Shown here: positions 1 to 64,000 of the stretch, piece after piece | Position numbering within the stretch: position 1 is the first letter of the stretch | Layout of the letters: each line of letters starts with the position of its first letter | Origin: Candidatus Latescibacterota bacterium | GTDB lineage: Bacteria > Latescibacterota > UBA2968 > UBA8231 | NCBI GenBank assembly: GCA_965204725.1 | Contig: OZ242005.1 | Coordinates: 2,656,001 to 2,720,000 of the forward strand | Reading direction: 5' to 3' | Length of the DNA: 64,000 nt | Notes under the pieces: generated by a model | What the model was told of the DNA's origin: nothing | The model's database searches: none | What the model saw: only the letters and a program-made list of their open reading frames with translations | Translations under genes and position numbers: made by a program

Positions 1-603
1 TTCCTCACACACTAACGAACTCAACACCCCCATGTGCGCCAACACACTGTGCTTAACCGCACGAGGCACCGCCAATTCCTCGGTCGTCTCCACACACCGA
101 CGCAACCACGAGGCCACCCCCAATCCTTCGGGACGCCCCATCAACGGCGTAAAGGGCAACACCCACACATTGCCCGACGACAAATACGTCTCGCCATCCA
201 ACGCGATCAAGCGAATCACCTTATAGCGCAGCACGACCTCATGGCCGACGATCTCTTGCACGTACTGCCCCGGATCGCGCCTACCCGCGTCGGGACGCAG
301 GTAGAGCACATACGACAACAAGGGCAAGCCATACTCGGCAAGGCAGCGTCCCATATAGCCGGCCATCCGCTGCGGCATAGGCATCTTGGTGCTGTCGGTG
401 GTTTGAAACTCGCAGTGAACCAATGCTTCTTCCCCGTCGAGCCGGACGCGGAGCAAGCTGTCCATCATCTGCGTCTTGACGGTGGGTTGCTCTGGGTTGA
501 GCGTCTCGATCCACTGTCCCTTCGAGTGCCCCAGCAGAAAGGCCAAAAACCCTTGCGGATGGGCGCTCAAAAGCGACTTGGGAACACTATCAAATTCAGC
601 CAT
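1..603 (-). CDS. Rpn/YhgA-like recombination-promoting nuclease / putative transposase (PD-(D/E)XK); runs off the window's left edge
   Basis: Not in the ORF track. My translation from the ATG at 603 is open to position 1: MAEFDSVPKSLL...MDSLLRVRLDGEEALVHCEFQTTDSTKMPMPQRMAGY...VLYLRPDAG...RYKVIRL...LPFTPLM. The D...H.EFQ...M..RM..Y pattern is typical of Rpn-like proteins. Confidence 0.75.
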   Translation of the reverse strand, partial: MAEFDSVPKSLLSAHPQGFLAFLLGHSKGQWIETLNPEQPTVKTQMMDSLLRVRLDGEEALVHCEFQTTDSTKMPMPQRMAGYMGRCLAEYGLPLLSYVLYLRPDAGRRDPGQYVQEIVGHEVVLRYKVIRLIALDGETYLSSGNVWVLPFTPLMGRPEGLGVASWLRRCVETTEELAVPRAVKHSVLAHMGVLSSLVCEE

Positions 604-708
604 CCGCGCCTTTCGTCTCAGGGGAAGAGGTGATGGAGAGAAATATATCCGATGGGCGTACTAAGACAAAGGCCATAGTCGCTCCTCGGATTGCCACGGT
701 GGCGACAA

Positions 709-824
709 ATCCAAGTTGTGGTCAAAGCCCAGATAGGTCATGCCAAAGCCGCCAAAGCCCAACACGCGCTCTTGCAGCCGATGCCTTGGGGCAAGGCGTT
801 GAGAGGTTGGGACGCCTCGCTCAT
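709..824 (-). pseudogene. Degenerate 5' stub of the Ser/Thr kinase gene (copy 3)
   Basis: Reads MSEASQPLNALPQG..RLQE/RVLGFGGFGMTYLGFDHNLD with indels; nucleotide match to the 5' end of 2381..4777. Confidence 0.85.
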
Positions 825-840
825 AGCCGTTCCGATCCGT

Positions 841-2016
841 TCACTTTCGCGCACCATGCCGGCGCAACACCACGGCGGCCTCAGATCGACCATAAGACTC
901 CGCCTCGTGCAGCGGCGTATTGCCCTCCTTGTTTTGGGCGTTGACCTCCGCGCCGTTTTCCAAAAGCACCGCCGTCAGCGCAGAAACATCCGCCATCGCC
1001 GCTATGTGCAGCGGCGTATTGCCCTCCTTGTCTCGAGCGTTGACATCTGCGCCGTTGGCTAGCAACACCGTCGCCACCGCAGAAGCACCCGCCGCCGCCG
1101 CCCCGTGCAGCGGCGTGTAACCCTCGTCGTCTTGGGCGTTGACATCTGCGCCGTTGGCCAGCAACACCGTTGCCACCGCAGGAGCATCCGCCACTGCCAT
1201 GTGTAGCGGCGTATTGTCCTCGTCGTCTTGGGCGTTGACATCTGCGCCGTTGGCCAAAAGCACCGTTGCCACCGCAGAAGCATCCTCCTCTGCCGCCACA
1301 TGCAGCGGCGTATTGTCCTCGATGTCTTGAGCGTTGACATCCGCGCCGTTGGCCAACAGCAACACCGCCATCGCAGAGGCATCTTCCACCGCCGCCGGGT
1401 ACAGCGGCGTCCAGCCCTCGTTGTCTTGGGCGTTGACATCTGCGCCGTTTTCCAAAAGCACCGCCGCCATCGCAGAAGCATCCTTCAACGCTGCCACGTG
1501 CAGCGGCGTCCAGCCCTCGTTGTTTTGAGCGTTGACATCTGCGCCGTTTTCCAAAAGCACCGCCGCCATCGCAGAAGTATCCTCAAACGCCACCACATGC
1601 AGCGGCGTATAGCCCTCGTTGTCTTGGGCGTTGACGTTCGCTCCGTTTTTCAGCAACACCGTCGCCACCGCAGAAGTATCCTCAAACGCCACCACGTGCA
1701 GCGGCGTCCAGCCCTCGTTGTTTTGAGCGTTGACATCTGCGTCGTTTTCCAAAAGCACCCCCGCTGTCGCCTCAGCATCCGCCATCGCTGCCCCATGCAG
1801 CGGCGTCCAGCCACGGTCGTTTTTGACGTTTATCTCCGCGCCCTGTGTGAGCAGGGATTGGGTCAGCACGGGCAGGTTCATGCCCGCTGCAATGTGCAGG
1901 TCGGTCTCACCCCTGTACACCCCTTTCGGGCGGGGCTTGCGCCCCACCTCGGCGGCAAATGCCTGTTCCTGACGCTGCTGCTCCAGTAGCGACGCATCCT
2001 TCTTAACGCTTTTCAT
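841..2016 (-). CDS. Ankyrin-repeat protein (11 repeats), paralog of the kinase's C-terminal module
   Basis: Repeated G.TPLH.AA...LL.NGADVNA units. The N-terminus (QRQEQAFAAEVGRKPRPKGVYRGETDL) matches the kinase stalk/ankyrin junction. Purine-rich GGAAGG upstream of the ATG. Confidence 0.95.
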   Translation of the reverse strand: MKSVKKDASLLEQQRQEQAFAAEVGRKPRPKGVYRGETDLHIAAGMNLPVLTQSLLTQGAEINVKNDRGWTPLHGAAMADAEATAGVLLENDADVNAQNNEGWTPLHVVAFEDTSAVATVLLKNGANVNAQDNEGYTPLHVVAFEDTSAMAAVLLENGADVNAQNNEGWTPLHVAALKDASAMAAVLLENGADVNAQDNEGWTPLYPAAVEDASAMAVLLLANGADVNAQDIEDNTPLHVAAEEDASAVATVLLANGADVNAQDDEDNTPLHMAVADAPAVATVLLANGADVNAQDDEGYTPLHGAAAAGASAVATVLLANGADVNARDKEGNTPLHIAAMADVSALTAVLLENGAEVNAQNKEGNTPLHEAESYGRSEAAVVLRRHGARK

Positions 2017-2127
2017 TGGTTTTCCTTCCGTGTGAGTGTGTGGTTGGTTGCAAAGAAGTGTTAGCCCCTCAGCAGGCCGACAACGCCGAACTGGATGCCG
2101 ATGAGCCAGCGGTCGCGGTCTTGGGCG

Positions 2128-2364
2128 TTAGGGGTTGGGGTGCTCGGCCTTGTCAAGCTGGCAGGCAAGGCGGGCCACCAGAGCGGTGCGGGTGGCAATG
2201 TCCGACGGCAAGTATTCCTTGATGGCGACAGGCTTATCCAAGTTGTGGTCAAAGCCCAGATAGGTCATGCCAAAGCCGCCAAAGCCCAACACGCGCACCA
2301 GTTCGTATTCTTGCAGCCGATAGCCTTGCGGCAAGGCGTGAAGAGGTTGGGGCACTTCGCTCAT
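2128..2364 (-). pseudogene. Truncated 5' stub of the Ser/Thr kinase gene (copy 2)
   Basis: MSEVPQPLHALPQGYRLQEYELVRVLGFGGFGMTYLGFDHNLDKPVAIKEYLPSDIATRT followed by unrelated sequence; about 60 codons nearly identical to the start of 2381..4777. Confidence 0.9.
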
Positions 2365-2380
2365 AGCATCTCCAATTGTT

Positions 2381-4777
2381 TCACCTACGCGCATCGTACT
2401 GGTACAACACCTCCGCTGTTTTAACAGCATCATACCGCTCCGCCCAGTACAGCGGCGTATAGCCATCGTTGTCTTTGGCGTTTACGTCCGCGCCGTTTTC
2501 CAGCAGCAGCACCGCCATCGCAGAAGCATCCTTCGCCATCACCGCCCAGTACGGCCACTCCTTGGGGGGGTAGTCGCTACTAACATACGCCGCCCAGTGC
2601 AGCGGCGTCCGGCCTTCGTTGTCTCTTGTGTTTGCGTCCGCGCCGTTATCCAGCAACACCTTCACCATCGCAGAAGCATCCGCCCTCGCCGCCCAGTGCA
2701 GTAGCGTCCGGCCTTCATTGTCTCTTGTGTTTGCGTCCGCGCCGTTATCCAGCAACACCTTCACCATCGCAGAAGCATCCGCCCTCGCCGCCACACGCAA
2801 CGGCGTATAGCCATCGTTGTCTTTGGCGTTGACCTCTGCGCCGTTTTCCAGCAGCACCGCCGCCGTCGCAGAAGCATTCTTCCACGCCGCCACACGCAGC
2901 GGCGTCTTGCCATCGTTGTCTTTGGCGTTGACCTCTGCGCCGTTTTCCAGCAGCACCGCCGCCGTCGCAGAAGCATCCTCCTCCGCTGCCACATGCAGCG
3001 GCGTCTCGCCAAAGTTGCCTTTGGCGTTTACGTTCGCTCCGTTTTCCAGCAGCACCTTCACCATCGCAGAAGCATCCCGCATCGCCGCCACATGTAGCGG
3101 CGTCCGGCCATCGTTGTTTTTGGCGTTTATCTTCGCGCCCTGTGTGAGCAGGGATCGAGTCAGCACGGGCAGGTTCAGGCTCACTGCGATGTAAAGGTCA
3201 GTATGGCCCCTGTACATCCCTCTCGGATGTGGCTTGCGCCCCACCTTGGCGACAAATGCCTTTTCCTGACGTTGCTTTTTTAGCTTTTTTACCGCCGCCT
3301 GTCGACGCTGCTTCTCTAATGCCGCCTGTTCCCGACGCTGCTTCTCTAATGCCGCCTGTTCCCGACGCTGCTTTTCTAACGCCGCCTGTTCCCGACGCTG
3401 CTTTTCTAACGCTGCCTGTTCCCGACGCTGCTTTTCTAACGCTGCCTGCTCCCGACGTTGTTTCTCCAACGCCGCCTGTTCCCGACGTTGCTTTTCTAAC
3501 GCCGCCTGTTCCCGACGTTGCTTTTCTAACGCCGCTTGCTCCTGACGCTGCTTTTCTAACGCCGCCTGTTCCCGACGCTGCTTTTCTAATGTCGCTTGTT
3601 CCCGACGCTGCTTTTCTAATGCTGCCTGTTCCCGACGCTGCTTTTCCAACGCCGCCTGTTCCCGACGCTGCTCGGCAGCATGATTAACATACATTACACC
3701 CCCAGCCAAGAGAGCAACCACACCCAAGACTACGGCAAGCCTCCTAAAAAAGGGCTTCTTCGGCCGCTCCAGTGGCGGCGTCTCCTGCTCCACCGCCTCC
3801 TGCTCTGCTGCCGCCGCATCACTCGCCAGTTCCTGCCCTGCCGCCTCCTGCTCCACCCGCTTCACACTTGGCACGTCATCCACCACCTCTGCCGCCGTCT
3901 CCACTTCCATCGCCTCCCGCCACGCCCCTACGTTCTGCGGACGAGCCCCCTCATCCACCGACAACGCCCAATCAACCGCCGACAAAAACGCCCCACTCGC
4001 CCGACCCGCACACCGATGCGCCACCGGAACGAGTGGATCATCCCGCATCCTATCGGTCGCATCCTCCGGCACATCCCCCGTCAACGCCCGATAACACACG
4101 CCCCCCAACGCATAAAGGTCCGTCCACGGCCCCTGACGCCCTCGACTCGAATACTGTTCAATCGGCGCATACCCCGGCGTCACGATAGACGTAACCGACC
4201 GGCTCTTCGCCCCAACGGCTTGACGCGCCGCCCCAAAGTCCAACAACACCGGCGAACCATCCGCATCCCGCAAGACGATGTTACCCGGCTTGATGTCCCG
4301 ATGCAGAAAATCAGCCCCATGTACCACCTCCAAACCATCCAACAGCGGATACAGAATCGCTTTGAGTTCGGCTTCGCTCAGCGGCCCCTTGTGCTCAAGA
4401 CGCGCCGACAAAGTCTCACCCTCGGCATATTCCATCACGATATACGCCGTACCATGCGCTTCAAAGAAACGATACACTTTGATGATGTGGCGATGGTCAA
4501 AGCGGGCTAAGGTGCGGGCTTCGTCCAAGAACCGCTCCAGCCCCCATTGAAAATCGCCGCGAAAATTGCTGGCTTGCGGGGCGACGCTGCGGTCGGCAGT
4601 GCGGATGGCAATGTCGGAGGGCAGGTATTCCTTGATGGCGACCGCTTTGTCCAAGTTGTGGTCAAAGCCCAGATAGGTCATGCCAAAGCCGCCAAAGCCC
4701 AACACGCGCACCAGCTCGTATTCTTGCAGCCGATGGCCTTGCGGCAAGGCGTGAAGAGGTTGGGGCACTCCGCTCAT
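2381..4777 (-). CDS. Hanks-type Ser/Thr kinase with TM helix, 12x10-aa charged helical repeat and 8 ankyrin repeats
   Basis: Kinase motifs GFGGFG, VAIKE, HRDIKPGN, DFG, GYAPIEQ; TM LAVVLGVVALLAGGVMYV; (EQAALEKQRR)x12; TPLH ankyrin repeats. Confidence 0.95.
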   Translation of the reverse strand: MSGVPQPLHALPQGHRLQEYELVRVLGFGGFGMTYLGFDHNLDKAVAIKEYLPSDIAIRTADRSVAPQASNFRGDFQWGLERFLDEARTLARFDHRHIIKVYRFFEAHGTAYIVMEYAEGETLSARLEHKGPLSEAELKAILYPLLDGLEVVHGADFLHRDIKPGNIVLRDADGSPVLLDFGAARQAVGAKSRSVTSIVTPGYAPIEQYSSRGRQGPWTDLYALGGVCYRALTGDVPEDATDRMRDDPLVPVAHRCAGRASGAFLSAVDWALSVDEGARPQNVGAWREAMEVETAAEVVDDVPSVKRVEQEAAGQELASDAAAAEQEAVEQETPPLERPKKPFFRRLAVVLGVVALLAGGVMYVNHAAEQRREQAALEKQRREQAALEKQRREQATLEKQRREQAALEKQRQEQAALEKQRREQAALEKQRREQAALEKQRREQAALEKQRREQAALEKQRREQAALEKQRREQAALEKQRREQAALEKQRRQAAVKKLKKQRQEKAFVAKVGRKPHPRGMYRGHTDLYIAVSLNLPVLTRSLLTQGAKINAKNNDGRTPLHVAAMRDASAMVKVLLENGANVNAKGNFGETPLHVAAEEDASATAAVLLENGAEVNAKDNDGKTPLRVAAWKNASATAAVLLENGAEVNAKDNDGYTPLRVAARADASAMVKVLLDNGADANTRDNEGRTLLHWAARADASAMVKVLLDNGADANTRDNEGRTPLHWAAYVSSDYPPKEWPYWAVMAKDASAMAVLLLENGADVNAKDNDGYTPLYWAERYDAVKTAEVLYQYDARR
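3302..3661 (-). repeat. 30-bp coding tandem repeat x12 (EQAALEKQRR)
   Basis: Unit approximately cccgacgctgcttttctaacgccgcctgtt repeated head to tail without spacers. Confidence 0.95.
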
Positions 4778-4793
4778 AGCATCTCCAATTGTT

Positions 4794-4896
4794 TCACCTA
4801 CTCACGCCATGCCGGCGCAACACCGCAACGGGCACAAACGCACTCATTGCCGCCGCGTCCGGTGTGAGCAAAGATCGAGTCAGCACGGGCAGGTTC
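4794..4896 (-). pseudogene. Collapsed ankyrin-module remnant (first repeat fused to last repeat)
   Basis: Reads NLPVLTRSLLT-PDAAAMSAFVPVA-VLRRHGVSR*. The junction ctcatagcatctccaattgtttcacctac is identical at 4773-4801 and 2360-2388. Confidence 0.75.
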
Positions 4897-4959
4897 CGTT
4901 CCTTTGGTTGGCCATTTTATTCGGCGGTCATCGCATCGATCAAGCGCGTGAAGTCGCCC

Positions 4960-6834
4960 TCAGTCGTCTTGCGGCGGGGATTCGACCTCGCGGGTGGGGA
5001 CGGTGGACATCTCCAGCTTAAAGGCCAGCAGATACATCATAAAACAGCCGATGATCCACCACGCAATCTGCCAGAGCCACAGCGAGGGAACTCCCCAGAG
5101 CCAACGGGCGGGATCGGTCTGATTGCCGAGGACGGCAAAGGGGCCGATGGCACAGAGAAACCAAACCACCGTCAGAATCCAGACCGGCGTTTTCCATTTC
5201 TTTTTGGCCTCGGGCAAGGCCGTGTGCGCTTTGAGGAAGTGGTGGTAGCGATCGCGGTGGGCGAGGTCGCTAGCGTACTTAGGCTGGGTGAAAAAGCTGA
5301 CGACAACGACGATGCTCAGATTAAAGAAAATTCCCCAACCGGCACTGTGGAGCGTGAGCGGATAGCGGCCAATGCCGATCAGCCCGCCCAACTCGGTTAT
5401 ATAAGTGAAGGTAACGGCGACGAGCCCGGCGATCAGTCCGGCGACGATGCCCTGGGGCGTGAAGAAGCGAATGTAGCAGATGCCCAGCAGCGCCGGCCAC
5501 ATCTGAAATCCATAGGAAACGGCTGCGCCCCCCAGCAAGACGAGCAGATCGCCGGACGCCAAGCCAACGAACAGGGCTAAGCTGACGACGACGGCCACGC
5601 TCAAGCGGCCGACGAAGACTTGGGCCGAATGCGATGCCTCTTTATTGAAGAAATGGCGGTAGAGATCGCGGGTGATAATGCCGCTGGCTGTGGACATATA
5701 GGCGGCGCCGGTCGATTGCATCGCGGCGACCGCACAGACGGCCAAAAGCCCCAAGAGGAAAGGAAAGCTATCGGCCAAGGTGTCGATCAGATAGGGAACC
5801 AAGTGGTCGGACGCTGGCAAGCCGAGGGGTTTCGTCCCGCGGACCAGTTCCATATCGAGGAGCCGGGCGCCCAGCCCCTGAAAGGCGGTAAAAAAGAACA
5901 TGATGCCGCCGATGACTAAGGAAGAGGCGACGACCTGTTGCCACGGGAAAGGCCGAGGATCGCGGTTGGCAAAGGCCCACATGGAGAACGCCGGTGACGA
6001 CTGAATGCCCATCAAGGCGAACATATAGGTCAGGATCATCAGGCCGGTCCAAGGCCCGCCTTGGGCGTCGAAAAACAGAGTGCCAACCCGCTCGAGGAAG
6101 GAGCTCGACTCTGGCCGAGTCGGAATGGCGACCATATCGGGTTTTTGCTCGGCGAGGGCGGCCAACCCCCCCTTGAAGGCCGTCCAGCCGCCGATCAAGT
6201 CGAGGGCGACAAACCCGAGGACGACGATGCCGAGCGCCAAGAGGATGCACTGGGCGCAGTCAACGTAGGCGACCGAGCGCAACCCACCGGAGGCCACGTA
6301 GATAAAGACGACCACCGAAAGCACAATCGCCCCCCCCTCGACCGAGCCGATGAAGCTGCCCTCCAGCGGCGTGCCGGTCGTCAAGCGGTTGAAAAGCAGG
6401 CCGGATGCCTTGAGCTGGAGGCCGAGATAGGGCACGCTGAATACGAACGCGACGAGGACGGTGAGGAAGCGCATCGCATCGGTGCGGTAGTAATCGCTGA
6501 ACATCTCGCCCGGGGTGATATAGCCAAAGCGGCGGCCCAAAAGCCACTGGCGCTTGAGGAACAACACCCCGGTGAAGGGGATGGTAATGGCGTAAAAAGA
6601 GGCAAAGGCGTAGGGCAGGCCCACGTTGTAGATGGTGCCGGGGTGGCCGACAAAAGTCCAGCCGCTAAAGGAGGTGGCGGTGGCGGCCAGCACAAAGACC
6701 CACAGGCCGATACCGCGGCCGGCAATAAAGTAATCCGCGGCCGTCTTGGCCCGGCGAGCGCCTTTGATCCCCCAGAAGACGCAGTACGACCAATAGCCGA
6801 CGGTAAAGACCAGTAGCCAGACCAGCTTTTCCAT
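4960..6834 (-). CDS. Sodium:solute symporter family transporter
   Basis: DYFIAGR, SGWTFVGHPG, YVASGGLRSVAYVD and AAMQST motifs; many TM helices. Confidence 0.9.
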   Translation of the reverse strand: MEKLVWLLVFTVGYWSYCVFWGIKGARRAKTAADYFIAGRGIGLWVFVLAATATSFSGWTFVGHPGTIYNVGLPYAFASFYAITIPFTGVLFLKRQWLLGRRFGYITPGEMFSDYYRTDAMRFLTVLVAFVFSVPYLGLQLKASGLLFNRLTTGTPLEGSFIGSVEGGAIVLSVVVFIYVASGGLRSVAYVDCAQCILLALGIVVLGFVALDLIGGWTAFKGGLAALAEQKPDMVAIPTRPESSSFLERVGTLFFDAQGGPWTGLMILTYMFALMGIQSSPAFSMWAFANRDPRPFPWQQVVASSLVIGGIMFFFTAFQGLGARLLDMELVRGTKPLGLPASDHLVPYLIDTLADSFPFLLGLLAVCAVAAMQSTGAAYMSTASGIITRDLYRHFFNKEASHSAQVFVGRLSVAVVVSLALFVGLASGDLLVLLGGAAVSYGFQMWPALLGICYIRFFTPQGIVAGLIAGLVAVTFTYITELGGLIGIGRYPLTLHSAGWGIFFNLSIVVVVSFFTQPKYASDLAHRDRYHHFLKAHTALPEAKKKWKTPVWILTVVWFLCAIGPFAVLGNQTDPARWLWGVPSLWLWQIAWWIIGCFMMYLLAFKLEMSTVPTREVESPPQDD

Positions 6835-6850
6835 GTGACCGCGCTTGGGG

Positions 6851-7759
6851 CTAGTCGGAAAGCCCCACGTCGAAGAGCATGTTGGTAATTTTCCACGAGC
6901 CGGAGCGGCGGCTCAGCGTCCAGAACACGTAGCGTTCTTTGGCGTGTTTGGCCGGGCCTTTGACGTGCTCGACGGCCACTTTTTCGTGCGTGACCGCCAA
7001 GGCTTCGTCGCCGGCCGGGCCAATCGCCGTGTGGAGCACTTTGCGGTCGAGGTCGTACTGCACGTAGGGCAGCCGCTTGTCGAGCCACTTTTCTAGCTCC
7101 TCGCTGCCGCTGAAGGCGATTTTGTAGGAGGCCGGCTTAAACGTGCCCAAGGCGTCGTAGCCCGTGAAGTTTGCGTCGAAGAAGCCGAGGATGCCGCTGC
7201 CGGCGGCCCACGCTTGGCTTTCGCGCTGCAACAACTCGGCGATTTCGCCGTTGGCCGGTGCGCCCGCTGCCGGCAAGAGCGTGTCGCCCAAACCCGCGAC
7301 CATGGCCGTGGCCAGCCAGTCGTCCTCTTCCTTGAGAAAGGTCCAAAAGCGGTGGACGGCAACCGGCGTGGCCTCGCTCGTCTGGCGATCGACGACGCGC
7401 CCGGAGTCCAAGCTGGTGGCAATGGCGTGGGTGGCGCGCACCGCGATAAAGGGAACCGAGCGCACCACCTCGTAGCGCTGAGTGCTGAGATCGGCCGCGA
7501 GTTGGCTGGCGAACGCATCGCGGTTTTCGTGCCGCACAGTCCAAGCGCGCGGGTCGGCGTTGGCGTGGCCCTGATAGGCTACGAAGTGCGGGTGGTATGC
7601 CTTGAGAGCCAGCTCGACATCGGCCCGGCGATACCCGGCGATGTCGTTGGCGAGGGCTTGGCGAATGAGGAGGGTCTCGGGCGTTTCGCCGGCGCGGCTG
7701 GGCGCGGCAAACGGCGGCAGGACCAAGAGGACGAACAACAGGCAGATTGCGTTTTGCAT
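6851..7759 (-). CDS. Exported protein with two NTF2/SnoaL-like domains
   Basis: Signal-peptide-like N-terminus (MQNAICLLFVLLVLPPFAA); two halves ending FWTFLKEEDDWLAT and FWTLSRRSGSWKIT. Confidence 0.6.
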   Translation of the reverse strand: MQNAICLLFVLLVLPPFAAPSRAGETPETLLIRQALANDIAGYRRADVELALKAYHPHFVAYQGHANADPRAWTVRHENRDAFASQLAADLSTQRYEVVRSVPFIAVRATHAIATSLDSGRVVDRQTSEATPVAVHRFWTFLKEEDDWLATAMVAGLGDTLLPAAGAPANGEIAELLQRESQAWAAGSGILGFFDANFTGYDALGTFKPASYKIAFSGSEELEKWLDKRLPYVQYDLDRKVLHTAIGPAGDEALAVTHEKVAVEHVKGPAKHAKERYVFWTLSRRSGSWKITNMLFDVGLSD

Positions 7760-7782
7760 GGCGGGAGAAAGGGGGGTTAGGG

Positions 7783-8997
7783 TCAACTCGACCCGAGCTG
7801 ACCTAAGGCCCACTCGGCGTAGTAGGAAACCGTGGAGTCGCTATCGCGGCGCAGTTTTTCGAGTTGGGCGCGGCTTTGGTCGCCGCCGATGTGGCCGAGG
7901 GCAATGGCGGCATTGGCCCGCACGTCGGCGACCTCGTCCATGGTGGCCGCCAGCAGGGCAGTGAAGGCGGATTGGACGCGCGCTTGGCCCAAGACTTGGG
8001 CTGCGCCCGCACGGGCGAGCGAATCCTCGGCGCGGAGGGCGGCTATGAGCTGGGATTCGACCGCGCCGGATTGCCGCTGGACATCGGTGAGAAACTTGAC
8101 AGCATTGGCGCGGAGGATGGCGTCGGTATTGCGCAGGGCCTCAAAGAGAAACTCAATGCCCTGACTGCGCCCCATGGTCGCCAAGGCGGCGGCCGTGCTA
8201 AAGCGCACTTGATTGCTGGGGTCGGCCAGCAGGTCGGCCAAGGCGGGCGAGGTGCTCTCGTCGCCGATGTAGCCGAGGGCTTGCGCGGCGCGCTGGCGGT
8301 GGGCCGGGGCTTCGTCCTCTAGCTGGGCGACGAGTTGGTCCTTGACCTTGGCGATCACCGAGCGCAGCGCGGCTTGATGCGGGCCGGGGCGATCTCTCAG
8401 TTCCACGAGCAGCGGGACGCCGAAGTAGCCAGACTCTTCTAGCCCTTGCAGGGCCGTTTGGGTTCGCTCGGAGTCGCTGCTGGCGAGGGCCGCTTCGATC
8501 TCGCTCGTGCCGCGATCGTCGTCCATCTTGAGCAAGGCAATGGCCGCGTGGATGCGGATGATGGGATCGGAATCCCCGAGCTGGGCTTTGGCCGCATCCA
8601 CGCCCGCTTGGACGTAGCCGGCTTGACCCATGGCCCACAGGCAGGCGATGCGCTCGCGGTCTGTGTACGCGGTTGTGATCCGATCCTTGAGGGCGGCCGT
8701 AGCCCCGCGCGGCTTAATGCGGCCCAGCACTCGGGCGCAACCGATGCGGAGTTTTTCTTGTTCGTCGCGGAACTCGCGGTAGTTCTCCCCGAGGTACAGA
8801 TCGGGGTTGAGGCGGGCGATGAGCTGGCGAGCGGCGGGCCGACCAATGGCGGCCAATTCGTCGATGGATTGCTGATAGGCCGGCGAATCCACTGGGTTCG
8901 CGGCCATCTGCTCTAGGAGCTCAACGACCTGCTCTTCGGTGGTGCTACAGGCCGTGAGGCCCACGAGCAGCAGACAGGGTAGGTGCTTGGCGATCAT
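7783..8997 (-). CDS. HEAT-repeat lipoprotein
   Basis: Lipobox LTAC; repeated L.D....VR..AA.ALG units. Confidence 0.85.
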   Translation of the reverse strand: MIAKHLPCLLLVGLTACSTTEEQVVELLEQMAANPVDSPAYQQSIDELAAIGRPAARQLIARLNPDLYLGENYREFRDEQEKLRIGCARVLGRIKPRGATAALKDRITTAYTDRERIACLWAMGQAGYVQAGVDAAKAQLGDSDPIIRIHAAIALLKMDDDRGTSEIEAALASSDSERTQTALQGLEESGYFGVPLLVELRDRPGPHQAALRSVIAKVKDQLVAQLEDEAPAHRQRAAQALGYIGDESTSPALADLLADPSNQVRFSTAAALATMGRSQGIEFLFEALRNTDAILRANAVKFLTDVQRQSGAVESQLIAALRAEDSLARAGAAQVLGQARVQSAFTALLAATMDEVADVRANAAIALGHIGGDQSRAQLEKLRRDSDSTVSYYAEWALGQLGSS

Positions 8998-9058
8998 GGT
9001 CTATGGCGGGGTTAGAGGTGGGCAAGTGCGGATAAGGTACGCGGTGAGAGGCCATAAA

Positions 9059-11296
9059 TCAATGATCAGAGGCTGCATCTGGCCGCCCTTCCGCCACGAC
9101 AGATACCTGCGACGTCGTCCACGTCACCGCACGGTTGGCCAAGGTCTGCTCAAAGAGTTTGCGCACCTGCCGCAGCTCGTCTTCGTCGAGATGCTGGGTC
9201 AGATGGTGGGCGTAGGTGTGCCGCTTCTCGCCGCCGGGATTGAACCAATGCGCGAGATGGCGCGGCTCAATGTGCCGCTGCGACTGGACCGCTTCCACCG
9301 ACACCTGCACCGAGCCAAAGCCCGCCGCGGCGAATATCTGTTTGAGATCCGCGGCATCCCAGTTGACGCGCGGGTTGTCGGGCGCGGCGTAGATGGCCTC
9401 TTCGGCCTCGACGAGACGCTCGCCGAGCGCGCCGAGTTGCTGCAAGTCGAGCAACTGGTACAAACGTTGCGACCGGCGAGAGAGGACCTCGACCAAGCTG
9501 ACGCGGCCCTGCGGGGCGAGGTAGCGATAGAGGGCTGCGATTACTTCGGCTTTGTGCGCGAGCGCGCCGAGGGCATGGCGTCCTACGACCGCGTCAAAAC
9601 GGACGTCCGGGTCGCGGGCGGCAATCTGGTCGGCGAGGGTGACGAGCGGGCCTTGCAGCACTTGGGGGCGCTCGATCTCGGCTAGGTGGGCGGCGGTCTC
9701 GTGCAGGGCTACGGCCGCGATCTTGTCGCTGACGTGCGCCCAGACGCCGCCTTCGGGCACGCGCCGCAGGGCTTCCCAAGTGAGCAGGCCCGTGCCAGCC
9801 TCCAAGTCGAGGACGAGGTGATGGCGCGCCAGCGCGAGCGGAGCGAAGAGGCGTTGGCGCACGCGCTCTAATTGGGGGGCCACATCGCCGCTGACGCGCT
9901 TGAGCCATTGATCGCGCACTTGGTCGGGCGGCGACAGGGACAGCACTTCGGCCGCGGCGGATTCCCCTTCGCGCATGGCGGCGAGCTGGAGCTCGCGGCG
10001 TTGGCGGACCCGGTCGCCCGCTTCTTTTTCTCGGCCTTGGTCCGAAGGCTGGTAGAAGATGCGGCCCTGCAAACCGGCGGGCAGGTACTGCTGGGCCACC
10101 CAGTGCTCGCGGTAAGCGTGGGGGTAGAGATAGCCGGCGCCGTGGCCAAAGCCCTCGCTGTCGCGGCTAGCGTCTTTGAGGTGAGTGGGCACCTCGCCTT
10201 CGCGTTCTTTTTCCACGACCGCCAGCGCGTCGAAGAAGGCCATAGTCGAGTTGCTCTTGGGCGCGGTGGCCAAGTACAAGGCGGCGTGGGCCAGTGGAAA
10301 ACGCCCCTCGGGCAGCCCAATGCGGTCGAAGGATTCAGCCGCGGCGATGACGACCTGTAAGGCGCGCTCGTCGGCGAGGCCAACGTCTTCGCTGGCGAAA
10401 ATGAGCATGCGGCGAAAGAGAAAGCGCGGGTCTTCGCCGGCGTATATCATCCGCGCCAGCCAGTAGAGAGTGGCGTCTGGATCGGAGCCGCGCATGGATT
10501 TGATAAAGGCACTGATGGCGTCGAAGTGGTAGTCGCCCTCCTTGTCGTAGAGCAGGGCGCGCCGCTGGATGGACTCCTCGGCCACCGCTAGGGTGACGAC
10601 GATCCGCCCTTGGGTGTCTCGCTCGGTGGTCTCGACCGCCAACTCCAAGGCGTTGAGCAGGGCGCGGGCGTCGCCGTTGGCCACGTCGATTAGGTGCGCG
10701 AGGGCGTCGGGGTGCAGGACGACGCGGAGGTGACCGTAGCCGCGGGCGTCGGCAAGCGCCTGTTGGGCAATGTGCGCGAGGGCTTGGGCACTAAGGCCCT
10801 CAAGCTGAAAAACCCGGCTCCGCGAGAGCAGGGGGCGGTTGACCGAGAAGTATGGATTCTCAGTGGTCGCGCCGATGAGAATGATGGTGCCGTTTTCGAC
10901 CCAAGGCAGGAGCGCGTCTTGCTGGGCCTTGTTGAAGCGGTGGACCTCGTCGATGAAGAGGATGGTTTTGCGGCTGTGCAACTTGCACAACTGGCCGGCC
11001 TCATCGACGGCTTGACGAATGTCGGCGACCCCGGCCAAGACGGCGTTGATAGAAATAAAATGGGCGCGGGTGGTGTGGGCGATGACGGCCGCGAGCGTGG
11101 TTTTGCCCGTGCCGGGCGGGCCGTAGAAAATCAGGGAGGAGAGTTGGTCGGCCTCAATGGCGCGCCGCAGCAGGCGGCCCGGCCCGAGAATGTGGTCTTG
11201 GCCGACGTATTCGTCTAAGGTGTGCGGTCGCAGGCGAGCGGCTAGGGGCTGGTCCGCCGCTTGGCGATCTTTAAGTCCGGCGTCGAACAGATCCAT
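9059..11296 (-). CDS. rarA: Replication-associated recombination protein A (RarA/MgsA) with a C-terminal SAM-methyltransferase-like domain
   Basis: [46 protein letters not shown]; C-terminal [12 protein letters not shown]. Confidence 0.92.
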
Positions 11297-11425
11297 GCTT
11301 TTACCTCCGGGGAGCTGCTAAAAACATAACGACTTAGTTGAACCGCGCGAACCCCTCCGCTCGTAGCGGCTAGGCCGTCTCTTCTTTATGTTTTCTAAGA
11401 ACACAGTTTTACGCTGGAGAGGCGC

Positions 11426-12547
11426 ATGAAAATTACTCATTTAGAACTCCATTCGGTCGCGGCGTCGCCCCGCGGCAACTGGATCTTCGTCCAAGTTCAC
11501 ACCGACGCCGGGTTGAGCGGGCTGGGCGAAGCCAGTCAGAGCGGCAACGACAGCTTGGTCGCGGCCGCGCTGGAGCAGTTGGGGCCGAGATTGGCGGGCG
11601 CGGACCCGACCCAAGTAGAGGCGTTGTGGGAACGGATGGCGCAGGGGGCCGCGATTTTCTCGGGCGACGCCGGCCGCGTGGGGGCTACGGCGCGGAGCGC
11701 GATCGACCAAGCACTGTGGGATTTGGCCGGCAAGGCTTTGGGGGTGCCGGCTTGGCGTCTGTTGGGCGGCAAGCAGCGCGATTCCGTGCGATTGTACGCC
11801 AACCTCAATCGCGGCACCCGCGACCGCAGCCCACAGGGGTTTGCCGATGCGGCCCGCCGAGCGGTTGATGCCGGCTTCAGCGCGGTCAAGAGCACGCCCT
11901 TTGACGAAGTGCATTGGCGGCGGATGGACCGCGCTGGCGTCGAGCGCGACGCAGACCAAGGAATCGCACGGCTCGCGGCCACGCGGGAGGCCATTGGCGA
12001 CGAAATCGAGCTGTTGGTGGATTGCCATCAGCGCTTTGACTTGGCCTTGGCCTTTAAGGTGGCCGAAAAGGTGCGGCCGCTCGATCTGTACTGGTTTGAG
12101 GAGCCAGTGCCGCGCGATCAAGTCGATGCCCTGCGCCAGTTGCGGTTGCATTCGGGCCATACCATTGCCGGGGGCGAGTCCCTCGTCGGTCGTGCGGGCT
12201 TTTGGCCCTACATCGCCCAAGGAGCCGTAGATGTGCTGATGCCGGATGTCAAACACGCCGGGGGCATTACCGAATGCCGCCGCATTGCCGCGCTGGCCGA
12301 AGTAGTGCAGATGCCGATCTCGCCCCACAGCCCGGCCGGTCCGGTATCGACGATGGCCGGCGTTCATCTAGCGGCGACGATTGCCAACTTCACGGTGCTC
12401 GAATACGCTTTTGGCGAGGTGGATTGGCGCGGCGAATTGGTGCGCCCGGCCGAAACCATACTAGACGGCCACATCCGGGTGCCGGACGCGCCCGGCTTGG
12501 GGATTGAACTTGACGACGCGGTGCTCATGGCGCACCGGGTGCCATAA
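11426..12547 (+). CDS. Mandelate racemase/muconate lactonizing (DgoD-like) enolase-superfamily dehydratase
   Basis: SAIDQALWDLAGKALGVP, VDCH, WFEEP, GGES, HSPAGP. Confidence 0.9.
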   Translation: MKITHLELHSVAASPRGNWIFVQVHTDAGLSGLGEASQSGNDSLVAAALEQLGPRLAGADPTQVEALWERMAQGAAIFSGDAGRVGATARSAIDQALWDLAGKALGVPAWRLLGGKQRDSVRLYANLNRGTRDRSPQGFADAARRAVDAGFSAVKSTPFDEVHWRRMDRAGVERDADQGIARLAATREAIGDEIELLVDCHQRFDLALAFKVAEKVRPLDLYWFEEPVPRDQVDALRQLRLHSGHTIAGGESLVGRAGFWPYIAQGAVDVLMPDVKHAGGITECRRIAALAEVVQMPISPHSPAGPVSTMAGVHLAATIANFTVLEYAFGEVDWRGELVRPAETILDGHIRVPDAPGLGIELDDAVLMAHRVP

Positions 12548-13153
12548 ATGTTCTGTCAACTCGACGACGCGATCGCGGACTTCCGCGCCGGAAAATTCTT
12601 GGTCTTAGTCGATGCACACGACCGCGAAGACGAAGGCGATCTAATCGTGGCCGCCGAATACGTCTCAGGTGCTGCGATCAATCAAATGCTCATTGAGGCG
12701 CGCGGCATGCTACACCTAGCCACGACCGAGGCCCATCTGGCGCGGCTCGGCGTCGGCCTGATTGAGCCACACAATGCCGACTGGACGACGCCGCGCTTTG
12801 GGCTGCCGTTTGACGCGCTAGAGGGGATCGAAACCGGCGTCTCAGCGGCCGATCGCGCCACGTCCATTCAGCGGTCCCTCGCCCCAGACACCGGCCCGGC
12901 CGACATCGTCATTCCCGGGCACGTATTTCCCTTGGCAGCCCGCCCAGAGGGCTTGCTCCGCCGCCAAGGGCACACCGAAGGAGCCGTGGAGTTGGCCCGC
13001 CAAGCGGGGCTTTTTCCGGCCGCGGTGATGTCCGAGGTAATGGCCCCCGACGGCACCATGGCCAAGGGCCAGCAGCTCGTGGATTTTGCCGCCCGCCTCG
13101 GCTGCCGCTTAATCGACATAGAGCAGCTCCACCAAGCAGTGCTGGGCGGCTGA
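12548..13153 (+). CDS. ribB: DHBP synthase (RibB)-family protein, divergent
   Basis: DREDEGDL, TGVSAADRA, PGHVFPL, GHTEGAVELAR, SEV. Confidence 0.8.
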   Translation: MFCQLDDAIADFRAGKFLVLVDAHDREDEGDLIVAAEYVSGAAINQMLIEARGMLHLATTEAHLARLGVGLIEPHNADWTTPRFGLPFDALEGIETGVSAADRATSIQRSLAPDTGPADIVIPGHVFPLAARPEGLLRRQGHTEGAVELARQAGLFPAAVMSEVMAPDGTMAKGQQLVDFAARLGCRLIDIEQLHQAVLGG

Positions 13154-13165
13154 CTTCCGAGGTTC

Positions 13166-15283
13166 ATGTACCTTCTCCTCCTGCTTCTCCCCTTCGTCCT
13201 CTGCGGGCGGCTCAACGCGAGCGATCACCCGGTGCGGGCCAGTCTTTTGGCCGACGTAGAGGCCGTGACGCCCGGCCAGCCCTTTCGGCTGGGGGTCGAG
13301 CTGAGGATGGCGGCGGGCTGGCACACCTATTGGCTTTTTAGCGGCGACGCCGGCTTGCCCACCGCAGTCGAGTGGCAGGTCCCTCCGGGGGTTGTCTCTA
13401 GGCCACTGCAATGGCCCTTGCCGAGCAAATTCGAGGAAGAAGGGGGGCTGGTGGTCTATGGGTATGCCGATGAAGTCCTGCTCATGGCCCGGGCTACCGC
13501 GCCCAGCGCGCTGGCTGTGGGGGATACGCTGCGCTTGGCGGCCGAGGTCTCTTGGCTGGTATGCCGCGAGTTGTGCATCCCCGGGGAGGCGTCGGTGGCG
13601 TTGGCCCTGCCGGTAGCTGCGGCGAGCGAGCCGAATGCCCAGCAGCCGCAGTTTGATCGCTATGCGGCGCAGGTGCCGGGCGAGGGGGTCGGGCGCGTTG
13701 CGGTCGATATTGGCGTCCGGGGCGAGGGGGTTATGGAGGTGGATGTGCGCCTCGCGGCCGAGGGCCAGTCTTTTGAGCAGGGCGAGCAGGCACCCGACTT
13801 CTATCCGCTCGCGGCCGACGACTTTGCGCTCTCCACCCGGCGTCTAGCGGCCGATCACCTAGTGCTTTCGGTCGAACCTTATGGCGACGCCAAAGTTGAT
13901 ACGCTGCGCGGCGTGCTCGTCTATGGGCTAGATGGCGCGGTTCAAGCTGGGGTGTTGACGCTCGATTTGCGCGCGGCACCGCGCCGAGGCGGGGGGATTT
14001 TGCAGAGGGATTACCGTGCGGCGAGCGGACAGATCGAGCGGCCGCTGTGGTTTTATATCGCCTTTGCGGCGTTGGGGGGGTTGATCCTCAACCTGATGCC
14101 CTGCGTGTTGCCGGTCATCTCGCTTAAGGTGCTCGGGTTTGTCAATCAAGCCGGGGAGGAGACCCAGCGGGTGCGGCAACTCGGATGGGCGTTTTGCGCC
14201 GGTATTGTGGCCACCTTTTTGGCGCTGGCCCTAGCGGTGCTCTTGCTCAAAAGCAGCGGCGAGCAGATCGGTTGGGGCTTTCAGTTCCAGTACCCGGGTT
14301 TTGTAGTGGCGATGAGTGCCTTGGTCTTTGCGTTGGCCCTAAGCCTTTTCGGCGTCTATGAAATCCTGCTTCCGGGAACCAGTAGCTTGGGGGGATTAGG
14401 GGGGCACGAGGGGCTGACGGGATCCTTTCTCAACGGCGTGTTGGCGACGATTCTGGCCACGCCCTGCACCGCGCCCTTTTTGGGAACCGCGCTTGGCTTT
14501 GCCTTCGCCCAACCCGTCGCGGTCGTCGTCGCGGTCTTTTTGGCGATTGGCGTGGGTATGGCACTGCCCTATGGGGTGCTGGCGCTTGAACCGGCTTGGA
14601 TCGGGCACTTGCCCAAGCCCGGCCCTTGGCTGGTGCGGTTCAAGCAGCTCATGGGCTTTTTGCTGATGGCCACGGTGCTGTGGTTGCTCTGGGTCTTAGG
14701 CAAGCAGACCGGGGTCGAAGGCGTGGTGTGGACCGGGGCCTTTTTGCTGGCGCTGGGGTTGGCCTGCTGGGTTTGGGGTCAGTGGGGCAGCTTCCAGCAT
14801 CCCAATCGCTCGAAAAGGGTGGCCCGCGTGGCGGCGCTGGGGCTGGTTGTGAGCAGCTATGCGATCTTTGTCCATCCGTTGCTAACGGCCAATCCCGCTC
14901 AGACCACCGCGCCCGCCCTAGACTGGCAGCCGTTTAGCGCGGCCCGCGTTGAGGAGTTGGTCACCGGCGGGCAGATGGTCTTTATCGACTTTACGGCCGA
15001 GTGGTGCTGGACGTGCAAAGTCAACGAGCAAGCGGTGCTGGCGCAGCACGTGGTACGCGAGCAGTTCGCCGCGCTCAATGTGGCCTTAGTCCAAGCCGAT
15101 TGGACCAATCGCAACCCCGAGATCACGCAGTTCTTGCGCGCCTTTGGGCGCTCGGGGGTGCCCCTGTACGTGATCTTTCCCGCCGGTCACATCGACCAGC
15201 CGCTGGTGTTGCCCGAGGTTATTACGCCAGCCATGGTCGTCGAAAAACTAGCCGCGGCCGCCGCGCTCGCTCGCAACAACTGA
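13166..15283 (+). CDS. dsbD: Thiol:disulfide interchange protein, DsbD family
   Basis: N-terminal WHTYW and CRELC; TM domain NLMPCVLPV and ATPCTAPF; thioredoxin domain WCWTC. Confidence 0.9.
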   Translation: MYLLLLLLPFVLCGRLNASDHPVRASLLADVEAVTPGQPFRLGVELRMAAGWHTYWLFSGDAGLPTAVEWQVPPGVVSRPLQWPLPSKFEEEGGLVVYGYADEVLLMARATAPSALAVGDTLRLAAEVSWLVCRELCIPGEASVALALPVAAASEPNAQQPQFDRYAAQVPGEGVGRVAVDIGVRGEGVMEVDVRLAAEGQSFEQGEQAPDFYPLAADDFALSTRRLAADHLVLSVEPYGDAKVDTLRGVLVYGLDGAVQAGVLTLDLRAAPRRGGGILQRDYRAASGQIERPLWFYIAFAALGGLILNLMPCVLPVISLKVLGFVNQAGEETQRVRQLGWAFCAGIVATFLALALAVLLLKSSGEQIGWGFQFQYPGFVVAMSALVFALALSLFGVYEILLPGTSSLGGLGGHEGLTGSFLNGVLATILATPCTAPFLGTALGFAFAQPVAVVVAVFLAIGVGMALPYGVLALEPAWIGHLPKPGPWLVRFKQLMGFLLMATVLWLLWVLGKQTGVEGVVWTGAFLLALGLACWVWGQWGSFQHPNRSKRVARVAALGLVVSSYAIFVHPLLTANPAQTTAPALDWQPFSAARVEELVTGGQMVFIDFTAEWCWTCKVNEQAVLAQHVVREQFAALNVALVQADWTNRNPEITQFLRAFGRSGVPLYVIFPAGHIDQPLVLPEVITPAMVVEKLAAAAALARNN

Positions 15284-15290
15284 GGCCGCC

Positions 15291-16112
15291 GTGTTCTCGG
15301 TTGTCATTCCGGTGTACAATCGCCGGGCGTTGGTTGGCCGAGCGATCCGTTCGGTACTGACGCAGCAGGAGGCAGACTTTGAGGTGATCGTGGTAGATGA
15401 CGCCTCCGACGACGGTACGCCCGAGCAGGTGCGCGAGGAATTTGGCAGCGCCGTCAAAATAGTCATCCTCAAAGAAAACAGCGGGGTTGCCGCGGCGCGC
15501 AATCGCGGGATCGCAGCGGCCGCGAGCGAGTGGATCGCCCTGCTCGATTCGGACGACGAGTGGTTGCCCAACAAACTCGCTCGCCAAGCAGCCGCCCTGC
15601 GCGCGAGCGGGCTGTGGGTCTGCCACACCGACGAGATTTGGATCCGCAATGGCGTGCGGGTCAATCCCCACAAACATCACCAGAAATACGGCGGCGACAT
15701 TTTCTTCCGCGCTCTGCCTTTGTGTGTTATGTCGCCATCGTCGATTGCGATTCACCGCCGGGTCTTTGCAGACGTTGGTATGTTTGACGAATGCCTGCCC
15801 GCCTGTGAGGACTACGAGCTGTGGCTGCGGGTTGCCAGTCGCTATGAGGTGGCTTATTTGGCCGAGCAACTCATTCGCAAATACGGCGGCCACGCCGATC
15901 AACTATCGCAGGCTTACTACGCGATGGATCGCTTTCGAGTGTATGCGCTCGACAAGCTGCTGCGCGAGACGCCGCAACTCGCACCCGATCGCGCCGCGGC
16001 CGCACGGGCCATGCTATTGCACAAGGCGCGGATTGTCTGGCGCGGCGCCACCAAGCGCGACAACGCGGAGTTGCAGCGGCAGATGGAGGTCTATGTGGAA
16101 CGCTGGGAGTGA
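15291..16112 (+). CDS. Glycosyltransferase family 2
   Basis: SVVIPVYNR, VVDDASDD, AARNRG, LDSDD, EDYELWLR. Confidence 0.92.
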   Translation: MFSVVIPVYNRRALVGRAIRSVLTQQEADFEVIVVDDASDDGTPEQVREEFGSAVKIVILKENSGVAAARNRGIAAAASEWIALLDSDDEWLPNKLARQAAALRASGLWVCHTDEIWIRNGVRVNPHKHHQKYGGDIFFRALPLCVMSPSSIAIHRRVFADVGMFDECLPACEDYELWLRVASRYEVAYLAEQLIRKYGGHADQLSQAYYAMDRFRVYALDKLLRETPQLAPDRAAAARAMLLHKARIVWRGATKRDNAELQRQMEVYVERWE

Positions 16113-16174
16113 AGAGGCTTCCGCCTAAAGACGCATGCTTTTGCGGGGTCGGTGGGGATTGCGACCGCTGCAAA

Positions 16175-16223
16175 AATAAAACCCTAGTTGGCACGACAAA
16201 TGTCGCTCAACTAGGGTTTTATT
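16175..16223. terminator. Probable bidirectional terminator hairpin between convergent genes
   Basis: Perfect 16-bp inverted repeat AATAAAACCCTAGTTG ... CAACTAGGGTTTTATT. Confidence 0.65.
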
Positions 16224-16265
16224 GTACCGCCCAATTCGCACGACAAACGCCGTGCGCGGACGCAG

Positions 16266-16742
16266 CTATTCGCCGGCCTGTGCCTTGCGTTGCTCTAGCT
16301 CCTGCTTGGCTTGCTTTTTGCCCATCTTGCTGAGTGCGGCAATTTTTGGCAGGTGAGCCTCACGCGGCTTGGACGATCCCGCTTCCCAACGCAAAACAGT
16401 GTTGGTGCTAGTGCCGAGTAGTACGCCCACATCGGCTTGGGAAAGACTGAGGCGCTTGCGGTTGTTCTTGAACGAAGCCGGGGAAAATCGGGTTTTGGCT
16501 TTCCGCTTGGGCGCGGGTGCCGCGGCTTTCTTGGCGGGCGCGGGCTTGTCAGCTTTGGCTTTGGCTTTGGCTTTCGCCTTGGGCTTGGCTTTGGCCTTGG
16601 GCTGATCGTCTTGTTTTTCCAAGCGGGCGATGCGAGCGTTCTGCTCTTTGATGGTTTTCACAAGCTCGCGCGTCTGGTCTTGCACTTCTTTGCGAGCTAG
16701 CTTGCTGATCTCTTCTTTCAAAAGGGTTGCGAGGTTAGGCAT
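16266..16742 (-). CDS. XRE/Cro HTH protein with N-terminal coiled coil and Lys/Ala-rich linker
   Basis: MPNLATLLKEEISKLARKE, (KA)n linker, RKRLSLSQADVGVLLGTSTNTVLRWEAG. Confidence 0.85.
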   Translation of the reverse strand: MPNLATLLKEEISKLARKEVQDQTRELVKTIKEQNARIARLEKQDDQPKAKAKPKAKAKAKAKADKPAPAKKAAAPAPKRKAKTRFSPASFKNNRKRLSLSQADVGVLLGTSTNTVLRWEAGSSKPREAHLPKIAALSKMGKKQAKQELEQRKAQAGE

Positions 16743-17139
16743 GAAATATCCTTTCGCCTTTAAGGAAGTGTAGGTGCGAATGTTTCCAAATTAAGAGAAA
16801 GATCGACTATTTAGCAAATGCAAGTAGTGGGCACTTTGAATTTTTTGGACATTTTGTCTCCTTATCGGGGCTGAAATTTGCAAAGTGACCCGCGACCTAA
16901 ATGCCTGTCTCCCCGCTGGCAAAAGGTAGGGTCTCAACGACATTTACGCCGACCGGCCACGCAAAATTTTGTGGAATCGGCGCGTTGGTCTGGCGTGTCG
17001 TATTAGGGAAAATTTGCTGCGACAAAGGGACATTTCGCGCTTTTGCTTTTTGCGATTGTAGGTGGGATGGGAAAGTGCGTTGCGCCCTATTTCTGTGCAG
17101 AGCAAAACGACGCGAACAGGTAGAAAATTACATCGGCAC

Positions 17140-17320
17140 TATAGCAATCCTACATGACTTGCAAGCATGTAGAGATGCTTCGACTACGCTTCGCTACGCT
17201 CAGCATGACACACAGACGGGGGCTGCGTCCCCCACACCTTGTCATACTGAGCGTAGCGAAGTATCTCATACCCAAAACGCCATGCAGAACATCCCTTATG
17301 AACGATGTAGGACGGCTATA
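17140..17320. mobile_element. IS630-type MITE (TA ends) carrying an inverted REP-like pair
   Basis: TIRs TATAGCAATCCTACAT / ATGTAGGACGGCTATA (14/16). The left TIR matches the IS630 end at 38195-38210 at 15/16. Confidence 0.75.
17173..17266. repeat. Inverted REP-like pair (GCTTCGCTACGCTCAGCATGACA / TGTCATACTGAGCGTAGCGAAGT)
   Basis: Near-perfect ~23-bp inverted repeat; a related half copy agatgcttcgactccgc sits at 39224-39240. Confidence 0.75.
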
Positions 17321-17390
17321 GCGCGAAAAAACGCCGACTCGGTACGATACATTGTGAGCGTCAATACAGCGTTTCCACGATGCTTTTGCG

Positions 17391-18845
17391 CTAGGCGTTG
17401 TAAGCTGTTGATGCCGTCGTTCCTCCGCGTCCGGTCCAGTTGGTGTGAAAGAACGTGCCGCGCGGCTTGTCGGTGCGCTCATAAGTATGGGCACCGAAGT
17501 AGTCGCGCTGGGCTTGGAGCAGATTGGCGGGCAGGCGGGCGGAGCGGTAGCCGTCGTAGTACGCGAGGGCACTGGAAAAGGTCGGCACCGGGATGCCGAG
17601 GGTTGCGGCCGTAGCCACGACTCTGCGCCACGACGCTTGGGTTTGCGCGAGGGCTTGGCTGAAGTACGGCGCGAGCAGCAGATTGGCCAGCGTTGGCTCC
17701 GCGTCAAAGGCTTCCTTGATGCGGCCCAAAAACTGGGCGCGAATAATGCAGCCGCCGCGCCACAGCAGGGCGATGCCTCCGTAGTTGAGCGCCCAGTCGT
17801 ATTCGCGGGCGGCGAGGGCGAGCAACTGATAGCCTTGGGCGTAGGAACAAATTTTGGCCGCGTACAGGGCGCGGCGGATGTCTTCGACAAAAGCGTCTTT
17901 GTCACCCGTAAACGAAGCGTCTGGTCCCGGGAGGATGCTGGCGGCCGCTACGCGCTCGTCCTTGAGGAAGGATAGCGCACGGCTGAAGACGGCCTCGGTA
18001 ATGGCGGTTACGGGCGCACCCAATTGCAGGGCGTCGATGCCGGTCCACTTGCCAGTGCCCTTTTGCCCGGCCGCGTCAAGTATGACATCGACCAGCGGCT
18101 GGCCGGTCTCGTCGTCGGTCTTGGCGAGGATGTCGCCGGTTATTTCGATGAGGTAGCTGTCGAGCTCGCCCTCATTCCACTGCTTGAAAATTTCGCTCTG
18201 CGCCTGCGGCTCAATACCGAGGGCCTCGCGCATCAGGGCGTAGGCCTCGGCGATCATCTGCATATCGCCGTACTCAATGCCGTTGTGGACCATTTTCACG
18301 TAGTGCCCGGCCCCATCGCGCCCCACCCAATCGCAACACGGGCTGCCGTCGGCGACTTTGGCGGCAATGGCTTGGAAGAGGTCTTTGATGTGGGGCCAAG
18401 CGGCCGGGTTGCCGCCGGGCATGATGCTCGGCCCCTTGAGCGCGCCCTCCTCGCCACCGGAGACGCCCGTGCCCACGTAGAGCAAGCCTTTGGCCGCCAG
18501 CGCTTGGGTGCGGCGAGCCGTGTCTTGGTAGTTGGAGTTGCCTCCGTCAATGAGGATGTCGCCGCGGTCGAGCAGGGGCGCGAGCTCCGCTATGACGCGG
18601 TCAACGGCTTGGCCGGCTTGAACCATCAGCATCACGCGGCGCGGCCTTTTGAGTTGGGCGAGCAGTTCGGCGGGCGAATGGGTGCCGATGATGGATTGGC
18701 CGCGGGCGCGGCCGGTCATAAAGGCCTGGACCTTGGCGGTTGTGCGGTTGTACACCGCAACGGTGAAACCGCGACTCGCCATGTTGAGGACGAGGTTTTC
18801 GCCCATCACGGCTAGGCCGATTAGGCCGATGTCTGCTTGGCTCAT
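17391..18845 (-). CDS. gnd: NADP-dependent 6-phosphogluconate dehydrogenase
   Basis: IGLIGLAVMGENL, VSGGEEGA, KMVHNGIEYGDMQ, QAQRDYFGAHTY. Confidence 0.97.
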   Translation of the reverse strand: MSQADIGLIGLAVMGENLVLNMASRGFTVAVYNRTTAKVQAFMTGRARGQSIIGTHSPAELLAQLKRPRRVMLMVQAGQAVDRVIAELAPLLDRGDILIDGGNSNYQDTARRTQALAAKGLLYVGTGVSGGEEGALKGPSIMPGGNPAAWPHIKDLFQAIAAKVADGSPCCDWVGRDGAGHYVKMVHNGIEYGDMQMIAEAYALMREALGIEPQAQSEIFKQWNEGELDSYLIEITGDILAKTDDETGQPLVDVILDAAGQKGTGKWTGIDALQLGAPVTAITEAVFSRALSFLKDERVAAASILPGPDASFTGDKDAFVEDIRRALYAAKICSYAQGYQLLALAAREYDWALNYGGIALLWRGGCIIRAQFLGRIKEAFDAEPTLANLLLAPYFSQALAQTQASWRRVVATAATLGIPVPTFSSALAYYDGYRSARLPANLLQAQRDYFGAHTYERTDKPRGTFFHTNWTGRGGTTASTAYNA

Positions 18846-20530
18846 TGAACTCCTCCGGTGGGGTCGTCGTGCGGGTTTAGGGCGCGGCGCAGTTGGGCAA
18901 TACCCGCCGCGATGTCCGCGCCTAGATGGATGCGGAGCACGGCCCGCCCGCGATCGGCGAGGGCTTGGCGGTCGCCGAGGGCTTGGGCTTGGGCGAGGAC
19001 GCCGAAGGTGATGCTAGAGGCCGCGGCCCCCGCTTCGTCGGGAATCGGCGCGTCCTCGCCTGAGTCTGCCGTTAGCTGAATAAAAAGCCCGCGTCCGGCG
19101 TCGCCCTTGTGTAGTTGGCCAGTCGAATGCAGATAGCGCGGGCCAAAGCCGAGGGTTGTGGCTAGGCCGGTGCGCGCTAGTAGCTGGCGGCGCATGTACT
19201 GTAGGGCGGCGGTGGTCTCCGGGGTCGGCGGGAGATGCGCTTGCAGGGCAATGTACGCGCCTTTTCGGGCGTCGAGAAAGTGCGTTAGGGCCTCAGGCAA
19301 GGTGGTGCCCTGCACCGGTCCGTATAGCGCGAGGCCATCAACGAGATCGGGAGCGGGGGCGGGCAACGCACCGCATAGCTGATAAGCCGCGACCATCCGC
19401 CGGGCCTGTTCCTTGGCCCCCTCGACATCGGGCTGGTCGAAAGGATGAATGCCGAGGAAAAACCCGGCGATGGCTGCGGCCATTTCCCAGTGAAAGAAGG
19501 CTGCGCCGAGATCGTAGGCGTCCGCGAGTTGGAGGCACAAGAGGGGATGCCCGGCTGCGGCTATGGCTTGGGCGCGGGCATCGGCCTCCGCGTCCAACCG
19601 CAGATGGACGAAGAGCCGGTCAGGGCCGTAGGCGTGGGCTGGACATTCAGGCTCCAGATCGACCGGCAGCAGGCCCTTGCCATCTTTGCCGGTGCTCTCG
19701 GCGATGAGTTGCTCAATCCAAGCACCCAGCGGGCGGGCGGCGGGCGAAGCGATGAGGGTCAGCTTGTCGCGGCCAGCGAGGAACCCCGCGCCTAAAAAGG
19801 CACCGAGTTGGATGCCCGGTTGTGGATCGGCCGCGGCTCGCTCGGCCCGGTCGAGCAGACGGCCGAGATCCGCGCCAATGGCTCCGGCCGCGACCAAGCC
19901 ATAGTACGACAGGGCCGAGTAGCGCCCGCCGATGTCGGGGTCGTTGCGAAAGACGCGGCGGAAGCCGAGGCGGTGCGCGAGGGCTTCGAGGCCGCTGCCC
20001 GGGTCGGTGATAGCGGCGAAATGCCGTCCGGCTTCCTCTCGCCCGAGGGCGTCGGCCGTGCGGTTGTAAAAGTACTTGAGCAAGGACAGCGTCTCTACGG
20101 TGCCGCCGGACTTGGTCGCCGGGAGAAATAGGGTGCGGGCTGGGTCAAGGGTACGCGCTTGGGCCAAGACAGCGACGGGTTGGGTACTGTCGAGCACCGA
20201 GAGGTCGAGAAAACCATCGGCCACACCCAAGACCGCACGGAAAACCTCCGACGCGAGGCTAGAGCCGCCCATGCCCAACAGCAGGGCGTGGGTATAGCCA
20301 TCGGCGCGGACCTCGTCGATGAATTGGCCAACGGGGCCGATGGCGTCCCGCATGACGCGCGGGCTGTCGAGCCATCCGAGCCGATTGGCAATCTCGGTGG
20401 GGTCGGGCCGCCAGACCGTGTGATCGCGGGCGAGGATGCGCTCATAGACGCGCTCGGCCGCTAGACGCTCGCTGGCCCGCTGCACTTGAGCGGCAAAATC
20501 GGCCGAGGCCCAAAGGTTGGAAACCTGCAT
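18842..20530 (-). CDS. pgi: Glucose-6-phosphate isomerase (type also found in Tal-Pgi fusions)
   Basis: NRLGWL, GMGGSSL, TKSGGTVET, IGGRYSALS, EQLIAESTGK, PFDQPDVE, GPRYLHSTGQLHKG. Confidence 0.88.
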   Translation of the reverse strand: MQVSNLWASADFAAQVQRASERLAAERVYERILARDHTVWRPDPTEIANRLGWLDSPRVMRDAIGPVGQFIDEVRADGYTHALLLGMGGSSLASEVFRAVLGVADGFLDLSVLDSTQPVAVLAQARTLDPARTLFLPATKSGGTVETLSLLKYFYNRTADALGREEAGRHFAAITDPGSGLEALAHRLGFRRVFRNDPDIGGRYSALSYYGLVAAGAIGADLGRLLDRAERAAADPQPGIQLGAFLGAGFLAGRDKLTLIASPAARPLGAWIEQLIAESTGKDGKGLLPVDLEPECPAHAYGPDRLFVHLRLDAEADARAQAIAAAGHPLLCLQLADAYDLGAAFFHWEMAAAIAGFFLGIHPFDQPDVEGAKEQARRMVAAYQLCGALPAPAPDLVDGLALYGPVQGTTLPEALTHFLDARKGAYIALQAHLPPTPETTAALQYMRRQLLARTGLATTLGFGPRYLHSTGQLHKGDAGRGLFIQLTADSGEDAPIPDEAGAAASSITFGVLAQAQALGDRQALADRGRAVLRIHLGADIAAGIAQLRRALNPHDDPTGGVQ

Positions 20531-20702
20531 CGAAGGTCCTTGTCCTAAGAAGCTGAAGGAGGGGTCGCGTACTGTAGATCACTATCTTGTCTGCTGCGTT
20601 GGAAATGGTTAAAGAAAGTACGCGGTCAAATAGGGAAAGCAAACGACGCGATTCAGGGTAGTGGGTCGCCTCACTACGCGATACCAGCGGCCAGCTTTCC
20701 AC

Positions 20703-20750
20703 GGATCGAGGGCATCTTGCCCTCGTCGAGGGCGGGACGCCCTCGATCCC
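20703..20750. repeat. REP-like palindromic doublet
   Basis: GGATCGAGGGCATCTTGCCCTCG-T-CGAGGGCGGGACGCCCTCGATCC; each half is itself a hairpin and the halves are inverted. Confidence 0.65.
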
Positions 20751-20804
20751 GGATGCAGCGGGAACTGTAGAAAAGGCGTACTTAAAATCAGCGAGAGGAA
20801 CGCT

Positions 20805-21017
20805 ATGCCAGCGACACTCTACACAGACGATGGGGCGTATTTCGTCCGCTTGGGCAATGGTGTGGTACTCCGGTGGTGCCGCGAGGACGAGGAGTGGATT
20901 AAGGGGCGTTGCGAGTTGCCTAGCGGGGCTACGCCAATCGGCTTTGCGGCCCTGCCGGAGGCCCTGCGCGAAGAGGTGCTGGCGGTGTTGGCCCGCGCCG
21001 CGGCGGTGTCGCGCTAG
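20805..21017 (+). CDS. Small hypothetical protein (70 aa)
   Basis: RBS GAGAGGA before the ATG at 20805; MPATLYTDDGAYFVRLGNG...; the stop overlaps the addA stop. Confidence 0.6.
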   Translation: MPATLYTDDGAYFVRLGNGVVLRWCREDEEWIKGRCELPSGATPIGFAALPEALREEVLAVLARAAAVSR

Positions 21018-24000
21018 GTTTTGGCCGCGATGATCTGGGCGACGAGGTCGTCGAGGCGGGTGCGGACTGCGGCCAACTCGGCGGGTGTAAAGCGCACGAG
21101 ATGCTCCTCGTCTGTGTCAACAAAGTACAGGGTAGCGCGGTATTCGTCTTGGCCCGGGTAAAGACCCTGTAAGCAGAGGGCGTACATTTCCAATTGTAGT
21201 TGGTAGCGTTGCACTGACTCGGCTCGATTCGTGCGGTGGCCGGTTTTGTAGTCAACCAATTCCCACAACCCATCGGCCCCGCGTCCCATGTAATCAACCA
21301 CTCCATGTACCAACCCACGCGCTAGCGATAACGTAAAGCGCACTTCGGTCTGGGCCTCCGCTTGGGCGAGCCAGCGCGCGGCCAAGGGCGATTGACGGCA
21401 GCGGCGCAGCAGGACCGCCAACTCGCTCTCAAACGAAGCGCGATAGGATGCTACGGGCAAAGCAGCGGCCGCGACGAGGTCGGCCGCGAGATCGGCGGGA
21501 TCGGCATCCGGGCGGTTGCACAGGGCTTCTAAGCCGGCGTGGGCAAGCTGACCAAAGAGCATACCGCGGTGACGGGGCGCATCGACTTGGCCGAGGGGCC
21601 ACACCGGCAGGCCCAGCACATACTGGCGATGGTGCGCGGCCCGGTCCGCGGCAAAGAGGACCAACTCACTCGCGGCAAATTCGGGCCGGTCTTGGAGATC
21701 GTCGAGCGGCGACAGTAGGTCGAACTCTGGCGCGGGTGCTTGCACAGGCGCGGCGTCGAGGGCGCGAAAGGCCGGCTCGGCCACAGCGGTCGTCGCCGGG
21801 GCCGGAAACGCACTGGGATCGGTGTAGATGGGCAAGGGGGCTGGTACGCCGGCAACCTCCTTGGTGCCGCGAGCGAGATCGGCCTCGGTCAGGCCCAAGC
21901 TCCCACAAATCCAGCCGAGGCAGTCCACAGCCGTGCTGAGGTCGGCGGGGAGGTGCTTGTCGGTAAGCGCACCGCCGAGCAACAGGTGATCGCGGGCGCG
22001 GGTGCAAGCCACGTACAACAGGCGCTTCTCTTCGGCGTGCTGGCGGCGACGTGCGTTGCGGTTGATGAGGGCGCGGATATAGGATTGGACCGTTTTGTAA
22101 TCCTGCTCGGGGTCGCGCGTACTCAAGCCGATGCCCTTTTCCGCGTCGAGGAGGACAGGGTCGCTGCTTCCCAAGTTAAATCGCGCGGCCAAGTCGGGGA
22201 CTACGACGATGGGAAACTCCAAGCCCTTGGCCGCATGTACGGTTAGGATGTGCAAGGCGTCCGCCTCGAGGAGGGCCTCGCCCTCTTGTTCTTCTTCGGC
22301 CGTCAACAAATCGAGCCGAACCACGAAATCGGCGAGGGGACCGCGGAAGTCGCGGGCGAGGTCGAGGAGCTTTTCGACGTTGGCGATGGCCTGCTCTCCG
22401 CGCTCGCCATAGCAGAGAAAGCCCCAAGCCCCGGTGTCTTCGAGGACGGCGTGTAGAAGCTCGACGAGGGGCACACGGTCGCGCAACCCTCGCCAAGACT
22501 GGATCCGAGCGACCGCGTCCGCAGCGGCCTCTCGATCCGCCGGGGCGAGACGCTGCCGCCAGTCGGCGTCCTCTAGGTGCTCGGCCAGCCGCCCGCCACT
22601 GGGCGCGGTCAGCGCGTACAGGGCGTTGTCCGAGAGGCCAAAGTACGGCGAGCGCAACGCGCCCATCAGGGCGATGCTGTCGCCGGGGTTGCACAGGACG
22701 CGGAGGATATTGGCTAGATCGTAGATTTCCTGACGCTGGTAAAAGCCCCGGCCGCCGGCCACTTGGAAGGGGATGCCGCAGGCGCGCAGCGCGTCTTCAT
22801 ACGCGAAGAGGTTGCGGCGTCGGCGCAAAAGCAAGGCGATGTCCTTGGGCTCCGGTCGCCGCAAGTCCTCTCCGTCGGCGACCTGCAAATCGTCGCCCTC
22901 CAACAGGTGGCTCAGGCGGCGGGCCACGAGCTCGGCTTCGCGCCGCGCGGCTTCTGCTGAGTCGCGGCTATCCTCGGGCGGCAAGAGCAACAACTCGACC
23001 GAACCCGCGCTTACACTGCTGGAGCGGCACCCGACGAGCGGGTCGTAGCCGACCTGAAAAGGCTCGTCCGGGACCGCCTGCATGAACTTGGGAAAGAGCG
23101 CGTTGACAAAGGCAATGGGCTGGGCAAGAGTGCGAAAATTTTCGCCCATGACGAGGGCTCCGCGTCGCTGGGTAGGTGAGGCGTCGAGGACCTCGCCGTC
23201 GTCGCAAAAGGGCCGGGCATCGCGCTCGTGCGCGGCATTGGCCTCTTCAATGGCCTCGCGAACGCGGGCGAAGACCGTGACGTCGGCCGCGCGGAACGAG
23301 TAAATCGACTGCTTGGGATCGCCGACAATGAATAGCTTGTCGCCAGCCATTGGCCCGTCGGGCGACGCCAGCGAGCGGATGATTTCCCACTGCACGGGAT
23401 CGGTGTCTTGGAATTCGTCGATCAGCGCGAAACGATAGTGTTGGGCCAAGCGGTGGCGAATATCCGCGTCCGTAGCGATGAGTTGCTGGCTTTTCTCTAG
23501 GAGATCGTCCATGTCCAGCATCCGGCCGTTGCCCTTGCCGCGCTCACAGCGCTCATCGGCGCGGAGGAAGAGGCGCGACAGGGCGGGTAGCACGGCCGCG
23601 ACGCGCTCGTCGGCCGCCCCAAGTTCGCAGCCGAGGAGATCGGCGTGGGGCGCGAGGCAGCACCCCAAGGCGGGCACGAGTTCGCGCACCCGGGCCAGCG
23701 CGTCCGCGTCCCAATTGGATTTCTTGCCCAGTCGGCCGCCGCTCAAGGGCCTGCCATTAGTCAAAAGCCCCTCGGCGAGGCGCGGGAGGATCGCGACCGC
23801 CTCATCGAGCGGGGGCGTTTGGCTTAGCCGGCGCATGGGATCGCGGAGCGGAGCCAACCGCTCGACAGCCGAGTCGCGCTCATCGGTTCGGGGCGCGAGC
23901 GCGGCAAGCTCCGCGAGCATCGCAATAAAGTGAGGGTCGTCCAACAAGGCGTGACACGCGGGCGCACAGGCCGCTTGCTGCATCGCACGCCAGTCGCCGA

Positions 24001-24613
24001 GAATTTGGTCGGGCGATTGCTCAACGTAGCGGCGGCACCACGAGCGGGCGAGGTGCTTTTGCGCGAGCAGGCGTTGCAAGACCTGCTCGAGATAGCGACG
24101 CGGCCATTCGGCCAAGGTGCGCCGCAGGGCCGCTTTATCTTGGTCGGAGTCTTGCGTCCGGGCCAAGGACTCTAGGGTTTGGCGCACCGCTTGAGACCTA
24201 AGCTGCGCAGCATCTACTTCCTCCAAGACTGCAAAGGCCGGGTCCACATCCGCTTCAATGGGGTACTCGCGCAACAGCGCGGCACAAAAGGCGTGAATGG
24301 TGGAAATGCGGGCGGCAGGCAACTCTTCGCGAATTTGCCGCAAGCGCTGCCTTTCTGGTTCGGACAACGCTTGGGCGAGCCCGTCGGACAGCCGCTGGGC
24401 GATGCGCTCGCGCATTTCCGCCGCGGCCTTTTGGGTAAAGGTAATGGCCAGCACTTGGCGCACGCCGATGTCGGGATGTTGGAGCAATAGCTCGATATAG
24501 CGCTCGACGAGCGTTGCGGTCTTGCCAGCACCGGCACTAGCGGTGACCGCGATATTGCGCTGACTGTCGAGGGCCATGCGCTGGACTGGCGTCAGGGGGA
24601 CAGCGCGCTTCAC
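21014..24613 (-). CDS. addA: AddA-like UvrD helicase/RecB-type nuclease
   Basis: ASAGAGKT, ITFTQKAAAEM, DEFQDT, VGDPKQSIYSFR, TVHAAKGLEF, LYVACTRA, VVD...VDYKTG. The GTG start overlaps the addB stop (GTGA). Confidence 0.9.
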   Translation of the reverse strand: MKRAVPLTPVQRMALDSQRNIAVTASAGAGKTATLVERYIELLLQHPDIGVRQVLAITFTQKAAAEMRERIAQRLSDGLAQALSEPERQRLRQIREELPAARISTIHAFCAALLREYPIEADVDPAFAVLEEVDAAQLRSQAVRQTLESLARTQDSDQDKAALRRTLAEWPRRYLEQVLQRLLAQKHLARSWCRRYVEQSPDQILGDWRAMQQAACAPACHALLDDPHFIAMLAELAALAPRTDERDSAVERLAPLRDPMRRLSQTPPLDEAVAILPRLAEGLLTNGRPLSGGRLGKKSNWDADALARVRELVPALGCCLAPHADLLGCELGAADERVAAVLPALSRLFLRADERCERGKGNGRMLDMDDLLEKSQQLIATDADIRHRLAQHYRFALIDEFQDTDPVQWEIIRSLASPDGPMAGDKLFIVGDPKQSIYSFRAADVTVFARVREAIEEANAAHERDARPFCDDGEVLDASPTQRRGALVMGENFRTLAQPIAFVNALFPKFMQAVPDEPFQVGYDPLVGCRSSSVSAGSVELLLLPPEDSRDSAEAARREAELVARRLSHLLEGDDLQVADGEDLRRPEPKDIALLLRRRRNLFAYEDALRACGIPFQVAGGRGFYQRQEIYDLANILRVLCNPGDSIALMGALRSPYFGLSDNALYALTAPSGGRLAEHLEDADWRQRLAPADREAAADAVARIQSWRGLRDRVPLVELLHAVLEDTGAWGFLCYGERGEQAIANVEKLLDLARDFRGPLADFVVRLDLLTAEEEQEGEALLEADALHILTVHAAKGLEFPIVVVPDLAARFNLGSSDPVLLDAEKGIGLSTRDPEQDYKTVQSYIRALINRNARRRQHAEEKRLLYVACTRARDHLLLGGALTDKHLPADLSTAVDCLGWICGSLGLTEADLARGTKEVAGVPAPLPIYTDPSAFPAPATTAVAEPAFRALDAAPVQAPAPEFDLLSPLDDLQDRPEFAASELVLFAADRAAHHRQYVLGLPVWPLGQVDAPRHRGMLFGQLAHAGLEALCNRPDADPADLAADLVAAAALPVASYRASFESELAVLLRRCRQSPLAARWLAQAEAQTEVRFTLSLARGLVHGVVDYMGRGADGLWELVDYKTGHRTNRAESVQRYQLQLEMYALCLQGLYPGQDEYRATLYFVDTDEEHLVRFTPAELAAVRTRLDDLVAQIIAAKT

Positions 24614-27600
24614 GATTGCAAGGCCCGCACGCGCTGGGGGTCGAGGCGGCAGCTTTGTTGATAGGGGCAGTGCGGACAAATTTTGGCCGGATCGTGGGCG
24701 GTGACGCGAAATACCCCTCGGCGCATGGATCGGGCGTACGAAAGGACGAAGCCGCGCACGGCGTCGAGCCGCTGGCGATACTCCTCGGAGTCGTAAATGC
24801 CGTGGCGACCGCTGGCGACATAGGCTGTATTGCGGTGGGCGGCATCGGCGAACAGCCCCCTGCGGCCACAGTCCGCTAGGTCGCGGAGCATCAGGTACGC
24901 CGCCCCGGCCCCTTGTCGCAGCCCGAGCTCCCCGAACAGGGATTCAGCCGCTAGCAAGTAGAGCGGGAGTTGGAGGTTGAGGCCGGTGTCAATATCGGCC
25001 CCAGCGGGCATGCGGCCGGTTTTGTAGTCAAAGACGACGAAGCGGCCATCGGCCGTGCGGTCAATGCGGTCGATCTTGCCGGACAGGCGCACCTCATCGC
25101 CAGTCTCTGGATCGCCGATCGCATAGGGCGTGGGGGTCGATCTCCGGTCGCTGTCTCCTATGCCGGGATAGCTGCCAAAGCTCAGCTCAAAATGGGTCGG
25201 CACGGCTGGGTCGGCCCCGGCCGCTTGCAGCCGGAGGAAGCGGGGCAAAATGCCCTCGCGCTCCCCGTCGTCGCCGAGCAGGTGCTCTAATTCCCGATCC
25301 CAGAAAAAGCCGGTAAGCCTCATCTCCTCGGCGACTTGGCGGCCACAGTCACGCAACTCCGCGACGTTGGTCGCCAAGTTTTCCGGGCGTTCAGCCGCTT
25401 CGCCGTGGGCGTTATAGAAATCGTAGAGGATGCGGTGGACGAGGTTGCCGCGCTTGAGCGCGGTGTCGTCGGCTTCCGGGTCGTGGAGAGGCTGGAGCCC
25501 GAGCAGGTCGCGGGCGAAAAACCGGAAGGGGCAGCGGCCGTACAGCTCCAGTTGGGTCGCGGAGAAGGAGTGGCCCACGCCGAGGCGGGTGCGCAGCGCG
25601 GCGAGCTGAGACGCCTCGTCGAGTACGCCTTCGTACCGACTGAACCCCTCGGGACTGGTGCGCTGTGCGGCGACCTGCAAGCCGCGCACGAGATGCGCGG
25701 TGGCGTGGGCGTCGACCCGCACCATTGCGCCGTACAGAGCGAGGGCGTCATGATCGCGCTCCGCGCACAGGCCGCGGCCCAAGGCGCGGTGCAACTCGCC
25801 TCGGGTGCCCGGCATCCTACCGGCATCGTCCGCCGCAGGCTGCGGCCCGAGCAGGTCATCTAGCTCGGTGATAAAAGGCGAGGGAGCGAGCACCTCGCGG
25901 CCCGACTGCTGGGGATAGAAGACGCTGAGGCCGCGGCGCGGCGCACACACGGCGCGGTAAAACAGCAAGCGCTCGGCCGCGGTGGTCGCGTCCTCGTCCA
26001 AACTCAGGGCGCGACGCTGAGCCTCTTCGAGAAAAATATCGGCCGGCGGTACGCGGGGAAATTCGCCCTGCACCAGCCCGCCTAAGAAGAGGTAATCGCA
26101 GGGCGCACTGCCCGCCGCAACGAGGTCGGTCACTTGAATGCCAGCGTGCGTTGCGGAAGGGACGTGCGCTTGGGCGACGGCCTCGCGCAGCAGGTCGGCG
26201 AACTGGCTCAGGGTGCGGGGCTGCTCGGCCGCGGCCGGCGCACACAGTTCGTCGAGCAGCTCCAAAAAGCGCGTTAGGGCGCGGCCGTCTTCTGTCGCCC
26301 CCTCCGCGAGGGCATCCTCTACGCCCAACGCGCTGAGGGCGTGGAGCATGTTATGGCGGAAGGAGGGCAGGGCTTGGCGGCGCTCCAAGGGCTGGAGCAG
26401 GTCAAAGAGCGCGGTCAGGCTGGCTCGGAGAGGCTGGAGGGCCTCCTGCTCGGCGCGCAGGGACTCGTGCCAAGCGGCGCGATCGTCGATTTCTTCGGAG
26501 ACAGGTTCGTCTTTGCGCTCGAGTTCGCGCTCTAAGTAGGCGAAGGTGTCGTCAATGGCTGCGAGCCACGCGCCGCGCCCGGTCAGTGGGGGAACTTTGC
26601 GGGTCCACGCGGCGAAGTCCGCGGCCGAAAGCGTGTTCGTCTGACCTTCAAATGCGTAGCTCAGGCGCACCAAGGGCAAGCTGAGTAGGCGGAAGATCGC
26701 GGCGCGGCTGTAGCGCTCTAGCACTGCGTCGATGAGCGCAAAGACCGTGTTCATGGCCGGTGCGGTGGCAAGGGGCCGACCGCGCACGAGGTAAAAAGGC
26801 AGGCCGTGACGCGGCAGCACTTCTGCCACGAGCTCGGCATAGGAGTCGAGGTTGCGGAAGCCGATGCGGATCTGGCCGAGCTCGACCCCTTGCTCTTGAT
26901 GCAACCGACGAATACGGCGGGCCATCGCCGCAACTTCCCCGACTCGGTCGGGGCAGGCCACCCGCTCTACGGCTGCGGCGCAATGGTCGCGGCTATGCGT
27001 GAAGAGGCTACCGGCAAACGCGGCGGCCGGATGCTGCTCACCCGCGCTGGATTCGACGCGGACAGCGCGGGCGCGGAGCCATTCGTACAACGGGCGCGTG
27101 CGGGCAAAAAAGCTAGGCCCCTCCGGGTCGTAGTCGAGCAAGGCGATGGATTCTGGAACGAGGGCGAGCAGCTTGTCTAGCAAGGGCAAAAAAGGGGCGG
27201 GCACTTCTACAAACCCGCTGAACACGAGCAATTTGAGGCCGGGAAAACGCTGGTCGAGCACCGAGCGGTCGAGGTGGCTATTCACGGCGGCAAAACGCGC
27301 CCGCCGCCCGCTCCAGCCCGCCGCGAGCCGCGCTAGATACGCCTCATACAGGGCCTGCAATTCCGCGCTGCGCCGAGTGGTCCCTCCTAGATCACTCGGC
27401 TCGATGCCCAATTCCTCCAGCCGACGGAACAGTTGAGCCAGCCCCCGGGCCAGCCGCTCGGGTCGGCGGCTGTAATAGGGCGCACTGGCCGCGCTGGCCG
27501 CGAGCGCGTCTTCGACTAAGAGCACCTCGGCACTCAGGGGCAGGGCCGCTCGCCGGCCGGGACAGAGGCTGTAGAGGATGTCGATGAAAGCGTTTAGATC

Positions 27601-27801
27601 GAGGGCCAAGTACCCGGTGAGTAGGCCAGTGGAACGGGCGCGGGCGAGTTGCCGCCGCATGAGTTGGGCTTGGAAGCGCGATGGAACGAGCCAGAGAAAG
27701 GCCCGGCTATCGCCAGCACTGAGCAACGCCGAGCAGCACTCGGACGCAGGCGATGCCTTGTCGGGATGGGCCGGGCCGTAGATGAGGTTCAATTCGCCCA
27801 T
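24610..27801 (-). CDS. addB: AddB-like PD-(D/E)XK nuclease with Fe-S cluster
   Basis: SATQLELYGRCPF, GKIDRID, DYKTG, QLPLY, CPHCPYQQSC; coupled to addA. Confidence 0.85.
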   Translation of the reverse strand: MGELNLIYGPAHPDKASPASECCSALLSAGDSRAFLWLVPSRFQAQLMRRQLARARSTGLLTGYLALDLNAFIDILYSLCPGRRAALPLSAEVLLVEDALAASAASAPYYSRRPERLARGLAQLFRRLEELGIEPSDLGGTTRRSAELQALYEAYLARLAAGWSGRRARFAAVNSHLDRSVLDQRFPGLKLLVFSGFVEVPAPFLPLLDKLLALVPESIALLDYDPEGPSFFARTRPLYEWLRARAVRVESSAGEQHPAAAFAGSLFTHSRDHCAAAVERVACPDRVGEVAAMARRIRRLHQEQGVELGQIRIGFRNLDSYAELVAEVLPRHGLPFYLVRGRPLATAPAMNTVFALIDAVLERYSRAAIFRLLSLPLVRLSYAFEGQTNTLSAADFAAWTRKVPPLTGRGAWLAAIDDTFAYLERELERKDEPVSEEIDDRAAWHESLRAEQEALQPLRASLTALFDLLQPLERRQALPSFRHNMLHALSALGVEDALAEGATEDGRALTRFLELLDELCAPAAAEQPRTLSQFADLLREAVAQAHVPSATHAGIQVTDLVAAGSAPCDYLFLGGLVQGEFPRVPPADIFLEEAQRRALSLDEDATTAAERLLFYRAVCAPRRGLSVFYPQQSGREVLAPSPFITELDDLLGPQPAADDAGRMPGTRGELHRALGRGLCAERDHDALALYGAMVRVDAHATAHLVRGLQVAAQRTSPEGFSRYEGVLDEASQLAALRTRLGVGHSFSATQLELYGRCPFRFFARDLLGLQPLHDPEADDTALKRGNLVHRILYDFYNAHGEAAERPENLATNVAELRDCGRQVAEEMRLTGFFWDRELEHLLGDDGEREGILPRFLRLQAAGADPAVPTHFELSFGSYPGIGDSDRRSTPTPYAIGDPETGDEVRLSGKIDRIDRTADGRFVVFDYKTGRMPAGADIDTGLNLQLPLYLLAAESLFGELGLRQGAGAAYLMLRDLADCGRRGLFADAAHRNTAYVASGRHGIYDSEEYRQRLDAVRGFVLSYARSMRRGVFRVTAHDPAKICPHCPYQQSCRLDPQRVRALQS

Positions 27802-27948
27802 GAGCAGCAGGTTGGGGGTGAAATGGAGGGGCGCGTTGCCAACGTATCGCCCAAGAAAAACACTGTCAAGCCGCACGCTGCGCCGTGCGTTGACATAGAA
27901 CGGGGCAGGTCGCTTTTTATGCCCCGCGGCCTAGCCGCGCTTTTCTTA

Positions 27949-28088
27949 TAGAGGCGGTCTGAAAACCCACCTTGGGGCATGTTGAACAAGCCGCAGAGAC
28001 CGTCTGCGTCATTCCCGCGAAAGCGGGAATCCAGCCGGGATCGGTTAGACGCAAAGGACGACCACCAGAGTCTTCAGACCGCTTCTTA
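27949..28088. mobile_element. MITE (TIR GARGCNNTCTGAA), copy carrying a REP
   Basis: Inverted copy of 60649..60753 plus 36 extra nt (28001-28036). Confidence 0.8.
28008..28034 (+). repeat. dRS3-like REP GTCATTCCCGCGAAAGCGGGAATCCAG
   Basis: ATTCCC-N8-GGGAAT hairpin; exact inverse copy at 30761-30787. Confidence 0.85.
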
Positions 28089-28101
28089 GGTGGAATTCGC
28101 A

Positions 28102-29112
28102 ATGAAAAAATGGACTGCTGCCTTGCTCTTGTGGTGGAGTTGCGCCCCCCTGACCTCTCCGGCGGGCGGCCCGGAAGAATGGCAAAAACCCGAGCCACCG
28201 CCCCCACCGCCGAGCGCGTTAGAGCAATACCTGAAGGCGCGCCAGCACTATGGCCTCGGCCCTCGGCCCGACTTTGTGGCCGTGGTGCCCTTTGTCGATG
28301 AATCGGGGTTTCGCGAGGGCGTGTGGAACCTCGAATACGAACTGGCCAACATGGTCAGCGCGGAGCTAGCGCCCGTGCGGAATTGGGAGGTCGTCCCTTT
28401 TGACGCCGTGGCTGAGTTGGCCTTGGAGTGGGGGTTTGCCAGCCTTGAGAAAGCCCTCGCGATCGGGCGCGAGCTAGAGGCTGATTTCGTCGTCGTGGGC
28501 CTTTTGCAAGACTACGACATGCGCCGCCTGTCAGTGGGAGATCCCTTGTTGGGCGGATACAAATCCTATTCGGCCACGGCGCAGATGCGCGTCGAGATCG
28601 CACGGGTTGACGACGGCAGCGCGATCGGTCATGCCGAGGCCCAACGCGCACTCACCGACCGCGACTTGGGGCTCGACCTGTTGGGCAAGCCGCGCGAGCA
28701 GGACTTGCAGTTTGCCGGATTAAAGGAGCTAGCATTTGGCTCGGAGCCGTTCCGCCAAACCCTGTTGGGTCAAGCCACAGTAGAGGCCGTAGGCGAGTTG
28801 GTCCACAAGGTGGCTACGGCTTTCGAGCCGGAGGGCTTGGTGTTTACAGGCGATGCGCCCGAGGTCATCGCCGTATATAGCGAGGACATTTACGCCAATA
28901 TCGGCAGCGATCACGGCGTGCGGCCGCGATTGCGCTTTTTCGTCTATCCGAGCGACGCCCGGGTAGAGGCCGAGGGGCTGGCGTCCGCAGAGTCCGTCGC
29001 CCTCGTCGAAGTCGCCGAAATCATCAGCACCCGGCTCGCCAGCTTGCGGGTGCTCCGCGCCACCGGGACGATCAAGCCCGGCGACCGGCTCAAGTTGGCC
29101 GAAGGAGAATAG
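28102..29112 (+). CDS. Exported protein, CsgG/FlgT-like fold suspected
   Basis: Signal-like MKKWTAALLLWWSCAP; VAVVPFVD..., AIGRELEADFVVVG; C-terminal IYANIGSDHGV...IKPGD. Confidence 0.55.
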   Translation: MKKWTAALLLWWSCAPLTSPAGGPEEWQKPEPPPPPPSALEQYLKARQHYGLGPRPDFVAVVPFVDESGFREGVWNLEYELANMVSAELAPVRNWEVVPFDAVAELALEWGFASLEKALAIGRELEADFVVVGLLQDYDMRRLSVGDPLLGGYKSYSATAQMRVEIARVDDGSAIGHAEAQRALTDRDLGLDLLGKPREQDLQFAGLKELAFGSEPFRQTLLGQATVEAVGELVHKVATAFEPEGLVFTGDAPEVIAVYSEDIYANIGSDHGVRPRLRFFVYPSDARVEAEGLASAESVALVEVAEIISTRLASLRVLRATGTIKPGDRLKLAEGE

Positions 29113-29114
29113 CG

Positions 29115-30149
29115 ATGCAGGGAGTAGTCAAATACCAGCGGGGCGACGGATTTGTCGAGCTGCGCGACCTAGCCGACGCGCCGCCCAACCCCGAGCAGGT
29201 GAAGGTGGCGGTGCAGGCCACCGGCATTTGCGGGTCGGACCTACACGTGTACCGCGACACCATCAACTACAACATCCAAACCCCGGTCGTCATGGGACAC
29301 GAGTTTAGCGGGGTGGTGGTGGAAAAGGGCGCGGCTGTCGGCGATCACATCCAAGTGGGCGACCGCGTGACCGGCGAGCCGAGCGTGTATATCTGCGGCG
29401 CCTGCGACTACTGCTTGAGCGAGCACTACAACCTCTGCCCCGACCGCAAGGTCATGGGCTATTGGCACCACGGCTGCTTCGCCCCTTACTGCAATGCGAC
29501 CTTCGTCCACAAGCTGCCCGCCGGCGTGGGGTTTGAAGCCGGCGCCCTAACCGAGTTGTTAGCCTGTTGCGTGCATTCGGTCATTGAGCAGGCCGGCGTG
29601 ACCGCCGGGGACTTCGTCGCCATCACCGGGCCGGGGCCGGTGGGTTTGTTCGCGGCGCTGGTGGCGTTGGCCGAAGGGGGGACGGTGATTCTCTGCGGCA
29701 CGGAGCGGGATACCGAGCGGCTGCAACTCGCCGAAGAATTGGGCGTCCAGCACACGGTCGATATTGCGGCCCATGATCCGGTGGCGCGGGTGCGCGAGTT
29801 GACTAGCGGCTATGGGGCCGATGTGGTAGTCGAGTGCGCGGGGGTGGCCCCAGCGATGCAGTTGGCCCTCGAACTGGCGCGCAAGCGGGGGCGCTACTCT
29901 CAGATGGGGCTGCCGGGTGCGCCCGTAGCGATCGACTTCGAGAAGATCGCTTACAACGAGCTCCAAGTCTCCGGCGGCATTGGCCAGCGGCGACCGGCTT
30001 GGCAGCGGGCGTTGCGGCTGATGGAACGGGGCTTTATTCCCAGCGAAAAGCTGATCACCCACCACTTTGCCCTGCGCGAATGGCAGCGGGCCTTTGACAT
30101 GGCCGAGGGGCAAGAGGGGATCAAGCTAATGTTCATGCCGCAGGACTGA
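29115..30149 (+). CDS. Zn-dependent MDR alcohol/polyol dehydrogenase
   Basis: GICGSDLH, GHEFSG, CGACDYC...C, GPGPVG. Confidence 0.93.
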   Translation: MQGVVKYQRGDGFVELRDLADAPPNPEQVKVAVQATGICGSDLHVYRDTINYNIQTPVVMGHEFSGVVVEKGAAVGDHIQVGDRVTGEPSVYICGACDYCLSEHYNLCPDRKVMGYWHHGCFAPYCNATFVHKLPAGVGFEAGALTELLACCVHSVIEQAGVTAGDFVAITGPGPVGLFAALVALAEGGTVILCGTERDTERLQLAEELGVQHTVDIAAHDPVARVRELTSGYGADVVVECAGVAPAMQLALELARKRGRYSQMGLPGAPVAIDFEKIAYNELQVSGGIGQRRPAWQRALRLMERGFIPSEKLITHHFALREWQRAFDMAEGQEGIKLMFMPQD

Positions 30150-30187
30150 GTACAACCCGCGCTTGCGGCTTTGGCAAAAATTGGCGA

Positions 30188-30207
30188 TTATCATAAAAAA
30201 GTGATAA
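30188..30207. promoter_or_regulatory. Palindromic operator candidate upstream of XRE gene
   Basis: TTATCA-N8-TGATAA in an AT-rich patch 30 nt before the ATG. Confidence 0.5.
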
Positions 30208-30237
30208 ACTGAATGTGGAACGAGGAGGCAAGCACTC

Positions 30238-30693
30238 ATGCGTTCGATTTATAAACTCTGGCGTAAACTGCGCGATAAAGCGTACCGAGACGGCTACACG
30301 GAATCTCAGCTCTCCATTGAGGTGCCCTTTCAGATCCGAGCAATCCGCAAAGCACGCGGCTGGACGCAAGCCCAACTCGCCAAGCGGAGCGGCATTCCGC
30401 AAGCGCGGATATCCCACATTGAACAGGCCGGCCGGGATCCGCTGTCGTTGCGGACGTTGTACCGATTGGCAGCCGCTTTTGACGTGGGCTTGCAGGTACA
30501 GTTTGTCTCGTTCAGCGAGTTGGTACGGCGGGAAGCGGCCTTTGATCCCGAGACGTTTCGCGTCCCTAGCTTTGCAGAGGACCATATAGAGCGGGCCGTA
30601 CCAACTAGTGATATATCGGTGCCAAAGGAGCCTTACACGACCAACTCCAAGCGCACGCCCAAGGTACGCGGCAGAATGGCCCAATCTGAATGA
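30238..30693 (+). CDS. XRE/HigA-like HTH regulator (no toxin neighbour)
   Basis: QIRAIRKARGWTQAQLAKRSGIPQARISHIEQ...LRTLYRLAAAFD. Confidence 0.85.
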   Translation: MRSIYKLWRKLRDKAYRDGYTESQLSIEVPFQIRAIRKARGWTQAQLAKRSGIPQARISHIEQAGRDPLSLRTLYRLAAAFDVGLQVQFVSFSELVRREAAFDPETFRVPSFAEDHIERAVPTSDISVPKEPYTTNSKRTPKVRGRMAQSE

Positions 30694-30748
30694 AATAGCC
30701 CGGAACCCGGCATCAGAGTACTGGCCCCTTGAGAATGCGCCTGCTGCG

Positions 30749-30812
30749 CTAGTCGCAACACTGGATTCCCGCTTTCGCGGGAATGACCCCTAAAGTCGTC
30801 GTGCAAGACTAG
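30749..30812. repeat. CTAG-bounded mini-element containing a dRS3-like REP (30761-30787)
   Basis: CTAGTC...CTGGATTCCCGCTTTCGCGGGAATGAC...GACTAG. Confidence 0.55.
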
Positions 30813-30911
30813 GCCAAAAGCAACGTGAGTTTTAAGAACGCTTCTTACGGCGTTTAGGCCGACCCACTAAGTCCATGCTAAACGAAATACCACAACTGCG
30901 ATTGGTGCGTT

Positions 30912-32888
30912 TTGACTGAATTTTTTGAACAGCCTGTCCTCAACTCGCCCTACGAGCGTCCGAGTCGGCATTGGGAACTAGACGAGACCGGGCAGCCGAC
31001 CCAGCAGATCGTCGAAAGCCGCCGGGCAGCCGAGTTCATCACGCCGATTCCTCAGCCTAAGAAGCGCGAGGGAACATCCACCCAACAGGCCGCGCTGGTG
31101 TTTGACGAGGCGGCGCGAAAGCTCGAAGACGCCGGCCAGCAATACCTCGATCCGCTTAGCCTGCCGGTGGAGTTACAAACCGCGCTGGAGGCTCTGTACG
31201 GACATTACCAGAAAACCTTTGAGTTGATGGAAGAGGCGGGCATTGGCGTACCGCCGTGCTTTATTGTGGTCTGCAACAATACCGCGACCTCCAAGCTGGT
31301 GCATGACTACATCGCTGGCTTTCACCGCGAGAACGACGATGGCTCAACCACGTTGGTAAATGGCCGCCTAGAACTATTTCGCAACTTTGACGACCACGGC
31401 GACCAGTACCTGCCGCCGCGCACGCTGTTGATCGACAGCGAGCAGTTGGAGTCGGGCGACGCGCTGGACAAAAACTTCCGCGACGTGGCCGCCGACGAGA
31501 TCGACCGCTTTCGGCGGGAAATCATCAAGCGCACCGGCGACCGTCGTCAGGCCGACAACATCAGCGATCAAGCGCTGCTCCGCGAGGTTATGAACACCGT
31601 GGGCAAACCGGGGCGGCTGGGGGCTTCGATTCGCTGCGTAGTGTCCGTGTCCATGCTCACCGAAGGCTGGGATGCGAATACGGTCAGCCACGTGTTGGGC
31701 GTGCGCGCTTTTGGGACGCAGCTACTCTGCGAGCAGGTCGTTGGCCGAGCACTGCGCCGGCAGTCCTACGATCTCAACGAAGACGGCCTGTTCGACGTCG
31801 AGTACGCCGATGTCTTGGGCATCCCATTCGACTTTACGGCCAAGCCCGTGGTGGCCCCGCCCAAGCCGCTGCGCGAGACCGTTCAGGTGCGGGCCGTGCG
31901 ACCCGAGCGCGACGCGCTGGAAATTCGTTTCCCGCGGGTGGCCGGGTATCGAGTGGAATTGCCGGCAGAGCGGCTCCGCGCCGAGTTCAACGAGGACTCA
32001 GTGCTGGAACTGACGCCCGATCTGGTCGGCCCGTCGATCACGCGGAACGAGGGGATCATCGGCGAGGGCGTGGACCTCAACTTGGTACATACCAAAAACC
32101 TGCGGCGTCCGACCCTGCGTTTTCACCTGACTCAGCGGCTGCTCTATGAAAAGTTCCGCGATCCGGGCGAAGAGCCTAAGCTCTATCTCTTCGGCCAACT
32201 CAAGCGCATCACCAAACAGTGGCTCGACACCTGCCTCGTCTGCAAGGGCAGCACCTATCCGGCCCAACTCATGTATCAAGAACTGGCCGACATGGCCTGC
32301 GAGCGCATCTTTGCCGCCATCATGCGCGAGGAGATTGACCGTCGGCCAGTCAAAGCCGTGCTCGATCCGTACAACCCCATCGGCTCAACTGCCCACGTCC
32401 ATTTCAACACGACCAAGACCCGCCGTTGGCAGACCGACGCTCGCCGTTGCCCCATCAACTACGTCGTCCTCAACAGCGACTGGGAAGCCGAGTTTTGTCG
32501 CGTAGTCGAATCTCATCCTCGCGTCAAAGCGTACGTCAAAAACCACAATCTCGGCTTGGAGGTCCCCTACCGCTCCGGCTCGCAACCGCGGACGTACCGG
32601 CCAGACTTTATCGTCCTGATCGACGATGGAAACGGCGATGACCTTTTGCATCTAATCGTCGAGATCAAGGGCTTTCGGCGGGAGGACGCCAAGGACAAGA
32701 AGGCGACTATGGACACCTATTGGGTGCCCGGGGTGAATCATCACGGGGACTGCGGCCGCTGGGCTTTTGCCGAGTTTGCGGATGTGTACGAGATGGAAGC
32801 CGCGTTTAATCAGTTGGTTGAGGGGGAGGCCACAAAAGGCACAAAAGGCACAAAAGGCACAAAAGGGATGAGACATGAGGAGTGGTAA
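30912..32888 (+). pseudogene. res: Type III restriction enzyme Res subunit (BPTD_3080-like) with in-frame deletion of the N-terminal ATPase domain
   Basis: Family N-terminus PVLNSPYERPSRHWELD, then motifs V/VI (SMLTEGWDA, EQVVGRALRR) and nuclease PDF...VEIKG. No Walker A or DEAH motif in 658 aa. Confidence 0.8.
32831..32866 (+). repeat. 9-bp tandem repeat CACAAAAGG x4
   Basis: Seen directly at the 3' end of res (TKG repeats). Confidence 0.9.
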
Positions 32889-34639
32889 TGCTTTGGGATA
32901 GTGATCGCTTGTTGCAGCAACTTGAGCTCGGGGAGGACAGCCGCGTTGAGTTTAAGGAAGCCGTGTTTAGCGGCAACCGCGTCCGCGCACCGAATCGGGA
33001 CGCCATCGCCGACGAGTTGGCCGCTTTTGGCAACACTATCGGCGGCACCTTGATCTTCAGCGTGTCCGATGCCGGTGAAGTGCGGTTGATGAGCCGACAA
33101 CACATAGACGCGCTTGAAGCCTTTGTTAGCGAGATTTGCTCGGATAGCATCCGTCCCCCGTTGGCGTTTGTCACCCAACGGCTGGCGCTGCCCAATGGTT
33201 CGTTTGTGCTGATCGTCACCGTCGAACAGAGCGCATTGGTCCACAAGAGTCCCGGGGGCTACCTTTCTCGACGAGGCAGCACCAAGCGAGAGATGTCACC
33301 GGAGGCATTGAACCGTTTGTTTCAGCAGCGGGGGCGTTTTGGCCTGCTCGGCCCGGACGAAGGGATCGTGGCCGGCACCGGGGCCAATACGTTTGACGAG
33401 ACCCTAGCGGATCGTTTCCTGAGTTCGCGCACTACCGAGCCTACCACAGTCCAACTCACAAAGCTGGGGTTGGTGCGGGAGGATGACAGCGGCGTGCTCC
33501 GCGCAACGGTTGCCGGGGTACTGCTTTGCACTACGCGCCCGGATGAGTACCTACGCGGCGCGACGATTGAAGCGGTTCGCTATCGCGGCACGGTGTCGGG
33601 CCGGGCGAGCCAGCACGATGCAGCGTCCATCACCGGCCCGTTGGACCAGCAGATCCGCGCTGCCGTCAACTTCGCTAGGCTCAATACGCGGGTCGCGGCG
33701 CGCAAGGCCCCTGGGCGAATAGAGACTCCGCAGTTTAGTCCGCGCGCCCTGTTTGAGGCCATCGTCAACGCCGTGGTTCACCGCGATTACTCAATAAAAA
33801 AGGAGAGGATACGGCTCTTCATTTTTGACGACCGCTTCGAGTTGTACTCGCCGGGTGCCCTGCCCAACACGCTGCCCATTGAGGCCATGCGGAATCGACA
33901 AGCCACCCGCAACGAAACGCTCGCGTCCATTCTCCGCATGCTCGCGGTCGGGGATATTGCCGGTGCGGGGGACCGGCAGTACTTCTTGGAGCAACGCGGC
34001 GAAGGGGTTCCGGTCATCTACGAGCAGACCCGGGCGCTGACAGGACGCGACCCAGAGTATGAACTGCTCGGCGGCACGGAACTACGGCTGACTATACCGT
34101 CCGCCCGTCCGCCGGTCCCGGGCATCCAAGGGGAAGTGTCGGTATCTGCCGCTGGTCAGCCGCTTGCCGGCGCACGGGTCGTTGCGCTGTATCCCAACAA
34201 GACTTGGATGGAGGAGGAAACCGATACGTTTGGCCGGGTCGCTTTTGGGTTCCACTCGGAGCTTCCCATCACTGTTTTCTGCGCGGCACCGGGGTATGGT
34301 GCTCACGTGGAGCGGGATTGGCACCCACCGGCACCGCTCGCCGTGCAGCTTGAGCCGCTGCCTAGGGGTGGGTCAGCCGTGTTCACCGAGGGCGTCGGTC
34401 ATTTGCCCAATTTGACCGGGCGGCTCAACCCCATTCTCGACGATCTCGACCGCATGTACCTTTATGCGACAAACGTCGCCATTGACGAAGGCAGGCAGCA
34501 ACCCGTTCACTTCAAACTGAACCAGCCCTTGCGGCTTACGGATGTCAACGGGATTGAATGGATCGTGCGGTTCGTTGAGATGATCGGAACGTCGGCGCTG
34601 TTGGAATACGAATTCCCAAGGCCGAAAAAACAGCGATGA
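32888..34639 (+). CDS. Schlafen/AlbA_2 domain + HATPase_c_4-like domain + beta-rich C-terminal domain
   Basis: GEDSRVEFKE, AFGNTIGG, EAIVNAVVHRDY, SPGALP, RN..LA, EQRGEG; the ATG overlaps the res stop. Confidence 0.85.
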   Translation: MLWDSDRLLQQLELGEDSRVEFKEAVFSGNRVRAPNRDAIADELAAFGNTIGGTLIFSVSDAGEVRLMSRQHIDALEAFVSEICSDSIRPPLAFVTQRLALPNGSFVLIVTVEQSALVHKSPGGYLSRRGSTKREMSPEALNRLFQQRGRFGLLGPDEGIVAGTGANTFDETLADRFLSSRTTEPTTVQLTKLGLVREDDSGVLRATVAGVLLCTTRPDEYLRGATIEAVRYRGTVSGRASQHDAASITGPLDQQIRAAVNFARLNTRVAARKAPGRIETPQFSPRALFEAIVNAVVHRDYSIKKERIRLFIFDDRFELYSPGALPNTLPIEAMRNRQATRNETLASILRMLAVGDIAGAGDRQYFLEQRGEGVPVIYEQTRALTGRDPEYELLGGTELRLTIPSARPPVPGIQGEVSVSAAGQPLAGARVVALYPNKTWMEEETDTFGRVAFGFHSELPITVFCAAPGYGAHVERDWHPPAPLAVQLEPLPRGGSAVFTEGVGHLPNLTGRLNPILDDLDRMYLYATNVAIDEGRQQPVHFKLNQPLRLTDVNGIEWIVRFVEMIGTSALLEYEFPRPKKQR

Positions 34640-34670
34640 AGTTCTGAACGCAGTTGAGAAAGAAACGGAC

Positions 34671-34868
34671 GTGGAATATACAGCCGTCGTGAAACGCAGT
34701 GGCGAATGGTGGATTGGCTGGATTGAGGAAGTTCCCGGCGTAAATTGTCAGGAGCGGACCCATGAGGAATTGCGGCAAAGCCTTGCCGAAACGCTTTTAG
34801 AAGTCCTAGAATTCAATCGGAGCGATGCGCTAGCAGTAGCTAGAATACCCCAGAGGAGGAAACCATGA
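34671..34868 (+). CDS. hicB: HicB-family antitoxin (orphan, C-terminus probably truncated)
   Basis: YTAVVKRSGEWWIGWIEEVPGVNCQERTHEEL. Confidence 0.8.
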   Translation: MEYTAVVKRSGEWWIGWIEEVPGVNCQERTHEELRQSLAETLLEVLEFNRSDALAVARIPQRRKP

Positions 34869-35041
34869 AACTGAAAGTTGTGGTTCATCAAGCGGAAGAA
34901 GGCGGGTACTGGGCAGAAGTACCCGCTATCCCCGGATGCGCGACGCAAGGGGAATCCTTTGAAGAACTGCTGACCAACCTCTACGAGGCTGTCGAAGGTT
35001 GTCTGTCCGTCGAGGTTTGTGACGCTGCTGGCCCTCGCTAA
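34865..35041 (+). CDS. hicB: HicB-family antitoxin (orphan, 58 aa; not in ORF track)
   Basis: RBS GAGGAGG; MKLKVVVHQAEEGGYWAEVPAIPGCATQGESFEELLTNLYEAVEGCL. Confidence 0.85.
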   Translation: MKLKVVVHQAEEGGYWAEVPAIPGCATQGESFEELLTNLYEAVEGCLSVEVCDAAGPR

Positions 35042-35055
35042 CGGAGAGAAGACCA

Positions 35056-35304
35056 ATGAAGACGACCATTGACATCCACGACGAATTGCTGGCTCAAGCG
35101 AAGCAGTACGCGAGAAACACCGGGCGCTCGTTGTGTGCCGTAGTGGAAGAGGGCCTGCGTCAAGTGCTTCCCACACCTTTTTCCAGCAGCCGCTACCGTC
35201 TGCCCGACCTGAGCGAGGGCCAGACGGGCGCGGCCGATCCATTGGCAGCGTACTCATGGCAGGAGTTGCGCGGGATAATCTACGGAGAACCGGAGGAGCA
35301 GTGA
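35056..35304 (+). CDS. vapB: VapB-type RHH antitoxin
   Basis: MKTTIDIHDELLAQAKQYA...VVEEGLR; stop overlaps the PIN gene start. Confidence 0.85.
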   Translation: MKTTIDIHDELLAQAKQYARNTGRSLCAVVEEGLRQVLPTPFSSSRYRLPDLSEGQTGAADPLAAYSWQELRGIIYGEPEEQ

Positions 35305-35753
35305 TCGCCATTGATACGAATCTGCTGGTCTATGCCCACCGTCGGGAATCTCAGGTACACGGAGTAGCTTTCGAGGTGCTGCGGACGCTTGCCGAGGGAG
35401 ACTCAGCATGGGCGATTCCTTGGCCCTGCTGCTACGAATTCCTGAGTGTTGTAACTAACCACCGGATTTGGAAGGATCGCACTACGTCGCCGGAACGGGC
35501 TTGGCAACAACTCGACGCTTGGACCGCGTCGCCTTCAAATCGCCTCATCGGCGAGACCAGTGACTTTCGGGCTATATTGAAGAGCTTTGTCTGTCGCCCC
35601 GGAGTGAGTGGGGGCGTCATACACGATGCTCGGGTTGCTGCCATTTGCATTGCTCACGGCATCGAAGTACTGCTCACCCGAGATCGCGACTTCTCATTGT
35701 TCCCAGAGTTGAAAACACGCAATCCGTTTGAGCCATCAGTAGGCAGTGGTTAA
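35301..35753 (+). CDS. vapC: VapC PIN-domain ribonuclease toxin
   Basis: GTG start; IAIDTNLLVYAHR, YEFLSVVT, HDARVAA, TRDRDF. Confidence 0.9.
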   Translation: MIAIDTNLLVYAHRRESQVHGVAFEVLRTLAEGDSAWAIPWPCCYEFLSVVTNHRIWKDRTTSPERAWQQLDAWTASPSNRLIGETSDFRAILKSFVCRPGVSGGVIHDARVAAICIAHGIEVLLTRDRDFSLFPELKTRNPFEPSVGSG

Positions 35754-35842
35754 ACCGTCGGAGGTGATTGATGTCTGATGAGTTGAACCTGCTGCCGGCA
35801 TTGCGAAACCTGTTGAACACGACTAACGAGGACTCCGTATAA

Positions 35843-36781
35843 ATGGCGAAACGAAAATTGACCAAGACGGTCGAAACTCTGCGGCATCAAGATGCGACGC
35901 GGAAGAACATTCCTACGGCTGAGTATCAGGCGGTGATGGCGGATGATGACCGGAATCCGATCCGCGTCGCATACCAGCGGCGCAACCGCGATCTCGATCC
36001 GCAGCTTGTTTGGCGCGGTAAGGACGAGCAGAATGGGGCGGACTTGGTGGTGCAAAGGCCGCCGCTGTTCATTCAGGAGAAGGGTGCATCCCAAGGTGCT
36101 GATTGACGACTTGCGGCAGCAGAGCAAGGAGGGCGAGGGGGAGCAGACCGACCTGTTCGCGGATTTCAACGGGCTGCCGAGCGCGGACGCTCAGACCGAG
36201 TTTTACCAGCACGACGCCAACTGGTCGAACCGCATGATTCTCGGCGATAGCTTGCAGGTGATGGCGTCGCTGGCCGAGCGCGAGGGGCTGCGCGGCAAGG
36301 TGCAGTGCATCTACATCGACCCGCCCTACGGCATCAAGTTCAACTCGAACTTTCAGTGGTCAACCACCAGCCGCGACGTGAAGGATGGCAGGGCCGAGCA
36401 CATTACGCGGGAGCCGGAACAGGTCAAGGCGTTTCGGGATACGTGGCGCGACGGGATACATTCGTATCTGACGTATCTGTGGGATCGGCTGACGGCGGCG
36501 CGGGATTTGTTGACCGAAAGCGGGTCGGTGTTTGTGCAGATTGGGGACGAGAACATGAGCCGAGTGCGGGTATTGATGGACGAGATATTTGGAGAGAGCA
36601 ACTTTGTTGCTCTTATTTCATATGCAAAGACTACTGGATTCTCTGGCACTTATCTATCGCAGGTTTGTGACTACTTGATATGGTATTCCAAATCACTGTC
36701 GGACCTCAAGTACCGTTCACTTTTCGATACCAAGGAGCAAGGTGCCGCGGGTGCTTCCAAGTACCGGGCCGCCTCGTCAAT
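35843..36781 (+). pseudogene. mod: Type III Mod adenine methyltransferase, frameshifted (~36083) and cut by IS630
   Basis: DLDPQLVWRGKD, NRMILGDSL, YIDPPYG, FVQIGDEN. An extra G in gagaagGgtgcat breaks EKVHPK. No FxGxG motif before the IS end. Confidence 0.88.
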
Positions 36782-37871
36782 TATTGACCTCTGCATTTTT
36801 AATGGAATAGTTTATATTCATTTCTATGCGACCTAAAGGTAGTGCCGATCGGCTAGAGTATCGCCGTCAGTGGGCGGCTCAGTTGCTGGATGAAGGGCGA
36901 GGCGTCAACGAAGTAGCTCGTCTGGTTCGAGCGTCTCCCTCCTCGGTGTCTCGCTGGAAGGCGATGAAAGCGCACGCCGGCGAGGAGGGGCTCAAAGCCA
37001 AACCACATCCGGGGCGGGGCTGTCGGTTGAGTGGCCCAGATAAGGAGCAGTTGAAGCAACTGCTGCTGGCGGGTCCCCAGGCGGCGGGCTTTGATACCGC
37101 GCTGTGGACGTGTCGGCGAGTCGCGCAGGTGATTGCCCACACGTTTGGGGTGTCCTATCATCCCGATCACGTGGGTCGTCTGCTACATGGGTTGGGTTTT
37201 TCGTGCCCGTATCCCCAGCACCAAGCGCGGGAACGCGATGAGGAGGCCATCCGCCAATGGCGCTTAGTGGAATGGCCACGGATTAAAAAAAAGCCCGGCA
37301 CCAAGGGATGACCCTCGTCTGGATCGATCCGAGCGGCTTCCTGCTGCAACCCACCCGGCGGAGGACGTGGGCTTTGGCGGGGCACACGCCGATACACAAG
37401 GTGTGGAGCCGCCACGATCGCGTGTCGGTTCAAGCCGCCGTTACCCTGCCGCCTCAACGCCAGCGGTTGGGCGTTTATTTCCGGATGTATGAGCAGAATA
37501 TCCATACGCAGGATGGGGTCTCCTTTGTCGGGTATATGATGAGCATGATACGACGTAAGATTGTGCTCATTTTGGATCGATGGAGTGTGCATCGCGCGGC
37601 GGTGGCGATCCGACAGAAACGGTACGCCGATCGACTCACCATCGAATGGTTACCCGCCTATGCACCCGAATTGAATCCGGTCGAACAGGTCTGGAATCAT
37701 ACCAAGTACGGGGACTTGGCTAACTTCAGGCCAGAACACATCGACCACCTCGCAGACGCGGTCACGATGTCGATGACCGCCCAGCATCACGATACCCCCC
37801 TGATCCGAGGCTTCTTCAAGTATGCACAACGTACCCTGTAAAGAAGTCCTTTAGTTTTGCAGAACTCAATA
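36782..37871 (+). mobile_element. IS630-family insertion sequence, apparently complete
   Basis: Ends TATTGACCTCTGCA / TGCAGAACTCAATA with TA at both ends; two-ORF transposase. Confidence 0.9.
36826..37841 (+). CDS. IS630 transposase (ORFs 36826-37311 and 37308-37841 joined by -1 frameshift)
   Basis: HTH and winged-HTH N-part; slippery A8G at 37285-37293; DDE motifs WIDPSGF, ILDRWSVH, PELNPVEQVW. Confidence 0.9.
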
Positions 37872-38210
37872 ATAAGCATGGTGCGGCTCCTGTGTTTAGG
37901 ATTTAGATGCAATCTTGGGCGATTACAAATAAACCTAAAACAGGGCCGTACCACAACTTAGATCAAGTGAGATTACTGTCGTGTACTAAGGGTACGCTGT
38001 ATGCGATTAGCCCCTTATACACCACAAGAAAATCCCGTCGAAGATATTTGGTTAAAAGGGAAAACCTTTGTGCGTACTCATGCGTTGTGGACCACAAGCT
38101 TTGAACAGATCAAAGACCTATTTGTCGAGGGCATTCGACAGAAAAAATACTTCCATTTTCCTAAGTTACAGCAATATATAACATCTCTTAAATGATGTAG
38201 AATTGCTATA
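37872..38210 (+). mobile_element. 3' remnant of a second, different IS630 element
   Basis: LAPYTPQENPVEDIWLKGK...FPKL at 38001-38195; AT-rich; right end ATGTAGAATTGCTATA. Confidence 0.8.
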
Positions 38211-39094
38211 TAACTGTCCTCAAGTTTACTCTGAAGAAATGCATCAAATAAACAGATTACCGCCAAGCTTTGGGTCCCTTCGCCATGTCGGCCAATAGGC
38301 AGATGCGCACCAGTGGTTGAGGTGATCATAACTTGTGTTCGGGACAGGATGTCGAAGACTTTGCTGGGAATAGCCTCGATACTTATCGGATCGTTCCTAT
38401 CGAGAGAAACCATTTTGCCGGTATTTCCGAGTCGCTCTTTGATCGCGCCAAACGATTCGTGGGAGTCTAAAATCTTTTGGTTCAGTGCCGCTAGCTCTTC
38501 TTCAAGTTTCTGCCTCAAATCAGGATCGATATTCAGAGAGCGAACAAACGGTCCCCAAAATTGGGAGCGAGGCCGAAATTCCTGAGCAGAGTCGCGCAGT
38601 GCTGCCAAATAGAAAACGGGAGCGAGTTGCTGCAACGAGAATATATATCGCGGATCTTTAGCATTTGTTAGTGCATTGCCAGCGAGATCTAAAAAATCCC
38701 AAACTGTAACAAAATCGTCTGTTGCGGCGGCGTATTTACTTCGCACACGGATTATCACGCTTTGCCGCTCATTTTCATCGGTCTGAACAGCGACGGCGAA
38801 CCTTTGAGGCACTTCATCTGGCCACTCGTTCTCAGTTTGTTCAGCGAAATACAGAGTGATTTCTATGGCATCACTGTCTGCTGGCTGGCTTTCCTTTTGC
38901 GGTAAGTGATAATCATATTCTGAAAATATACCGCCCTTTCGAGTGAGCGAACGACTCAAACAAACTTGGAGTGCTTCCAATATTGTCGATTTCCCGGTGT
39001 TATTTTCGCCTATTAGGACGGTAGTTTTATCTAGCTTCATACTTAGATTGCGGATTCCTCGGAAATTCGCAATATCGATCTTTTCTAAGAACAT
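38211..39094 (-). pseudogene. OLD/GajA/YbjD-like ABC-ATPase nuclease, truncated by IS630 before Walker B and TOPRIM
   Basis: IANFRGI, IGENNTGKSTIL, YLAALRD, signature-like HGEGTQSL. The frame runs into the IS end at TATA, so no EEPE motif. Confidence 0.85.
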
Positions 39095-39117
39095 GAATTA
39101 TTCTTCCTCCATTGACT

Positions 39118-39183
39118 TCACGACTCCCCCATCCACAACTCTTCCGACACCAACTTCGGTGACAGCGTATCACGCAGGGCGGT
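39118..39183 (-). pseudogene. C-terminal scar of a type I R-M HsdS gene
   Basis: Translates TALRDTLSPKLVSEELWMGES*, resembling the HsdS tail L..LRDTLLPKL.SGEL. Confidence 0.6.
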
Positions 39184-39267
39184 CGGGAAATAGGGACTCC
39201 TGCTGCCCGGCCTTCCCGGTAGCAGATGCTTCGACTCCGCAATAGCGGGCGGCCCCATTCCTTAACC

Positions 39268-40401
39268 CTACCAATTTGTATAGGACCCATCATCGCGCCG
39301 ATAGCCGGTGGGGGGGCCGTAGTCCTGTGTTGAAACGTTGGTGAGGGCTGCTTCGTTGAATTCAATCCCGAGGCCGGGGGCTTGGGGTGGCAAGAGGTAG
39401 CCCGCTTCAAACGGCACTTGCACCGGAAACTCATCCGCGAGTGAAGACATCGGCGCACGGGGAAGTTCCTGAACGCCGACGAGCGAGGACGCCAAACACA
39501 AATGCAAACAGGCGGCGGTGGAAACGGGGCCGAGCGGGTTGTGCGGGGCCAGATGGATGTAGTGCGTTTCGCACCACCCGGCAATTTTGCGGGCCTCGGT
39601 TAACCCACCGGCGATGCACAGATCAACTCGACAGTAATCCATCAGGTCCTCCTCAATGACGGCTCGGAAGGTCCACTTGCTATCAAATTGTTCGCCCATG
39701 GCCAGCGGCACGGAGGTCTGTTGGCGGAGCCGCCGGAGACTCGCGGGGTTTTCACTCCGCAGCGGGTCTTCAATGAAAAACGGATTGTAAGGGGCAACCC
39801 GGTTGCAGAAATCGAGACTGTCGGCGGGGTCGAGACGGGTGTGTACATCGACCAATATCTCGACGCGGTCGCCCAAGGCGTTGCGCACGGCCTGCACCTG
39901 CTCAACGCCGTGCCGAATGGCGCGTCTAGGTTCAAACGTCCCGCTGTCGGCACCATCGGCCAAGCCCCAGCGGACGAATTTCCAACCGGCTTCATGGGTG
40001 TTTTTACAGCTCGCAACGAGCGCGTCAATCGCGCCACCGCCGTTGTGGGGATAGCAGACGACTTTGTCGCGCGTCCGTCCGCCCAAGAGCTCGTACACCG
40101 GAACGTTGAGTGCTTTCCCTTTGATGTCCCAGAGCGCAATATCAACGGCACTCACGGCCGCGGCTTGGACGACGCCCCCCGGAAAGAAGGCCCCGCGGAA
40201 CATCACTTGCCACAGGTGTTCCGTTTGAAACGGATCGGCACCGATGAGAAACGGTTCAAAAGAGCGCACGACTTCGGCTAGGGCCAGCCCCCGCCGGCTC
40301 AAGCCCCCTTCGCCGAGGCCGTAGATACCCGCATCGGTTTCCACCTTGACAAAAAAATGGCCGCTCGATGCGACAAAGGATTTGATCTGGGTGATTTTCA
40401 T
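39268..40401 (-). CDS. Mandelate racemase/DgoD-like enolase-superfamily dehydratase
   Basis: SAVDIALWDIKGKALNVPVY, VDVHTR, FIEDP, MGEQ, HNPLGP. Confidence 0.92.
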   Translation of the reverse strand: MKITQIKSFVASSGHFFVKVETDAGIYGLGEGGLSRRGLALAEVVRSFEPFLIGADPFQTEHLWQVMFRGAFFPGGVVQAAAVSAVDIALWDIKGKALNVPVYELLGGRTRDKVVCYPHNGGGAIDALVASCKNTHEAGWKFVRWGLADGADSGTFEPRRAIRHGVEQVQAVRNALGDRVEILVDVHTRLDPADSLDFCNRVAPYNPFFIEDPLRSENPASLRRLRQQTSVPLAMGEQFDSKWTFRAVIEEDLMDYCRVDLCIAGGLTEARKIAGWCETHYIHLAPHNPLGPVSTAACLHLCLASSLVGVQELPRAPMSSLADEFPVQVPFEAGYLLPPQAPGLGIEFNEAALTNVSTQDYGPPTGYRRDDGSYTNW

Positions 40402-40441
40402 AAATCCTAAATCCTCCATTCGTGTTTAGCGTTGCAACGGC

Positions 40442-41335
40442 TCACTCCACCGGCCCGTAGTGCGGCCCCCATTGACGGGCCATAGCTCGTCCCTCGGCTA
40501 GCAGCGCCTGCTGTTGGCCCTCATCCAACGGCGCGTAGCGCCGCACCCATTCGATATTCTGCACCAACTCCTCCTCGTTATAGACTCCAATGACCGCCAA
40601 ATGTACTCCCGGCAATCCCAAGGCGTAGCGCAGTGCGCTCTCGTGATCGTCAAAGCCGCTGTCGGCCATCTGCGAGGCGCGCGGCGTTTCGTACTGCATG
40701 TCAATGGCCCCGCCGTACACCTTCATCGCAGCGACGCCCGCGTTTTGGGCGCGGGCCAAGGGCAGGACCACCTCCTCAAAATTGTAAATGTGGCAGTCGG
40801 CGAAACTGAGGGCGAACATGCAGGCGTCAATCTCGACCTCGCGCAGGACCTTGGCGGATTTCCAAGGTGCGTGATGGGCGGTAATGCCGACATAGCGGGT
40901 CCAACCGCGACGCTGCGCTTCGCGCAAGCCGGCGAGCGCGCCGTCTTTGGCCAGCACTTGTTCCACGTCTAAGTGGCCCAGCGAGTGGACGTACATCAGG
41001 TCCAAGTGGTCAGTGCCCAAGGCGTCCAAGTTCTTTTCGACGATGGCGAGGGCCTCCTCGTAGTGGGCCGTGTGGGCTTTGCTGACCAAGAACAGCTCGC
41101 GCCGGCAGTGGGGAACGATCTGGGCGAGTTGGTGCTGGGCGCGCTCGTAGCCGGGGGCCGTGTCGATGTAGGTAACGCCCAGCTCAATGGCCCGCTTAAA
41201 AAGCGCGATGGCGTCCGCGTCTGCTAGGCCCATGCCGCCGGGGGCCGTGCCCAAGCCGAGCAAGGGAACGCGTTCGCTGGTCTTGCCGAAGGGGACTTGC
41301 GGCAGGGGGGTTATGTCGATAGAGGCGGTGGTCAT
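40442..41335 (-). CDS. Aldo/keto reductase
   Basis: LGLGT, IDTAPGY, LVSK, DLMYVH, AMKVYGG. Confidence 0.9.
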   Translation of the reverse strand: MTTASIDITPLPQVPFGKTSERVPLLGLGTAPGGMGLADADAIALFKRAIELGVTYIDTAPGYERAQHQLAQIVPHCRRELFLVSKAHTAHYEEALAIVEKNLDALGTDHLDLMYVHSLGHLDVEQVLAKDGALAGLREAQRRGWTRYVGITAHHAPWKSAKVLREVEIDACMFALSFADCHIYNFEEVVLPLARAQNAGVAAMKVYGGAIDMQYETPRASQMADSGFDDHESALRYALGLPGVHLAVIGVYNEEELVQNIEWVRRYAPLDEGQQQALLAEGRAMARQWGPHYGPVE

Positions 41336-41488
41336 AAATAGCTATTCCCTCGGTTGGGGGGACGGGTGCTTGGCAACGAATCTAACCAAACGACGCCCGA
41401 GGAACAGGGCGCACTTTGCCCGCCAACCGCCATTTGGTAGGTTAGACCGACGAATTTCACCGGCAAAATCAAACGCGAGGAGGACGTT

Positions 41489-41851
41489 TTGGTCATTCGC
41501 AACTGGCGCGACGTAACGCCCGTCGTCGGGCATCAATCCAAACTGATCTGGTCCATTTTTCGCGCTCAGAGTTCCGAGGGGCTAGACGAGCACGAGGCCG
41601 TACTGGAGGGATTTTCTGGCCTGACGCTGCATCGCCTGCAAGGGGGGCTAGAAGGCGATTACCACGCGCACGAGGCCACCGAGCAGGTGTATTACTTCCT
41701 CAGCGGCCACGGGCAGATGAACATCGACGGGGCGATGTACGACGTGCGGGCGGGCGACGCGGTCCACATTCCGCCGAAGGTCAAGCACCAGCTTTGCAAC
41801 CTTGGGGACGATTGGATCGAGCACTTGATCATCAGCGCCGAGGTCGCCTGA
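41489..41851 (+). CDS. Cupin-domain protein
   Basis: HAHEATEQVYYFLSG...GDAVHIPPKVKH. Confidence 0.85.
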   Translation: MVIRNWRDVTPVVGHQSKLIWSIFRAQSSEGLDEHEAVLEGFSGLTLHRLQGGLEGDYHAHEATEQVYYFLSGHGQMNIDGAMYDVRAGDAVHIPPKVKHQLCNLGDDWIEHLIISAEVA

Positions 41852-41894
41852 GCATCCGGCGCGGCGGGTGGTTTTTCGACGAGGAGCCTAGGCG

Positions 41895-42830
41895 TTGCCG
41901 GCAACTCCCCTGATTGTGGATGTCGATACGGGCGTTGACGACGCCCTCGCCCTGCTTTTGGCCCTGTCCTCGCCCGAGGTCGAGTTGGTCGGCGTCTCTA
42001 CGGTCGCCGGCAATGTGCCGCTGCCGCAGACGACGGACAACACCCTGCGTCTGTTGCAGTGGGCGGGGCGGGACGATATTCGAGTGCATGCCGGGTCAGA
42101 ACACCCCTTACAGCGGAGCGCGGTCACCGCGGCCCATGTCCACGGCGCAACCGGGCTGGGCGCGGCTCATCTGCCCGCGGCGCGCACCTCGCCAGCGGGC
42201 GACGGAGTGGAATTTCTGCTGAGCACCTTGCAAGCGCACCCCGGCGAGGTGTCCCTCGTCGCCACCGGGCCGTTGACCAACTTGGCGCGGGCCGAGGCGC
42301 GGGTGCCGGGCGTCCTACAGCGGGCGCGTCAAGTGGTGATCATGGGCGGGGCCGGGCGCGGGCCGGGCAATGTCGCGCCAACGGCCGAGTTCAATTTTTA
42401 CGCCGATCCACACGCCGCGCACCAAGTCCTCGCGTCCGCAGCCGAATTGGTGTTGGTGGGGCTGGACGTCACCGAGCAGGTCGGGCTAGCGCAGGCCGAC
42501 TTGCAAGCGCACACCGGAGAGCGGGCGGCGTTTTGCCGGGCGGCGTGTGAGCCGGTGATGGCCTTTGAGGCCGAGCACTGCGGGTTTGCTGGAATGCACT
42601 TGCACGATCCAGTGGCCTTGGGAGCGGCCCTGTGGCCGCAGCTTTTTCGCACGCAGCAATTCTGGGTGGATGTGGAGACCAGCGGGGAACTAACGGCCGG
42701 GCAGCTAGTAGTTGACCAGCGCACCTTGGCGAGCGACCAAGAGCGGCTGGGGCGGCCCGTAACCTGTGCAATCGGCCTAGATCGAGCGCGCTTTCTCGAG
42801 CTATTCACCGAGCGGGTCTTGACGCCCTAA
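41895..42830 (+). CDS. Nucleoside hydrolase (IunH/Rih family)
   Basis: DVDTGVDDA, GPLTNLA, AEFNFYADP, GLDVT, LHDP. Confidence 0.93.
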   Translation: MPATPLIVDVDTGVDDALALLLALSSPEVELVGVSTVAGNVPLPQTTDNTLRLLQWAGRDDIRVHAGSEHPLQRSAVTAAHVHGATGLGAAHLPAARTSPAGDGVEFLLSTLQAHPGEVSLVATGPLTNLARAEARVPGVLQRARQVVIMGGAGRGPGNVAPTAEFNFYADPHAAHQVLASAAELVLVGLDVTEQVGLAQADLQAHTGERAAFCRAACEPVMAFEAEHCGFAGMHLHDPVALGAALWPQLFRTQQFWVDVETSGELTAGQLVVDQRTLASDQERLGRPVTCAIGLDRARFLELFTERVLTP

Positions 42831-43982
42831 TTAGACCGCGTCTTGGCGGCCCAAAAAAAGCGGCAGCGGGCACCACTGTTCGAGGGGGGCTGCGGCCGCC
42901 GGCAAGGGGGCCACGAGCGCGGGCGGCAGGGGGCCGCAGAGCAGGCGCATGGCCGTGAAGGCGTCGAGCTCCAGCGCGGGCGCGACCTCGGTGCGTACGC
43001 ACTGCGCGGCATTGCCTCTCACCGCGAGCTCGACCCGGCCGTACCCCGCAATCTCCACGACGACGGTGCCGTCCATCAGGGGCGTCAGCGCGGCGCGCGT
43101 CTTGAGCAAGGCGTCGAGCGTCGTCGCCCAATCAAAAATCTGCCAATTGCCCGAACTCGACGCGCTCGCGCCCTCGCAGAGCTGGGCCAGCTTGGGCAAG
43201 AGGCGACTCCAAGGCGGCAACTCAAAGCAGGTGCTCCCGTGGCGCTGCACCCAAGCAGCGGCCATGTCCAACTCGGGCTCGCCCTCATGGACGGCCAACA
43301 GCTCGGTGACGCACGTCCGGTCGGCTTGGGCCACGAGATAGCCGATTATGCGGCCATCGCGCGAGCGGGCCACGTAGGGCCGGTGCCCCCAACTCAGGAG
43401 CAGGTCGTAGAAGCGGTGCGGGGGGCGCACCCCGCGAAACGGCTGGCCGTCGTGTAGGCCCATCGCCCCTTGCAGGTGCGTGTGGTCCTCGCGCCTGAGC
43501 GGGCGAAAGTCAATGCCGCAATCGGCCGGCCCCAAGGCGTGGCGCACATTCGTTGGGCTGAGCGTGAGCCGGTAGTAGATGCCGCATTTCTCGTAGCCGA
43601 AATAGCCGTAGCGCTGACGCTGACCCCCCAGCCAAGACAGGTGAAAACCCTCGGCGACCGCAGCTTGGACGCAGTGGGCCATGAGCTTTTGCATGTAGCC
43701 CCGGCCGCGCGCATGCGGATGGCAGGAAACGCCGCCAATGCCCGCCACGCGCAACTCGGTGCCTCCCCAGCGGCAGGCGAGGGGGAACAGCCCGACGATG
43801 GCGCGGATGCGACCGCCTTCGCGCAAGGCAAAGTTCCAACGCATCTCCTCTTCCCCGCGCCGGTACAGGGCCGGCAAAATGGCCTCAAAATCCCGGGGCG
43901 GCGCTTTGCCAAAGGCGAGGTTGAGGACGTCAAGGGCCTCCTCAAAGTCTGCGGCGCACAACTGGCTGATCGCGGTGGTCAC
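42831..43982 (-). CDS. GNAT (Eis-like) acetyltransferase
   Basis: GIGGVSCHPHARGRGYM, RYGYFGYE; the GTG start was chosen just after the msrA stop. Confidence 0.8.
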   Translation of the reverse strand: MTTAISQLCAADFEEALDVLNLAFGKAPPRDFEAILPALYRRGEEEMRWNFALREGGRIRAIVGLFPLACRWGGTELRVAGIGGVSCHPHARGRGYMQKLMAHCVQAAVAEGFHLSWLGGQRQRYGYFGYEKCGIYYRLTLSPTNVRHALGPADCGIDFRPLRREDHTHLQGAMGLHDGQPFRGVRPPHRFYDLLLSWGHRPYVARSRDGRIIGYLVAQADRTCVTELLAVHEGEPELDMAAAWVQRHGSTCFELPPWSRLLPKLAQLCEGASASSSGNWQIFDWATTLDALLKTRAALTPLMDGTVVVEIAGYGRVELAVRGNAAQCVRTEVAPALELDAFTAMRLLCGPLPPALVAPLPAAAAPLEQWCPLPLFLGRQDAV

Positions 43983-43987
43983 GACGC

Positions 43988-44602
43988 CTACGCAGTTGAC
44001 TGGAGGTGCTTGCCAAACTTCCGGCGAAACTCCTGCATCTTGGGATCGATAACCACCGCGCAATAGGGCTGGTTGGGGTTGCGCTGGTAGTAGTTTTGAT
44101 GGTACGGCTCGGCCGGCCAAAAGGTGCTGGCGGGGGCGATCTCGGTCACAATCGGATCGGTCCAATGGCTGCTCGTGTCCGTAGCGGCTTTGGAGGCTTC
44201 AGCCAGCGCTTTTTGCTCAGGGGTGTGATAGAAAATCACCGATCGGTACTGAGTGCCGCAGTCCGCGCCTTGGCGGTTGAGCGTGGTGGGGTTGTGTATG
44301 TTCCAGAAGACGTAAATCAAGGCGGGAAAGCGAATGACCTCGGGGTCGTATTTCACTTGCACGACCTCGGCGTGGTTGGTCTGGCCGCTGCAAACGGCTT
44401 CGTAAGTGGGGTGCTCCAACGCGCCGCCCATATAGCCGGGGACTGCGCTGACGACCCCCCGCAAGTCTTGGTACATGGCTTCGACGCACCAGAAACAACC
44501 CGCACCAAAAGTGGCCGTCTCCCGAACCGTGCTGCGCCCTTCGTCCTTTGCTAAACTTGGGGAGCGCTGCTGGGCAATGGGCATTCGTGGATCCCGAATC
44601 AT
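43988..44602 (-). CDS. msrA: Peptide-methionine (S)-S-oxide reductase
   Basis: GAGCFWC, HNPTTLNRQG, QYRS, AEPYHQNY, PYC; GGAGG RBS. Confidence 0.95.
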   Translation of the reverse strand: MIRDPRMPIAQQRSPSLAKDEGRSTVRETATFGAGCFWCVEAMYQDLRGVVSAVPGYMGGALEHPTYEAVCSGQTNHAEVVQVKYDPEVIRFPALIYVFWNIHNPTTLNRQGADCGTQYRSVIFYHTPEQKALAEASKAATDTSSHWTDPIVTEIAPASTFWPAEPYHQNYYQRNPNQPYCAVVIDPKMQEFRRKFGKHLQSTA

Positions 44603-44799
44603 GCTGCGTCCTCCATCCATTGCTGGTATTGGGCCCAAGTGCCGCCCTTTGGATGCTCCTTTAGGACGTGGTGAACCCGCTCGTCTGCTCGGTGGTTGTC
44701 CTCGACGAGACGACCGAGGCGGCGGCCTTGGGCGCGGTGAACGAACCAGAAAACTAGCGCAAAAAAAATTAGGTACAGCCCTTTGCCAAAGTATTCCAT
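44599..44799 (-). CDS. Small single-TM protein (66 aa) coupled to msrA
   Basis: RBS GGAGG; MEYFGKGLYLIFFALVFWFVH...; stop overlaps the msrA ATG (ATGA). Confidence 0.6.
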   Translation of the reverse strand: MEYFGKGLYLIFFALVFWFVHRAQGRRLGRLVEDNHRADERVHHVLKEHPKGGTWAQYQQWMEDAA

Positions 44800-44907
44800 A
44801 GCATCCTCCAGACCCTTTAAGGTAGGAACCTCGGCGGCCCCCGGCAACGCACGCCGCTTGACCGGCGCGGGCCGTCGCGTACCTTGAAATGCAGAAAGGA
44901 GACTATC

Positions 44908-45831
44908 ATGTTGTACAGAGCATTTGGCCGGACGGGTTGGCAGGTCTCGGCCATCGGTTTGGGCACTTGGAACATCGGCAACCAATGGGGTGCCATTGAC
45001 GAAGCCACGGCTTGGAGCACCGTGCGCACGGCCTTTGACTGCGGCGTCAATGTTTTCGACGCGGCCGAGTCCTACGGCACGCCCAACGGGCTGTCTGAGG
45101 AGCGGTTGGGACGCGCCTTGGCCGGCATCCGGCACCAAGTGTACGTGGTCAGCAAAATCGGCAACTGGGGTGCTCGCACCGGGCAGGGCGTACCCAAAAA
45201 CACGATCGACATGATCCGCCTGTGTGCCCACGCCTCCCTGCACCGGCTGCGCACGGACTGGCACGACGTGCTGCTGTGCCACGAAGGCCATATCGCCGAC
45301 CCGTCTATCTACTTGGATGCCTTTGCCGCGCTGGTCGAGGAAGGGCGGCTGCGGGCCTTCGGCATTTCGACCGACAGCCTCGCCGTGCTCCAGCGCTTCA
45401 ACGCCCGCGGCGACTGCTCGGTGGTGGAGGTGGATTACTCGTTGGTCAACCGCCAGCCCGAAGCCGAGTTTTTGCCCTATTGCCAAGAGCAGGGCATTGC
45501 CGTGCTGGTGCGGGGGCCGCTGGCCAAGGGGCTTTTGTCTGGGCGCTACACCAAGGAGTCGGTTTTTACCGACGAAGTGCGGCAGCCCTTCAACGCGGGC
45601 ACGGCCCAACGCCCCGAATTTGAGGCCAAGCTGGCCCAAGTCGAGCGGCTGGCCGAGGTCGCCGCGCCCGGAGCGGTCATGGTCGAGCAAGCCCTCCAGT
45701 ACGTCATTTCCCATCCGGCCGCGCCCGTGGCCATCCCCGGCGCCAAGTCGGCGGCCCAAGCCCGCGCCAACGCCGCGGCGGGCGCCCAGCTTCTGTCCGC
45801 CGCCGAGTTGGAGCGGTTGCGCGGCGTTTGA
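44908..45831 (+). CDS. Aldo/keto reductase
   Basis: RBS AAGGAG; IGLGTW, FDAAESYG, VSKIG, GPLAKGLLSG, IPGAKS. Confidence 0.92.
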   Translation: MLYRAFGRTGWQVSAIGLGTWNIGNQWGAIDEATAWSTVRTAFDCGVNVFDAAESYGTPNGLSEERLGRALAGIRHQVYVVSKIGNWGARTGQGVPKNTIDMIRLCAHASLHRLRTDWHDVLLCHEGHIADPSIYLDAFAALVEEGRLRAFGISTDSLAVLQRFNARGDCSVVEVDYSLVNRQPEAEFLPYCQEQGIAVLVRGPLAKGLLSGRYTKESVFTDEVRQPFNAGTAQRPEFEAKLAQVERLAEVAAPGAVMVEQALQYVISHPAAPVAIPGAKSAAQARANAAAGAQLLSAAELERLRGV

Positions 45832-45855
45832 ATCCCCAACAAAGAGGAGGGTCCC

Positions 45856-46719
45856 ATGACCTTAGTAGGCAGCGGAGCATTCACATACAAAGTGCAGCAG
45901 GATTGGTTTGAGTTGCCGGCGGGCTGGTGCTTTGGCTGGGTTCCGGCCGTAGCCTGCGACTCCGAGGATCGGGTCTATGTGTACAGCCGCAGCGAGCATC
46001 CCATGGTCGTCTTCGACCGCGAGGGGCACTTCGTCGCCTCGTGGGGCGACGAGGTGCTAAAGGACGCCCACGGCATCTTTATCGACGACCGCGACCAAAT
46101 CTGGTGCGTCGAGCGCGAAACCCACTGCGTGCGCCAGTTCACCCGCGACGGGGAACTGCTCATGACTTTGGGGACGCCGGCCCAAGAAGGTGCCGACGGC
46201 CAGCCCTTCCGGCTGCCCACCGACTTGGCACTCGACGCCGACGGCTGCATCTACGTATCCGACGGCTACGGCAACGCCTGCATCCACAAGTATTCACCCG
46301 ACGGCGAATGGATCAAGACTTGGGGCTGTCCGGGCACCGGCCCAGGGGAGTTCGATCTGCCCCACTGCGTGCGCGTAGATAGGCGCGGGCGGCTGATGGT
46401 GGCCGACCGCGCCAACAACCGCATCCAGTTCTTCGACCTCGACGGCAACTACCTAGCGGAGTGGGGCGGCTTTCACCATCCCGACACGATCTTCCTCAAC
46501 GGGGATACGGTCTATGTCGCCGAGCTCGACCAACGGGTGAGCATCCTCAATCTCGACGGCGACTGGCTCGCACAATGGGGGTCGGGCGAGCGCAGCGACC
46601 AACCCGGGGAATTCCTCGGTTGCCCCCATGGCATCTGGATGGATTCCCGCGGCGACCTCTACGTCGGAGAAGTGCAGGCCGACCACCGCATCCAGAAGTT
46701 CGTGCGGCAGCCCTGCTAG
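45856..46719 (+). CDS. NHL-repeat beta-propeller (PAL-like family)
   Basis: FRLPTDLA, YVSDGYGN, FDLPH, VADRANNRIQ. Confidence 0.88.
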   Translation: MTLVGSGAFTYKVQQDWFELPAGWCFGWVPAVACDSEDRVYVYSRSEHPMVVFDREGHFVASWGDEVLKDAHGIFIDDRDQIWCVERETHCVRQFTRDGELLMTLGTPAQEGADGQPFRLPTDLALDADGCIYVSDGYGNACIHKYSPDGEWIKTWGCPGTGPGEFDLPHCVRVDRRGRLMVADRANNRIQFFDLDGNYLAEWGGFHHPDTIFLNGDTVYVAELDQRVSILNLDGDWLAQWGSGERSDQPGEFLGCPHGIWMDSRGDLYVGEVQADHRIQKFVRQPC

Positions 46720-46750
46720 GCATCTGCGAACCCCCGTTTGAGGAGTCGCC

Positions 46751-48529
46751 ATGGCCGCATCCTACCCCCGCATTCCCTACGGTTGGGCCGATTTCCGGGC
46801 CATCCGCTTGGAAAACCGCCTCTACGTGGATAAGACGCGCTTTGTCCACGCGCTAGAAGAGGAACGCTATGTCTTTCTGATTCGCCCGCGTCGCTTTGGC
46901 AAGTCCTGCTGGGTGTCCCTGCTGGACAACTACTACAACCGCACCCGCGCCGACGACTTCGAGGCCGTCTTCAGCGGCACCCACTTAGGGCGGCACCCGA
47001 CGGAGAATCGCCATCGCTACGTCGTCCTACGCTTCAACTTTTCGGCGTTTGACGACACCTTGGACACGTTGCGGGAACGCTTTGAAACCTACTGCCACTT
47101 AATCGTCCGGCACGCGCTGGAGCGCAATGGGGATCTATTTCCCCCAGAGCAAATTCAGCGCATCCTCTCCCTGCCTTCCATCGACGCCAAGCTCAACGAG
47201 TTATTCCTATACGCTGGCGATCACGGCATTCGGCTGTACGTGCTCATTGACGAGTACGACAACTTTGCCAACACGGTGCTGGCGTATCACGGCGCGGCCG
47301 CATATCAGTCGTTCACTCACGGCGGCGGCTTCTATCGCAACTTTTTCGCCACGCTCAAGGACGGAGCCGGGCAGAGCGGCGGCGGCTTGGAGCGTATGTT
47401 CATCACCGGGGTATCGCCGATCACCATGGACGACGTCACCAGCGGCTTCAACATCGGCCGCAACATCAGCCTACACCCGGCGTTCAACGACATGTTGGGC
47501 TTCACCGAGGAGGAGGTGCGGAGCCTGCTGGAGCTGTACCGCGACTGCGGCGTGTTCAATCAGGAGATCGAAGCCGCGTTGGCAGTGATGCGTGAGTGGT
47601 ACAACGGCTATCGGTTCGCCAAGAGTGCCGACGGCGACCTCTACAACACCGACATGGTCCTCTATTTCCTCGATGAATCCACGCCCAACCGAGCCATGCC
47701 GGACGAGTTGATCGACACCAACGTGCGGATCGACTACGGCAAGTTGCGCCACCTGCTGACGGTCAACCGACAACTCAATGGCAATTTCGACCTGCTCCGC
47801 CGCATCATCGGCGAGCAACAGGTCGAGACCCCCCTCCAACTCAGCTTCCCCCTCGACCGACTCGACCAGCGCGAAAATTTCCTGTCCCTGCTGCACTACT
47901 TCGGCCTGCTCAGCATTCGCGATGTCGCACACGGGGTGCCCCGGCTGGGCATTCCCAACCAAACGGTCAAGCGGCTGATGTACGGCTATCTGCGCGATGG
48001 GTATGATGATGTGGGGGTGTTTTCCGTCGATGGGTATAGCTTCTCCCGCTTGGTGCGGGCGATGGCCTACGACGGCACTTGGCGACCTGTGTTGGACTTT
48101 TTGCGCGATGCCTTAGCCGAACAAACCGGCATCCGCGATTACCTCGACGGCGAAAAGGTCATCCACGGCTTTGTCGCCGCGCACTTGAGCATGGTCGATC
48201 AGTTTCTGCTCCACTCCGAGTACGAACTGAACAAGGGGTATGCCGATCTGTACTTGGAACCGTTTGTCGCCCAGTATCCCGACATGGGGTACGGCTATGT
48301 GCTCGAACTCAAGTATGTGAAACGCAGCGTATCGCTCGACGCATCGGGCGTGGCGGACAAGGTGCAGGAGGCGGTGCTTCAGTTGCGCGGCTACTTGGCG
48401 GACCCGTCGTTGCGTCGCCGCTATCGGTCGGTGCGACATATCGGCTTGGCGGTGGTGTTTCACGGCTGGGAAATGGTCGCCTACCAAGCGGTCGAAGACG
48501 ACGCGGTGGGAAACGAAGAACTCGTTTGA
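46751..48529 (+). CDS. AAA-ATPase-like + C-terminal PD-(D/E)XK (PDDEXK_9/DUF1703-type) protein, copy 1
   Basis: YVDKT, RPRRFGKS, LIDEYD, FITGV, SGFNI, WYNGY; E...GYADL...LELK. Confidence 0.92.
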   Translation: MAASYPRIPYGWADFRAIRLENRLYVDKTRFVHALEEERYVFLIRPRRFGKSCWVSLLDNYYNRTRADDFEAVFSGTHLGRHPTENRHRYVVLRFNFSAFDDTLDTLRERFETYCHLIVRHALERNGDLFPPEQIQRILSLPSIDAKLNELFLYAGDHGIRLYVLIDEYDNFANTVLAYHGAAAYQSFTHGGGFYRNFFATLKDGAGQSGGGLERMFITGVSPITMDDVTSGFNIGRNISLHPAFNDMLGFTEEEVRSLLELYRDCGVFNQEIEAALAVMREWYNGYRFAKSADGDLYNTDMVLYFLDESTPNRAMPDELIDTNVRIDYGKLRHLLTVNRQLNGNFDLLRRIIGEQQVETPLQLSFPLDRLDQRENFLSLLHYFGLLSIRDVAHGVPRLGIPNQTVKRLMYGYLRDGYDDVGVFSVDGYSFSRLVRAMAYDGTWRPVLDFLRDALAEQTGIRDYLDGEKVIHGFVAAHLSMVDQFLLHSEYELNKGYADLYLEPFVAQYPDMGYGYVLELKYVKRSVSLDASGVADKVQEAVLQLRGYLADPSLRRRYRSVRHIGLAVVFHGWEMVAYQAVEDDAVGNEELV

Positions 48530-48538
48530 GGAGTCGCC

Positions 48539-50317
48539 ATGGCCGCATCCTACCCTCGCATTCCCTACGGCTGGGGCAATTTCCGGGCCATCCGCTTGGA
48601 AAACCGCCTCTACGTGGATAAGACCCGCTTTGTCCGCGTCTTAGAAGAGGAACGCTACGCCTTTTTCATTCGCCCGCGTCGCTTTGGCAAGACCTGCTGG
48701 GTGTCCTTGCTCGAAAATTACTACGACCGTCAGGGAGCCGACGAATTTGAAGCCATCTTCGGCGGCACCCACTTGGGGCGGCACCCGACGGAAAATCGCC
48801 ACCGCTACGTGGTTTTGCGCTTCAACTTTTCGACGTTCAAAAACGCCTTGGAAACCCTCGAACACTACTTTGAAGAGTATTGTCAAATGGTGGTCCGGTA
48901 CGCGCTAGAGCGCAACCGAGATTTGTTTCCCGAGGCAGCACGGCGGCACATCCGCTCGTCGAGTTCGGTCAATGGCCAGCTCAACGAGCTATTCTTGTAC
49001 GCTGGCGATCACGGCATTCGGCTGTACATGCTCATCGACGAGTACGACAACTTTGCCAACACGGTGCTGGCGTATCACGGCGAGGCGGCATACCAGTCGT
49101 TCACCCACGGCGGCGGCTTCTATCGCAACTTTTTCGCCACGCTCAAGGGCGGCACGGAACAAAGGAGCGGCGGCTTGGAGCGTATGTTCATCACCGGGGT
49201 GTCGCCGATCACCATGGACGACGTAACCAGCGGCTTCAACATCGGCCGCAACATCAGCCTACACCCGGAGTTCAACGACATGTTGGGCTTTACCGAGGAG
49301 GAGGTGCGGAGCCTGCTGGAGCTGTACCGCGACTGCGGCGTGTTCAATCAGGAGGTCGAAGACGCGCTGGCAGTGATGCACGAGTGGTACAACGGCTATC
49401 GGTTCGCCGAGGACGCCGAGAGCGATCTCTACAACACCGACATGGTCCTCTATTTCCTCGATGAGTCCATGCCCAACAAACGAGGACCCCGGGAATTGAT
49501 CGACACCAACGTACGCATTGACTACGGCAAGTTGCGCCACCTGCTGACGGTCAACCGACAACTCAATGGCAATTTCGACCTGCTCCGCCGCATCATCGGC
49601 GAGCAACAGGTCGATACCCCCCTCCAACTCAGCTTCCCCCTCGACCGACTCGACCAGCGCGAAAACTTCCTGTCCCTGCTGCACTACTTCGGCCTGCTCA
49701 GCATTCGCGATGTCGCACACGGGGTGCCCCGGCTGGGCATTCCCAACCAAACGGTCAAGCGGCTGATGTACGGCTACCTGCGCGATGGGTATGATGATGT
49801 GGGAGTGTTTTCCGTCGATGGGTATAGCTTTTCCCGCTTGGTCCGTACGATGGCCTACGAAGGCGTTTGGCGACCCGTGTTAGACTTTCTGCGCGATGCC
49901 TTAGCCGAACAAACCGGCATCCGCGACTACCTCGATGGCGAAAAGGTCATCCACGGCTTTGTCGCCGCCCACTTGAGCATGGTCGATCAGTTTCTGCTCC
50001 ACTCCGAGTACGAACTGAACAAGGGCTATGCCGATCTGTACTTGGAGCCGTTTGTCGCCCAGTATCCCGACATGGGGTACGGCTATGTGCTCGAACTCAA
50101 GTATGTGAAACGAAGCGCGGCACTCGACGCCTCCGACGTGGCGGACAAGGTGCAGGAGGCGGTGCTTCAGTTGCGCGGCTACTTGGCGGACCCGTCGTTG
50201 CGCCGCCGCTATCGGTCGGTGCGGCATATCGGCTTGGCGGTGGTGTTTCACGGCTGGGAAATGGTCGCCTACCAAGCGGTGCAAGACGACGCGGTAGGAA
50301 ACCAAGAACTCGTTTGA
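48539..50317 (+). CDS. AAA-ATPase-like + PD-(D/E)XK protein, copy 2
   Basis: Same motifs and same length (592 aa) as copy 1. Confidence 0.92.
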   Translation: MAASYPRIPYGWGNFRAIRLENRLYVDKTRFVRVLEEERYAFFIRPRRFGKTCWVSLLENYYDRQGADEFEAIFGGTHLGRHPTENRHRYVVLRFNFSTFKNALETLEHYFEEYCQMVVRYALERNRDLFPEAARRHIRSSSSVNGQLNELFLYAGDHGIRLYMLIDEYDNFANTVLAYHGEAAYQSFTHGGGFYRNFFATLKGGTEQRSGGLERMFITGVSPITMDDVTSGFNIGRNISLHPEFNDMLGFTEEEVRSLLELYRDCGVFNQEVEDALAVMHEWYNGYRFAEDAESDLYNTDMVLYFLDESMPNKRGPRELIDTNVRIDYGKLRHLLTVNRQLNGNFDLLRRIIGEQQVDTPLQLSFPLDRLDQRENFLSLLHYFGLLSIRDVAHGVPRLGIPNQTVKRLMYGYLRDGYDDVGVFSVDGYSFSRLVRTMAYEGVWRPVLDFLRDALAEQTGIRDYLDGEKVIHGFVAAHLSMVDQFLLHSEYELNKGYADLYLEPFVAQYPDMGYGYVLELKYVKRSAALDASDVADKVQEAVLQLRGYLADPSLRRRYRSVRHIGLAVVFHGWEMVAYQAVQDDAVGNQELV

Positions 50318-50344
50318 GGAGTCGCCGCAGCATGGAGAATCCCA

Positions 50345-50668
50345 ATGGCCAAAAATAGCCGCCTCGTGTACTCCTCGGATACCGGCCGCGTCCCGCCAAA
50401 AAAAAAGCAGGCCGCCGCTCCCCTGGGCGACGGCATCGCCCGCGTCCGTCGCGAGAAAAAGGGACGTCGCGGCAAGACCGCGACCACGATCTCGGGCCTG
50501 CGGCTGTCCGCCGCCGAACTCAAGGCCCTCGCCTCCGAACTCAAGCGCAAATGCGGCAGCGGGGGGTCGGTCGTCGATCGAGTCATTGAAATTCAGGGGG
50601 ACCAAGTGGAGGTCGTGCTCGCCGAACTGGCCGAGCGCGGCTATCGGGCCAAGCACGCTGGTGGCTGA
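50345..50668 (+). CDS. yciH: SUI1/eIF1-like protein YciH
   Basis: LVYSSDTG, KGRRGKTAT, LKRKCGSGG, IEIQGD. Confidence 0.92.
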   Translation: MAKNSRLVYSSDTGRVPPKKKQAAAPLGDGIARVRREKKGRRGKTATTISGLRLSAAELKALASELKRKCGSGGSVVDRVIEIQGDQVEVVLAELAERGYRAKHAGG

Positions 50669-50678
50669 TTCGTCCCCT

Positions 50679-51965
50679 TCAATTAGAGGGCGTAGAGGGT
50701 GGGATTTGCTTGCCCTGCGGGTCTTGCTCGTCGCTGATTTGCGCGCCCAACTCGGCGGCTAGCTCGCCGCCGATAAAGTGTTCAATCGCGTCGGCCGGGG
50801 CGTGGACGTGGTCCTTGGGCAGGCCGAGCTGGCTCATATAGGTCTCCCAAAGCCGGTGATTGCGCAACAAGCGCAGCGCGGCTTGTTGGCCCTTTGCCGA
50901 CAATTCGACGAGGCCATTGGCCTCGCTCAGCAGGTGCCGCCGCCGCAGGTTGCCGACCGCCAGCCGCGCCAACACGCCCCAAACAGCCGCGACCGCCACC
51001 AGCTCGGCGGGCCGCAGCCCAGCGCGCTCGGCCCCGCTTTCCTCGCGCCGCACCAGCGCGAGCAGCACGTGGTCTTGCGCCACTTGCAGCGATAGCCGCA
51101 CGCGCTGGTAGATCCGCGCCAGCACGCCCTGATTGGGGGAAAAAAGCAGGGAAAAGACAAAGATCGCGCCGATGACCACCACCATGGCACCGGCGATGGA
51201 GCTATTCCAGAAGCTGGCCAAAAAGTAACCCGCCACCGCCGAGGCCATGCCAAAGAACGCGGCCAACCCCAGTACCGCGATCAGCCGGTCGCTCCACAGG
51301 TACGCCGCGGCCCCGGGCACGATTAGCATGGCTACGACCAAGATCGCGCCGACCGACTCAAACGACGCCACCGTCGTCAGGGCGACCAAACCCATCAATA
51401 GATAGTGCATCAGCGTGGCGTTGATCCCCACCGACATAGCCAAGGCTGGGTCAAACGCGGAAATTTTGAATTCTTTGTACAAGAGCGCGAGCACCGTCAG
51501 GTTGAGCGCGAGCACCGCGCCCAAGATCCACACCGGGCGCGGCCCCAGCGACGTATCTCCCCACAGCAGCAGGTCCCAAGGGGTATAGGCGATCTCGCCG
51601 TAGAGTACGCACTCCTGATCGAGATCCACTTGGCCAGAATATGCGGTAATGATCACCACGCCTAGCGCGAAAAGCGCGGTAAACACAATGCCGATGGCCG
51701 CGTCCTCTTGGACGCGCCACCGCCGGTGAAACGACTCGACCAACAGCGCGGTCAGCAAGCCGAAGACGGCCGCGCCCAAAAACATCGGCAGCACCGCCCG
51801 GCTGCCCGACATCAGAAAGGCCACGGCGATCCCCGGCAGCACGGAGTGGCTCAACGCGTCGCCCAACAACGCCATCTTGCGCAGCACCAAGAAGGTCCCC
51901 AACAGGCTACAGGACGCGGTGACCAACACGCCGGTGAGCACGATCCAGAAAGCCCCTTCGATCAT
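50679..51965 (-). CDS. Mn/Zn/Fe ABC permease (MntD/TroD-like) with C-terminal DtxR-like domain
   Basis: DALSHSVLPG, DLDQECVLYGEI, ESVGAILV; C-terminal RNHRLWETY...HAPADAIEH...DPQGKQIP. Confidence 0.9.
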   Translation of the reverse strand: MIEGAFWIVLTGVLVTASCSLLGTFLVLRKMALLGDALSHSVLPGIAVAFLMSGSRAVLPMFLGAAVFGLLTALLVESFHRRWRVQEDAAIGIVFTALFALGVVIITAYSGQVDLDQECVLYGEIAYTPWDLLLWGDTSLGPRPVWILGAVLALNLTVLALLYKEFKISAFDPALAMSVGINATLMHYLLMGLVALTTVASFESVGAILVVAMLIVPGAAAYLWSDRLIAVLGLAAFFGMASAVAGYFLASFWNSSIAGAMVVVIGAIFVFSLLFSPNQGVLARIYQRVRLSLQVAQDHVLLALVRREESGAERAGLRPAELVAVAAVWGVLARLAVGNLRRRHLLSEANGLVELSAKGQQAALRLLRNHRLWETYMSQLGLPKDHVHAPADAIEHFIGGELAAELGAQISDEQDPQGKQIPPSTPSN

Positions 51966-53290
51966 TCGCGCCCTCCCCGGCGGTAGTGACTGCCGGTGCC
52001 GTGGATATTGACGATCCGGGCCGGGTCTAGCCCTTGCTCGCGCTTGAGGACATCCTCTAGCTCGGCAATGATTTCCGGCGTCAGCAAGTGCTCGACTTCG
52101 TCGGCGGGCCGATCCACGTGATCGGCGTCGAGTATGGCCCGATAATACAAATAGTGTTCCCACAAGCGGTGCGACTTAACCACGAACAGCCCTTCCTCCG
52201 CGCCGCTGGTCGTTAGGGCGAACCGCCCGCCTTGATGCGAGACGAGCCCCTTGGCGGCGAGCCGGCGCCCGAGGCGTTTGATCTGGTCAGGCGACCGGCC
52301 CATCTCAATGGCCAATTCCTCCACGGCCAAGGGGCGGCTCGTTCCGAGCTTCTCTTGCAACTCGATGCAGGCGCGCAAAAAGTGCTGCTGGCTCTCGCGG
52401 CGGCTGTTGTGCCGCTGCCGCCGCCACCGCGCCAAGACCCCTCGCCGAGGCGCGCAAAGAGCCGAAACCACAAAGCACAAGGTGGCGATGAGCACCATCA
52501 CCGGGCCGGTGGGCACTCGCGGCACCAAGGAGCTGATGAAGGTGCCGACGACTCCAGCCAAGCCCCCGAAAGCAGCGGCGAGCAGGACCATCTTGTGCAA
52601 CCGCTCGGTCCAAAAGCGGGCCGCCACCGCCGGTGTGATGAGCATGGCCGCAATCAGCACGACGCCTACGGCCTGCAAGCCGACGATCACCGTCAGCGCG
52701 ATCAGCCCCATTAGCAGGGCGTCGATCCAGCGGGACGAGTACCCGAGCGTCTGCAAAAAGTCCGCGTCGAAAATTAGGGCCTTGAACTCCTTAAAAAACA
52801 AGGCCACCGCGAGGATAATGAGGACCGCCAAGACACTCATGACGCGCAGGTCGTCATCGACCAACGAGGCCGCTTGCCCAAAGAGGAACTTGTCCAAGCC
52901 GCTCTGATTGCCCGTGCCGACCCGCTGCACGTGGGTCAACAGCACGATGCCCACGCCAAAAAATACCGACAGGACAATGCCGATGGCCGAATCCGCCTTG
53001 ACGCGGGTAAAGTTGATGATGAACTGCATCGCCAACACGCCGAGCACCCCGGAAATCGCCGCGCCCGCCAGCAGCACCGGCAGGGCCTTGCTCCCAGTCC
53101 ACAAATAAGCTAGTGCCACGCCCGGCAGGGCCGCGTGCGCCAGCGCGTCGCCGACGAGGCTCCGCCGCCGCAACACGGCAAACGACCCCAGCAACCCGCC
53201 GGTCGCGCCAATCAGCAGGGCGCCGAAGAGCACGAAGCGCACGTTGGCGTCGGCCAAGCTCAAGAAGCGCAGGGCGTTTTCGGCCAGCAT
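51962..53290 (-). CDS. Mn/Zn/Fe ABC permease (MntC/TroC-like) with C-terminal DtxR-like domain
   Basis: DALAHAALPG, LFGQAA, QAVGVVL; C-terminal SHRLWEHYL...ADEVEH. Confidence 0.9.
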   Translation of the reverse strand: MLAENALRFLSLADANVRFVLFGALLIGATGGLLGSFAVLRRRSLVGDALAHAALPGVALAYLWTGSKALPVLLAGAAISGVLGVLAMQFIINFTRVKADSAIGIVLSVFFGVGIVLLTHVQRVGTGNQSGLDKFLFGQAASLVDDDLRVMSVLAVLIILAVALFFKEFKALIFDADFLQTLGYSSRWIDALLMGLIALTVIVGLQAVGVVLIAAMLITPAVAARFWTERLHKMVLLAAAFGGLAGVVGTFISSLVPRVPTGPVMVLIATLCFVVSALCAPRRGVLARWRRQRHNSRRESQQHFLRACIELQEKLGTSRPLAVEELAIEMGRSPDQIKRLGRRLAAKGLVSHQGGRFALTTSGAEEGLFVVKSHRLWEHYLYYRAILDADHVDRPADEVEHLLTPEIIAELEDVLKREQGLDPARIVNIHGTGSHYRRGGRE

Positions 53291-53292
53291 CG

Positions 53293-54063
53293 TCAGCTCT
53301 CGCGCCGCTGCTCAGCCATGGCTTGGGCGGCCTGCGAGAGTACGGTCAGCCGACCCCCATAGGTCTTTTGCAAATTGTCGTCGGTAAAGACCGCGCGGGT
53401 TGGGCCGGACGCCACGACCCGCATGTTGAGCATGATGACCCAATCGAAGTATTCGGTCACCGTCTGCAAGTCGTGGTGAACTACCAAGATGGTTTTTCCC
53501 TGCTGGCGCAGAGCGACCAAGCTGGCGATGATCGCGCGCTCGGTCGCCGCATCCACCCCGGCAAAAGGCTCGTCCATGATGTAGATGCGGGCCTGTTGGG
53601 CCAAGGCCCGGGCGAGAAAGACTCGCTGTTGCTGGCCGCCCGATAGCTGGCTGATCTGCCGCTCGGCAAACGGGGCCATGCCCACCTCGTCGAGGGCCGC
53701 CCAAGCCAAGCGGCGATCTTCCTTGCTCGGCCGCCGCATCCACCCCACGTGGCCATAGCGGCCCATGAGCACCACGTCGAGCGCACTGACCGGGAAGTCC
53801 CAATCCACGGATTCGCGCTGCGGCACATAGCCGATGATCTTGCGCATCTGGCTGTAGTCCTCGCCGTAGATCTTGACCCAGCCCGACGCCTTGGGGACGA
53901 GCTCCATTATGGCCTTGATCATGGTGCTTTTGCCCGAGCCGTTGGGGCCGATGATGCCTACGAGTTGCCCTTCGGGCACATTGAGATCCACGTCCCACAG
54001 CACCGGCTTCTTGTGGTAGGCAATGGTCATGTCGTGGATCTGGATGGGATGAGGTGCGCTCAC
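53293..54063 (-). CDS. Metal ABC transporter ATP-binding protein (MntB/TroB-like)
   Basis: GPNGSGKS, LSGGQQQR, MDEPFAGVD; GTG overlaps the SBP stop. Confidence 0.93.
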   Translation of the reverse strand: MSAPHPIQIHDMTIAYHKKPVLWDVDLNVPEGQLVGIIGPNGSGKSTMIKAIMELVPKASGWVKIYGEDYSQMRKIIGYVPQRESVDWDFPVSALDVVLMGRYGHVGWMRRPSKEDRRLAWAALDEVGMAPFAERQISQLSGGQQQRVFLARALAQQARIYIMDEPFAGVDAATERAIIASLVALRQQGKTILVVHHDLQTVTEYFDWVIMLNMRVVASGPTRAVFTDDNLQKTYGGRLTVLSQAAQAMAEQRRES

Positions 54064-54956
54064 CGCAAGGCTCCCACGAGGGTGTTGACGTTGCTTTCGA
54101 CCATGCCCACATAGGTGTCGGCACCGCTGCCAGCGGCCCCCATCGCGTCTGAGTATAGGGTGCCGCCTATTTCCACTTGGAAGCCGCGGTCCAAGCACCC
54201 TTCGCGCACCGCCTCAATCGAGCGCACAGGTACGCTGCTCTCGACGAATATGGCCTTGACCTCGCGCTCCACGATCAAATCGACTAGCCGGGTGACGTCG
54301 TTGACCCCGTAATCGGCCACTGTGGAAATCCCTTGCAGGCCGACGACCTCCACTCCGTAGGCGCGGCCAAAATAGCCAAAGGCATCGTGGGCCGTAATCA
54401 GCACCCGGCTGGCCTCCGGCAGCAGCGCGACCTGATCGAAGATCCATTGGTGTAGCGAGTCGAGACGCGCTCGATAGCGCGCCCCGTTCTGGCGATAGAC
54501 CGACGCCCCGTCCGGGTCCAGTGCGCTCAGGCGGGCCACGACCGGCTCAATCGTCTGCGCCCACAGGGATACGTCGAACCAGATGTGGGGATCGAAGTTG
54601 CCGTCGAATTCCGGGGGGCGCAGCAAGCGCTCTTCTGGTATGTGCCCGGCCACGGCCAACACCGGCTTGCGGCGGGCCATTTTGGCGAAGATGTCTTCCA
54701 TCTTGCCTTCGAGAAAAAGGCCGTTGAAGAGAATCAAATTCGCGGCCGTTAGCTTGGCTAAATCGCCCTGCGATGCCTTGTAGTAATGCGGATCAACGCC
54801 CGGCCCCATCATCCCGACAACCGCGATGCGATCGCCGCCGATGTTCCGAGCGAGGTCGGCGACCATCCCCGTGGTACACACCACCTCAATCTGCTCGTTT
54901 CCGCGCTCGGGCGCACTGCATCCCAACGCGCACAACACAATGAAAATCCAGAACAT
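54060..54956 (-). CDS. Metal ABC substrate-binding lipoprotein (MntA/TroA-like)
   Basis: Lipobox ALGC; GVDPH, DPHIW, HDAFGYF, LYSD. Confidence 0.93.
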   Translation of the reverse strand: MFWIFIVLCALGCSAPERGNEQIEVVCTTGMVADLARNIGGDRIAVVGMMGPGVDPHYYKASQGDLAKLTAANLILFNGLFLEGKMEDIFAKMARRKPVLAVAGHIPEERLLRPPEFDGNFDPHIWFDVSLWAQTIEPVVARLSALDPDGASVYRQNGARYRARLDSLHQWIFDQVALLPEASRVLITAHDAFGYFGRAYGVEVVGLQGISTVADYGVNDVTRLVDLIVEREVKAIFVESSVPVRSIEAVREGCLDRGFQVEIGGTLYSDAMGAAGSGADTYVGMVESNVNTLVGALR

Positions 54957-55016
54957 GGTCCCTTGCTTATTTAACGATATGGAGTGCAAGAATCTTCGTC
55001 GAAACCGACTAGGGCC

Positions 55017-55643
55017 TCATCCACGTCGCCCGGTGTGCCCATTGGAGGACGCCAAGCGATGGAGCGCTCGCTCGGCCTCTAGCAGGGCAAAGTACTCGCA
55101 GAGCGCGTGTAGGCGGCCATTTTCGGTCGTCATTTCGAGCAGTTGCTGCCGAATCCCCAAGTCGAGGCGCTGGGCGATTTGAAAGGCGTTTTGCAAAGAC
55201 CCGACTTCAGCTCGTGCGCCGGTCCCTTCCTCTAGCTGCTTCACCAAGTCTTCTAAGGCCGCAACGGCCTTGGCTAAAAGCACTGGATCGGTCGGCTCCT
55301 CAGCGTCATCTACGTACTCTACCCACGCCTCTAAGTAGGGCTTGTGCTCGTCAATGCGAGCGATGCGAAAGCGCCGCCCGCCGCGGACGATGATGTTGAG
55401 GCGACCATCGTCGAACTCGTCGAGCACTCGGGCCAACACCATCGCGCAACCCACCTCGCCTTGGACCTCGCGGTCCTGCCCCAGAATCATGCCAATGGGC
55501 AAGGTCTCGCCGCGCTCGTCGGCCTCCCGCACATCGGCGAGCATGCGCTTGTAGCGCGGCTCAAATATGTGCAGGGGCACGATTTGGCCGGGGAAGACGA
55601 CCACCGGCAGGGGAAAAAGCGGAATCGGATTGCGATCGAACAT
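55017..55643 (-). CDS. LON peptidase N-terminal (substrate-binding) domain protein
   Basis: IPLFPL.VVVFPG...PLHIFEPRY. Confidence 0.88.
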   Translation of the reverse strand: MFDRNPIPLFPLPVVVFPGQIVPLHIFEPRYKRMLADVREADERGETLPIGMILGQDREVQGEVGCAMVLARVLDEFDDGRLNIIVRGGRRFRIARIDEHKPYLEAWVEYVDDAEEPTDPVLLAKAVAALEDLVKQLEEGTGARAEVGSLQNAFQIAQRLDLGIRQQLLEMTTENGRLHALCEYFALLEAERALHRLASSNGHTGRRG

Positions 55644-55703
55644 GGCGTTGTGCCAGCAAATTAAACCGCCGATACCAGCGAGGGCAAGCTGGGTTTTGGT
55701 GCT

Positions 55704-56615
55704 TCACCCCGACTGTAACGCTTCCTGTAACAACGCAAACAGCCGGTCTAGTTCGGCGCGCGTTTCCACGTCGAGGGCATAGCTCAGGGGGCCGCGATGC
55801 ACTTGGTTGGGAAAGAGGCCGCGCTTGTGCATGAGGTAGCGCTCGACCACGATGAAGCCGTCCAAGCCCCCTTGGATCTGCACAGTACACAAGGCGCAGA
55901 TGGGAAAGTAAAGCTGGTACGCCCGCGCTTCGTCGCCGGCTGTGAGGGCGCGCCACAGCGCGACCGTGCCGTCGAGCAGCTCGACGCCGGGAATGGTCCC
56001 GCGAATGCCGCGGCGGAAGGAGTCGATCAGCAGCAAGCCGCCGCTGCCTTCAAATATGCCGGCCCGACCCTCGGTGTGGTCGCGCAGCGCCGAGATGCAA
56101 GGCCCCAAAGGAGTGGCCTCGGGTTTGAAGAGGACGCGGTCGCCGTAGTCGCGAAAGAGCGACGCTTGAAACGCAATGCTCATCGGGTTGCCCACGTACG
56201 AGCTCGCGTCTTGGATCATAACCGGGATGGAAACCTCGGCGAGTAGGGCGGCAAAATAAGCGCGCAACTCGCTTTCGCCCAAGGAGCGGGAAATCGGCGG
56301 AATGGCCATGACGGCGGCCGCGCCGCCATCTTCCGCGGCCCGAGCGTAGAGCCGGGCTTGGGCCGTGCCCTCGGCCCCGACGCCGATGATGACCGGGCCG
56401 CGCCCGCGGGCAAACTCCACCAGCCGGGCCGGAAGCGCGAGCCGCTCGGCCGCCGTCAGGCGCAACAGGTCGGATACCAAGGCGAGGCAGAACCCGTAGG
56501 CCCCGGTTGCGAAAAGGTAATCGACCTCGTCTTGCAATACGGCGTAGTCAATGGCTTGGTCGTCGGTGTACGGAATGTGGACGACTGGCAGAACGTCTTT
56601 GATTTCGTAGCTCAT
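55704..56615 (-). CDS. DapA/NAL-family aldolase-like protein
   Basis: PVVHIPY, LT.AER, VIIGVG, MAIPP, MIQD, FKPE. Confidence 0.85.
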   Translation of the reverse strand: MSYEIKDVLPVVHIPYTDDQAIDYAVLQDEVDYLFATGAYGFCLALVSDLLRLTAAERLALPARLVEFARGRGPVIIGVGAEGTAQARLYARAAEDGGAAAVMAIPPISRSLGESELRAYFAALLAEVSIPVMIQDASSYVGNPMSIAFQASLFRDYGDRVLFKPEATPLGPCISALRDHTEGRAGIFEGSGGLLLIDSFRRGIRGTIPGVELLDGTVALWRALTAGDEARAYQLYFPICALCTVQIQGGLDGFIVVERYLMHKRGLFPNQVHRGPLSYALDVETRAELDRLFALLQEALQSG

Positions 56616-57466
56616 CGTCGTTGTCCTCGGCGCGCTCGGCGCAAAATGGCAAAGAGGTGTTCGGCCATCTCGTCGTTGGCCGCGGCCAAGAAGTGCCCGA
56701 ATTTGCGGCGCTGAGTATAGACCGGGCGGCGGCGTTCCCCGGTGTAGCAGCGCGCCCCGGCCTCTTCGGCAATCAGCGACGGTGGCCCGACATCATAGAC
56801 TTCGACTTGGCGCGTCAGATACGCACACAGCGCCCCCTCGGCGAGCTCGGTGAGGACCAATGCCGCGCCAATAGGGCTTTCGCGCGGGGCCAGCGCGGGG
56901 CGGGCGAGGGCCTGATAGGGGCGAGCCTTCGAGGAAATGAAGGCTTTGTTCGTGCGCGGCTCATCGGGCAACTGCAAGCGGCGCGGGCGGCCGGTGCCCA
57001 CGCGCACGAGCGCCCCCTTGCCCTTGCAGGCGGTGAACGTCTTGTCCTCTGAGGGCCGCGCGACAATCGCGGCGAGCATAAGGCCATCGCAAGCTAAGCC
57101 TATCGAGATGTGATACGGGGCGTCGCCCCGCTTGAAGTGCAAGGTGCCGTCGATGGGATCGACAAGGACCGCGTAGGGCGAGGTATTGCCAGCAAAGCGC
57201 CTTTTGAGCGGCGTGCGCTCCTCGGCAATGCAGCGCACAAACGGAAAGTGCTGGAGCACGACCGCAAGGAGGATGTCCTGCACGGCCGCGTCGAGGACCG
57301 TGAAGGCCGTGGAGGCGGCCTGCGCCTTGCGACCGGTGAGGCGCAAGTCGGCGGCCTTGCCAATGTCGGCGACTTGGCCGTAGAAAATCAGGGAGGCGCG
57401 GGCGCACTGATCGACGACCGGGAGCAGCGCGTCGATAAAGTCGTTGGGGGCGATGGTTGCGGCCAT
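56612..57466 (-). CDS. Inositol monophosphatase-family protein
   Basis: IAEE, LVDPIDGTLHF, YDVGPPSLIAEEAG. Confidence 0.85.
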   Translation of the reverse strand: MAATIAPNDFIDALLPVVDQCARASLIFYGQVADIGKAADLRLTGRKAQAASTAFTVLDAAVQDILLAVVLQHFPFVRCIAEERTPLKRRFAGNTSPYAVLVDPIDGTLHFKRGDAPYHISIGLACDGLMLAAIVARPSEDKTFTACKGKGALVRVGTGRPRRLQLPDEPRTNKAFISSKARPYQALARPALAPRESPIGAALVLTELAEGALCAYLTRQVEVYDVGPPSLIAEEAGARCYTGERRRPVYTQRRKFGHFLAAANDEMAEHLFAILRRARRGQRR

Positions 57467-57474
57467 GTCACATA

Positions 57475-57517
57475 CAATAATAAAGCGCCCGGTTCCTCTC
57501 TGGAGGAAGCCGGGCGC
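57475..57517 (-). terminator. Rho-independent terminator after the Mo-hydroxylase gene
   Basis: Minus strand GCGCCCGGCTTCCTC-CAGA-GAGGAACCGGGCGC followed by TTTATTATTG. Confidence 0.7.
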
Positions 57518-57543
57518 GAGCGAGCGGGCGGCCCAACGGCTTT

Positions 57544-59853
57544 TCAGCCGGCCGCCTCTACGAGTTGACTTTCCTGCAAGGCGGCGACGACCCGGTCGGG
57601 ACTCATGGGCAGCTCGCCCAAGCGGTGCCCCAAGGCATCGTAGATGGCGTTGGCAATGGCGGCCATCGGCGGCACCAAGGGGACTTCGCCGACGCCGCGG
57701 ATTCCGTGCGGGCTGGCCGGATTGGGCACTTCGACCAGAATCGTCTCGATCAGGGGAATGTCAAAGGTGGTCGGCATCCGATAGTCGAGGAAGGTCGGGT
57801 TGGCCAACTGACCATCGTCCGTGTAGAAGTACCCCTCCGAAAGTGCCCAGCCAATCCCCTGCACGGCCCCGCCTTGGATCTGGCCCTCGACATAAGAGGG
57901 ATGAACGGCCTTGCCCACGTCTTGGACCGCGGTGTAGCGCAAAATTTCGACCTTGCCGGTGTCTGGATCGATCTCCACATCGACGATGTGAACGGCGAAT
58001 GCGTTGCCCGGGCCGCTGGCGTTGATCGTGCCCTTGCCGGTGATCGGGCCGCCGGTGCTGCCTTGGTTGGCCGCGACCTCCGCAAAGGTGAGCCGCAAAG
58101 CGGGATTGGATTTGCAGACAAAGCGGCCGTCCTGGAACTCAATGTCGTCCTCGGCCACCTCTAGCTGCTGCGCGGCACGCCGGCTCATCTCGGCCTTGAC
58201 GTCCTCGGCCGCGTTGTAGCAGGCGTGGCCGGTGGCATAGCACACGCGGCTGCCGCCGGTGCCGCCGGTGAAGCCAATTGAGCTGGTGTCTGGGATGGAG
58301 GGATTGATGTCCTCGGCCCGCAGCCCCAAGGTCTCGGCGACAATCATGGCCATGGCGGCGCGGCTGCCGCCGATGTCAACCGAGCCTTCGGTGAGGTTGA
58401 TCGTGCCGTTGTCGTTGACGGCAATGGCGGCCGAAGACATGCCGCCGCCGTTGAACCAAAAGCCACCGGCCACGCCGCGCCCCCGATAGGGGCCTTCGAG
58501 CTTGCTGTGGTAGTGCTCCGAGTCCTTGGCGGCTTGCACGGTCTCTTCGCAGCCGATCTGTCGGTACACCGTGCCGTCGGCGCGGCGCGTCCCCTCTTTG
58601 GCCGCATTCTTGAGCCGCATCTCCAGCGGGTCCATGCCGATTTTCTCGGCGAGCTCGTCGATGACGCTCTCGGAGGCAAAGGCCGCGTTGGGTGCCCCGG
58701 GCGCGCGGTAGGCCGAGGATTTGGGCTTGTTGACGACCACGTCGTATGCGTCGATGGTGACGTTGGCAATGTTGTACGGCGCGAGGATGCACTGGGCGCC
58801 GGCCCCCACGGCCGAGCCGGGATAGGCCCCGGCCTCGTAGGCCATGTAGCAGTGGGCCGCGGTGATGGTGCCGTCGTTTTTGGCCCCCATCTTAACCTTG
58901 ATGTAGGAGCCGGGGGCCGGGCCAGTCCCCTGAAAGACCTCGGTGCGGCTCATGATCATTTTGACCGGCTGACCTGTTTTGTGCGACATAATGGCCGCGG
59001 CCGGCTCCATGTAGATAGGAAACTTGCCGCCGAAGCCACCGCCGATTTCGCAGGGGATAACCTTGACCTTGGAGACCGGAACGTTGAGGACTTCCGCCAC
59101 CTGCGAGCGGATCTCAAACGGCCCTTGCGTACTCACCCACACGGTGACGCTGCCGTCGTTTTTCCACCAGACGGTCGTGTTGTGCGGCTCGATGTAGCCT
59201 TGGTGAATGGTGGCCGTGTGAAATTCGCGCTCGACGATCGCGTCGGCCTCGGCCAAGCCCGCTTCGAGATTGCCCATGGCGTGCTGATTGTGGGAGGCGA
59301 TATTGCTGTGCTTGCCCGTATCCTCGCCGAAGGCCCGCGTGGTGCGCCCTTCGTCGAGCAGCGGGGCGTCGTCGCGCATGGCTTCGCGGACATCGACGAC
59401 CGGCTCCAAGACCTTGTATTCGACCTCGATTAGGTCGAGGGCCTCTTCGGCGATGTGGGGGCTGACCGCGCAGACTGCGGCGACCGCGTGGCCCGTATAG
59501 AGCACCTTGTCTGAGGCCAGCGAGTTTTTGGCGATCTCGCGCACGTTCACGGTGGTTTCGCCGATGTTAGAGAGCTTATCTACGGTATCGACCAAATCGT
59601 CGGCCGTGGCCACGGCCCGCACTCCGTCGAGCGCGAGGGCCTTGGCGGTGTCAATCGAGAGAATCTCGGCGTGGGGATGCGGACTGCGGAGGACTTTGCC
59701 GTAGAGCAGGCCCGGCAAGCGCACGTCGGCCCCGTACACGGCCGCGCCGGTGACCTTATCGACGCCGTCGTGGCGGATGGGGCGGGTGCCGATGACCTTG
59801 TACTTGCCGTCGGCCGTGTAATTGGGATAGTCTTTGCTGGAAAAGGCAGCCAT
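57544..59853 (-). CDS. Xanthine dehydrogenase-family molybdopterin-binding large subunit
   Basis: KVTGAAVY, RSPHPHA, GGGFGGK, AYRAPG, GQIQGG, GVGE. Confidence 0.92.
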   Translation of the reverse strand: MAAFSSKDYPNYTADGKYKVIGTRPIRHDGVDKVTGAAVYGADVRLPGLLYGKVLRSPHPHAEILSIDTAKALALDGVRAVATADDLVDTVDKLSNIGETTVNVREIAKNSLASDKVLYTGHAVAAVCAVSPHIAEEALDLIEVEYKVLEPVVDVREAMRDDAPLLDEGRTTRAFGEDTGKHSNIASHNQHAMGNLEAGLAEADAIVEREFHTATIHQGYIEPHNTTVWWKNDGSVTVWVSTQGPFEIRSQVAEVLNVPVSKVKVIPCEIGGGFGGKFPIYMEPAAAIMSHKTGQPVKMIMSRTEVFQGTGPAPGSYIKVKMGAKNDGTITAAHCYMAYEAGAYPGSAVGAGAQCILAPYNIANVTIDAYDVVVNKPKSSAYRAPGAPNAAFASESVIDELAEKIGMDPLEMRLKNAAKEGTRRADGTVYRQIGCEETVQAAKDSEHYHSKLEGPYRGRGVAGGFWFNGGGMSSAAIAVNDNGTINLTEGSVDIGGSRAAMAMIVAETLGLRAEDINPSIPDTSSIGFTGGTGGSRVCYATGHACYNAAEDVKAEMSRRAAQQLEVAEDDIEFQDGRFVCKSNPALRLTFAEVAANQGSTGGPITGKGTINASGPGNAFAVHIVDVEIDPDTGKVEILRYTAVQDVGKAVHPSYVEGQIQGGAVQGIGWALSEGYFYTDDGQLANPTFLDYRMPTTFDIPLIETILVEVPNPASPHGIRGVGEVPLVPPMAAIANAIYDALGHRLGELPMSPDRVVAALQESQLVEAAG

Positions 59854-59947
59854 GAGGCCCTCCTTACCTTAAATGGATTAAATGTTTCAGGGCTTCTAAT
59901 TCGCTTTAATCTGAAGGCGATACCCTGCGGCGTCAAGTGAACCTCTG

Positions 59948-60652
59948 ATGACCATTGCTTGGGAAACCCCGGCGCGCTGGCCTCGGCTCAGCGCTGATGA
60001 AATCCACGTCTGGTGCGTCGAATTGGACGAGGCCGCCGATGCGACCGCGCTCGCGGCTTGTCTCAGCGCGGACGAGTGCGAGCGAGCGGGCGGTTTACCT
60101 TCCAGTTCCCATCGCCGACGCTTTGTGGCAGCGCGGGCCATGCTGCGTCAGCTCTTGGGACGCTACCTCGACCAAGAACCCAGCGCGGTGGTTTTTGCGC
60201 GTGGCGCGCACGGCAAGCCCTTTCTGCCCGAAGGGGGACTGCATTTCAACGTGTCCCATACCCACGGGTTGGCACTGTACGCGATAGCATCCGCTTGCGA
60301 GGTCGGCGTGGACGTGGAGTGGATGCGGCCCCAAGTCGCGCACGAGCGCATTGCGGCGCGCTTCTTTTCACCGGAGGAGCAGGCGATGCTGGCGCACGTG
60401 CCAGCCGAGGAGCGGCGGGCGGCCTTTTACCATATATGGACGCGCAAGGAAGCCTATCTCAAGGCGCGCGGCGACGGCCTAGCCGCTGGGCTTAGCACCT
60501 TTGCGGTATCGCTAGAAGCAGAGGCCCTTTTGCGCTCGGGCGAAGGGCGACGCTGGAAGTTGATCGCTTGGGAACCAGCCGACGGCTATGTCGCGGCTTT
60601 GTGCGGGGCGGGCGTGGATTGGCAAATGCGGGGCTGGTGCTGGCGGCCTTAG
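59948..60652 (+). CDS. 4'-phosphopantetheinyl transferase (Sfp type)
   Basis: HGKP, FNVSHT, VGVDVE, WTRKEAYLKA. Confidence 0.93.
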   Translation: MTIAWETPARWPRLSADEIHVWCVELDEAADATALAACLSADECERAGGLPSSSHRRRFVAARAMLRQLLGRYLDQEPSAVVFARGAHGKPFLPEGGLHFNVSHTHGLALYAIASACEVGVDVEWMRPQVAHERIAARFFSPEEQAMLAHVPAEERRAAFYHIWTRKEAYLKARGDGLAAGLSTFAVSLEAEALLRSGEGRRWKLIAWEPADGYVAALCGAGVDWQMRGWCWRP

Positions 60653-60753
60653 AAGCTGTCTGAAAACTCCGATGGTCGTCCTTTGCGTCTAAACGATCCC
60701 GTCTCTACGGCTTGTTCAACAGGACCCAAGGTGGGTTTTCAGATAGCCTCTTA
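60649..60753. mobile_element. ~100-bp MITE with 16-bp TIRs and TTA duplication
   Basis: TTA-GAAGCTGTCTGAAAAC ... GTTTTCAGATAGCCTC-TTA; second copy at 27949..28088. Confidence 0.85.
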
Positions 60754-61500
60754 GACGATCCGCTGCGAGACCACGCCGTGCAGATCCATCTCAAAGTCGA
60801 TACCTACAACCGGCGGCCGGGCGTAGTGCCAACAGACGCCGCCGCGCCGCGCCGCGCCCATCGTCGGCAGGAGAATTTCCGCGAGTATTTCGGCTAAGGG
60901 ATAGATGGTGTACACGTCGACCGCGTCGATCAGCACCCATGTCCCGCCGAGCCCGGCGAGCCGCTCGCTCATAACTTGCGCCACATAAGCGGCCTTCTCG
61001 CGCATGGCAGCGGGCGACGAATCGCCCGGGCGGATAATCCCCTCGGGCACGAGGCGACCGCCCCGCAACTCGCCAGCCCCGGCCACGATCAGGGTTTTGC
61101 GGTCGATCTGGTCGTTGGGAACCGCGTAGGAAAAGGCGTACAGCGAAGGCACGGCCGGCGGGTCGTACGCCGGCGCGACGTTGGTGCGGGCCACCGGATT
61201 GAGCTCATCTACGTACAAACCCCACGCCCGCAGGACGGCACAATAGTCGCGGTTGAAGTCGATGAACCCCTGCATGGTAAAGGGCGCGGGCGAGCGCAAC
61301 TCCATCGCGCAGAGCGCGGCGCGGTCACAGCCTTCGGCCGCCAGATGCGCCTCCACGCGCTCAAAGCCCGCTCGCCAAGGCAGCGGACCGGCGAGCGCGA
61401 CGCGCACGATCTCCCAGCCCGGCTCGGCGACGACGCCACAGGAATAGGGGTCAATGCCCCGCAGAAAGCGATAGTGTCCTTTGGGATGTGTAATCAGCAT
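60751..61500 (-). CDS. CnbZ-like (2-amino-5-chloromuconate deaminase-like) protein
   Basis: GHYRFLRGIDPYSCGV, CAMELRSPAPF, NPVARTNV, RPPVVGIDFEMD. Confidence 0.7.
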   Translation of the reverse strand: MLITHPKGHYRFLRGIDPYSCGVVAEPGWEIVRVALAGPLPWRAGFERVEAHLAAEGCDRAALCAMELRSPAPFTMQGFIDFNRDYCAVLRAWGLYVDELNPVARTNVAPAYDPPAVPSLYAFSYAVPNDQIDRKTLIVAGAGELRGGRLVPEGIIRPGDSSPAAMREKAAYVAQVMSERLAGLGGTWVLIDAVDVYTIYPLAEILAEILLPTMGAARRGGVCWHYARPPVVGIDFEMDLHGVVSQRIV

Positions 61501-61660
61501 GAATTTCAACGTCGGCCACAGGGGGCCTTGCGTCAAGACTTCTTTCTCGCTTGCCTCTATCCCCGCCGTGGAGGGCTTGCTCAGAAGGTCTTGGTATTTT
61601 ACTCTCCAATAGTGCGTTGCTTCCGATTTTATGCGTGATACGTGTATAGGATATTAGACT

Positions 61661-61870
61661 ATGCCAAGCGAAATAGTTTTTGAAGTTCACGAAGCAGAGG
61701 AGGGGGGCTACTACGCCGAGGCTGTAGGATGCGACATCATCACTCAAGCTGACTCGTGGGAAGCTCTGAAGCGAATGGTCCAAGATGCCGTGCTGTGCCA
61801 TTTCGACAGCGACTCGATACCCGGAACTTTCAGACTGCACTTGGTAAAAGACGAGGTCGTTGATGTGTGA
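61661..61870 (+). CDS. hicB: HicB-like antitoxin
   Basis: EIVFEVHEAEEGGYYAEA...ITQADSWEAL...DAVLCHF. Confidence 0.8.
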   Translation: MPSEIVFEVHEAEEGGYYAEAVGCDIITQADSWEALKRMVQDAVLCHFDSDSIPGTFRLHLVKDEVVDV

Positions 61871-62118
61871 TGCTCCCTAGGGACATGTCCGGTGATAAAC
61901 TGGTCCGACTCTTACAGCGTCGCTATGCTTATCGGGTCGTCCGGCAGAGGGGTAGCCATATACGGCTAGTTACCAACATAAAAGGGCCGGAACATCACGT
62001 ATCAATCCCGCGTCATAGCCAGCTAAAAGTTGGCACGTTGCACGTGATTTTATCTAGGGTTGCCGCGTATCTGGAAATCAGCCAATCTGAGTTGCGTCAA
62101 CAGCTATTTGGGTCTTAG
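61867..62118 (+). CDS. hicA: HicA toxin
   Basis: RQRGSHIRL, VSIPRH..LKVGTL; overlaps the upstream antitoxin stop. Confidence 0.88.
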   Translation: MMLPRDMSGDKLVRLLQRRYAYRVVRQRGSHIRLVTNIKGPEHHVSIPRHSQLKVGTLHVILSRVAAYLEISQSELRQQLFGS

Positions 62119-62164
62119 AAGCCGACGTGGATAGCTATTTTTCGATCTACGAGAGTAGAGTAAA

Positions 62165-63121
62165 ATGCCCTATAAAGTCTTAATCCGCTCGGAAATCGAA
62201 CCGTATCACACCATCATCCCCATGATCGAGGCCCACGCCGAGATCGTGCGCTGGAACCCGCTGCACCCGCAGCCTCCGGCCGCACTCCTCCGCACCATCG
62301 AAGGGGTGTACAACTACGGCCACTATGCCTTCACAGCCGCATACATGGATCTCATGCCCGAACTCCGCGTCATCAGCAACTTCGGCGTGGGCGTTGATCA
62401 CATTGACCTGCAAGCGGCCCAGGAGCGCGGCATCCCCGTAGGCAACACGCCCAACGTCCTCGACGGCGCGACGGCCGATATGACCTTCGCCCTCCTCTTG
62501 GCCGGTGCGCGCAACCTCATCCAAGGCGACCGCTTTGCGCACGGCCCGGATTTTGTGGCCTATGATCCGAGCTTCATGCTGGGGCAGGAGGTCCACCACC
62601 AAGTCCTCGGAATCATCGGGCTGGGCAGCATCGGCTACCAAGTAGCGCGCCGCGCCCTCGCCTTCGATATGACCGTCTTGTACCACAACCGGCGTCGCAA
62701 CCCCAAGGCCGAAGCCGACCTCAACGTGCGCTACGTCGAGCTCGACGAGCTGCTCCAGCAGGCGGATTTCGTGACCTTGAACATGCCGCTGACCGATCAG
62801 ACGCGGGGTATGATTGGTCAGCGCGAGTTGGGCCTGATGAAGCAATCGGCCGTGCTGGTAAACGCCGCGCGCGGGGGCGTCGTCGATCACGACGCGCTGT
62901 TGGCAACCCTACAAAGCGGCGGGATCCACGCAGCCGCCCTCGACGTGACCGAACCCGAACCCCTGCCCCGCGACCACCCCCTCCTAGCACTGGACAACCT
63001 CGTCGTCATACCCCACTTGGGCAGCGCGACTCACCAGACGCGCCAAGCCATGGCCGAGCGGTCGGTGGGCAACCTGCTGGCCGGGTTGGAGGGCCGCCAA
63101 CTTTTGAGCCGCATCGTTTAA
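62165..63121 (+). CDS. D-2-hydroxyacid dehydrogenase (glyoxylate/hydroxypyruvate reductase-like)
   Basis: GVGVDHID, NTPNVL, GLGSIG, NAARG, LDVTEPEP, PHLGSAT. Confidence 0.93.
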   Translation: MPYKVLIRSEIEPYHTIIPMIEAHAEIVRWNPLHPQPPAALLRTIEGVYNYGHYAFTAAYMDLMPELRVISNFGVGVDHIDLQAAQERGIPVGNTPNVLDGATADMTFALLLAGARNLIQGDRFAHGPDFVAYDPSFMLGQEVHHQVLGIIGLGSIGYQVARRALAFDMTVLYHNRRRNPKAEADLNVRYVELDELLQQADFVTLNMPLTDQTRGMIGQRELGLMKQSAVLVNAARGGVVDHDALLATLQSGGIHAAALDVTEPEPLPRDHPLLALDNLVVIPHLGSATHQTRQAMAERSVGNLLAGLEGRQLLSRIV

Positions 63122-63133
63122 TAAAGGAGCACA

Positions 63134-64000
63134 ATGAACGAGAATCACCACTACAAGGTCGTCATCGTCGGCTCGGGTCCGGCCGGACTGACCGCCGCCC
63201 TGTACGCGGCCCGAGCTGACCTCACGCCGCTGGTCCTAGAGGGCTTGCAGCCGGGCGGCCAGCTAACCATTACTACGGACGTAGAAAACTACCCAGGCTT
63301 TCCCGACGGCATCATGGGCCCCGAACTGGTCGATCAGATGCGCCAGCAGGCGCAACGCTTTGGTGCCGAGTGCAAGTTCGAGACGGTCGCCGCGGTCGAT
63401 CTGTCCAAGCGACCTTGGGCCGTCACAAGCGACGGCGGCCAGTACACCTGCGACGCCCTAATCATTGCCACCGGCGCGTCGGCACGCCTGCTCGGCTTGG
63501 AATCCGAGCGGCGGCTGATGGGGCACGGGGTCTCGGCCTGCGCCACCTGCGACGGCTTTTTCTTTCGCGACCAAGAGCTCGTCGTCGTCGGTGGCGGCGA
63601 CTCGGCCATGGAGGAAGGGACCTACCTGACGAAATTCGCCTCCAAGGTCACCATCGTCCACCGCCGCGCCGAGTTTCGCGCCTCCAAAATCATGCTCAAG
63701 CGCGCACAGGACAATGACAAGATCGACTTCGTGGTCAACGCCACCATCGCCGAAATTTTGCAAGCCGAGGGCGAGCGTGCGGTGCGCGGGGTGCTGCTGC
63801 GCGACACCCACACCGGCCAGACGCACGAGTTTTCCTGCGACGGCGTCTTCGTCGCCATCGGCCACGTGCCCAACTCCGAGCTTTTTAAGGGCGCGTTGGC
63901 CATGAACGAGCAGGGCTACATCCTCACCGAGCCGGATTCGACCGCGACCGCTATCCCCGGGGTTTTTGCCTGCGGCGACGTGCAAGACTCCGTGTACCGC
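63134..64000 (+). CDS. trxB: Thioredoxin reductase (runs off the window's right edge; not in ORF track)
   Basis: RBS AAGGAG; [51 protein letters not shown]. Confidence 0.95.

Follow-up and report, generated by a model that had tools for sequence, protein, structure and literature searches.

Is an array of intact and broken kinase-ankyrin genes in a Latescibacterota genome a cassette system that diversifies a receptor, or is it a product of ordinary recombination? The question arises from one end of the window, the whole stretch of 64,000 nt analysed here, where a sequence-only reading had described a receptor kinase accompanied by a spare ankyrin (ANK) set and several kinase stubs. It is likely, with a probability of about 0.7, that positions 604-4957 of the window are a strain-variable patchwork inserted by ordinary recombination in a sponge-associated bacterium, with no dedicated switching. 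The sponge setting is based on the public runs that contain the stretch. All features discussed here are on the minus strand. As had been described, three ANK ends (TGA stops at 4794, 2381 and 841) each lie exactly 16 nt ahead of a copy of one kinase start (ATGs at 4777, 2364 and 824), and a single kinase-transmembrane (TM)-stalk-ANK gene is complete (2381-4777). The spacers after the stops at 4794 and 2381 are identical and contain GGAG, and the one after 841 differs. Repeats of 30 nt and 99 nt abound at the locus, as do paralogous 5' ends, and these could have led to a wrong joining of paralogous gene repeats in the assembly. Such an artefact is very improbable, as unitigs from public runs bridge the junctions at stub 2, the free ANK ORF, stub 1 and both ends of the receptor, the unique pieces of the locus in the probable source run (X1) have an even depth of 85-100 with 0 differences, and the same junctions are found in other runs. 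The order of the modules is thus real.

The upstream border of the insertion is a sodium:solute symporter gene (4960-6834; Pfam SSF, E=8.8e-30), which has orthologues in 27 of 30 genomes of the genus, at 85-94% identity. The insertion site was compared in 17 of these 27, and in 14 of the 17 the symporter abuts an antiporter-family gene that starts within a few nucleotides of the symporter stop. The three exceptions have at the site an Rpn-like ORF only (G046), a kinase stub of aa 1-74 only (G019) or about 150 unrelated nt (G044). The block is therefore a lineage-specific insertion between two conserved transporter genes. It is also variable between strains. The run X5, from another host, carries a form without exactly 2186-4908, that is, without the ANK remnant, the receptor and stub 1; the joint leads from 2185, the right edge of this indel, to 4909, a jump of 2723 nt supported at depth 54 and side 78, with 21 other letters. 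In the same run the pieces of the free ANK ORF have depths of 45-56 and those of the receptor ANK region 9-13. The block has two or more segments that vary separately, and by this joint the locus was put together from at least two separately acquired ones, the direction of the indel (a gain here versus a loss in X5) resting on collinearity with a second array (L001), judged partly by eye.

The intact receptor gene encodes 798 aa and was delineated with Pfam, motifs, tandem repeats and an AF2 model. Its kinase domain (4061-4720) matches Pkinase PF00069 (E=2.1e-36, 126 bits against a cut-off of 31.7), and the translation has the glycine loop GFGGFG, the HRD motif as HRDIKP and DFG, as in Hanks-type Ser/Thr kinases. 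The best NCBIfam kinase model, PknB_PASTA_kin, reaches 120 bits where 450 are required, and by this the receptor is not its equivalog. A hydrophobic 18-mer starting at aa 343, with basic residues ahead of it, marks the predicted TM segment (aa 343-362; 3692-3751). It is followed by a stalk (3269-3685; 13 copies of a 30-nt repeat, family D2), a flexible linker (3200-3268) and eight ANK repeats (2384-3199). The ANK domain passes the Pfam threshold (Ank_2, E=3.2e-58, 194.7 bits), and in the AF2 model a single helix at aa 365-503 leads to a helix-turn-helix solenoid with block-mean pLDDT mostly 81-97 and one low-confidence insertion loop. The modelled helix of about 139 residues is made of ten-residue QRREQAALEK repeats and would reach about 20 nm if straight. 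In paralogues the same stalk-linker-ANK module follows a TM anchor or an N-terminus that resembles a signal peptide, and the predicted topology would place the kinase in the cytoplasm and the ANK sensor outside the cytoplasmic membrane. An assignment to the anti-phage kinases PD-T4-6 or MADS Mad6 was rejected: the PADLOC matches are confined to the kinase domain (aa 12-297) or to the repeats of the ANK domain, NCBIfam MAD6 gives 93.5 bits against a cut-off of 460, and no partner genes of an anti-phage system were seen in 1-9000.

The second gene is the free ANK ORF (841-2016, 391 aa; Pfam Ank_2, E=7e-96, 315.4 bits). It encodes the linker, an N-cap and 10 repeats, with no TM segment and no signal peptide, so the earlier count of 11 repeats against 8 in the receptor holds if the N-cap repeat is included. 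It has its own ATG and shares with the receptor the linker/N-cap block of 43 nt, which is 95% identical and includes exact runs of 22 and 19 nt. It does not begin exactly at the stalk/ankyrin junction, as had been thought, but 13 codons before the common block. An AGGA-type ribosome-binding site lies 7 nt upstream of the ATG, and this site together with the first 13 codons (1977-2035) is homologous to the starts of kinase-less TM-ANK paralogues, with 81-84% identity to five genes of this type at the locus L003. In the pieces listed from X3 and X5 the ORF has no indels, and 7 synonymous and 4 non-synonymous changes were counted between strains, a ratio based on 11 listed differences that leaves out 104 more over the whole compared stretch. 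By these counts the ORF looks constrained. A ribosome-binding site and ATG of the TM-ANK type, along with signs of constraint, speak against the interpretation of the spare set as an orphan cassette, although purifying selection would fit a kept cassette as well. We consider it probable, again within the whole explanation, that the locus holds two working genes, the receptor kinase and this anchor-less ANK protein, and that the other pieces are scars.

These pieces are of several origins. The ANK end at 4794 (4794-4896, direct repeat family D8) is an N-cap block (4854-4896, 91% identical to that of the receptor) joined to a short C-terminal tail only, the repeats being gone. Kinase stub 1 (2183-2364, codons 1-61, direct repeat family D5) is 91% identical to the receptor 5' end over 229 nt, including 47 nt upstream; the homology ends at about 2183 and the reading frame continues to a stop at 2128. 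The roughly 75 nt between stub 1 and the start of the free ORF hold the internally deleted remnant (2070-2141) of an unrelated family of small coiled-coil ORFs with a C-terminal TM segment, which has 82-88% matches to five other genomic copies, and an intact 76-aa copy lies at L001:2687-2917, ahead of kinase K473. Stub 2 (709-824) has lost 12 nt internally, carries a 1-nt frameshift and ends abruptly at 709, after DHNLD. The frameshift is strain-specific, as X3 and X5 carry an extra base at 782.

The sequence-only reading had derived at least four ancestral units from these ends. The second array, L001, at C1:4.48-4.50 Mb and 1.8 Mb from the locus, has two of the same breakpoints. At one, the 5' breakpoint of the ANK remnant, 16 non-ANK nt (4896-4911) are joined to the middle of the N-cap, also at L001:2957-2985; the other is the 12-nt deletion and break of stub 2, found as well in the terminal stub of L001 (85% over 234 columns). 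With both breakpoints in common, the fragments arrived already broken, as inherited scars, and not as four units decayed in place. Since the breakpoints recur, ragged pieces of tandem kinase-ANK arrays were copied between loci with joints of the microhomology type. Simple tandem duplication with decay, which had been named as the alternative, comes closer, but it needs segmental copy-and-paste between paralogous arrays before the decay. In a census of the family, G000 was found to have 4 kinases that are intact, besides at least 6 fragments of kinases. In G019 four full kinase-ANK genes and a terminal stub all stand at the exact 16-nt spacing, and the head of this array is syntenic with the L003 locus of G000, 80 kb from the window. 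Among 29 kinase starts scanned at 12 loci, the 16-nt spacing was found at 8.

Relatives do not have a fixed structure, and in this respect the locus is as unstable and modular as had been proposed. The numbers of stalk and ANK repeats differ among strains: orthologues 78-96% identical have from 5 (P0009) to 13 (P0005) stalk repeats by motif count, against 12 in the receptor by the same count (its protein shows 13 ten-residue units, the last degenerate), and from 3 (P0009, N-cap counted) to 8 ANK repeats. In X7 one 99-nt ANK repeat is missing (side 122), at the site of a 75-nt exact internal repeat within the ANK region of the receptor. A chimera of the predicted type was also seen. P0002, a receptor orthologue with 90% identity, has in its fourth repeat a patch of 18-21 residues that matches the spare ANK set exactly, is missing from the receptor and was seen in no other of the 120 homologues scanned; in G000 the motif VVAFED occurs in the spare ORF only. 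At the protein level, this suggests that the spare set, or a relative of such a set, can donate sequence.

Could the spare ORF and the fragments then be kept as donors, with conversion or crossover at the common linker/N-cap block and at the kinase stubs re-tooling the ectodomain of the receptor? The mosaic P0002 allele argues for it, as do the conservation of the spare ORF, which the pieces listed from other strains show unbroken, and the shared blocks, which besides the 43 nt include a 61-nt stretch identical in the two stubs and 98% identical in the receptor. In Rhs loci, orphan fragments are known to become joined to the main gene through recombination (PMC3967940). We nevertheless regard this explanation as improbable. 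There is a single spare set, and its own start and ribosome-binding site set it apart from orphan fragments, which lack initiation signals (PMC3967940). The P0002 patch comes from a metagenome contig and may be an assembly chimera. Exact matches between the two ANK sets reach 23 nt at most, which speaks against an efficient swap at the junction block. No receptor-to-spare joint is supported in four runs, and a single candidate, leading from 1981 to 3600 with side 40 and depth 4.5, is not separable from a paralogue. The probable source run is uniform, no recombinase was noted among the ORFs scanned in 1-9000, and no inverted repeats were noted in the repeat search, which covered direct repeats; for these reasons programmed cassette switching is unlikely. 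All public-run contigs compared are unitigs, and rare or low-frequency switching may escape the comparison with X1 because rare variants are dropped from such contigs. Occasional conversion is possible. Of the earlier interpretation, the unstable and modular locus and the chimera type are supported, whereas the four units at this locus, the orphan cassette, efficient swapping at the junction block and ongoing switching are not.

It is also conceivable that the array is the cargo of a mobile element, with the Rpn-like ORF, a putative recombination-promoting nuclease, moving or seeding array pieces and the block being a composite mobile unit. This 326-aa ORF (1-603, extending past the window start) ends 4 nt before the antiporter-family gene, and pieces of it bound the block on both sides. 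At the left end of the block, about 37 nt (4916-4952) match the end of the ORF at 89%, an arrangement also present in G046, and resemble by eye the end of an Rpn-like fragment in L001. The upstream region and start of the ORF (590-672) match C1:4492530-4492613 at 85.7% over 84 nt, in a fragment that precedes kinase K532 in L001, and such fragments flank both K473 and K532. In G046 nothing but the ORF stands at this site. The Atlas feature similarity of the ORF is 0.97-0.98 to DUF4351/Rpn-named clusters (16-97% of members with DUF4351). Association is not causation, however, and we find this explanation improbable. The ORF has no Pfam match, and TIGR01784 stays below its cut-off (E=6.5e-6, 26.1 bits against 52.1) and covers a short repeat region only. 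About 15 further full-length paralogues, besides fragments, are only 41-49% identical, which argues against a recent burst, and neither target duplications nor terminal inverted repeats were seen in a search that covered direct repeats.

Ordinary recombination would act on genes of two known kinds, Hanks-type receptor kinases and sponge-symbiont ANK proteins, from which the arrangement appears to differ by an ANK sensor on a helical stalk in unstable arrays. As in PknB and PknD, the kinase is N-terminal, with a single predicted TM segment; it would be cytoplasmic and the repeat sensor would lie outside the membrane. PknB carries PASTA repeats and the NHL sensor of PknD is a beta-propeller; here an ANK solenoid takes their place, carried by one helix of about 139 residues in 10-residue repeats, and the genes lie in unstable tandem arrays with the 16-nt spacing. 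Silent-cassette systems such as pilE/pilS and vlsE have several silent donors and an expressed copy that is heterogeneous within the population. This locus has one spare set and one repeat-less remnant, no receptor variant in the unique X1 pieces (unitigs) and one mosaic allele, in a relative (P0002), and was not assigned to this kind. PknD with its NHL sensor is mentioned in PMC13747020. According to that paper and to PMC8163846, sponge MAGs, among them those of Latescibacterota, show an enrichment of ANK proteins, which are tied to the evasion of phagocytosis. The sponge setting and the many ANK genes are alike, but the ANK module here appears to lie outside the cytoplasmic membrane, tethered to a kinase, TM anchor or signal peptide, and not to be a free effector. 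In Wolbachia, ANK genes grow and shrink via short direct repeats, recombine intragenically and move between strains (PMC3563639). The same signs are seen in this receptor family, in a different phylum and host, with a kinase fusion and a helical stalk and with no phage link seen. Rhs/CDI orphan toxin cassettes (PMC3967940) are similar in having a partial downstream copy with a short block common to the main gene. In contrast, the spare ORF has its own start, no immunity gene, marginal homology and no observed fusion, and the variable part is a binding domain, not a toxin.

As for function, the ANK solenoid would bind a protein ligand, either periplasmic or at the cell surface, and clustering driven by the ligand may turn on the kinase, which would signal through FHA and PP2C partners; such partners are encoded beside a paralogue. 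It is doubtful whether the unstable arrays work as a slow repertoire generator in sponge-symbiont populations, through the exchange of tracts and repeats and with the spare ORF as both protein and donor. If they do, each host could meet re-tuned outward ANK sensors, whose reach would change with the count of stalk repeats. The diversity of the family would come from ordinary homologous and illegitimate recombination, with selection filtering on the binding face of the ANK domain. In a set of 286 repeats of 33 aa, the highest entropy is at positions 2, 7, 10, 11 and 33, which would map to this face.

The stretch between two transporter genes at the start of the window holds one intact gene among fragments, and we consider it probable (about 0.7) that this is a strain-variable patchwork, made up of a predicted working receptor kinase with an extracytoplasmic ankyrin (ANK) sensor, a probably working ANK gene without an anchor, and inherited scars that segmental copying between paralogous arrays left behind. 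Read along the minus strand, a sodium:solute symporter gene (6834-4960; Pfam SSF) is followed by a stretch of 37 nt that repeats the 3' end of a 326-aa ORF (4952-4916, found by sequence match), an ANK remnant (4896-4794) reduced to the N-cap block and a short tail, a 16-nt spacer, the sole intact gene, the receptor of 798 aa (4777-2381), and another spacer of 16 nt. After these come a kinase 5' stub (stub 1, 2364 to about 2183), an internally deleted remnant of about 75 nt from a family of small coiled-coil/TM ORFs (about 2141-2070), a ribosome-binding site and ATG opening a free ANK ORF of 391 aa (2016-841), 16 nt, and a second stub, more decayed than the first (stub 2, 824-709). About 100 nt further the 326-aa ORF itself begins (603 to beyond the window start, minus strand), and its stop lies 4 nt before a Na+/H+-antiporter-family gene (564 aa) that follows directly, beyond the window start. 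Direct reading of the minus-strand sequence confirmed the coordinates and 16-nt spacings of the sequence-only reading, and its repeat counts (11 in the free ORF versus 8 in the receptor) were also right. Promoter-like sites (2 found, 1.9 expected from shuffles) and terminator-like sites (10 found, 7.2 expected) were uninformative.

By Pfam thresholds the receptor qualifies both as a Hanks kinase and as an ANK protein, with a kinase domain at aa 20-239 (E=2.1e-36) that has the glycine loop, HRD and DFG motifs, and with ANK repeats at E=3.2e-58. This is a receptor-kinase architecture; no curated equivalog model in NCBIfam fits it, and PADLOC, searched for anti-phage systems, gave matches at the domain level only. 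A hydrophobic segment (aa 343-362) is followed by a stalk in which a direct-repeat scan found 13 copies of a 30-nt, ten-residue unit. AlphaFold2, run on the single sequence of aa 340-798 (mean pLDDT 79.5), predicted an unbroken single helix at aa 365-503 (block-mean pLDDT 71-86), then about 23 low-confidence residues, then an ANK solenoid with one inserted loop and block means mostly of 81-97. At 1.5 Å for each of 139 helical residues the stalk, which may be a single helix or a coiled coil, would be about 20 nm long. Given this layout, the junction block that had been proposed as a site of cassette exchange corresponds to the flexible linker and the N-terminal capping ANK repeat. As the kinase is N-terminal and there is one TM segment, the stalk and ANK repeats should lie outside the cytoplasmic membrane. 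The same stalk-linker-ANK module is encoded in four settings across genomes of the genus: behind a short basic N-terminus and a TM segment (for example L022:1263-2225 and L025:1638-2573, with at least four such genes in locus L003 of the source genome), behind a signal-peptide-like N-terminus ending in cysteine (L026:922-1788 in G022; L027:1027-2178 in G002), behind a kinase, and behind nothing. The second setting possibly represents lipoprotein versions of the same ectodomain, and the TM and signal-peptide-like N-termini together lend in silico support to an extracytoplasmic position of the ANK module.

The kinase subfamily is patchy and multi-copy: at E<=1e-20, 22 of 40 relatives have it, with as many as 9 matches in one genome, and the matches often lie in clusters. 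Among 120 homologues the motif counts ranged from 0 to 13 for stalk units and from 0 to 12 for ANK repeats. Variability in 286 repeats of 33 residues was highest at positions 2, 7, 10, 11 and 33, most of which we take to line the target-binding face, as in designed ANK proteins, and the framework was nearly fixed. Kinase domains 65-77% identical to that of the receptor occur in MAGs labelled Gammaproteobacteria and in other phyla (L042, L044, L051 and others), with 72-77% in some of the Gammaproteobacteria-labelled MAGs, which could reflect exchange between co-resident symbionts.

A second array on the same contig (L001, C1:4.484-4.496 Mb) bears on the origin of the fragments. It has three intact kinases, K473, K532 (its C-terminus of a different membrane type) and K599 (carrying ANK and a stalk of 3.5 repeats), and also a terminal stub that shares with stub 2 a 12-nt deletion, a break after the DHNLD codons and about 35 nt past the break (85% identity over 234 aligned columns). 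The opening junction of the window's ANK remnant, from 16 non-ANK nt into the middle of the N-cap block, recurs in L001 upstream of K473, where it comes after an undamaged copy of the small coiled-coil ORF and a fragment from the C-terminal part of the 326-aa ORF. Breakpoints shared exactly by two loci indicate that the pieces were already fragments when copied, so the account in which at least four units decayed where they stood does not hold. Intact arrays of the source type exist in the same-genus genome G019, which carries four full kinase-ANK genes and a terminal stub, each 16 nt past the preceding ANK stop; the head of this array is syntenic with L003 (82% over 1246 nt), a locus 80 kb from the window that today has ANK genes and kinase fragments only. 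In a pattern scan of 12 loci the exact 16-nt spacing was found at 8 of 29 kinase starts. The receptor start, also spaced by 16 nt, falls outside these eight because the remnant before it has no ANK motifs.

The interval between K473 and K532 holds FHA, trypsin-like, vWA, MotA/ExbB-like and PP2C genes. This signalling-type cluster (L001:4479-11504, C1:4485478-4492503) includes two trypsin-like and FHA proteins, a vWA protein and a MotA/ExbB-like protein, together with two further FHA-like ORFs and a PP2C-like phosphatase, these last three judged by eye; its proteins are likely partners of the kinases. Elsewhere in the source genome a family kinase is cut off after about 242 residues (L002, C1:2554630-2555424, a 264-aa ORF), with ANK ORFs of another type after it.

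The ribosome-binding site and first 13 codons of the free ANK ORF are 81-84% identical to five TM-ANK gene starts in L003, after which the ORF passes directly to the linker by way of the final stalk-like words. Most simply, it would be a former TM-stalk-ANK gene from which an internal deletion removed the anchor. Two further free ANK ORFs in G019 begin just ahead of the same stalk-end words, one of them retaining the first five kinase codons, so deletions of this kind are recurrent. In the listed pieces of sequencing runs X3 and X5 the ORF has no indels, and 7 of its 11 listed differences are synonymous (104 more are listed across the whole compared region), which points to constraint. Neither the same-genus genomes nor the 120 kinase-ANK homologues yielded an orthologue above 63% identity; two database protein searches with the ORF were swamped by generic ankyrins, did not return its own protein and were not informative on orthologues.

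Symporter orthologues occur in 27 of 30 same-genus genomes, and the region downstream was compared in 17 of them, those on long contigs. In 14 of these no more than a few nt separate the symporter stop from the start of the antiporter-family gene. At the same site G046 has the 326-aa ORF alone, with the same 3'-end copy at its left border, G019 has a degenerate kinase stub alone (aa 1-74), and G044 has about 150 unrelated nt. By this comparison the block between the transporters is an insertion that varies between strains. No fixed structure of the locus was seen among relatives. The sequencing runs that contain the stretch, from seven studies, are sponge metagenomes or coded organisms, with no RNA run among those listed, and four of them (X1, X3, X5 and X7, all unitig-type contigs) were compared over 560-5000. 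X1, the probable source, has unique pieces at depth 85-100 and zero differences. In X5 a joint from 2185 to 4909 skips 2723 nt (shorter side 78 letters, depth 54) with 21 other letters between; these have no exact match in any compared locus, and by eye resemble L001 at about two thirds. Pieces of the free ANK ORF have depth 45-56 in X5 versus 9-13 for the receptor ANK pieces, and together with the joint this indicates that the dominant X5 strain keeps the free ANK segment and is missing precisely three parts, namely the remnant, the receptor and stub 1. One form in X7 is shorter by a 99-nt ANK repeat (side 122), and the difference falls at the longest internal exact repeat of the receptor (75 nt). 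X3 and X5 both have an extra base at 782, so the frameshift that stub 2 carries is peculiar to the window's strain. Joints with sides under 30 letters (924-1292, 1118-2584, 1509-2475, 1707-2475, 2112-4909, 2507-2597, 2611-2982 and others) were set aside as likely cross-matches between paralogues, and one of these, from 2349 to 4887 with 23 other letters, is accounted for by the remnant at L001:2957-3035.

The sequence-only reading had seen a cassette system, in which the receptor ectodomain is re-tooled from the spare ANK set of the free ORF, and this is only partly supported. A homologue 90% identical over its full length (P0002) carries in repeat 4 a tract of 18-21 residues that is identical to the spare set and absent from the receptor; the tract is unique among the 120 homologues, and in the source genome the motif is confined to the spare ORF. 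Also in favour, another homologue (P0001, 96% identical) has a three-residue swap between adjacent repeats and a difference of one stalk unit. However, the tract is known as protein sequence only, there is a single donor set, the two ANK sets share no exact match longer than 23 nt, X1 is uniform, and no supported fusion joint was seen in the four runs, the would-be stalk/spare-ANK join in X5 (1981 to 3600, depth 4.5, side 40) being indistinguishable from a paralogue. A DGR, invertase or tRNA account was considered within the reach of the ORF list and the Pfam and direct-repeat scans, and no recombinase or reverse transcriptase was noted among the ORFs of 1-9000. Orphan Rhs modules, as described in PMC3967940, fuse with the main gene by recombination and have no start of their own, whereas the spare ANK ORF has one. 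Wolbachia ANK genes, according to PMC3563639, grow and shrink at direct repeats and undergo intragenic recombination. We infer that the family diversifies through ordinary recombination, and the patchwork with inherited copying scars is the reading we prefer.

Of the features that mark sponge symbionts in their genomes, ANK proteins are the best known. Their enrichment and link to phagocytosis are established (PMC8163846; PMC13747020), and few lineages encode secretion systems (PMC8163846). Our search of the open-access literature found no description of kinase-ANK receptor arrays in these symbionts. In the family studied here a helical stalk built of repeats is predicted to hold the ANK module outside the cytoplasmic membrane, and in some members stalk and ANK are wired directly to a Hanks kinase, which suggests sensing or display, not injection. 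The variants provide concrete alleles for testing host specificity: the whole receptor present or absent, one ANK repeat more or fewer, and 5-13 stalk repeats by motif counts. They also provide a warning for annotation, as tidy cassette layouts can be inherited scars of segmental copying.

The 326-aa ORF (window 1-603 and beyond, C1:2655623-2656603, L004:9623-10603) carries nine consecutive four-residue GIEQ repeats and has roughly 15 more paralogues of full length, 41-49% identical, and fragments of it occur at the edges of kinase/ANK arrays. It has no Pfam match and scored under the cut-off of an Rpn-family model; its language-model features lie near DUF4351/Rpn-named clusters, commonest in Poribacteria and Cyanobacteria. 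The small ORF family has at least six copies, with an intact one of 76 aa at L001:2687-2917 (stop-to-stop frames 92-159 aa) and others on C1 near 2767938, 3137977, 3137173, 1780800 and 2766402, besides the window remnant. The N-terminal part is coiled-coil and the C-terminal tail hydrophobic, and the weak Pfam hints (DUF7310 and XhlA) are both under cut-off. Near the symporter, also on the minus strand, are a protein of 320 aa that matches DUF4440 weakly (6851-7813) and a 404-aa HEAT-repeat protein with a lipoprotein-like N-terminus (7783-8997; HEAT_2, E=5.4e-37), another eukaryote-like repeat protein adjoining the locus.

Follow-up and report, generated by a model that had tools for sequence, protein, structure and literature searches.

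A Schlafen–GHKL ATPase protein with a conserved two-domain β tail beside decayed restriction-modification genes in a Latescibacterota bacterium

The window analysed here is a 64,000-nucleotide stretch of contig OZ242005.1 from a Candidatus Latescibacterota bacterium, and it holds an intact gene for a protein with Schlafen, GHKL ATPase and C-terminal β domains, which lies among the remains of a type III-like restriction-modification (R-M) locus. The gene and its surroundings comprise the following features.

30238..30693, + strand: HTH_3 (Xre-type) regulator upstream of res (Pfam; control-protein-type matches in PADLOC)
30912..32888, + strand: res remnant, BPTD_3080-family type III-like restriction endonuclease (NCBIfam NF046055)
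32831..32866, + strand: perfect tandem repeat of four 9-bp units, CACAAAAGG, within the 3′-terminal part of the res remnant (TRF)
32877..32882, + strand: Shine-Dalgarno-like GAGGAG, 5 nt upstream of the ATG at 32888, read from the sequence
32888..34639, + strand: Schlafen-GHKL-β-tail gene, 583 aa, intact (ORF and translation)
35133..35753, + strand: PIN/VapC toxin ORF (Pfam PIN; TIGR00028, 75.8 bits against a cut-off of 73.6)
35943..36836, + strand: mod fragment, type III methyltransferase (PADLOC PDLC03632, E 3.2e-106)
36826..37841, + strand: IS630-like transposase ORFs, HTH_33 then DDE_3 (Pfam), at the end of the mod fragment
38078..39094, − strand: gajA fragment, N-terminal half of a Gabija ATPase (PADLOC PDLC00094, E 1.2e-118)

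The Schlafen reading frame runs from the ATG at 32888 to a stop codon ending at 34639 with GAGGAG upstream, as a preliminary description of the locus had placed it. Full-length homologues with 77–99% identity made up the 120 matches listed of 4093, which is support far beyond chance and establishes this as a real gene. Whole-gene dN/dS was 0.07–0.20 in the 13 pairs, of 14, that had unsaturated dS, and a domain-by-domain comparison of the window gene with 14 loci gave 0.06–0.27 wherever dS was unsaturated; every domain is under purifying selection. The distribution is patchy and that of an accessory gene: matches came from 57 of 168 phylum genomes and, within the genus, from 21 of 30, at no more than three per genome.

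Both R-M genes in the window are dead. The res remnant matches NF046055 with 756.6 bits (cut-off 800) across profile positions 409–969 of 970, and BLASTP against an intact 1015-aa protein from a related locus (L005) revealed an in-frame loss of residues ~80–443 (~365 aa), within which lies the ATPase lobe (ResIII domain, aa 168–322 of the intact protein). The 9-bp repeat near its end was absent from the other 59 loci compared. The mod fragment spans only profile positions 106–344 of 983, with a partial Pfam N6_N4_Mtase match, while intact mod genes of 818–946 aa are present in L005 and L018; terminal inverted repeats were looked for at the IS630-like ORFs and none were found. The gajA fragment covers profile positions 1–295 of 569, the Schlafen gene and mod are separated by a variable stretch in which the PIN/VapC ORF sits, and the HTH_3 regulator keeps the same synteny in L002, L003 and L018. 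No cyclase or CRISPR genes were present among the genes annotated in the window. Translational coupling of the Schlafen gene to res had been proposed; its ATG does overlap the TAA of the res remnant (TAATG), but this res is a remnant and in relatives the two genes lie apart or in reversed order. With res truncated, mod cut at the IS630-like ORFs and gajA halved, the Schlafen gene might be one more leftover of a decaying island in which disabling mutations are still to come, and it appears damaged in three of 22 relatives (L002, L012 and L015). We regard this as very improbable, given the open frame, intact motifs, good ribosome-binding site and low dN/dS of the window gene, and the retention in the same genome of a second, intact paralogue (49% identical) within a type I R-M island.

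A type III-like res lies within 10 kb in 18 of 22 close homologue loci, with the Schlafen gene upstream of res in 12 loci and downstream in six as well as in the window. Most of the 18 represent one inherited island at one chromosomal site and are thus not independent, and four of the 22 loci have only metabolic neighbours and no R-M genes. Most homologues occupy R-M or defence loci. Beside the dead res and mod genes, and likewise in the four R-M-free loci, the gene has stayed intact and subject to purifying selection, which speaks against a strict need for R-M.

The encoded protein is divided into the following parts.

32933..33298, + strand: Schlafen/AlbA_2 nuclease domain (aa 16–137; Pfam PF04326, E 3e-13)
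32933-32956, + strand: catalytic E16-x4-E21-x-K23 (E16-D-S-R-V-E21-F-K23, read from the translation)
33740..34099, + strand: GHKL (Bergerat-fold) ATPase region (aa ~285–404; N-box E290-x3-N294)
34112..34369, + strand: transthyretin-like/CarboxypepD_reg-type β-sandwich (aa 409–494; AF2 and VIA)
34370..34612, + strand: second β domain, FHA/HmuY-like at best (aa 495–575; AF2)

PF04326 precedes PF13749 in the one polypeptide, with SLFN_AlbA_2 scoring 50.8 bits against a cut-off of 25.3 across its whole profile (1–118 of 118) and HATPase_c_4 (PF13749) matching aa 307–402 (E 4.7e-16), and both the intact E...EFK motif and the HATPase_c_4-like core reported earlier are confirmed. E16-D-S-R-V-E21-F-K23 fits the Ex4(E/D)xK definition of the Schlafen catalytic motif (PMC13056530 section 6), which is complete in 107 of 121 orthologues and incomplete in 14, whilst the N-box FEAIVNAVVHRDY, beginning at aa 289, keeps its E and N in all 121. 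These two residues, E290 and N294, match E314 and N318 that bind Mg-ATP in RzAgo (10.64898/2026.05.29.728809), a putative equivalence drawn from motif spacing alone. Having a Schlafen-linker-GHKL order, Ex4ExK and an E-x3-N N-box, the window protein is Schlatpase-like. The Schlafen-GHKL 'Schlatpase' unit is described on 58.6% of prokaryotic Schlafen proteins, and the RzAgo Schlatpase shows ATP-dependent tetramerisation, tRNA cleavage and phage defence (10.64898/2026.05.29.728809). Further relatives combining Schlafen with PF13749 are class pSlfn1/pSlfn2 of PMC13056530 and PDB 3lmm, of which 3lmm_A aligns with aa 37–414 (E 5.1e-8), and the PADLOC pAgo model PDLC02394 matches aa 173–393. An HTH forms the C-terminus of more than 90% of Schlatpase proteins and only a minority have Ig-like tails (figure legend, 10.64898/2026.05.29.728809), whereas the window protein ends in a β module and no wHTH was found in it by Pfam or structure comparison. 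Likewise, the sensor of RzAgo is an Argonaute core, in place of which the window protein carries the β tail.

AlbA_2-HATPase 'putative DNA-binding' proteins have in the past been proposed to have a regulatory role, and the window protein could accordingly be a nucleic-acid-binding ATPase of regulatory or housekeeping function, for example in the control of R-M expression, and not an immune nuclease. The source names 'AAA family ATPase' and 'putative DNA binding domain-containing protein' agree with this, as do the 14 orthologues that have an incomplete catalytic motif but all keep the N-box and tail, which implies that the nuclease is not always needed. Moreover, 30.4% of prokaryotic Schlafen genes lie away from defence genes (PMC13056530), and some of our loci are solitary. 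Nevertheless, the full catalytic motif in the window protein and in 107 of 121 orthologues, the lack of a wHTH for DNA-specific regulation, and the presence of the same tail on TIR, caspase and PIN death effectors make a purely regulatory ATPase distinctly unlikely.

AF2 modelled the C-terminal 179 aa as an all-β structure of two domains (pLDDT 96.4, pTM 0.89), which bears out the β-rich module of ~170 aa noted earlier in place of the usual wHTH, as well as its description as a carboxypeptidase-regulatory/transthyretin-like sandwich plus a second β domain. The first domain matched 5aq0_B with VIA Z 8.2 (rmsd 1.4 over 76 residues), 8qox_B with VIA Z 8.0 and 9hfj with Foldseek E 8.7e-4, and there was a weak CarboxypepD_reg (PF13620) match at aa 413–476 (E 3.5e-4), whose 21.3 bits fall short of the 32.3-bit cut-off. 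The second domain also folded confidently alone (pLDDT 93.3) and had no clear PDB match, with nothing from Foldseek at E<=1e-3 and all VIA matches below the 7–8 noise line; HmuY-like entries (Z 6.5) and FHA entries scored about level. FHA domains made up ~20 of the 50 VIA rows listed, including weak matches, both with Z 6.1, to the EssC FHA entries 5fwh_A (rmsd 3.3 over 78 aa) and 1wv3_A (rmsd 3.4 over 80 aa). In a 50-sequence alignment this domain displays the near-invariant motif G511-R-L-N-P-I-x-D518...R522-x-Y-L-Y-A-x-N529, and no His was present in the invariant or near-invariant columns of the tail. Identity to the window protein was 82–85% in the module compared with 80% in the Schlafen domain. 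With variability no higher in the module than in the nuclease, and with its near-invariant motif, a conserved ligand fits better than a protein in an arms race such as the phage protein proposed earlier.

The tail is one conserved unit that is shuffled among effectors. It is present on 536 representative protein clusters, 366 of them at E<=1e-10, and in most of the 150 listed proteins both halves were matched together (query ~13–171). Across 113 scanned matches the partners were Schlafen and/or GHKL (23), TIR (15), AAA_14/DUF4143 (5), caspase (3), kinase (3), PIN_8 (2) and trypsin (2), with 45 lacking a Pfam family and none carrying a DOC/Fic catalytic domain; with an HsdM fusion, these make up the list of fused effectors that the preliminary description had suggested compiling. 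That fusion, HsdM+GHKL+module, lies beside TIR genes in L076, an N6_Mtase fragment is joined to the module in P0196, in L138 a type I R-M locus encloses a TIR+module gene, and a module gene in L133 has a type ISP neighbour. A simple hydropathy scan detected hydrophobic signal or membrane segments in 36 of the best 150 module matches; among them are a kinase in which a membrane span separates kinase and module, and trypsin and caspase proteins that are exported. The module thus works outside the cytoplasm too, and is not specific to intracellular phage sensing.

An October 2026 preprint predicts a two-domain sensor module of Ig-like and permuted-FHA (pFHA) domains with Schlafen among its effectors (10.64898/2026.10.19.760177 section 35), and its authors read that module as ligand-binding. 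Both it and the window tail have an obligate N-terminal Ig-like sandwich; the second domain, likened in the preprint to the EssC N-terminal FHA, resembles it weakly here, level with HmuY-like folds, and is in both cases without a conserved histidine; and TIR, Schlafen, STY-kinase, PIN and DUF4143-type REase effectors are common to both, while DOC appears in the preprint's array alone. On these three descriptive features, tentatively on the second, the window tail matches the Ig-like + pFHA module, a likeness of description. The window protein differs from that description in having a GHKL ATPase between effector and module, and the caspase, trypsin, HsdM and exported forms found here are not in section 35 of the preprint.

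The tail might alternatively be a constitutive scaffold for assembly or docking, with control exerted elsewhere, for example through ATP level or expression. TIR, caspase, trypsin-like, kinase, PIN and Schlafen enzymes generally act as oligomers, and the near-invariance of the motif across partners and compartments and the uniform conservation among orthologues are what a structural interface would show. However, in RzAgo the GHKL domain already provides ATP-driven oligomerisation (10.64898/2026.05.29.728809), the conserved residues of the strand-hairpin motif (R, N, D, R, Y, Y, N), being polar and aromatic, would suit a ligand site better than a hydrophobic interface, and the Ig-like + pFHA module is called ligand-binding by its authors (10.64898/2026.10.19.760177). 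We therefore consider a scaffold quite unlikely.

Bacterial Schlafens whose Ig-like sensor can be swapped cleave tRNA and thereby protect against T5, and in RorSlfn5 the Ig-like domain senses the T5 tail assembly chaperone, with domain swaps showing that it sets trigger specificity (PMC13056530). RorSlfn5 and the window protein both join a Schlafen effector to a C-terminal β-sandwich input domain. RorSlfn5, however, has 382 aa, no GHKL and a tail assigned to ECOD 11.1.1 by the authors' DPAM run, and pSlfn5 sensors diverge faster than the nuclease (PMC13056530), unlike the transthyretin-like plus second-domain tail of the window protein. Membership of pSlfn5 was ruled out, as ~270 aa of linker and GHKL separate Schlafen from tail; the Pfam-first scheme of that study would place the window protein in pSlfn1, and GHKL with Ig-like is absent from its 55 compositions (supplementary file 21, sheet 5). 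Two Schlafen-GHKL proteins gave no defence against 12 phages in E. coli (PMC13056530 supplementary file 1).

The repeated lodging among R-M genes recalls PrrC and RloC, two anticodon nucleases whose genes lie within R-M loci, the former kept latent on EcoprrI. PrrC pairs a HEPN nuclease with an ABC-type ATPase and is without Schlafen, GHKL or β module; the likeness is that of a putative tRNA-directed nuclease lodged among R-M genes as back-up defence. PrrC is named the first anticodon nuclease (PMC13056530, Discussion). By analogy, the window protein could be held silent by contact of its GHKL and tail with an R-M enzyme, and triggered by an anti-restriction factor that disables the enzyme or by restriction DNA ends, with no phage part bound directly. 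This would accord with embedding in three kinds of R-M, namely type III-like (18 of 22 loci), type I (the paralogue island and the TIR+module locus) and a type ISP neighbour, with the HsdM and N6_Mtase fusions, and with published work in which ATPase-containing Schlafens tied to R-M form cluster 7, R-M and other nucleases accompany over half of the Schlafens linked to defence, and sensing of DNA-cleavage products is speculated (PMC13462974). Unlike PrrC with EcoprrI, though, solitary and R-M-dead loci argue here against dependence on R-M, a single docking surface would have to be common to three unrelated R-M types, and the module is also found on exported proteins, and so we judge such a silenced guard of R-M enzymes unlikely. 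A bolder form, with a distinctly low probability, would make GHKL plus the Ig-like/pFHA-like tail a portable 'R-M guard' cassette that reads failed or attacked restriction and signals to any fused effector; its signal, a conserved one, could be an anti-restriction peptide or the state of the R-M enzyme, and its outputs Schlafen tRNase, TIR or HsdM itself. If true, the cassette would act as a retaliation layer general to R-M systems, with PrrC its first isolated example.

The domains and motifs, the fold, the shuffling of the module, the selection on the gene and its contexts are established here, and from them we lean towards the window protein belonging to the prokaryotic Schlafen defence class and uniting sensor, switch and effector in one polypeptide. 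Its Schlafen domain, at the N-terminus, would be the effector, a putative tRNA/RNA endonuclease; the GHKL ATPase would be the switch, in which ATP binding may drive oligomerisation and build the active nuclease cleft, as in RzAgo; and the transthyretin-like + FHA-like module would be the input, binding a conserved ligand that accompanies infection and may be a peptide or protein segment. Ligand binding would release the nuclease and stop translation in the infected cell, and in phage defence the gene would be a second line that travels with R-M loci but is able to work without them. Cash (CRISPR-associated Schlafen) provides a parallel, with a Schlafen tRNase that is set free once its fused sensor binds a ligand. 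There the sensor is the Rossmann-like Csx15 domain and the ligand cA4 (PMC13462974), whereas the window tail is of another kind and the genes annotated around it include neither cyclase nor CRISPR genes. The sensor-effector reading of the preliminary description agrees with the shuffling of the tail among effectors and the R-M or defence setting of most homologues. Its claim of novelty does not hold, as the Ig-like + pFHA module and Ig-like-tailed Schlafen-GHKL proteins are already described (10.64898/2026.10.19.760177; 10.64898/2026.05.29.728809). The gene belongs to a known, computationally predicted kind, none of it new in kind, and as the arrangement was already predicted to be antiviral in 2026 papers it is a good example of one.

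Schlafen nucleases connect antiviral immunity in bacteria with that in humans, and bacterial defence by Schlafens with swappable sensor domains was shown in 2026. Schlafen with a GHKL ATPase is the commonest bacterial Schlafen form, and here it is combined with a predicted ligand-binding module that is strongly conserved. From the near-invariant motif and the exported forms we predict a conserved small or peptide-like ligand as opposed to a fast-evolving phage protein, and since the module is common to TIR, caspase and PIN death effectors, one ligand found would explain many systems. The repeated lodging of the gene with R-M systems and its survival after their decay also bear on how back-up defences are organised.

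The anatomy of the Schlafen protein was read directly, from a frame open over 583 codons and preceded by GAGGAG 5 nt upstream of the ATG (read from the sequence), with the following parts:

32888-34639, plus strand: Schlafen gene
aa 16-137: SLFN_AlbA_2 (Pfam E 3e-13)
aa 307-402: HATPase_c_4, of GHKL type (Pfam E 4.7e-16)
aa 413-476: CarboxypepD_reg, sub-threshold in Pfam (E 3.5e-4, 21.3 bits against a cut-off of 32.3)

No Pfam match was found for aa 480-583 at E ≤ 0.01, the whole protein matched no NCBIfam family, and PADLOC matched only aa 173-393, to the Schlafen-GHKL portion of a long pAgo model. The catalytic motif E16-DSRV-E21-F-K23 fits the Ex4(E/D)xK of prokaryotic Schlafens (PMC13056530), and the GHKL N-box, F289-E-A-I-V-N294, has the same E-x3-N spacing (compared by spacing) as E314/N318 of RzAgo, an Argonaute with an N-terminal Schlafen-GHKL unit, where these residues bind Mg-ATP (10.64898/2026.05.29.728809). 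The closest solved structure by sequence was 3lmm_A, an uncharacterised protein of 583 aa, and as this alignment is confined to aa 37-414 (E 5.1e-8), the last ~170 residues differ from it. The preliminary description of an intact Schlafen motif and a GHKL domain followed by a beta-rich tail was borne out by Pfam and AlphaFold2.

Using a 50-row alignment of diverse matches as input, AlphaFold2 gave a very confident all-beta model of the tail with two domains (pLDDT 96.4, pTM 0.89), in agreement with the transthyretin-like sandwich and second beta domain expected. Domain 1 (aa 409-494) is the sandwich, which VIA matched to the transthyretin-like domain of carboxypeptidase D (5aq0_B; Z 8.2, rmsd 1.4, 76 aa). 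Foldseek of the modelled tail placed domain 1 (9hfj, E 8.7e-4) but not domain 2 (aa ~489-583; pLDDT 93.3 when modelled alone), which gave no match at E ≤ 1e-3 when searched alone and none in VIA at Z ≥ 8. The best VIA scores of domain 2 were to HmuY-like proteins (Z 6.5), with the N-terminal FHA entries of EssC (5fwh_A, 1wv3_A) at Z 6.1 and many classical FHA domains ranking below these, and since all are under the tool's noise line of 7-8 the fold call is tentative. Likewise, a PDB sequence search with the tail profile returned weak Ig-like matches (3e8v, E 0.0013; invasin, E 0.0036) and no match covering domain 2, and the top ESM Atlas scores (0.86) were to unnamed clusters, in one of which 31% of members carry CarboxypepD_reg, which is a lead only. 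The most conserved stretch of the tail lies in domain 2 and reads G511-R-L-N-P-I-x-D ... R522-x-Y-L-Y-A-x-N529 ... Q-P, with R522 invariant in the 50 diverse proteins of the tail alignment. A claim that domain 2 is a classical phospho-threonine-binding FHA domain was rejected, given the weak match and lack of a conserved His. Prediction of a tail homodimer (two copies, 50-row alignment) scored 0.00, without controls, and is uninformative in either direction.

Shuffling of the tail as a module was directly observed. A phmmer search of 1.84 billion representatives, with the 179-aa tail as query, identified 536 proteins at E ≤ 1e-3 (366 with E ≤ 1e-10), the match nearly always spanning both halves. 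The module is usually C-terminal, in proteins of 170-760 aa, and some proteins hold 2-3 copies. Pfam partners were scanned in 113 of the best 150 matches (the 37 omitted were mostly short fragments), and the other effectors anticipated on this module could be listed:

Partners of the module among the 113 proteins scanned with Pfam
Schlafen and/or GHKL: 23/113
TIR-type: 15/113
only extra Ig-like or CarboxypepD_reg domains: 11/113
AAA_14/DUF4143: 5/113
caspase: 3/113
protein kinase: 3/113
PIN_8: 2/113
Trypsin_2: 2/113
M48, N6_Mtase fragment, DUF7662, dockerin: 1/113 each
no Pfam family: 45/113

One protein (P0158) has the module between GHKL and a Fic-like_C domain, the latter classed as HTH by the authors of PMC13056530, so the module can join an HTH as well as replace it. 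Two metagenomic loci encode further GHKL fusions, one of 970 aa with a full type I HsdM, GHKL and the module, without a Schlafen domain (L076:5640-8552), and the other DUF4062, GHKL and the module (L106). Beside the L076 fusion lie DUF4276 and two TIR genes, of which one carries an AAA_21/AAA_15 ATPase. Furthermore, a simple hydropathy scan found signal-peptide-like or membrane segments in 36 of the 150 best module matches, including a kinase of receptor-type Ser/Thr arrangement, with a predicted membrane span between kinase and module, and trypsin-like and caspase-like proteins with N-terminal signals. Proteins predicted to be of this kind include P0125, P0126, P0204, P0262, P0147 and others, a dockerin protein among them. 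As judged from these predicted exported or membrane forms, the module would also work outside the cytoplasm, and its use extends beyond immune proteins of the cytoplasm.

Bacterial Schlafens protect against phages, with 55 architectures catalogued, of which Schlafen plus 'His_Kinase_A' is the commonest (34%), and in RorSlfn5 the T5 tail assembly chaperone is sensed through an Ig-like tail (PMC13056530, Nat Microbiol 2026). In that paper neither of two Schlafen-GHKL genes assayed protected E. coli, and none of the 55 compositions combines GHKL with an Ig-like domain. The Schlafen-GHKL unit has been named 'Schlatpase', with ATP-driven tetramerisation and tRNA cleavage demonstrated for RzAgo, and a figure legend gives its tails as HTH in >90%, then TPR and Ig-like (10.64898/2026.05.29.728809); ATPase-bearing Schlafens have also been tied to restriction-modification (R-M) systems (PMC13462974). 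A permuted-FHA domain comparable to the N-terminal one of EssC, described as lacking the classical histidine and as always following an Ig-like sandwich, occurs in fusion with the effectors reported for START-domain systems, TIR and Schlafen included, and with a PIN RNase, DOC and a DUF4143-related REase, and is predicted by its authors to be a peptide sensor (10.64898/2026.10.19.760177). Compared by description, our module has the same obligate sandwich and partner set and likewise no conserved His, and the EssC-FHA likeness of the window tail is compatible with that account. Architecture and module were both described already in 2026, as predictions, and the sensor-effector is not the new one first supposed.

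Full-length homologues showed 77-99% identity (best 120 of 4093 matches), and the 22 close loci in species-representative genomes are mostly from Latescibacterota, plus Gemmatimonadota, Terriglobia and Bryobacterales. The module occurs in 57/168 genomes of the phylum, with at most three matches per genome and nearly all within frames of ~580-630 aa, and in 21/30 genomes of the window's genus. A single back-translated pattern, a weak test, found no relative in IMG/VR viral contigs. Identity to the window protein differs little between domains (Schlafen 80%, linker 85%, GHKL 87%, sandwich 82%, domain 2 85%), and purifying selection was observed directly as pairwise dN/dS of 0.06-0.27 against 14 loci, for every domain with unsaturated dS. 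Diversifying selection on the tail was rejected at domain level (dN/dS 0.09-0.27 in computable pairs). Among 121 close homologues the GHKL N-box is retained in all, and 107 have the full nuclease motif. The other 14 (P0081, P0098, P0100, P0106, P0123, P0103, P0109, P0121 and six others) have lost at least one Schlafen catalytic residue (e.g. GNSRVNLK), with N-box and tail motif retained in all, which suggests from sequence a nuclease-independent role in some lineages. That the tail is an assembly scaffold we consider unlikely.

The genomic contexts were likewise observed directly. A BPTD_3080-family (type III-like) res lies ≤10 kb from the Schlafen gene in 18/22 close loci, most of which share one conserved site that follows addAB, a hypothetical gene and one for an alcohol dehydrogenase. 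Two orders occur on one strand, Schlafen-res-...-mod (12 loci) and HTH-res-Schlafen-...-mod (six loci and the window). Small cargo before mod varies (L001-L019 and the window), with VapC/PIN, HTH-Peptidase_M78 and nucleotidyltransferase genes. In addition, a type I R-M island of the window's genome (L031, G000:C1:636500-656400) houses a paralogue of 579 aa with 49% identity, the type I R-M locus L138 contains a TIR-module gene, and in L133 a small module protein adjoins a type ISP enzyme. Around the paralogue are, among others, HsdR, DUF4365, DUF1828/DUF1829, a pair of nucleotidyltransferases, DUF559 fused to a fragment of HsdS, and an N6_Mtase encoded separately (874 aa). The remaining four close loci (L017, L020, L022, L023) have solely metabolic or transport neighbours. 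At L020:8640-13134 a 71%-identical homologue stands alone between ABC transporter solute-binding-protein and permease genes, an arrangement that looks like insertion into an operon. A role as R-M guard, like PrrC, would fit the 18 res-linked loci and not these four, and is also improbable, if slightly less so than the scaffold; a non-immune regulator, for which solitary loci and the 14 homologues without a full nuclease motif would speak, we rate a little below either.

Within the window, the island has the following features:

21014-30149: conserved left flank, with addA-addB (AddAB-type helicase-nuclease), a 340-aa gene without family and one for a zinc alcohol dehydrogenase
30912-32888: res remnant, residues 1-78 joined to ~444-1005 of the intact protein
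32831-32866: perfect 9-bp x4 tandem repeat (CACAAAAGG), in the 3'-terminal part of the res remnant, ~20 nt upstream of the Schlafen ATG
between the Schlafen gene and mod: PIN/VapC ORF
within 35943-39094: mod fragment, profile positions 106-344 of 983, ending at IS630-like ORFs (HTH_33, DDE_3)
directly after the IS630-like ORFs, minus strand: N-terminal half of gajA (Gabija ATPase)

As the left flank is kept in most relatives, the site appears to be a stable integration hotspot. The in-frame internal loss from res covers ~365 aa (residues ~80-443 of 1015), and the corresponding stretch of L005, where the protein is intact, includes the ResIII ATPase lobe (aa 168-322). Apparent internal losses of similar or larger size in L008, L011 and L016 indicate repeated decay of res beside a Schlafen gene that remains whole. 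The frame of the res remnant continues through the repeat, its stop overlaps the Schlafen start (TAATG), and the repeat, absent from 59 other loci compared, might alter junction frame or expression. The region 35943-39094 looks like an IS-associated deletion that took parts of two defence systems; no gajB was found among the window ORFs scanned, and as no inverted repeats were found at its ends the IS630-like element may be partial. With res, mod and gajA all reduced, the Schlafen gene is the only large defence gene of the island that is intact. That it is itself a decaying remnant would match this decay, and given its open frame and low dN/dS is very improbable.

On balance, the best-supported mechanism, whose activities we infer from relatives, is one in which the Schlafen domain would act as a tRNase, GHKL would provide the switch through ATP-driven assembly, and the Ig-like/pFHA-like module would be the input, binding a conserved ligand, with the gene carried along with R-M systems and probably not dependent on them. 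A sensing tail is favoured, as initially suggested, but not the phage protein proposed as its target, because the near-invariant motif, even conservation and predicted exported forms argue for a conserved ligand and against a fast-evolving phage protein. The ligand is perhaps a peptide, as 10.64898/2026.10.19.760177 proposes. The moderate interest of the Schlafen-GHKL-tail gene lies chiefly in offering a clean case in which to look for the ligand of the module.
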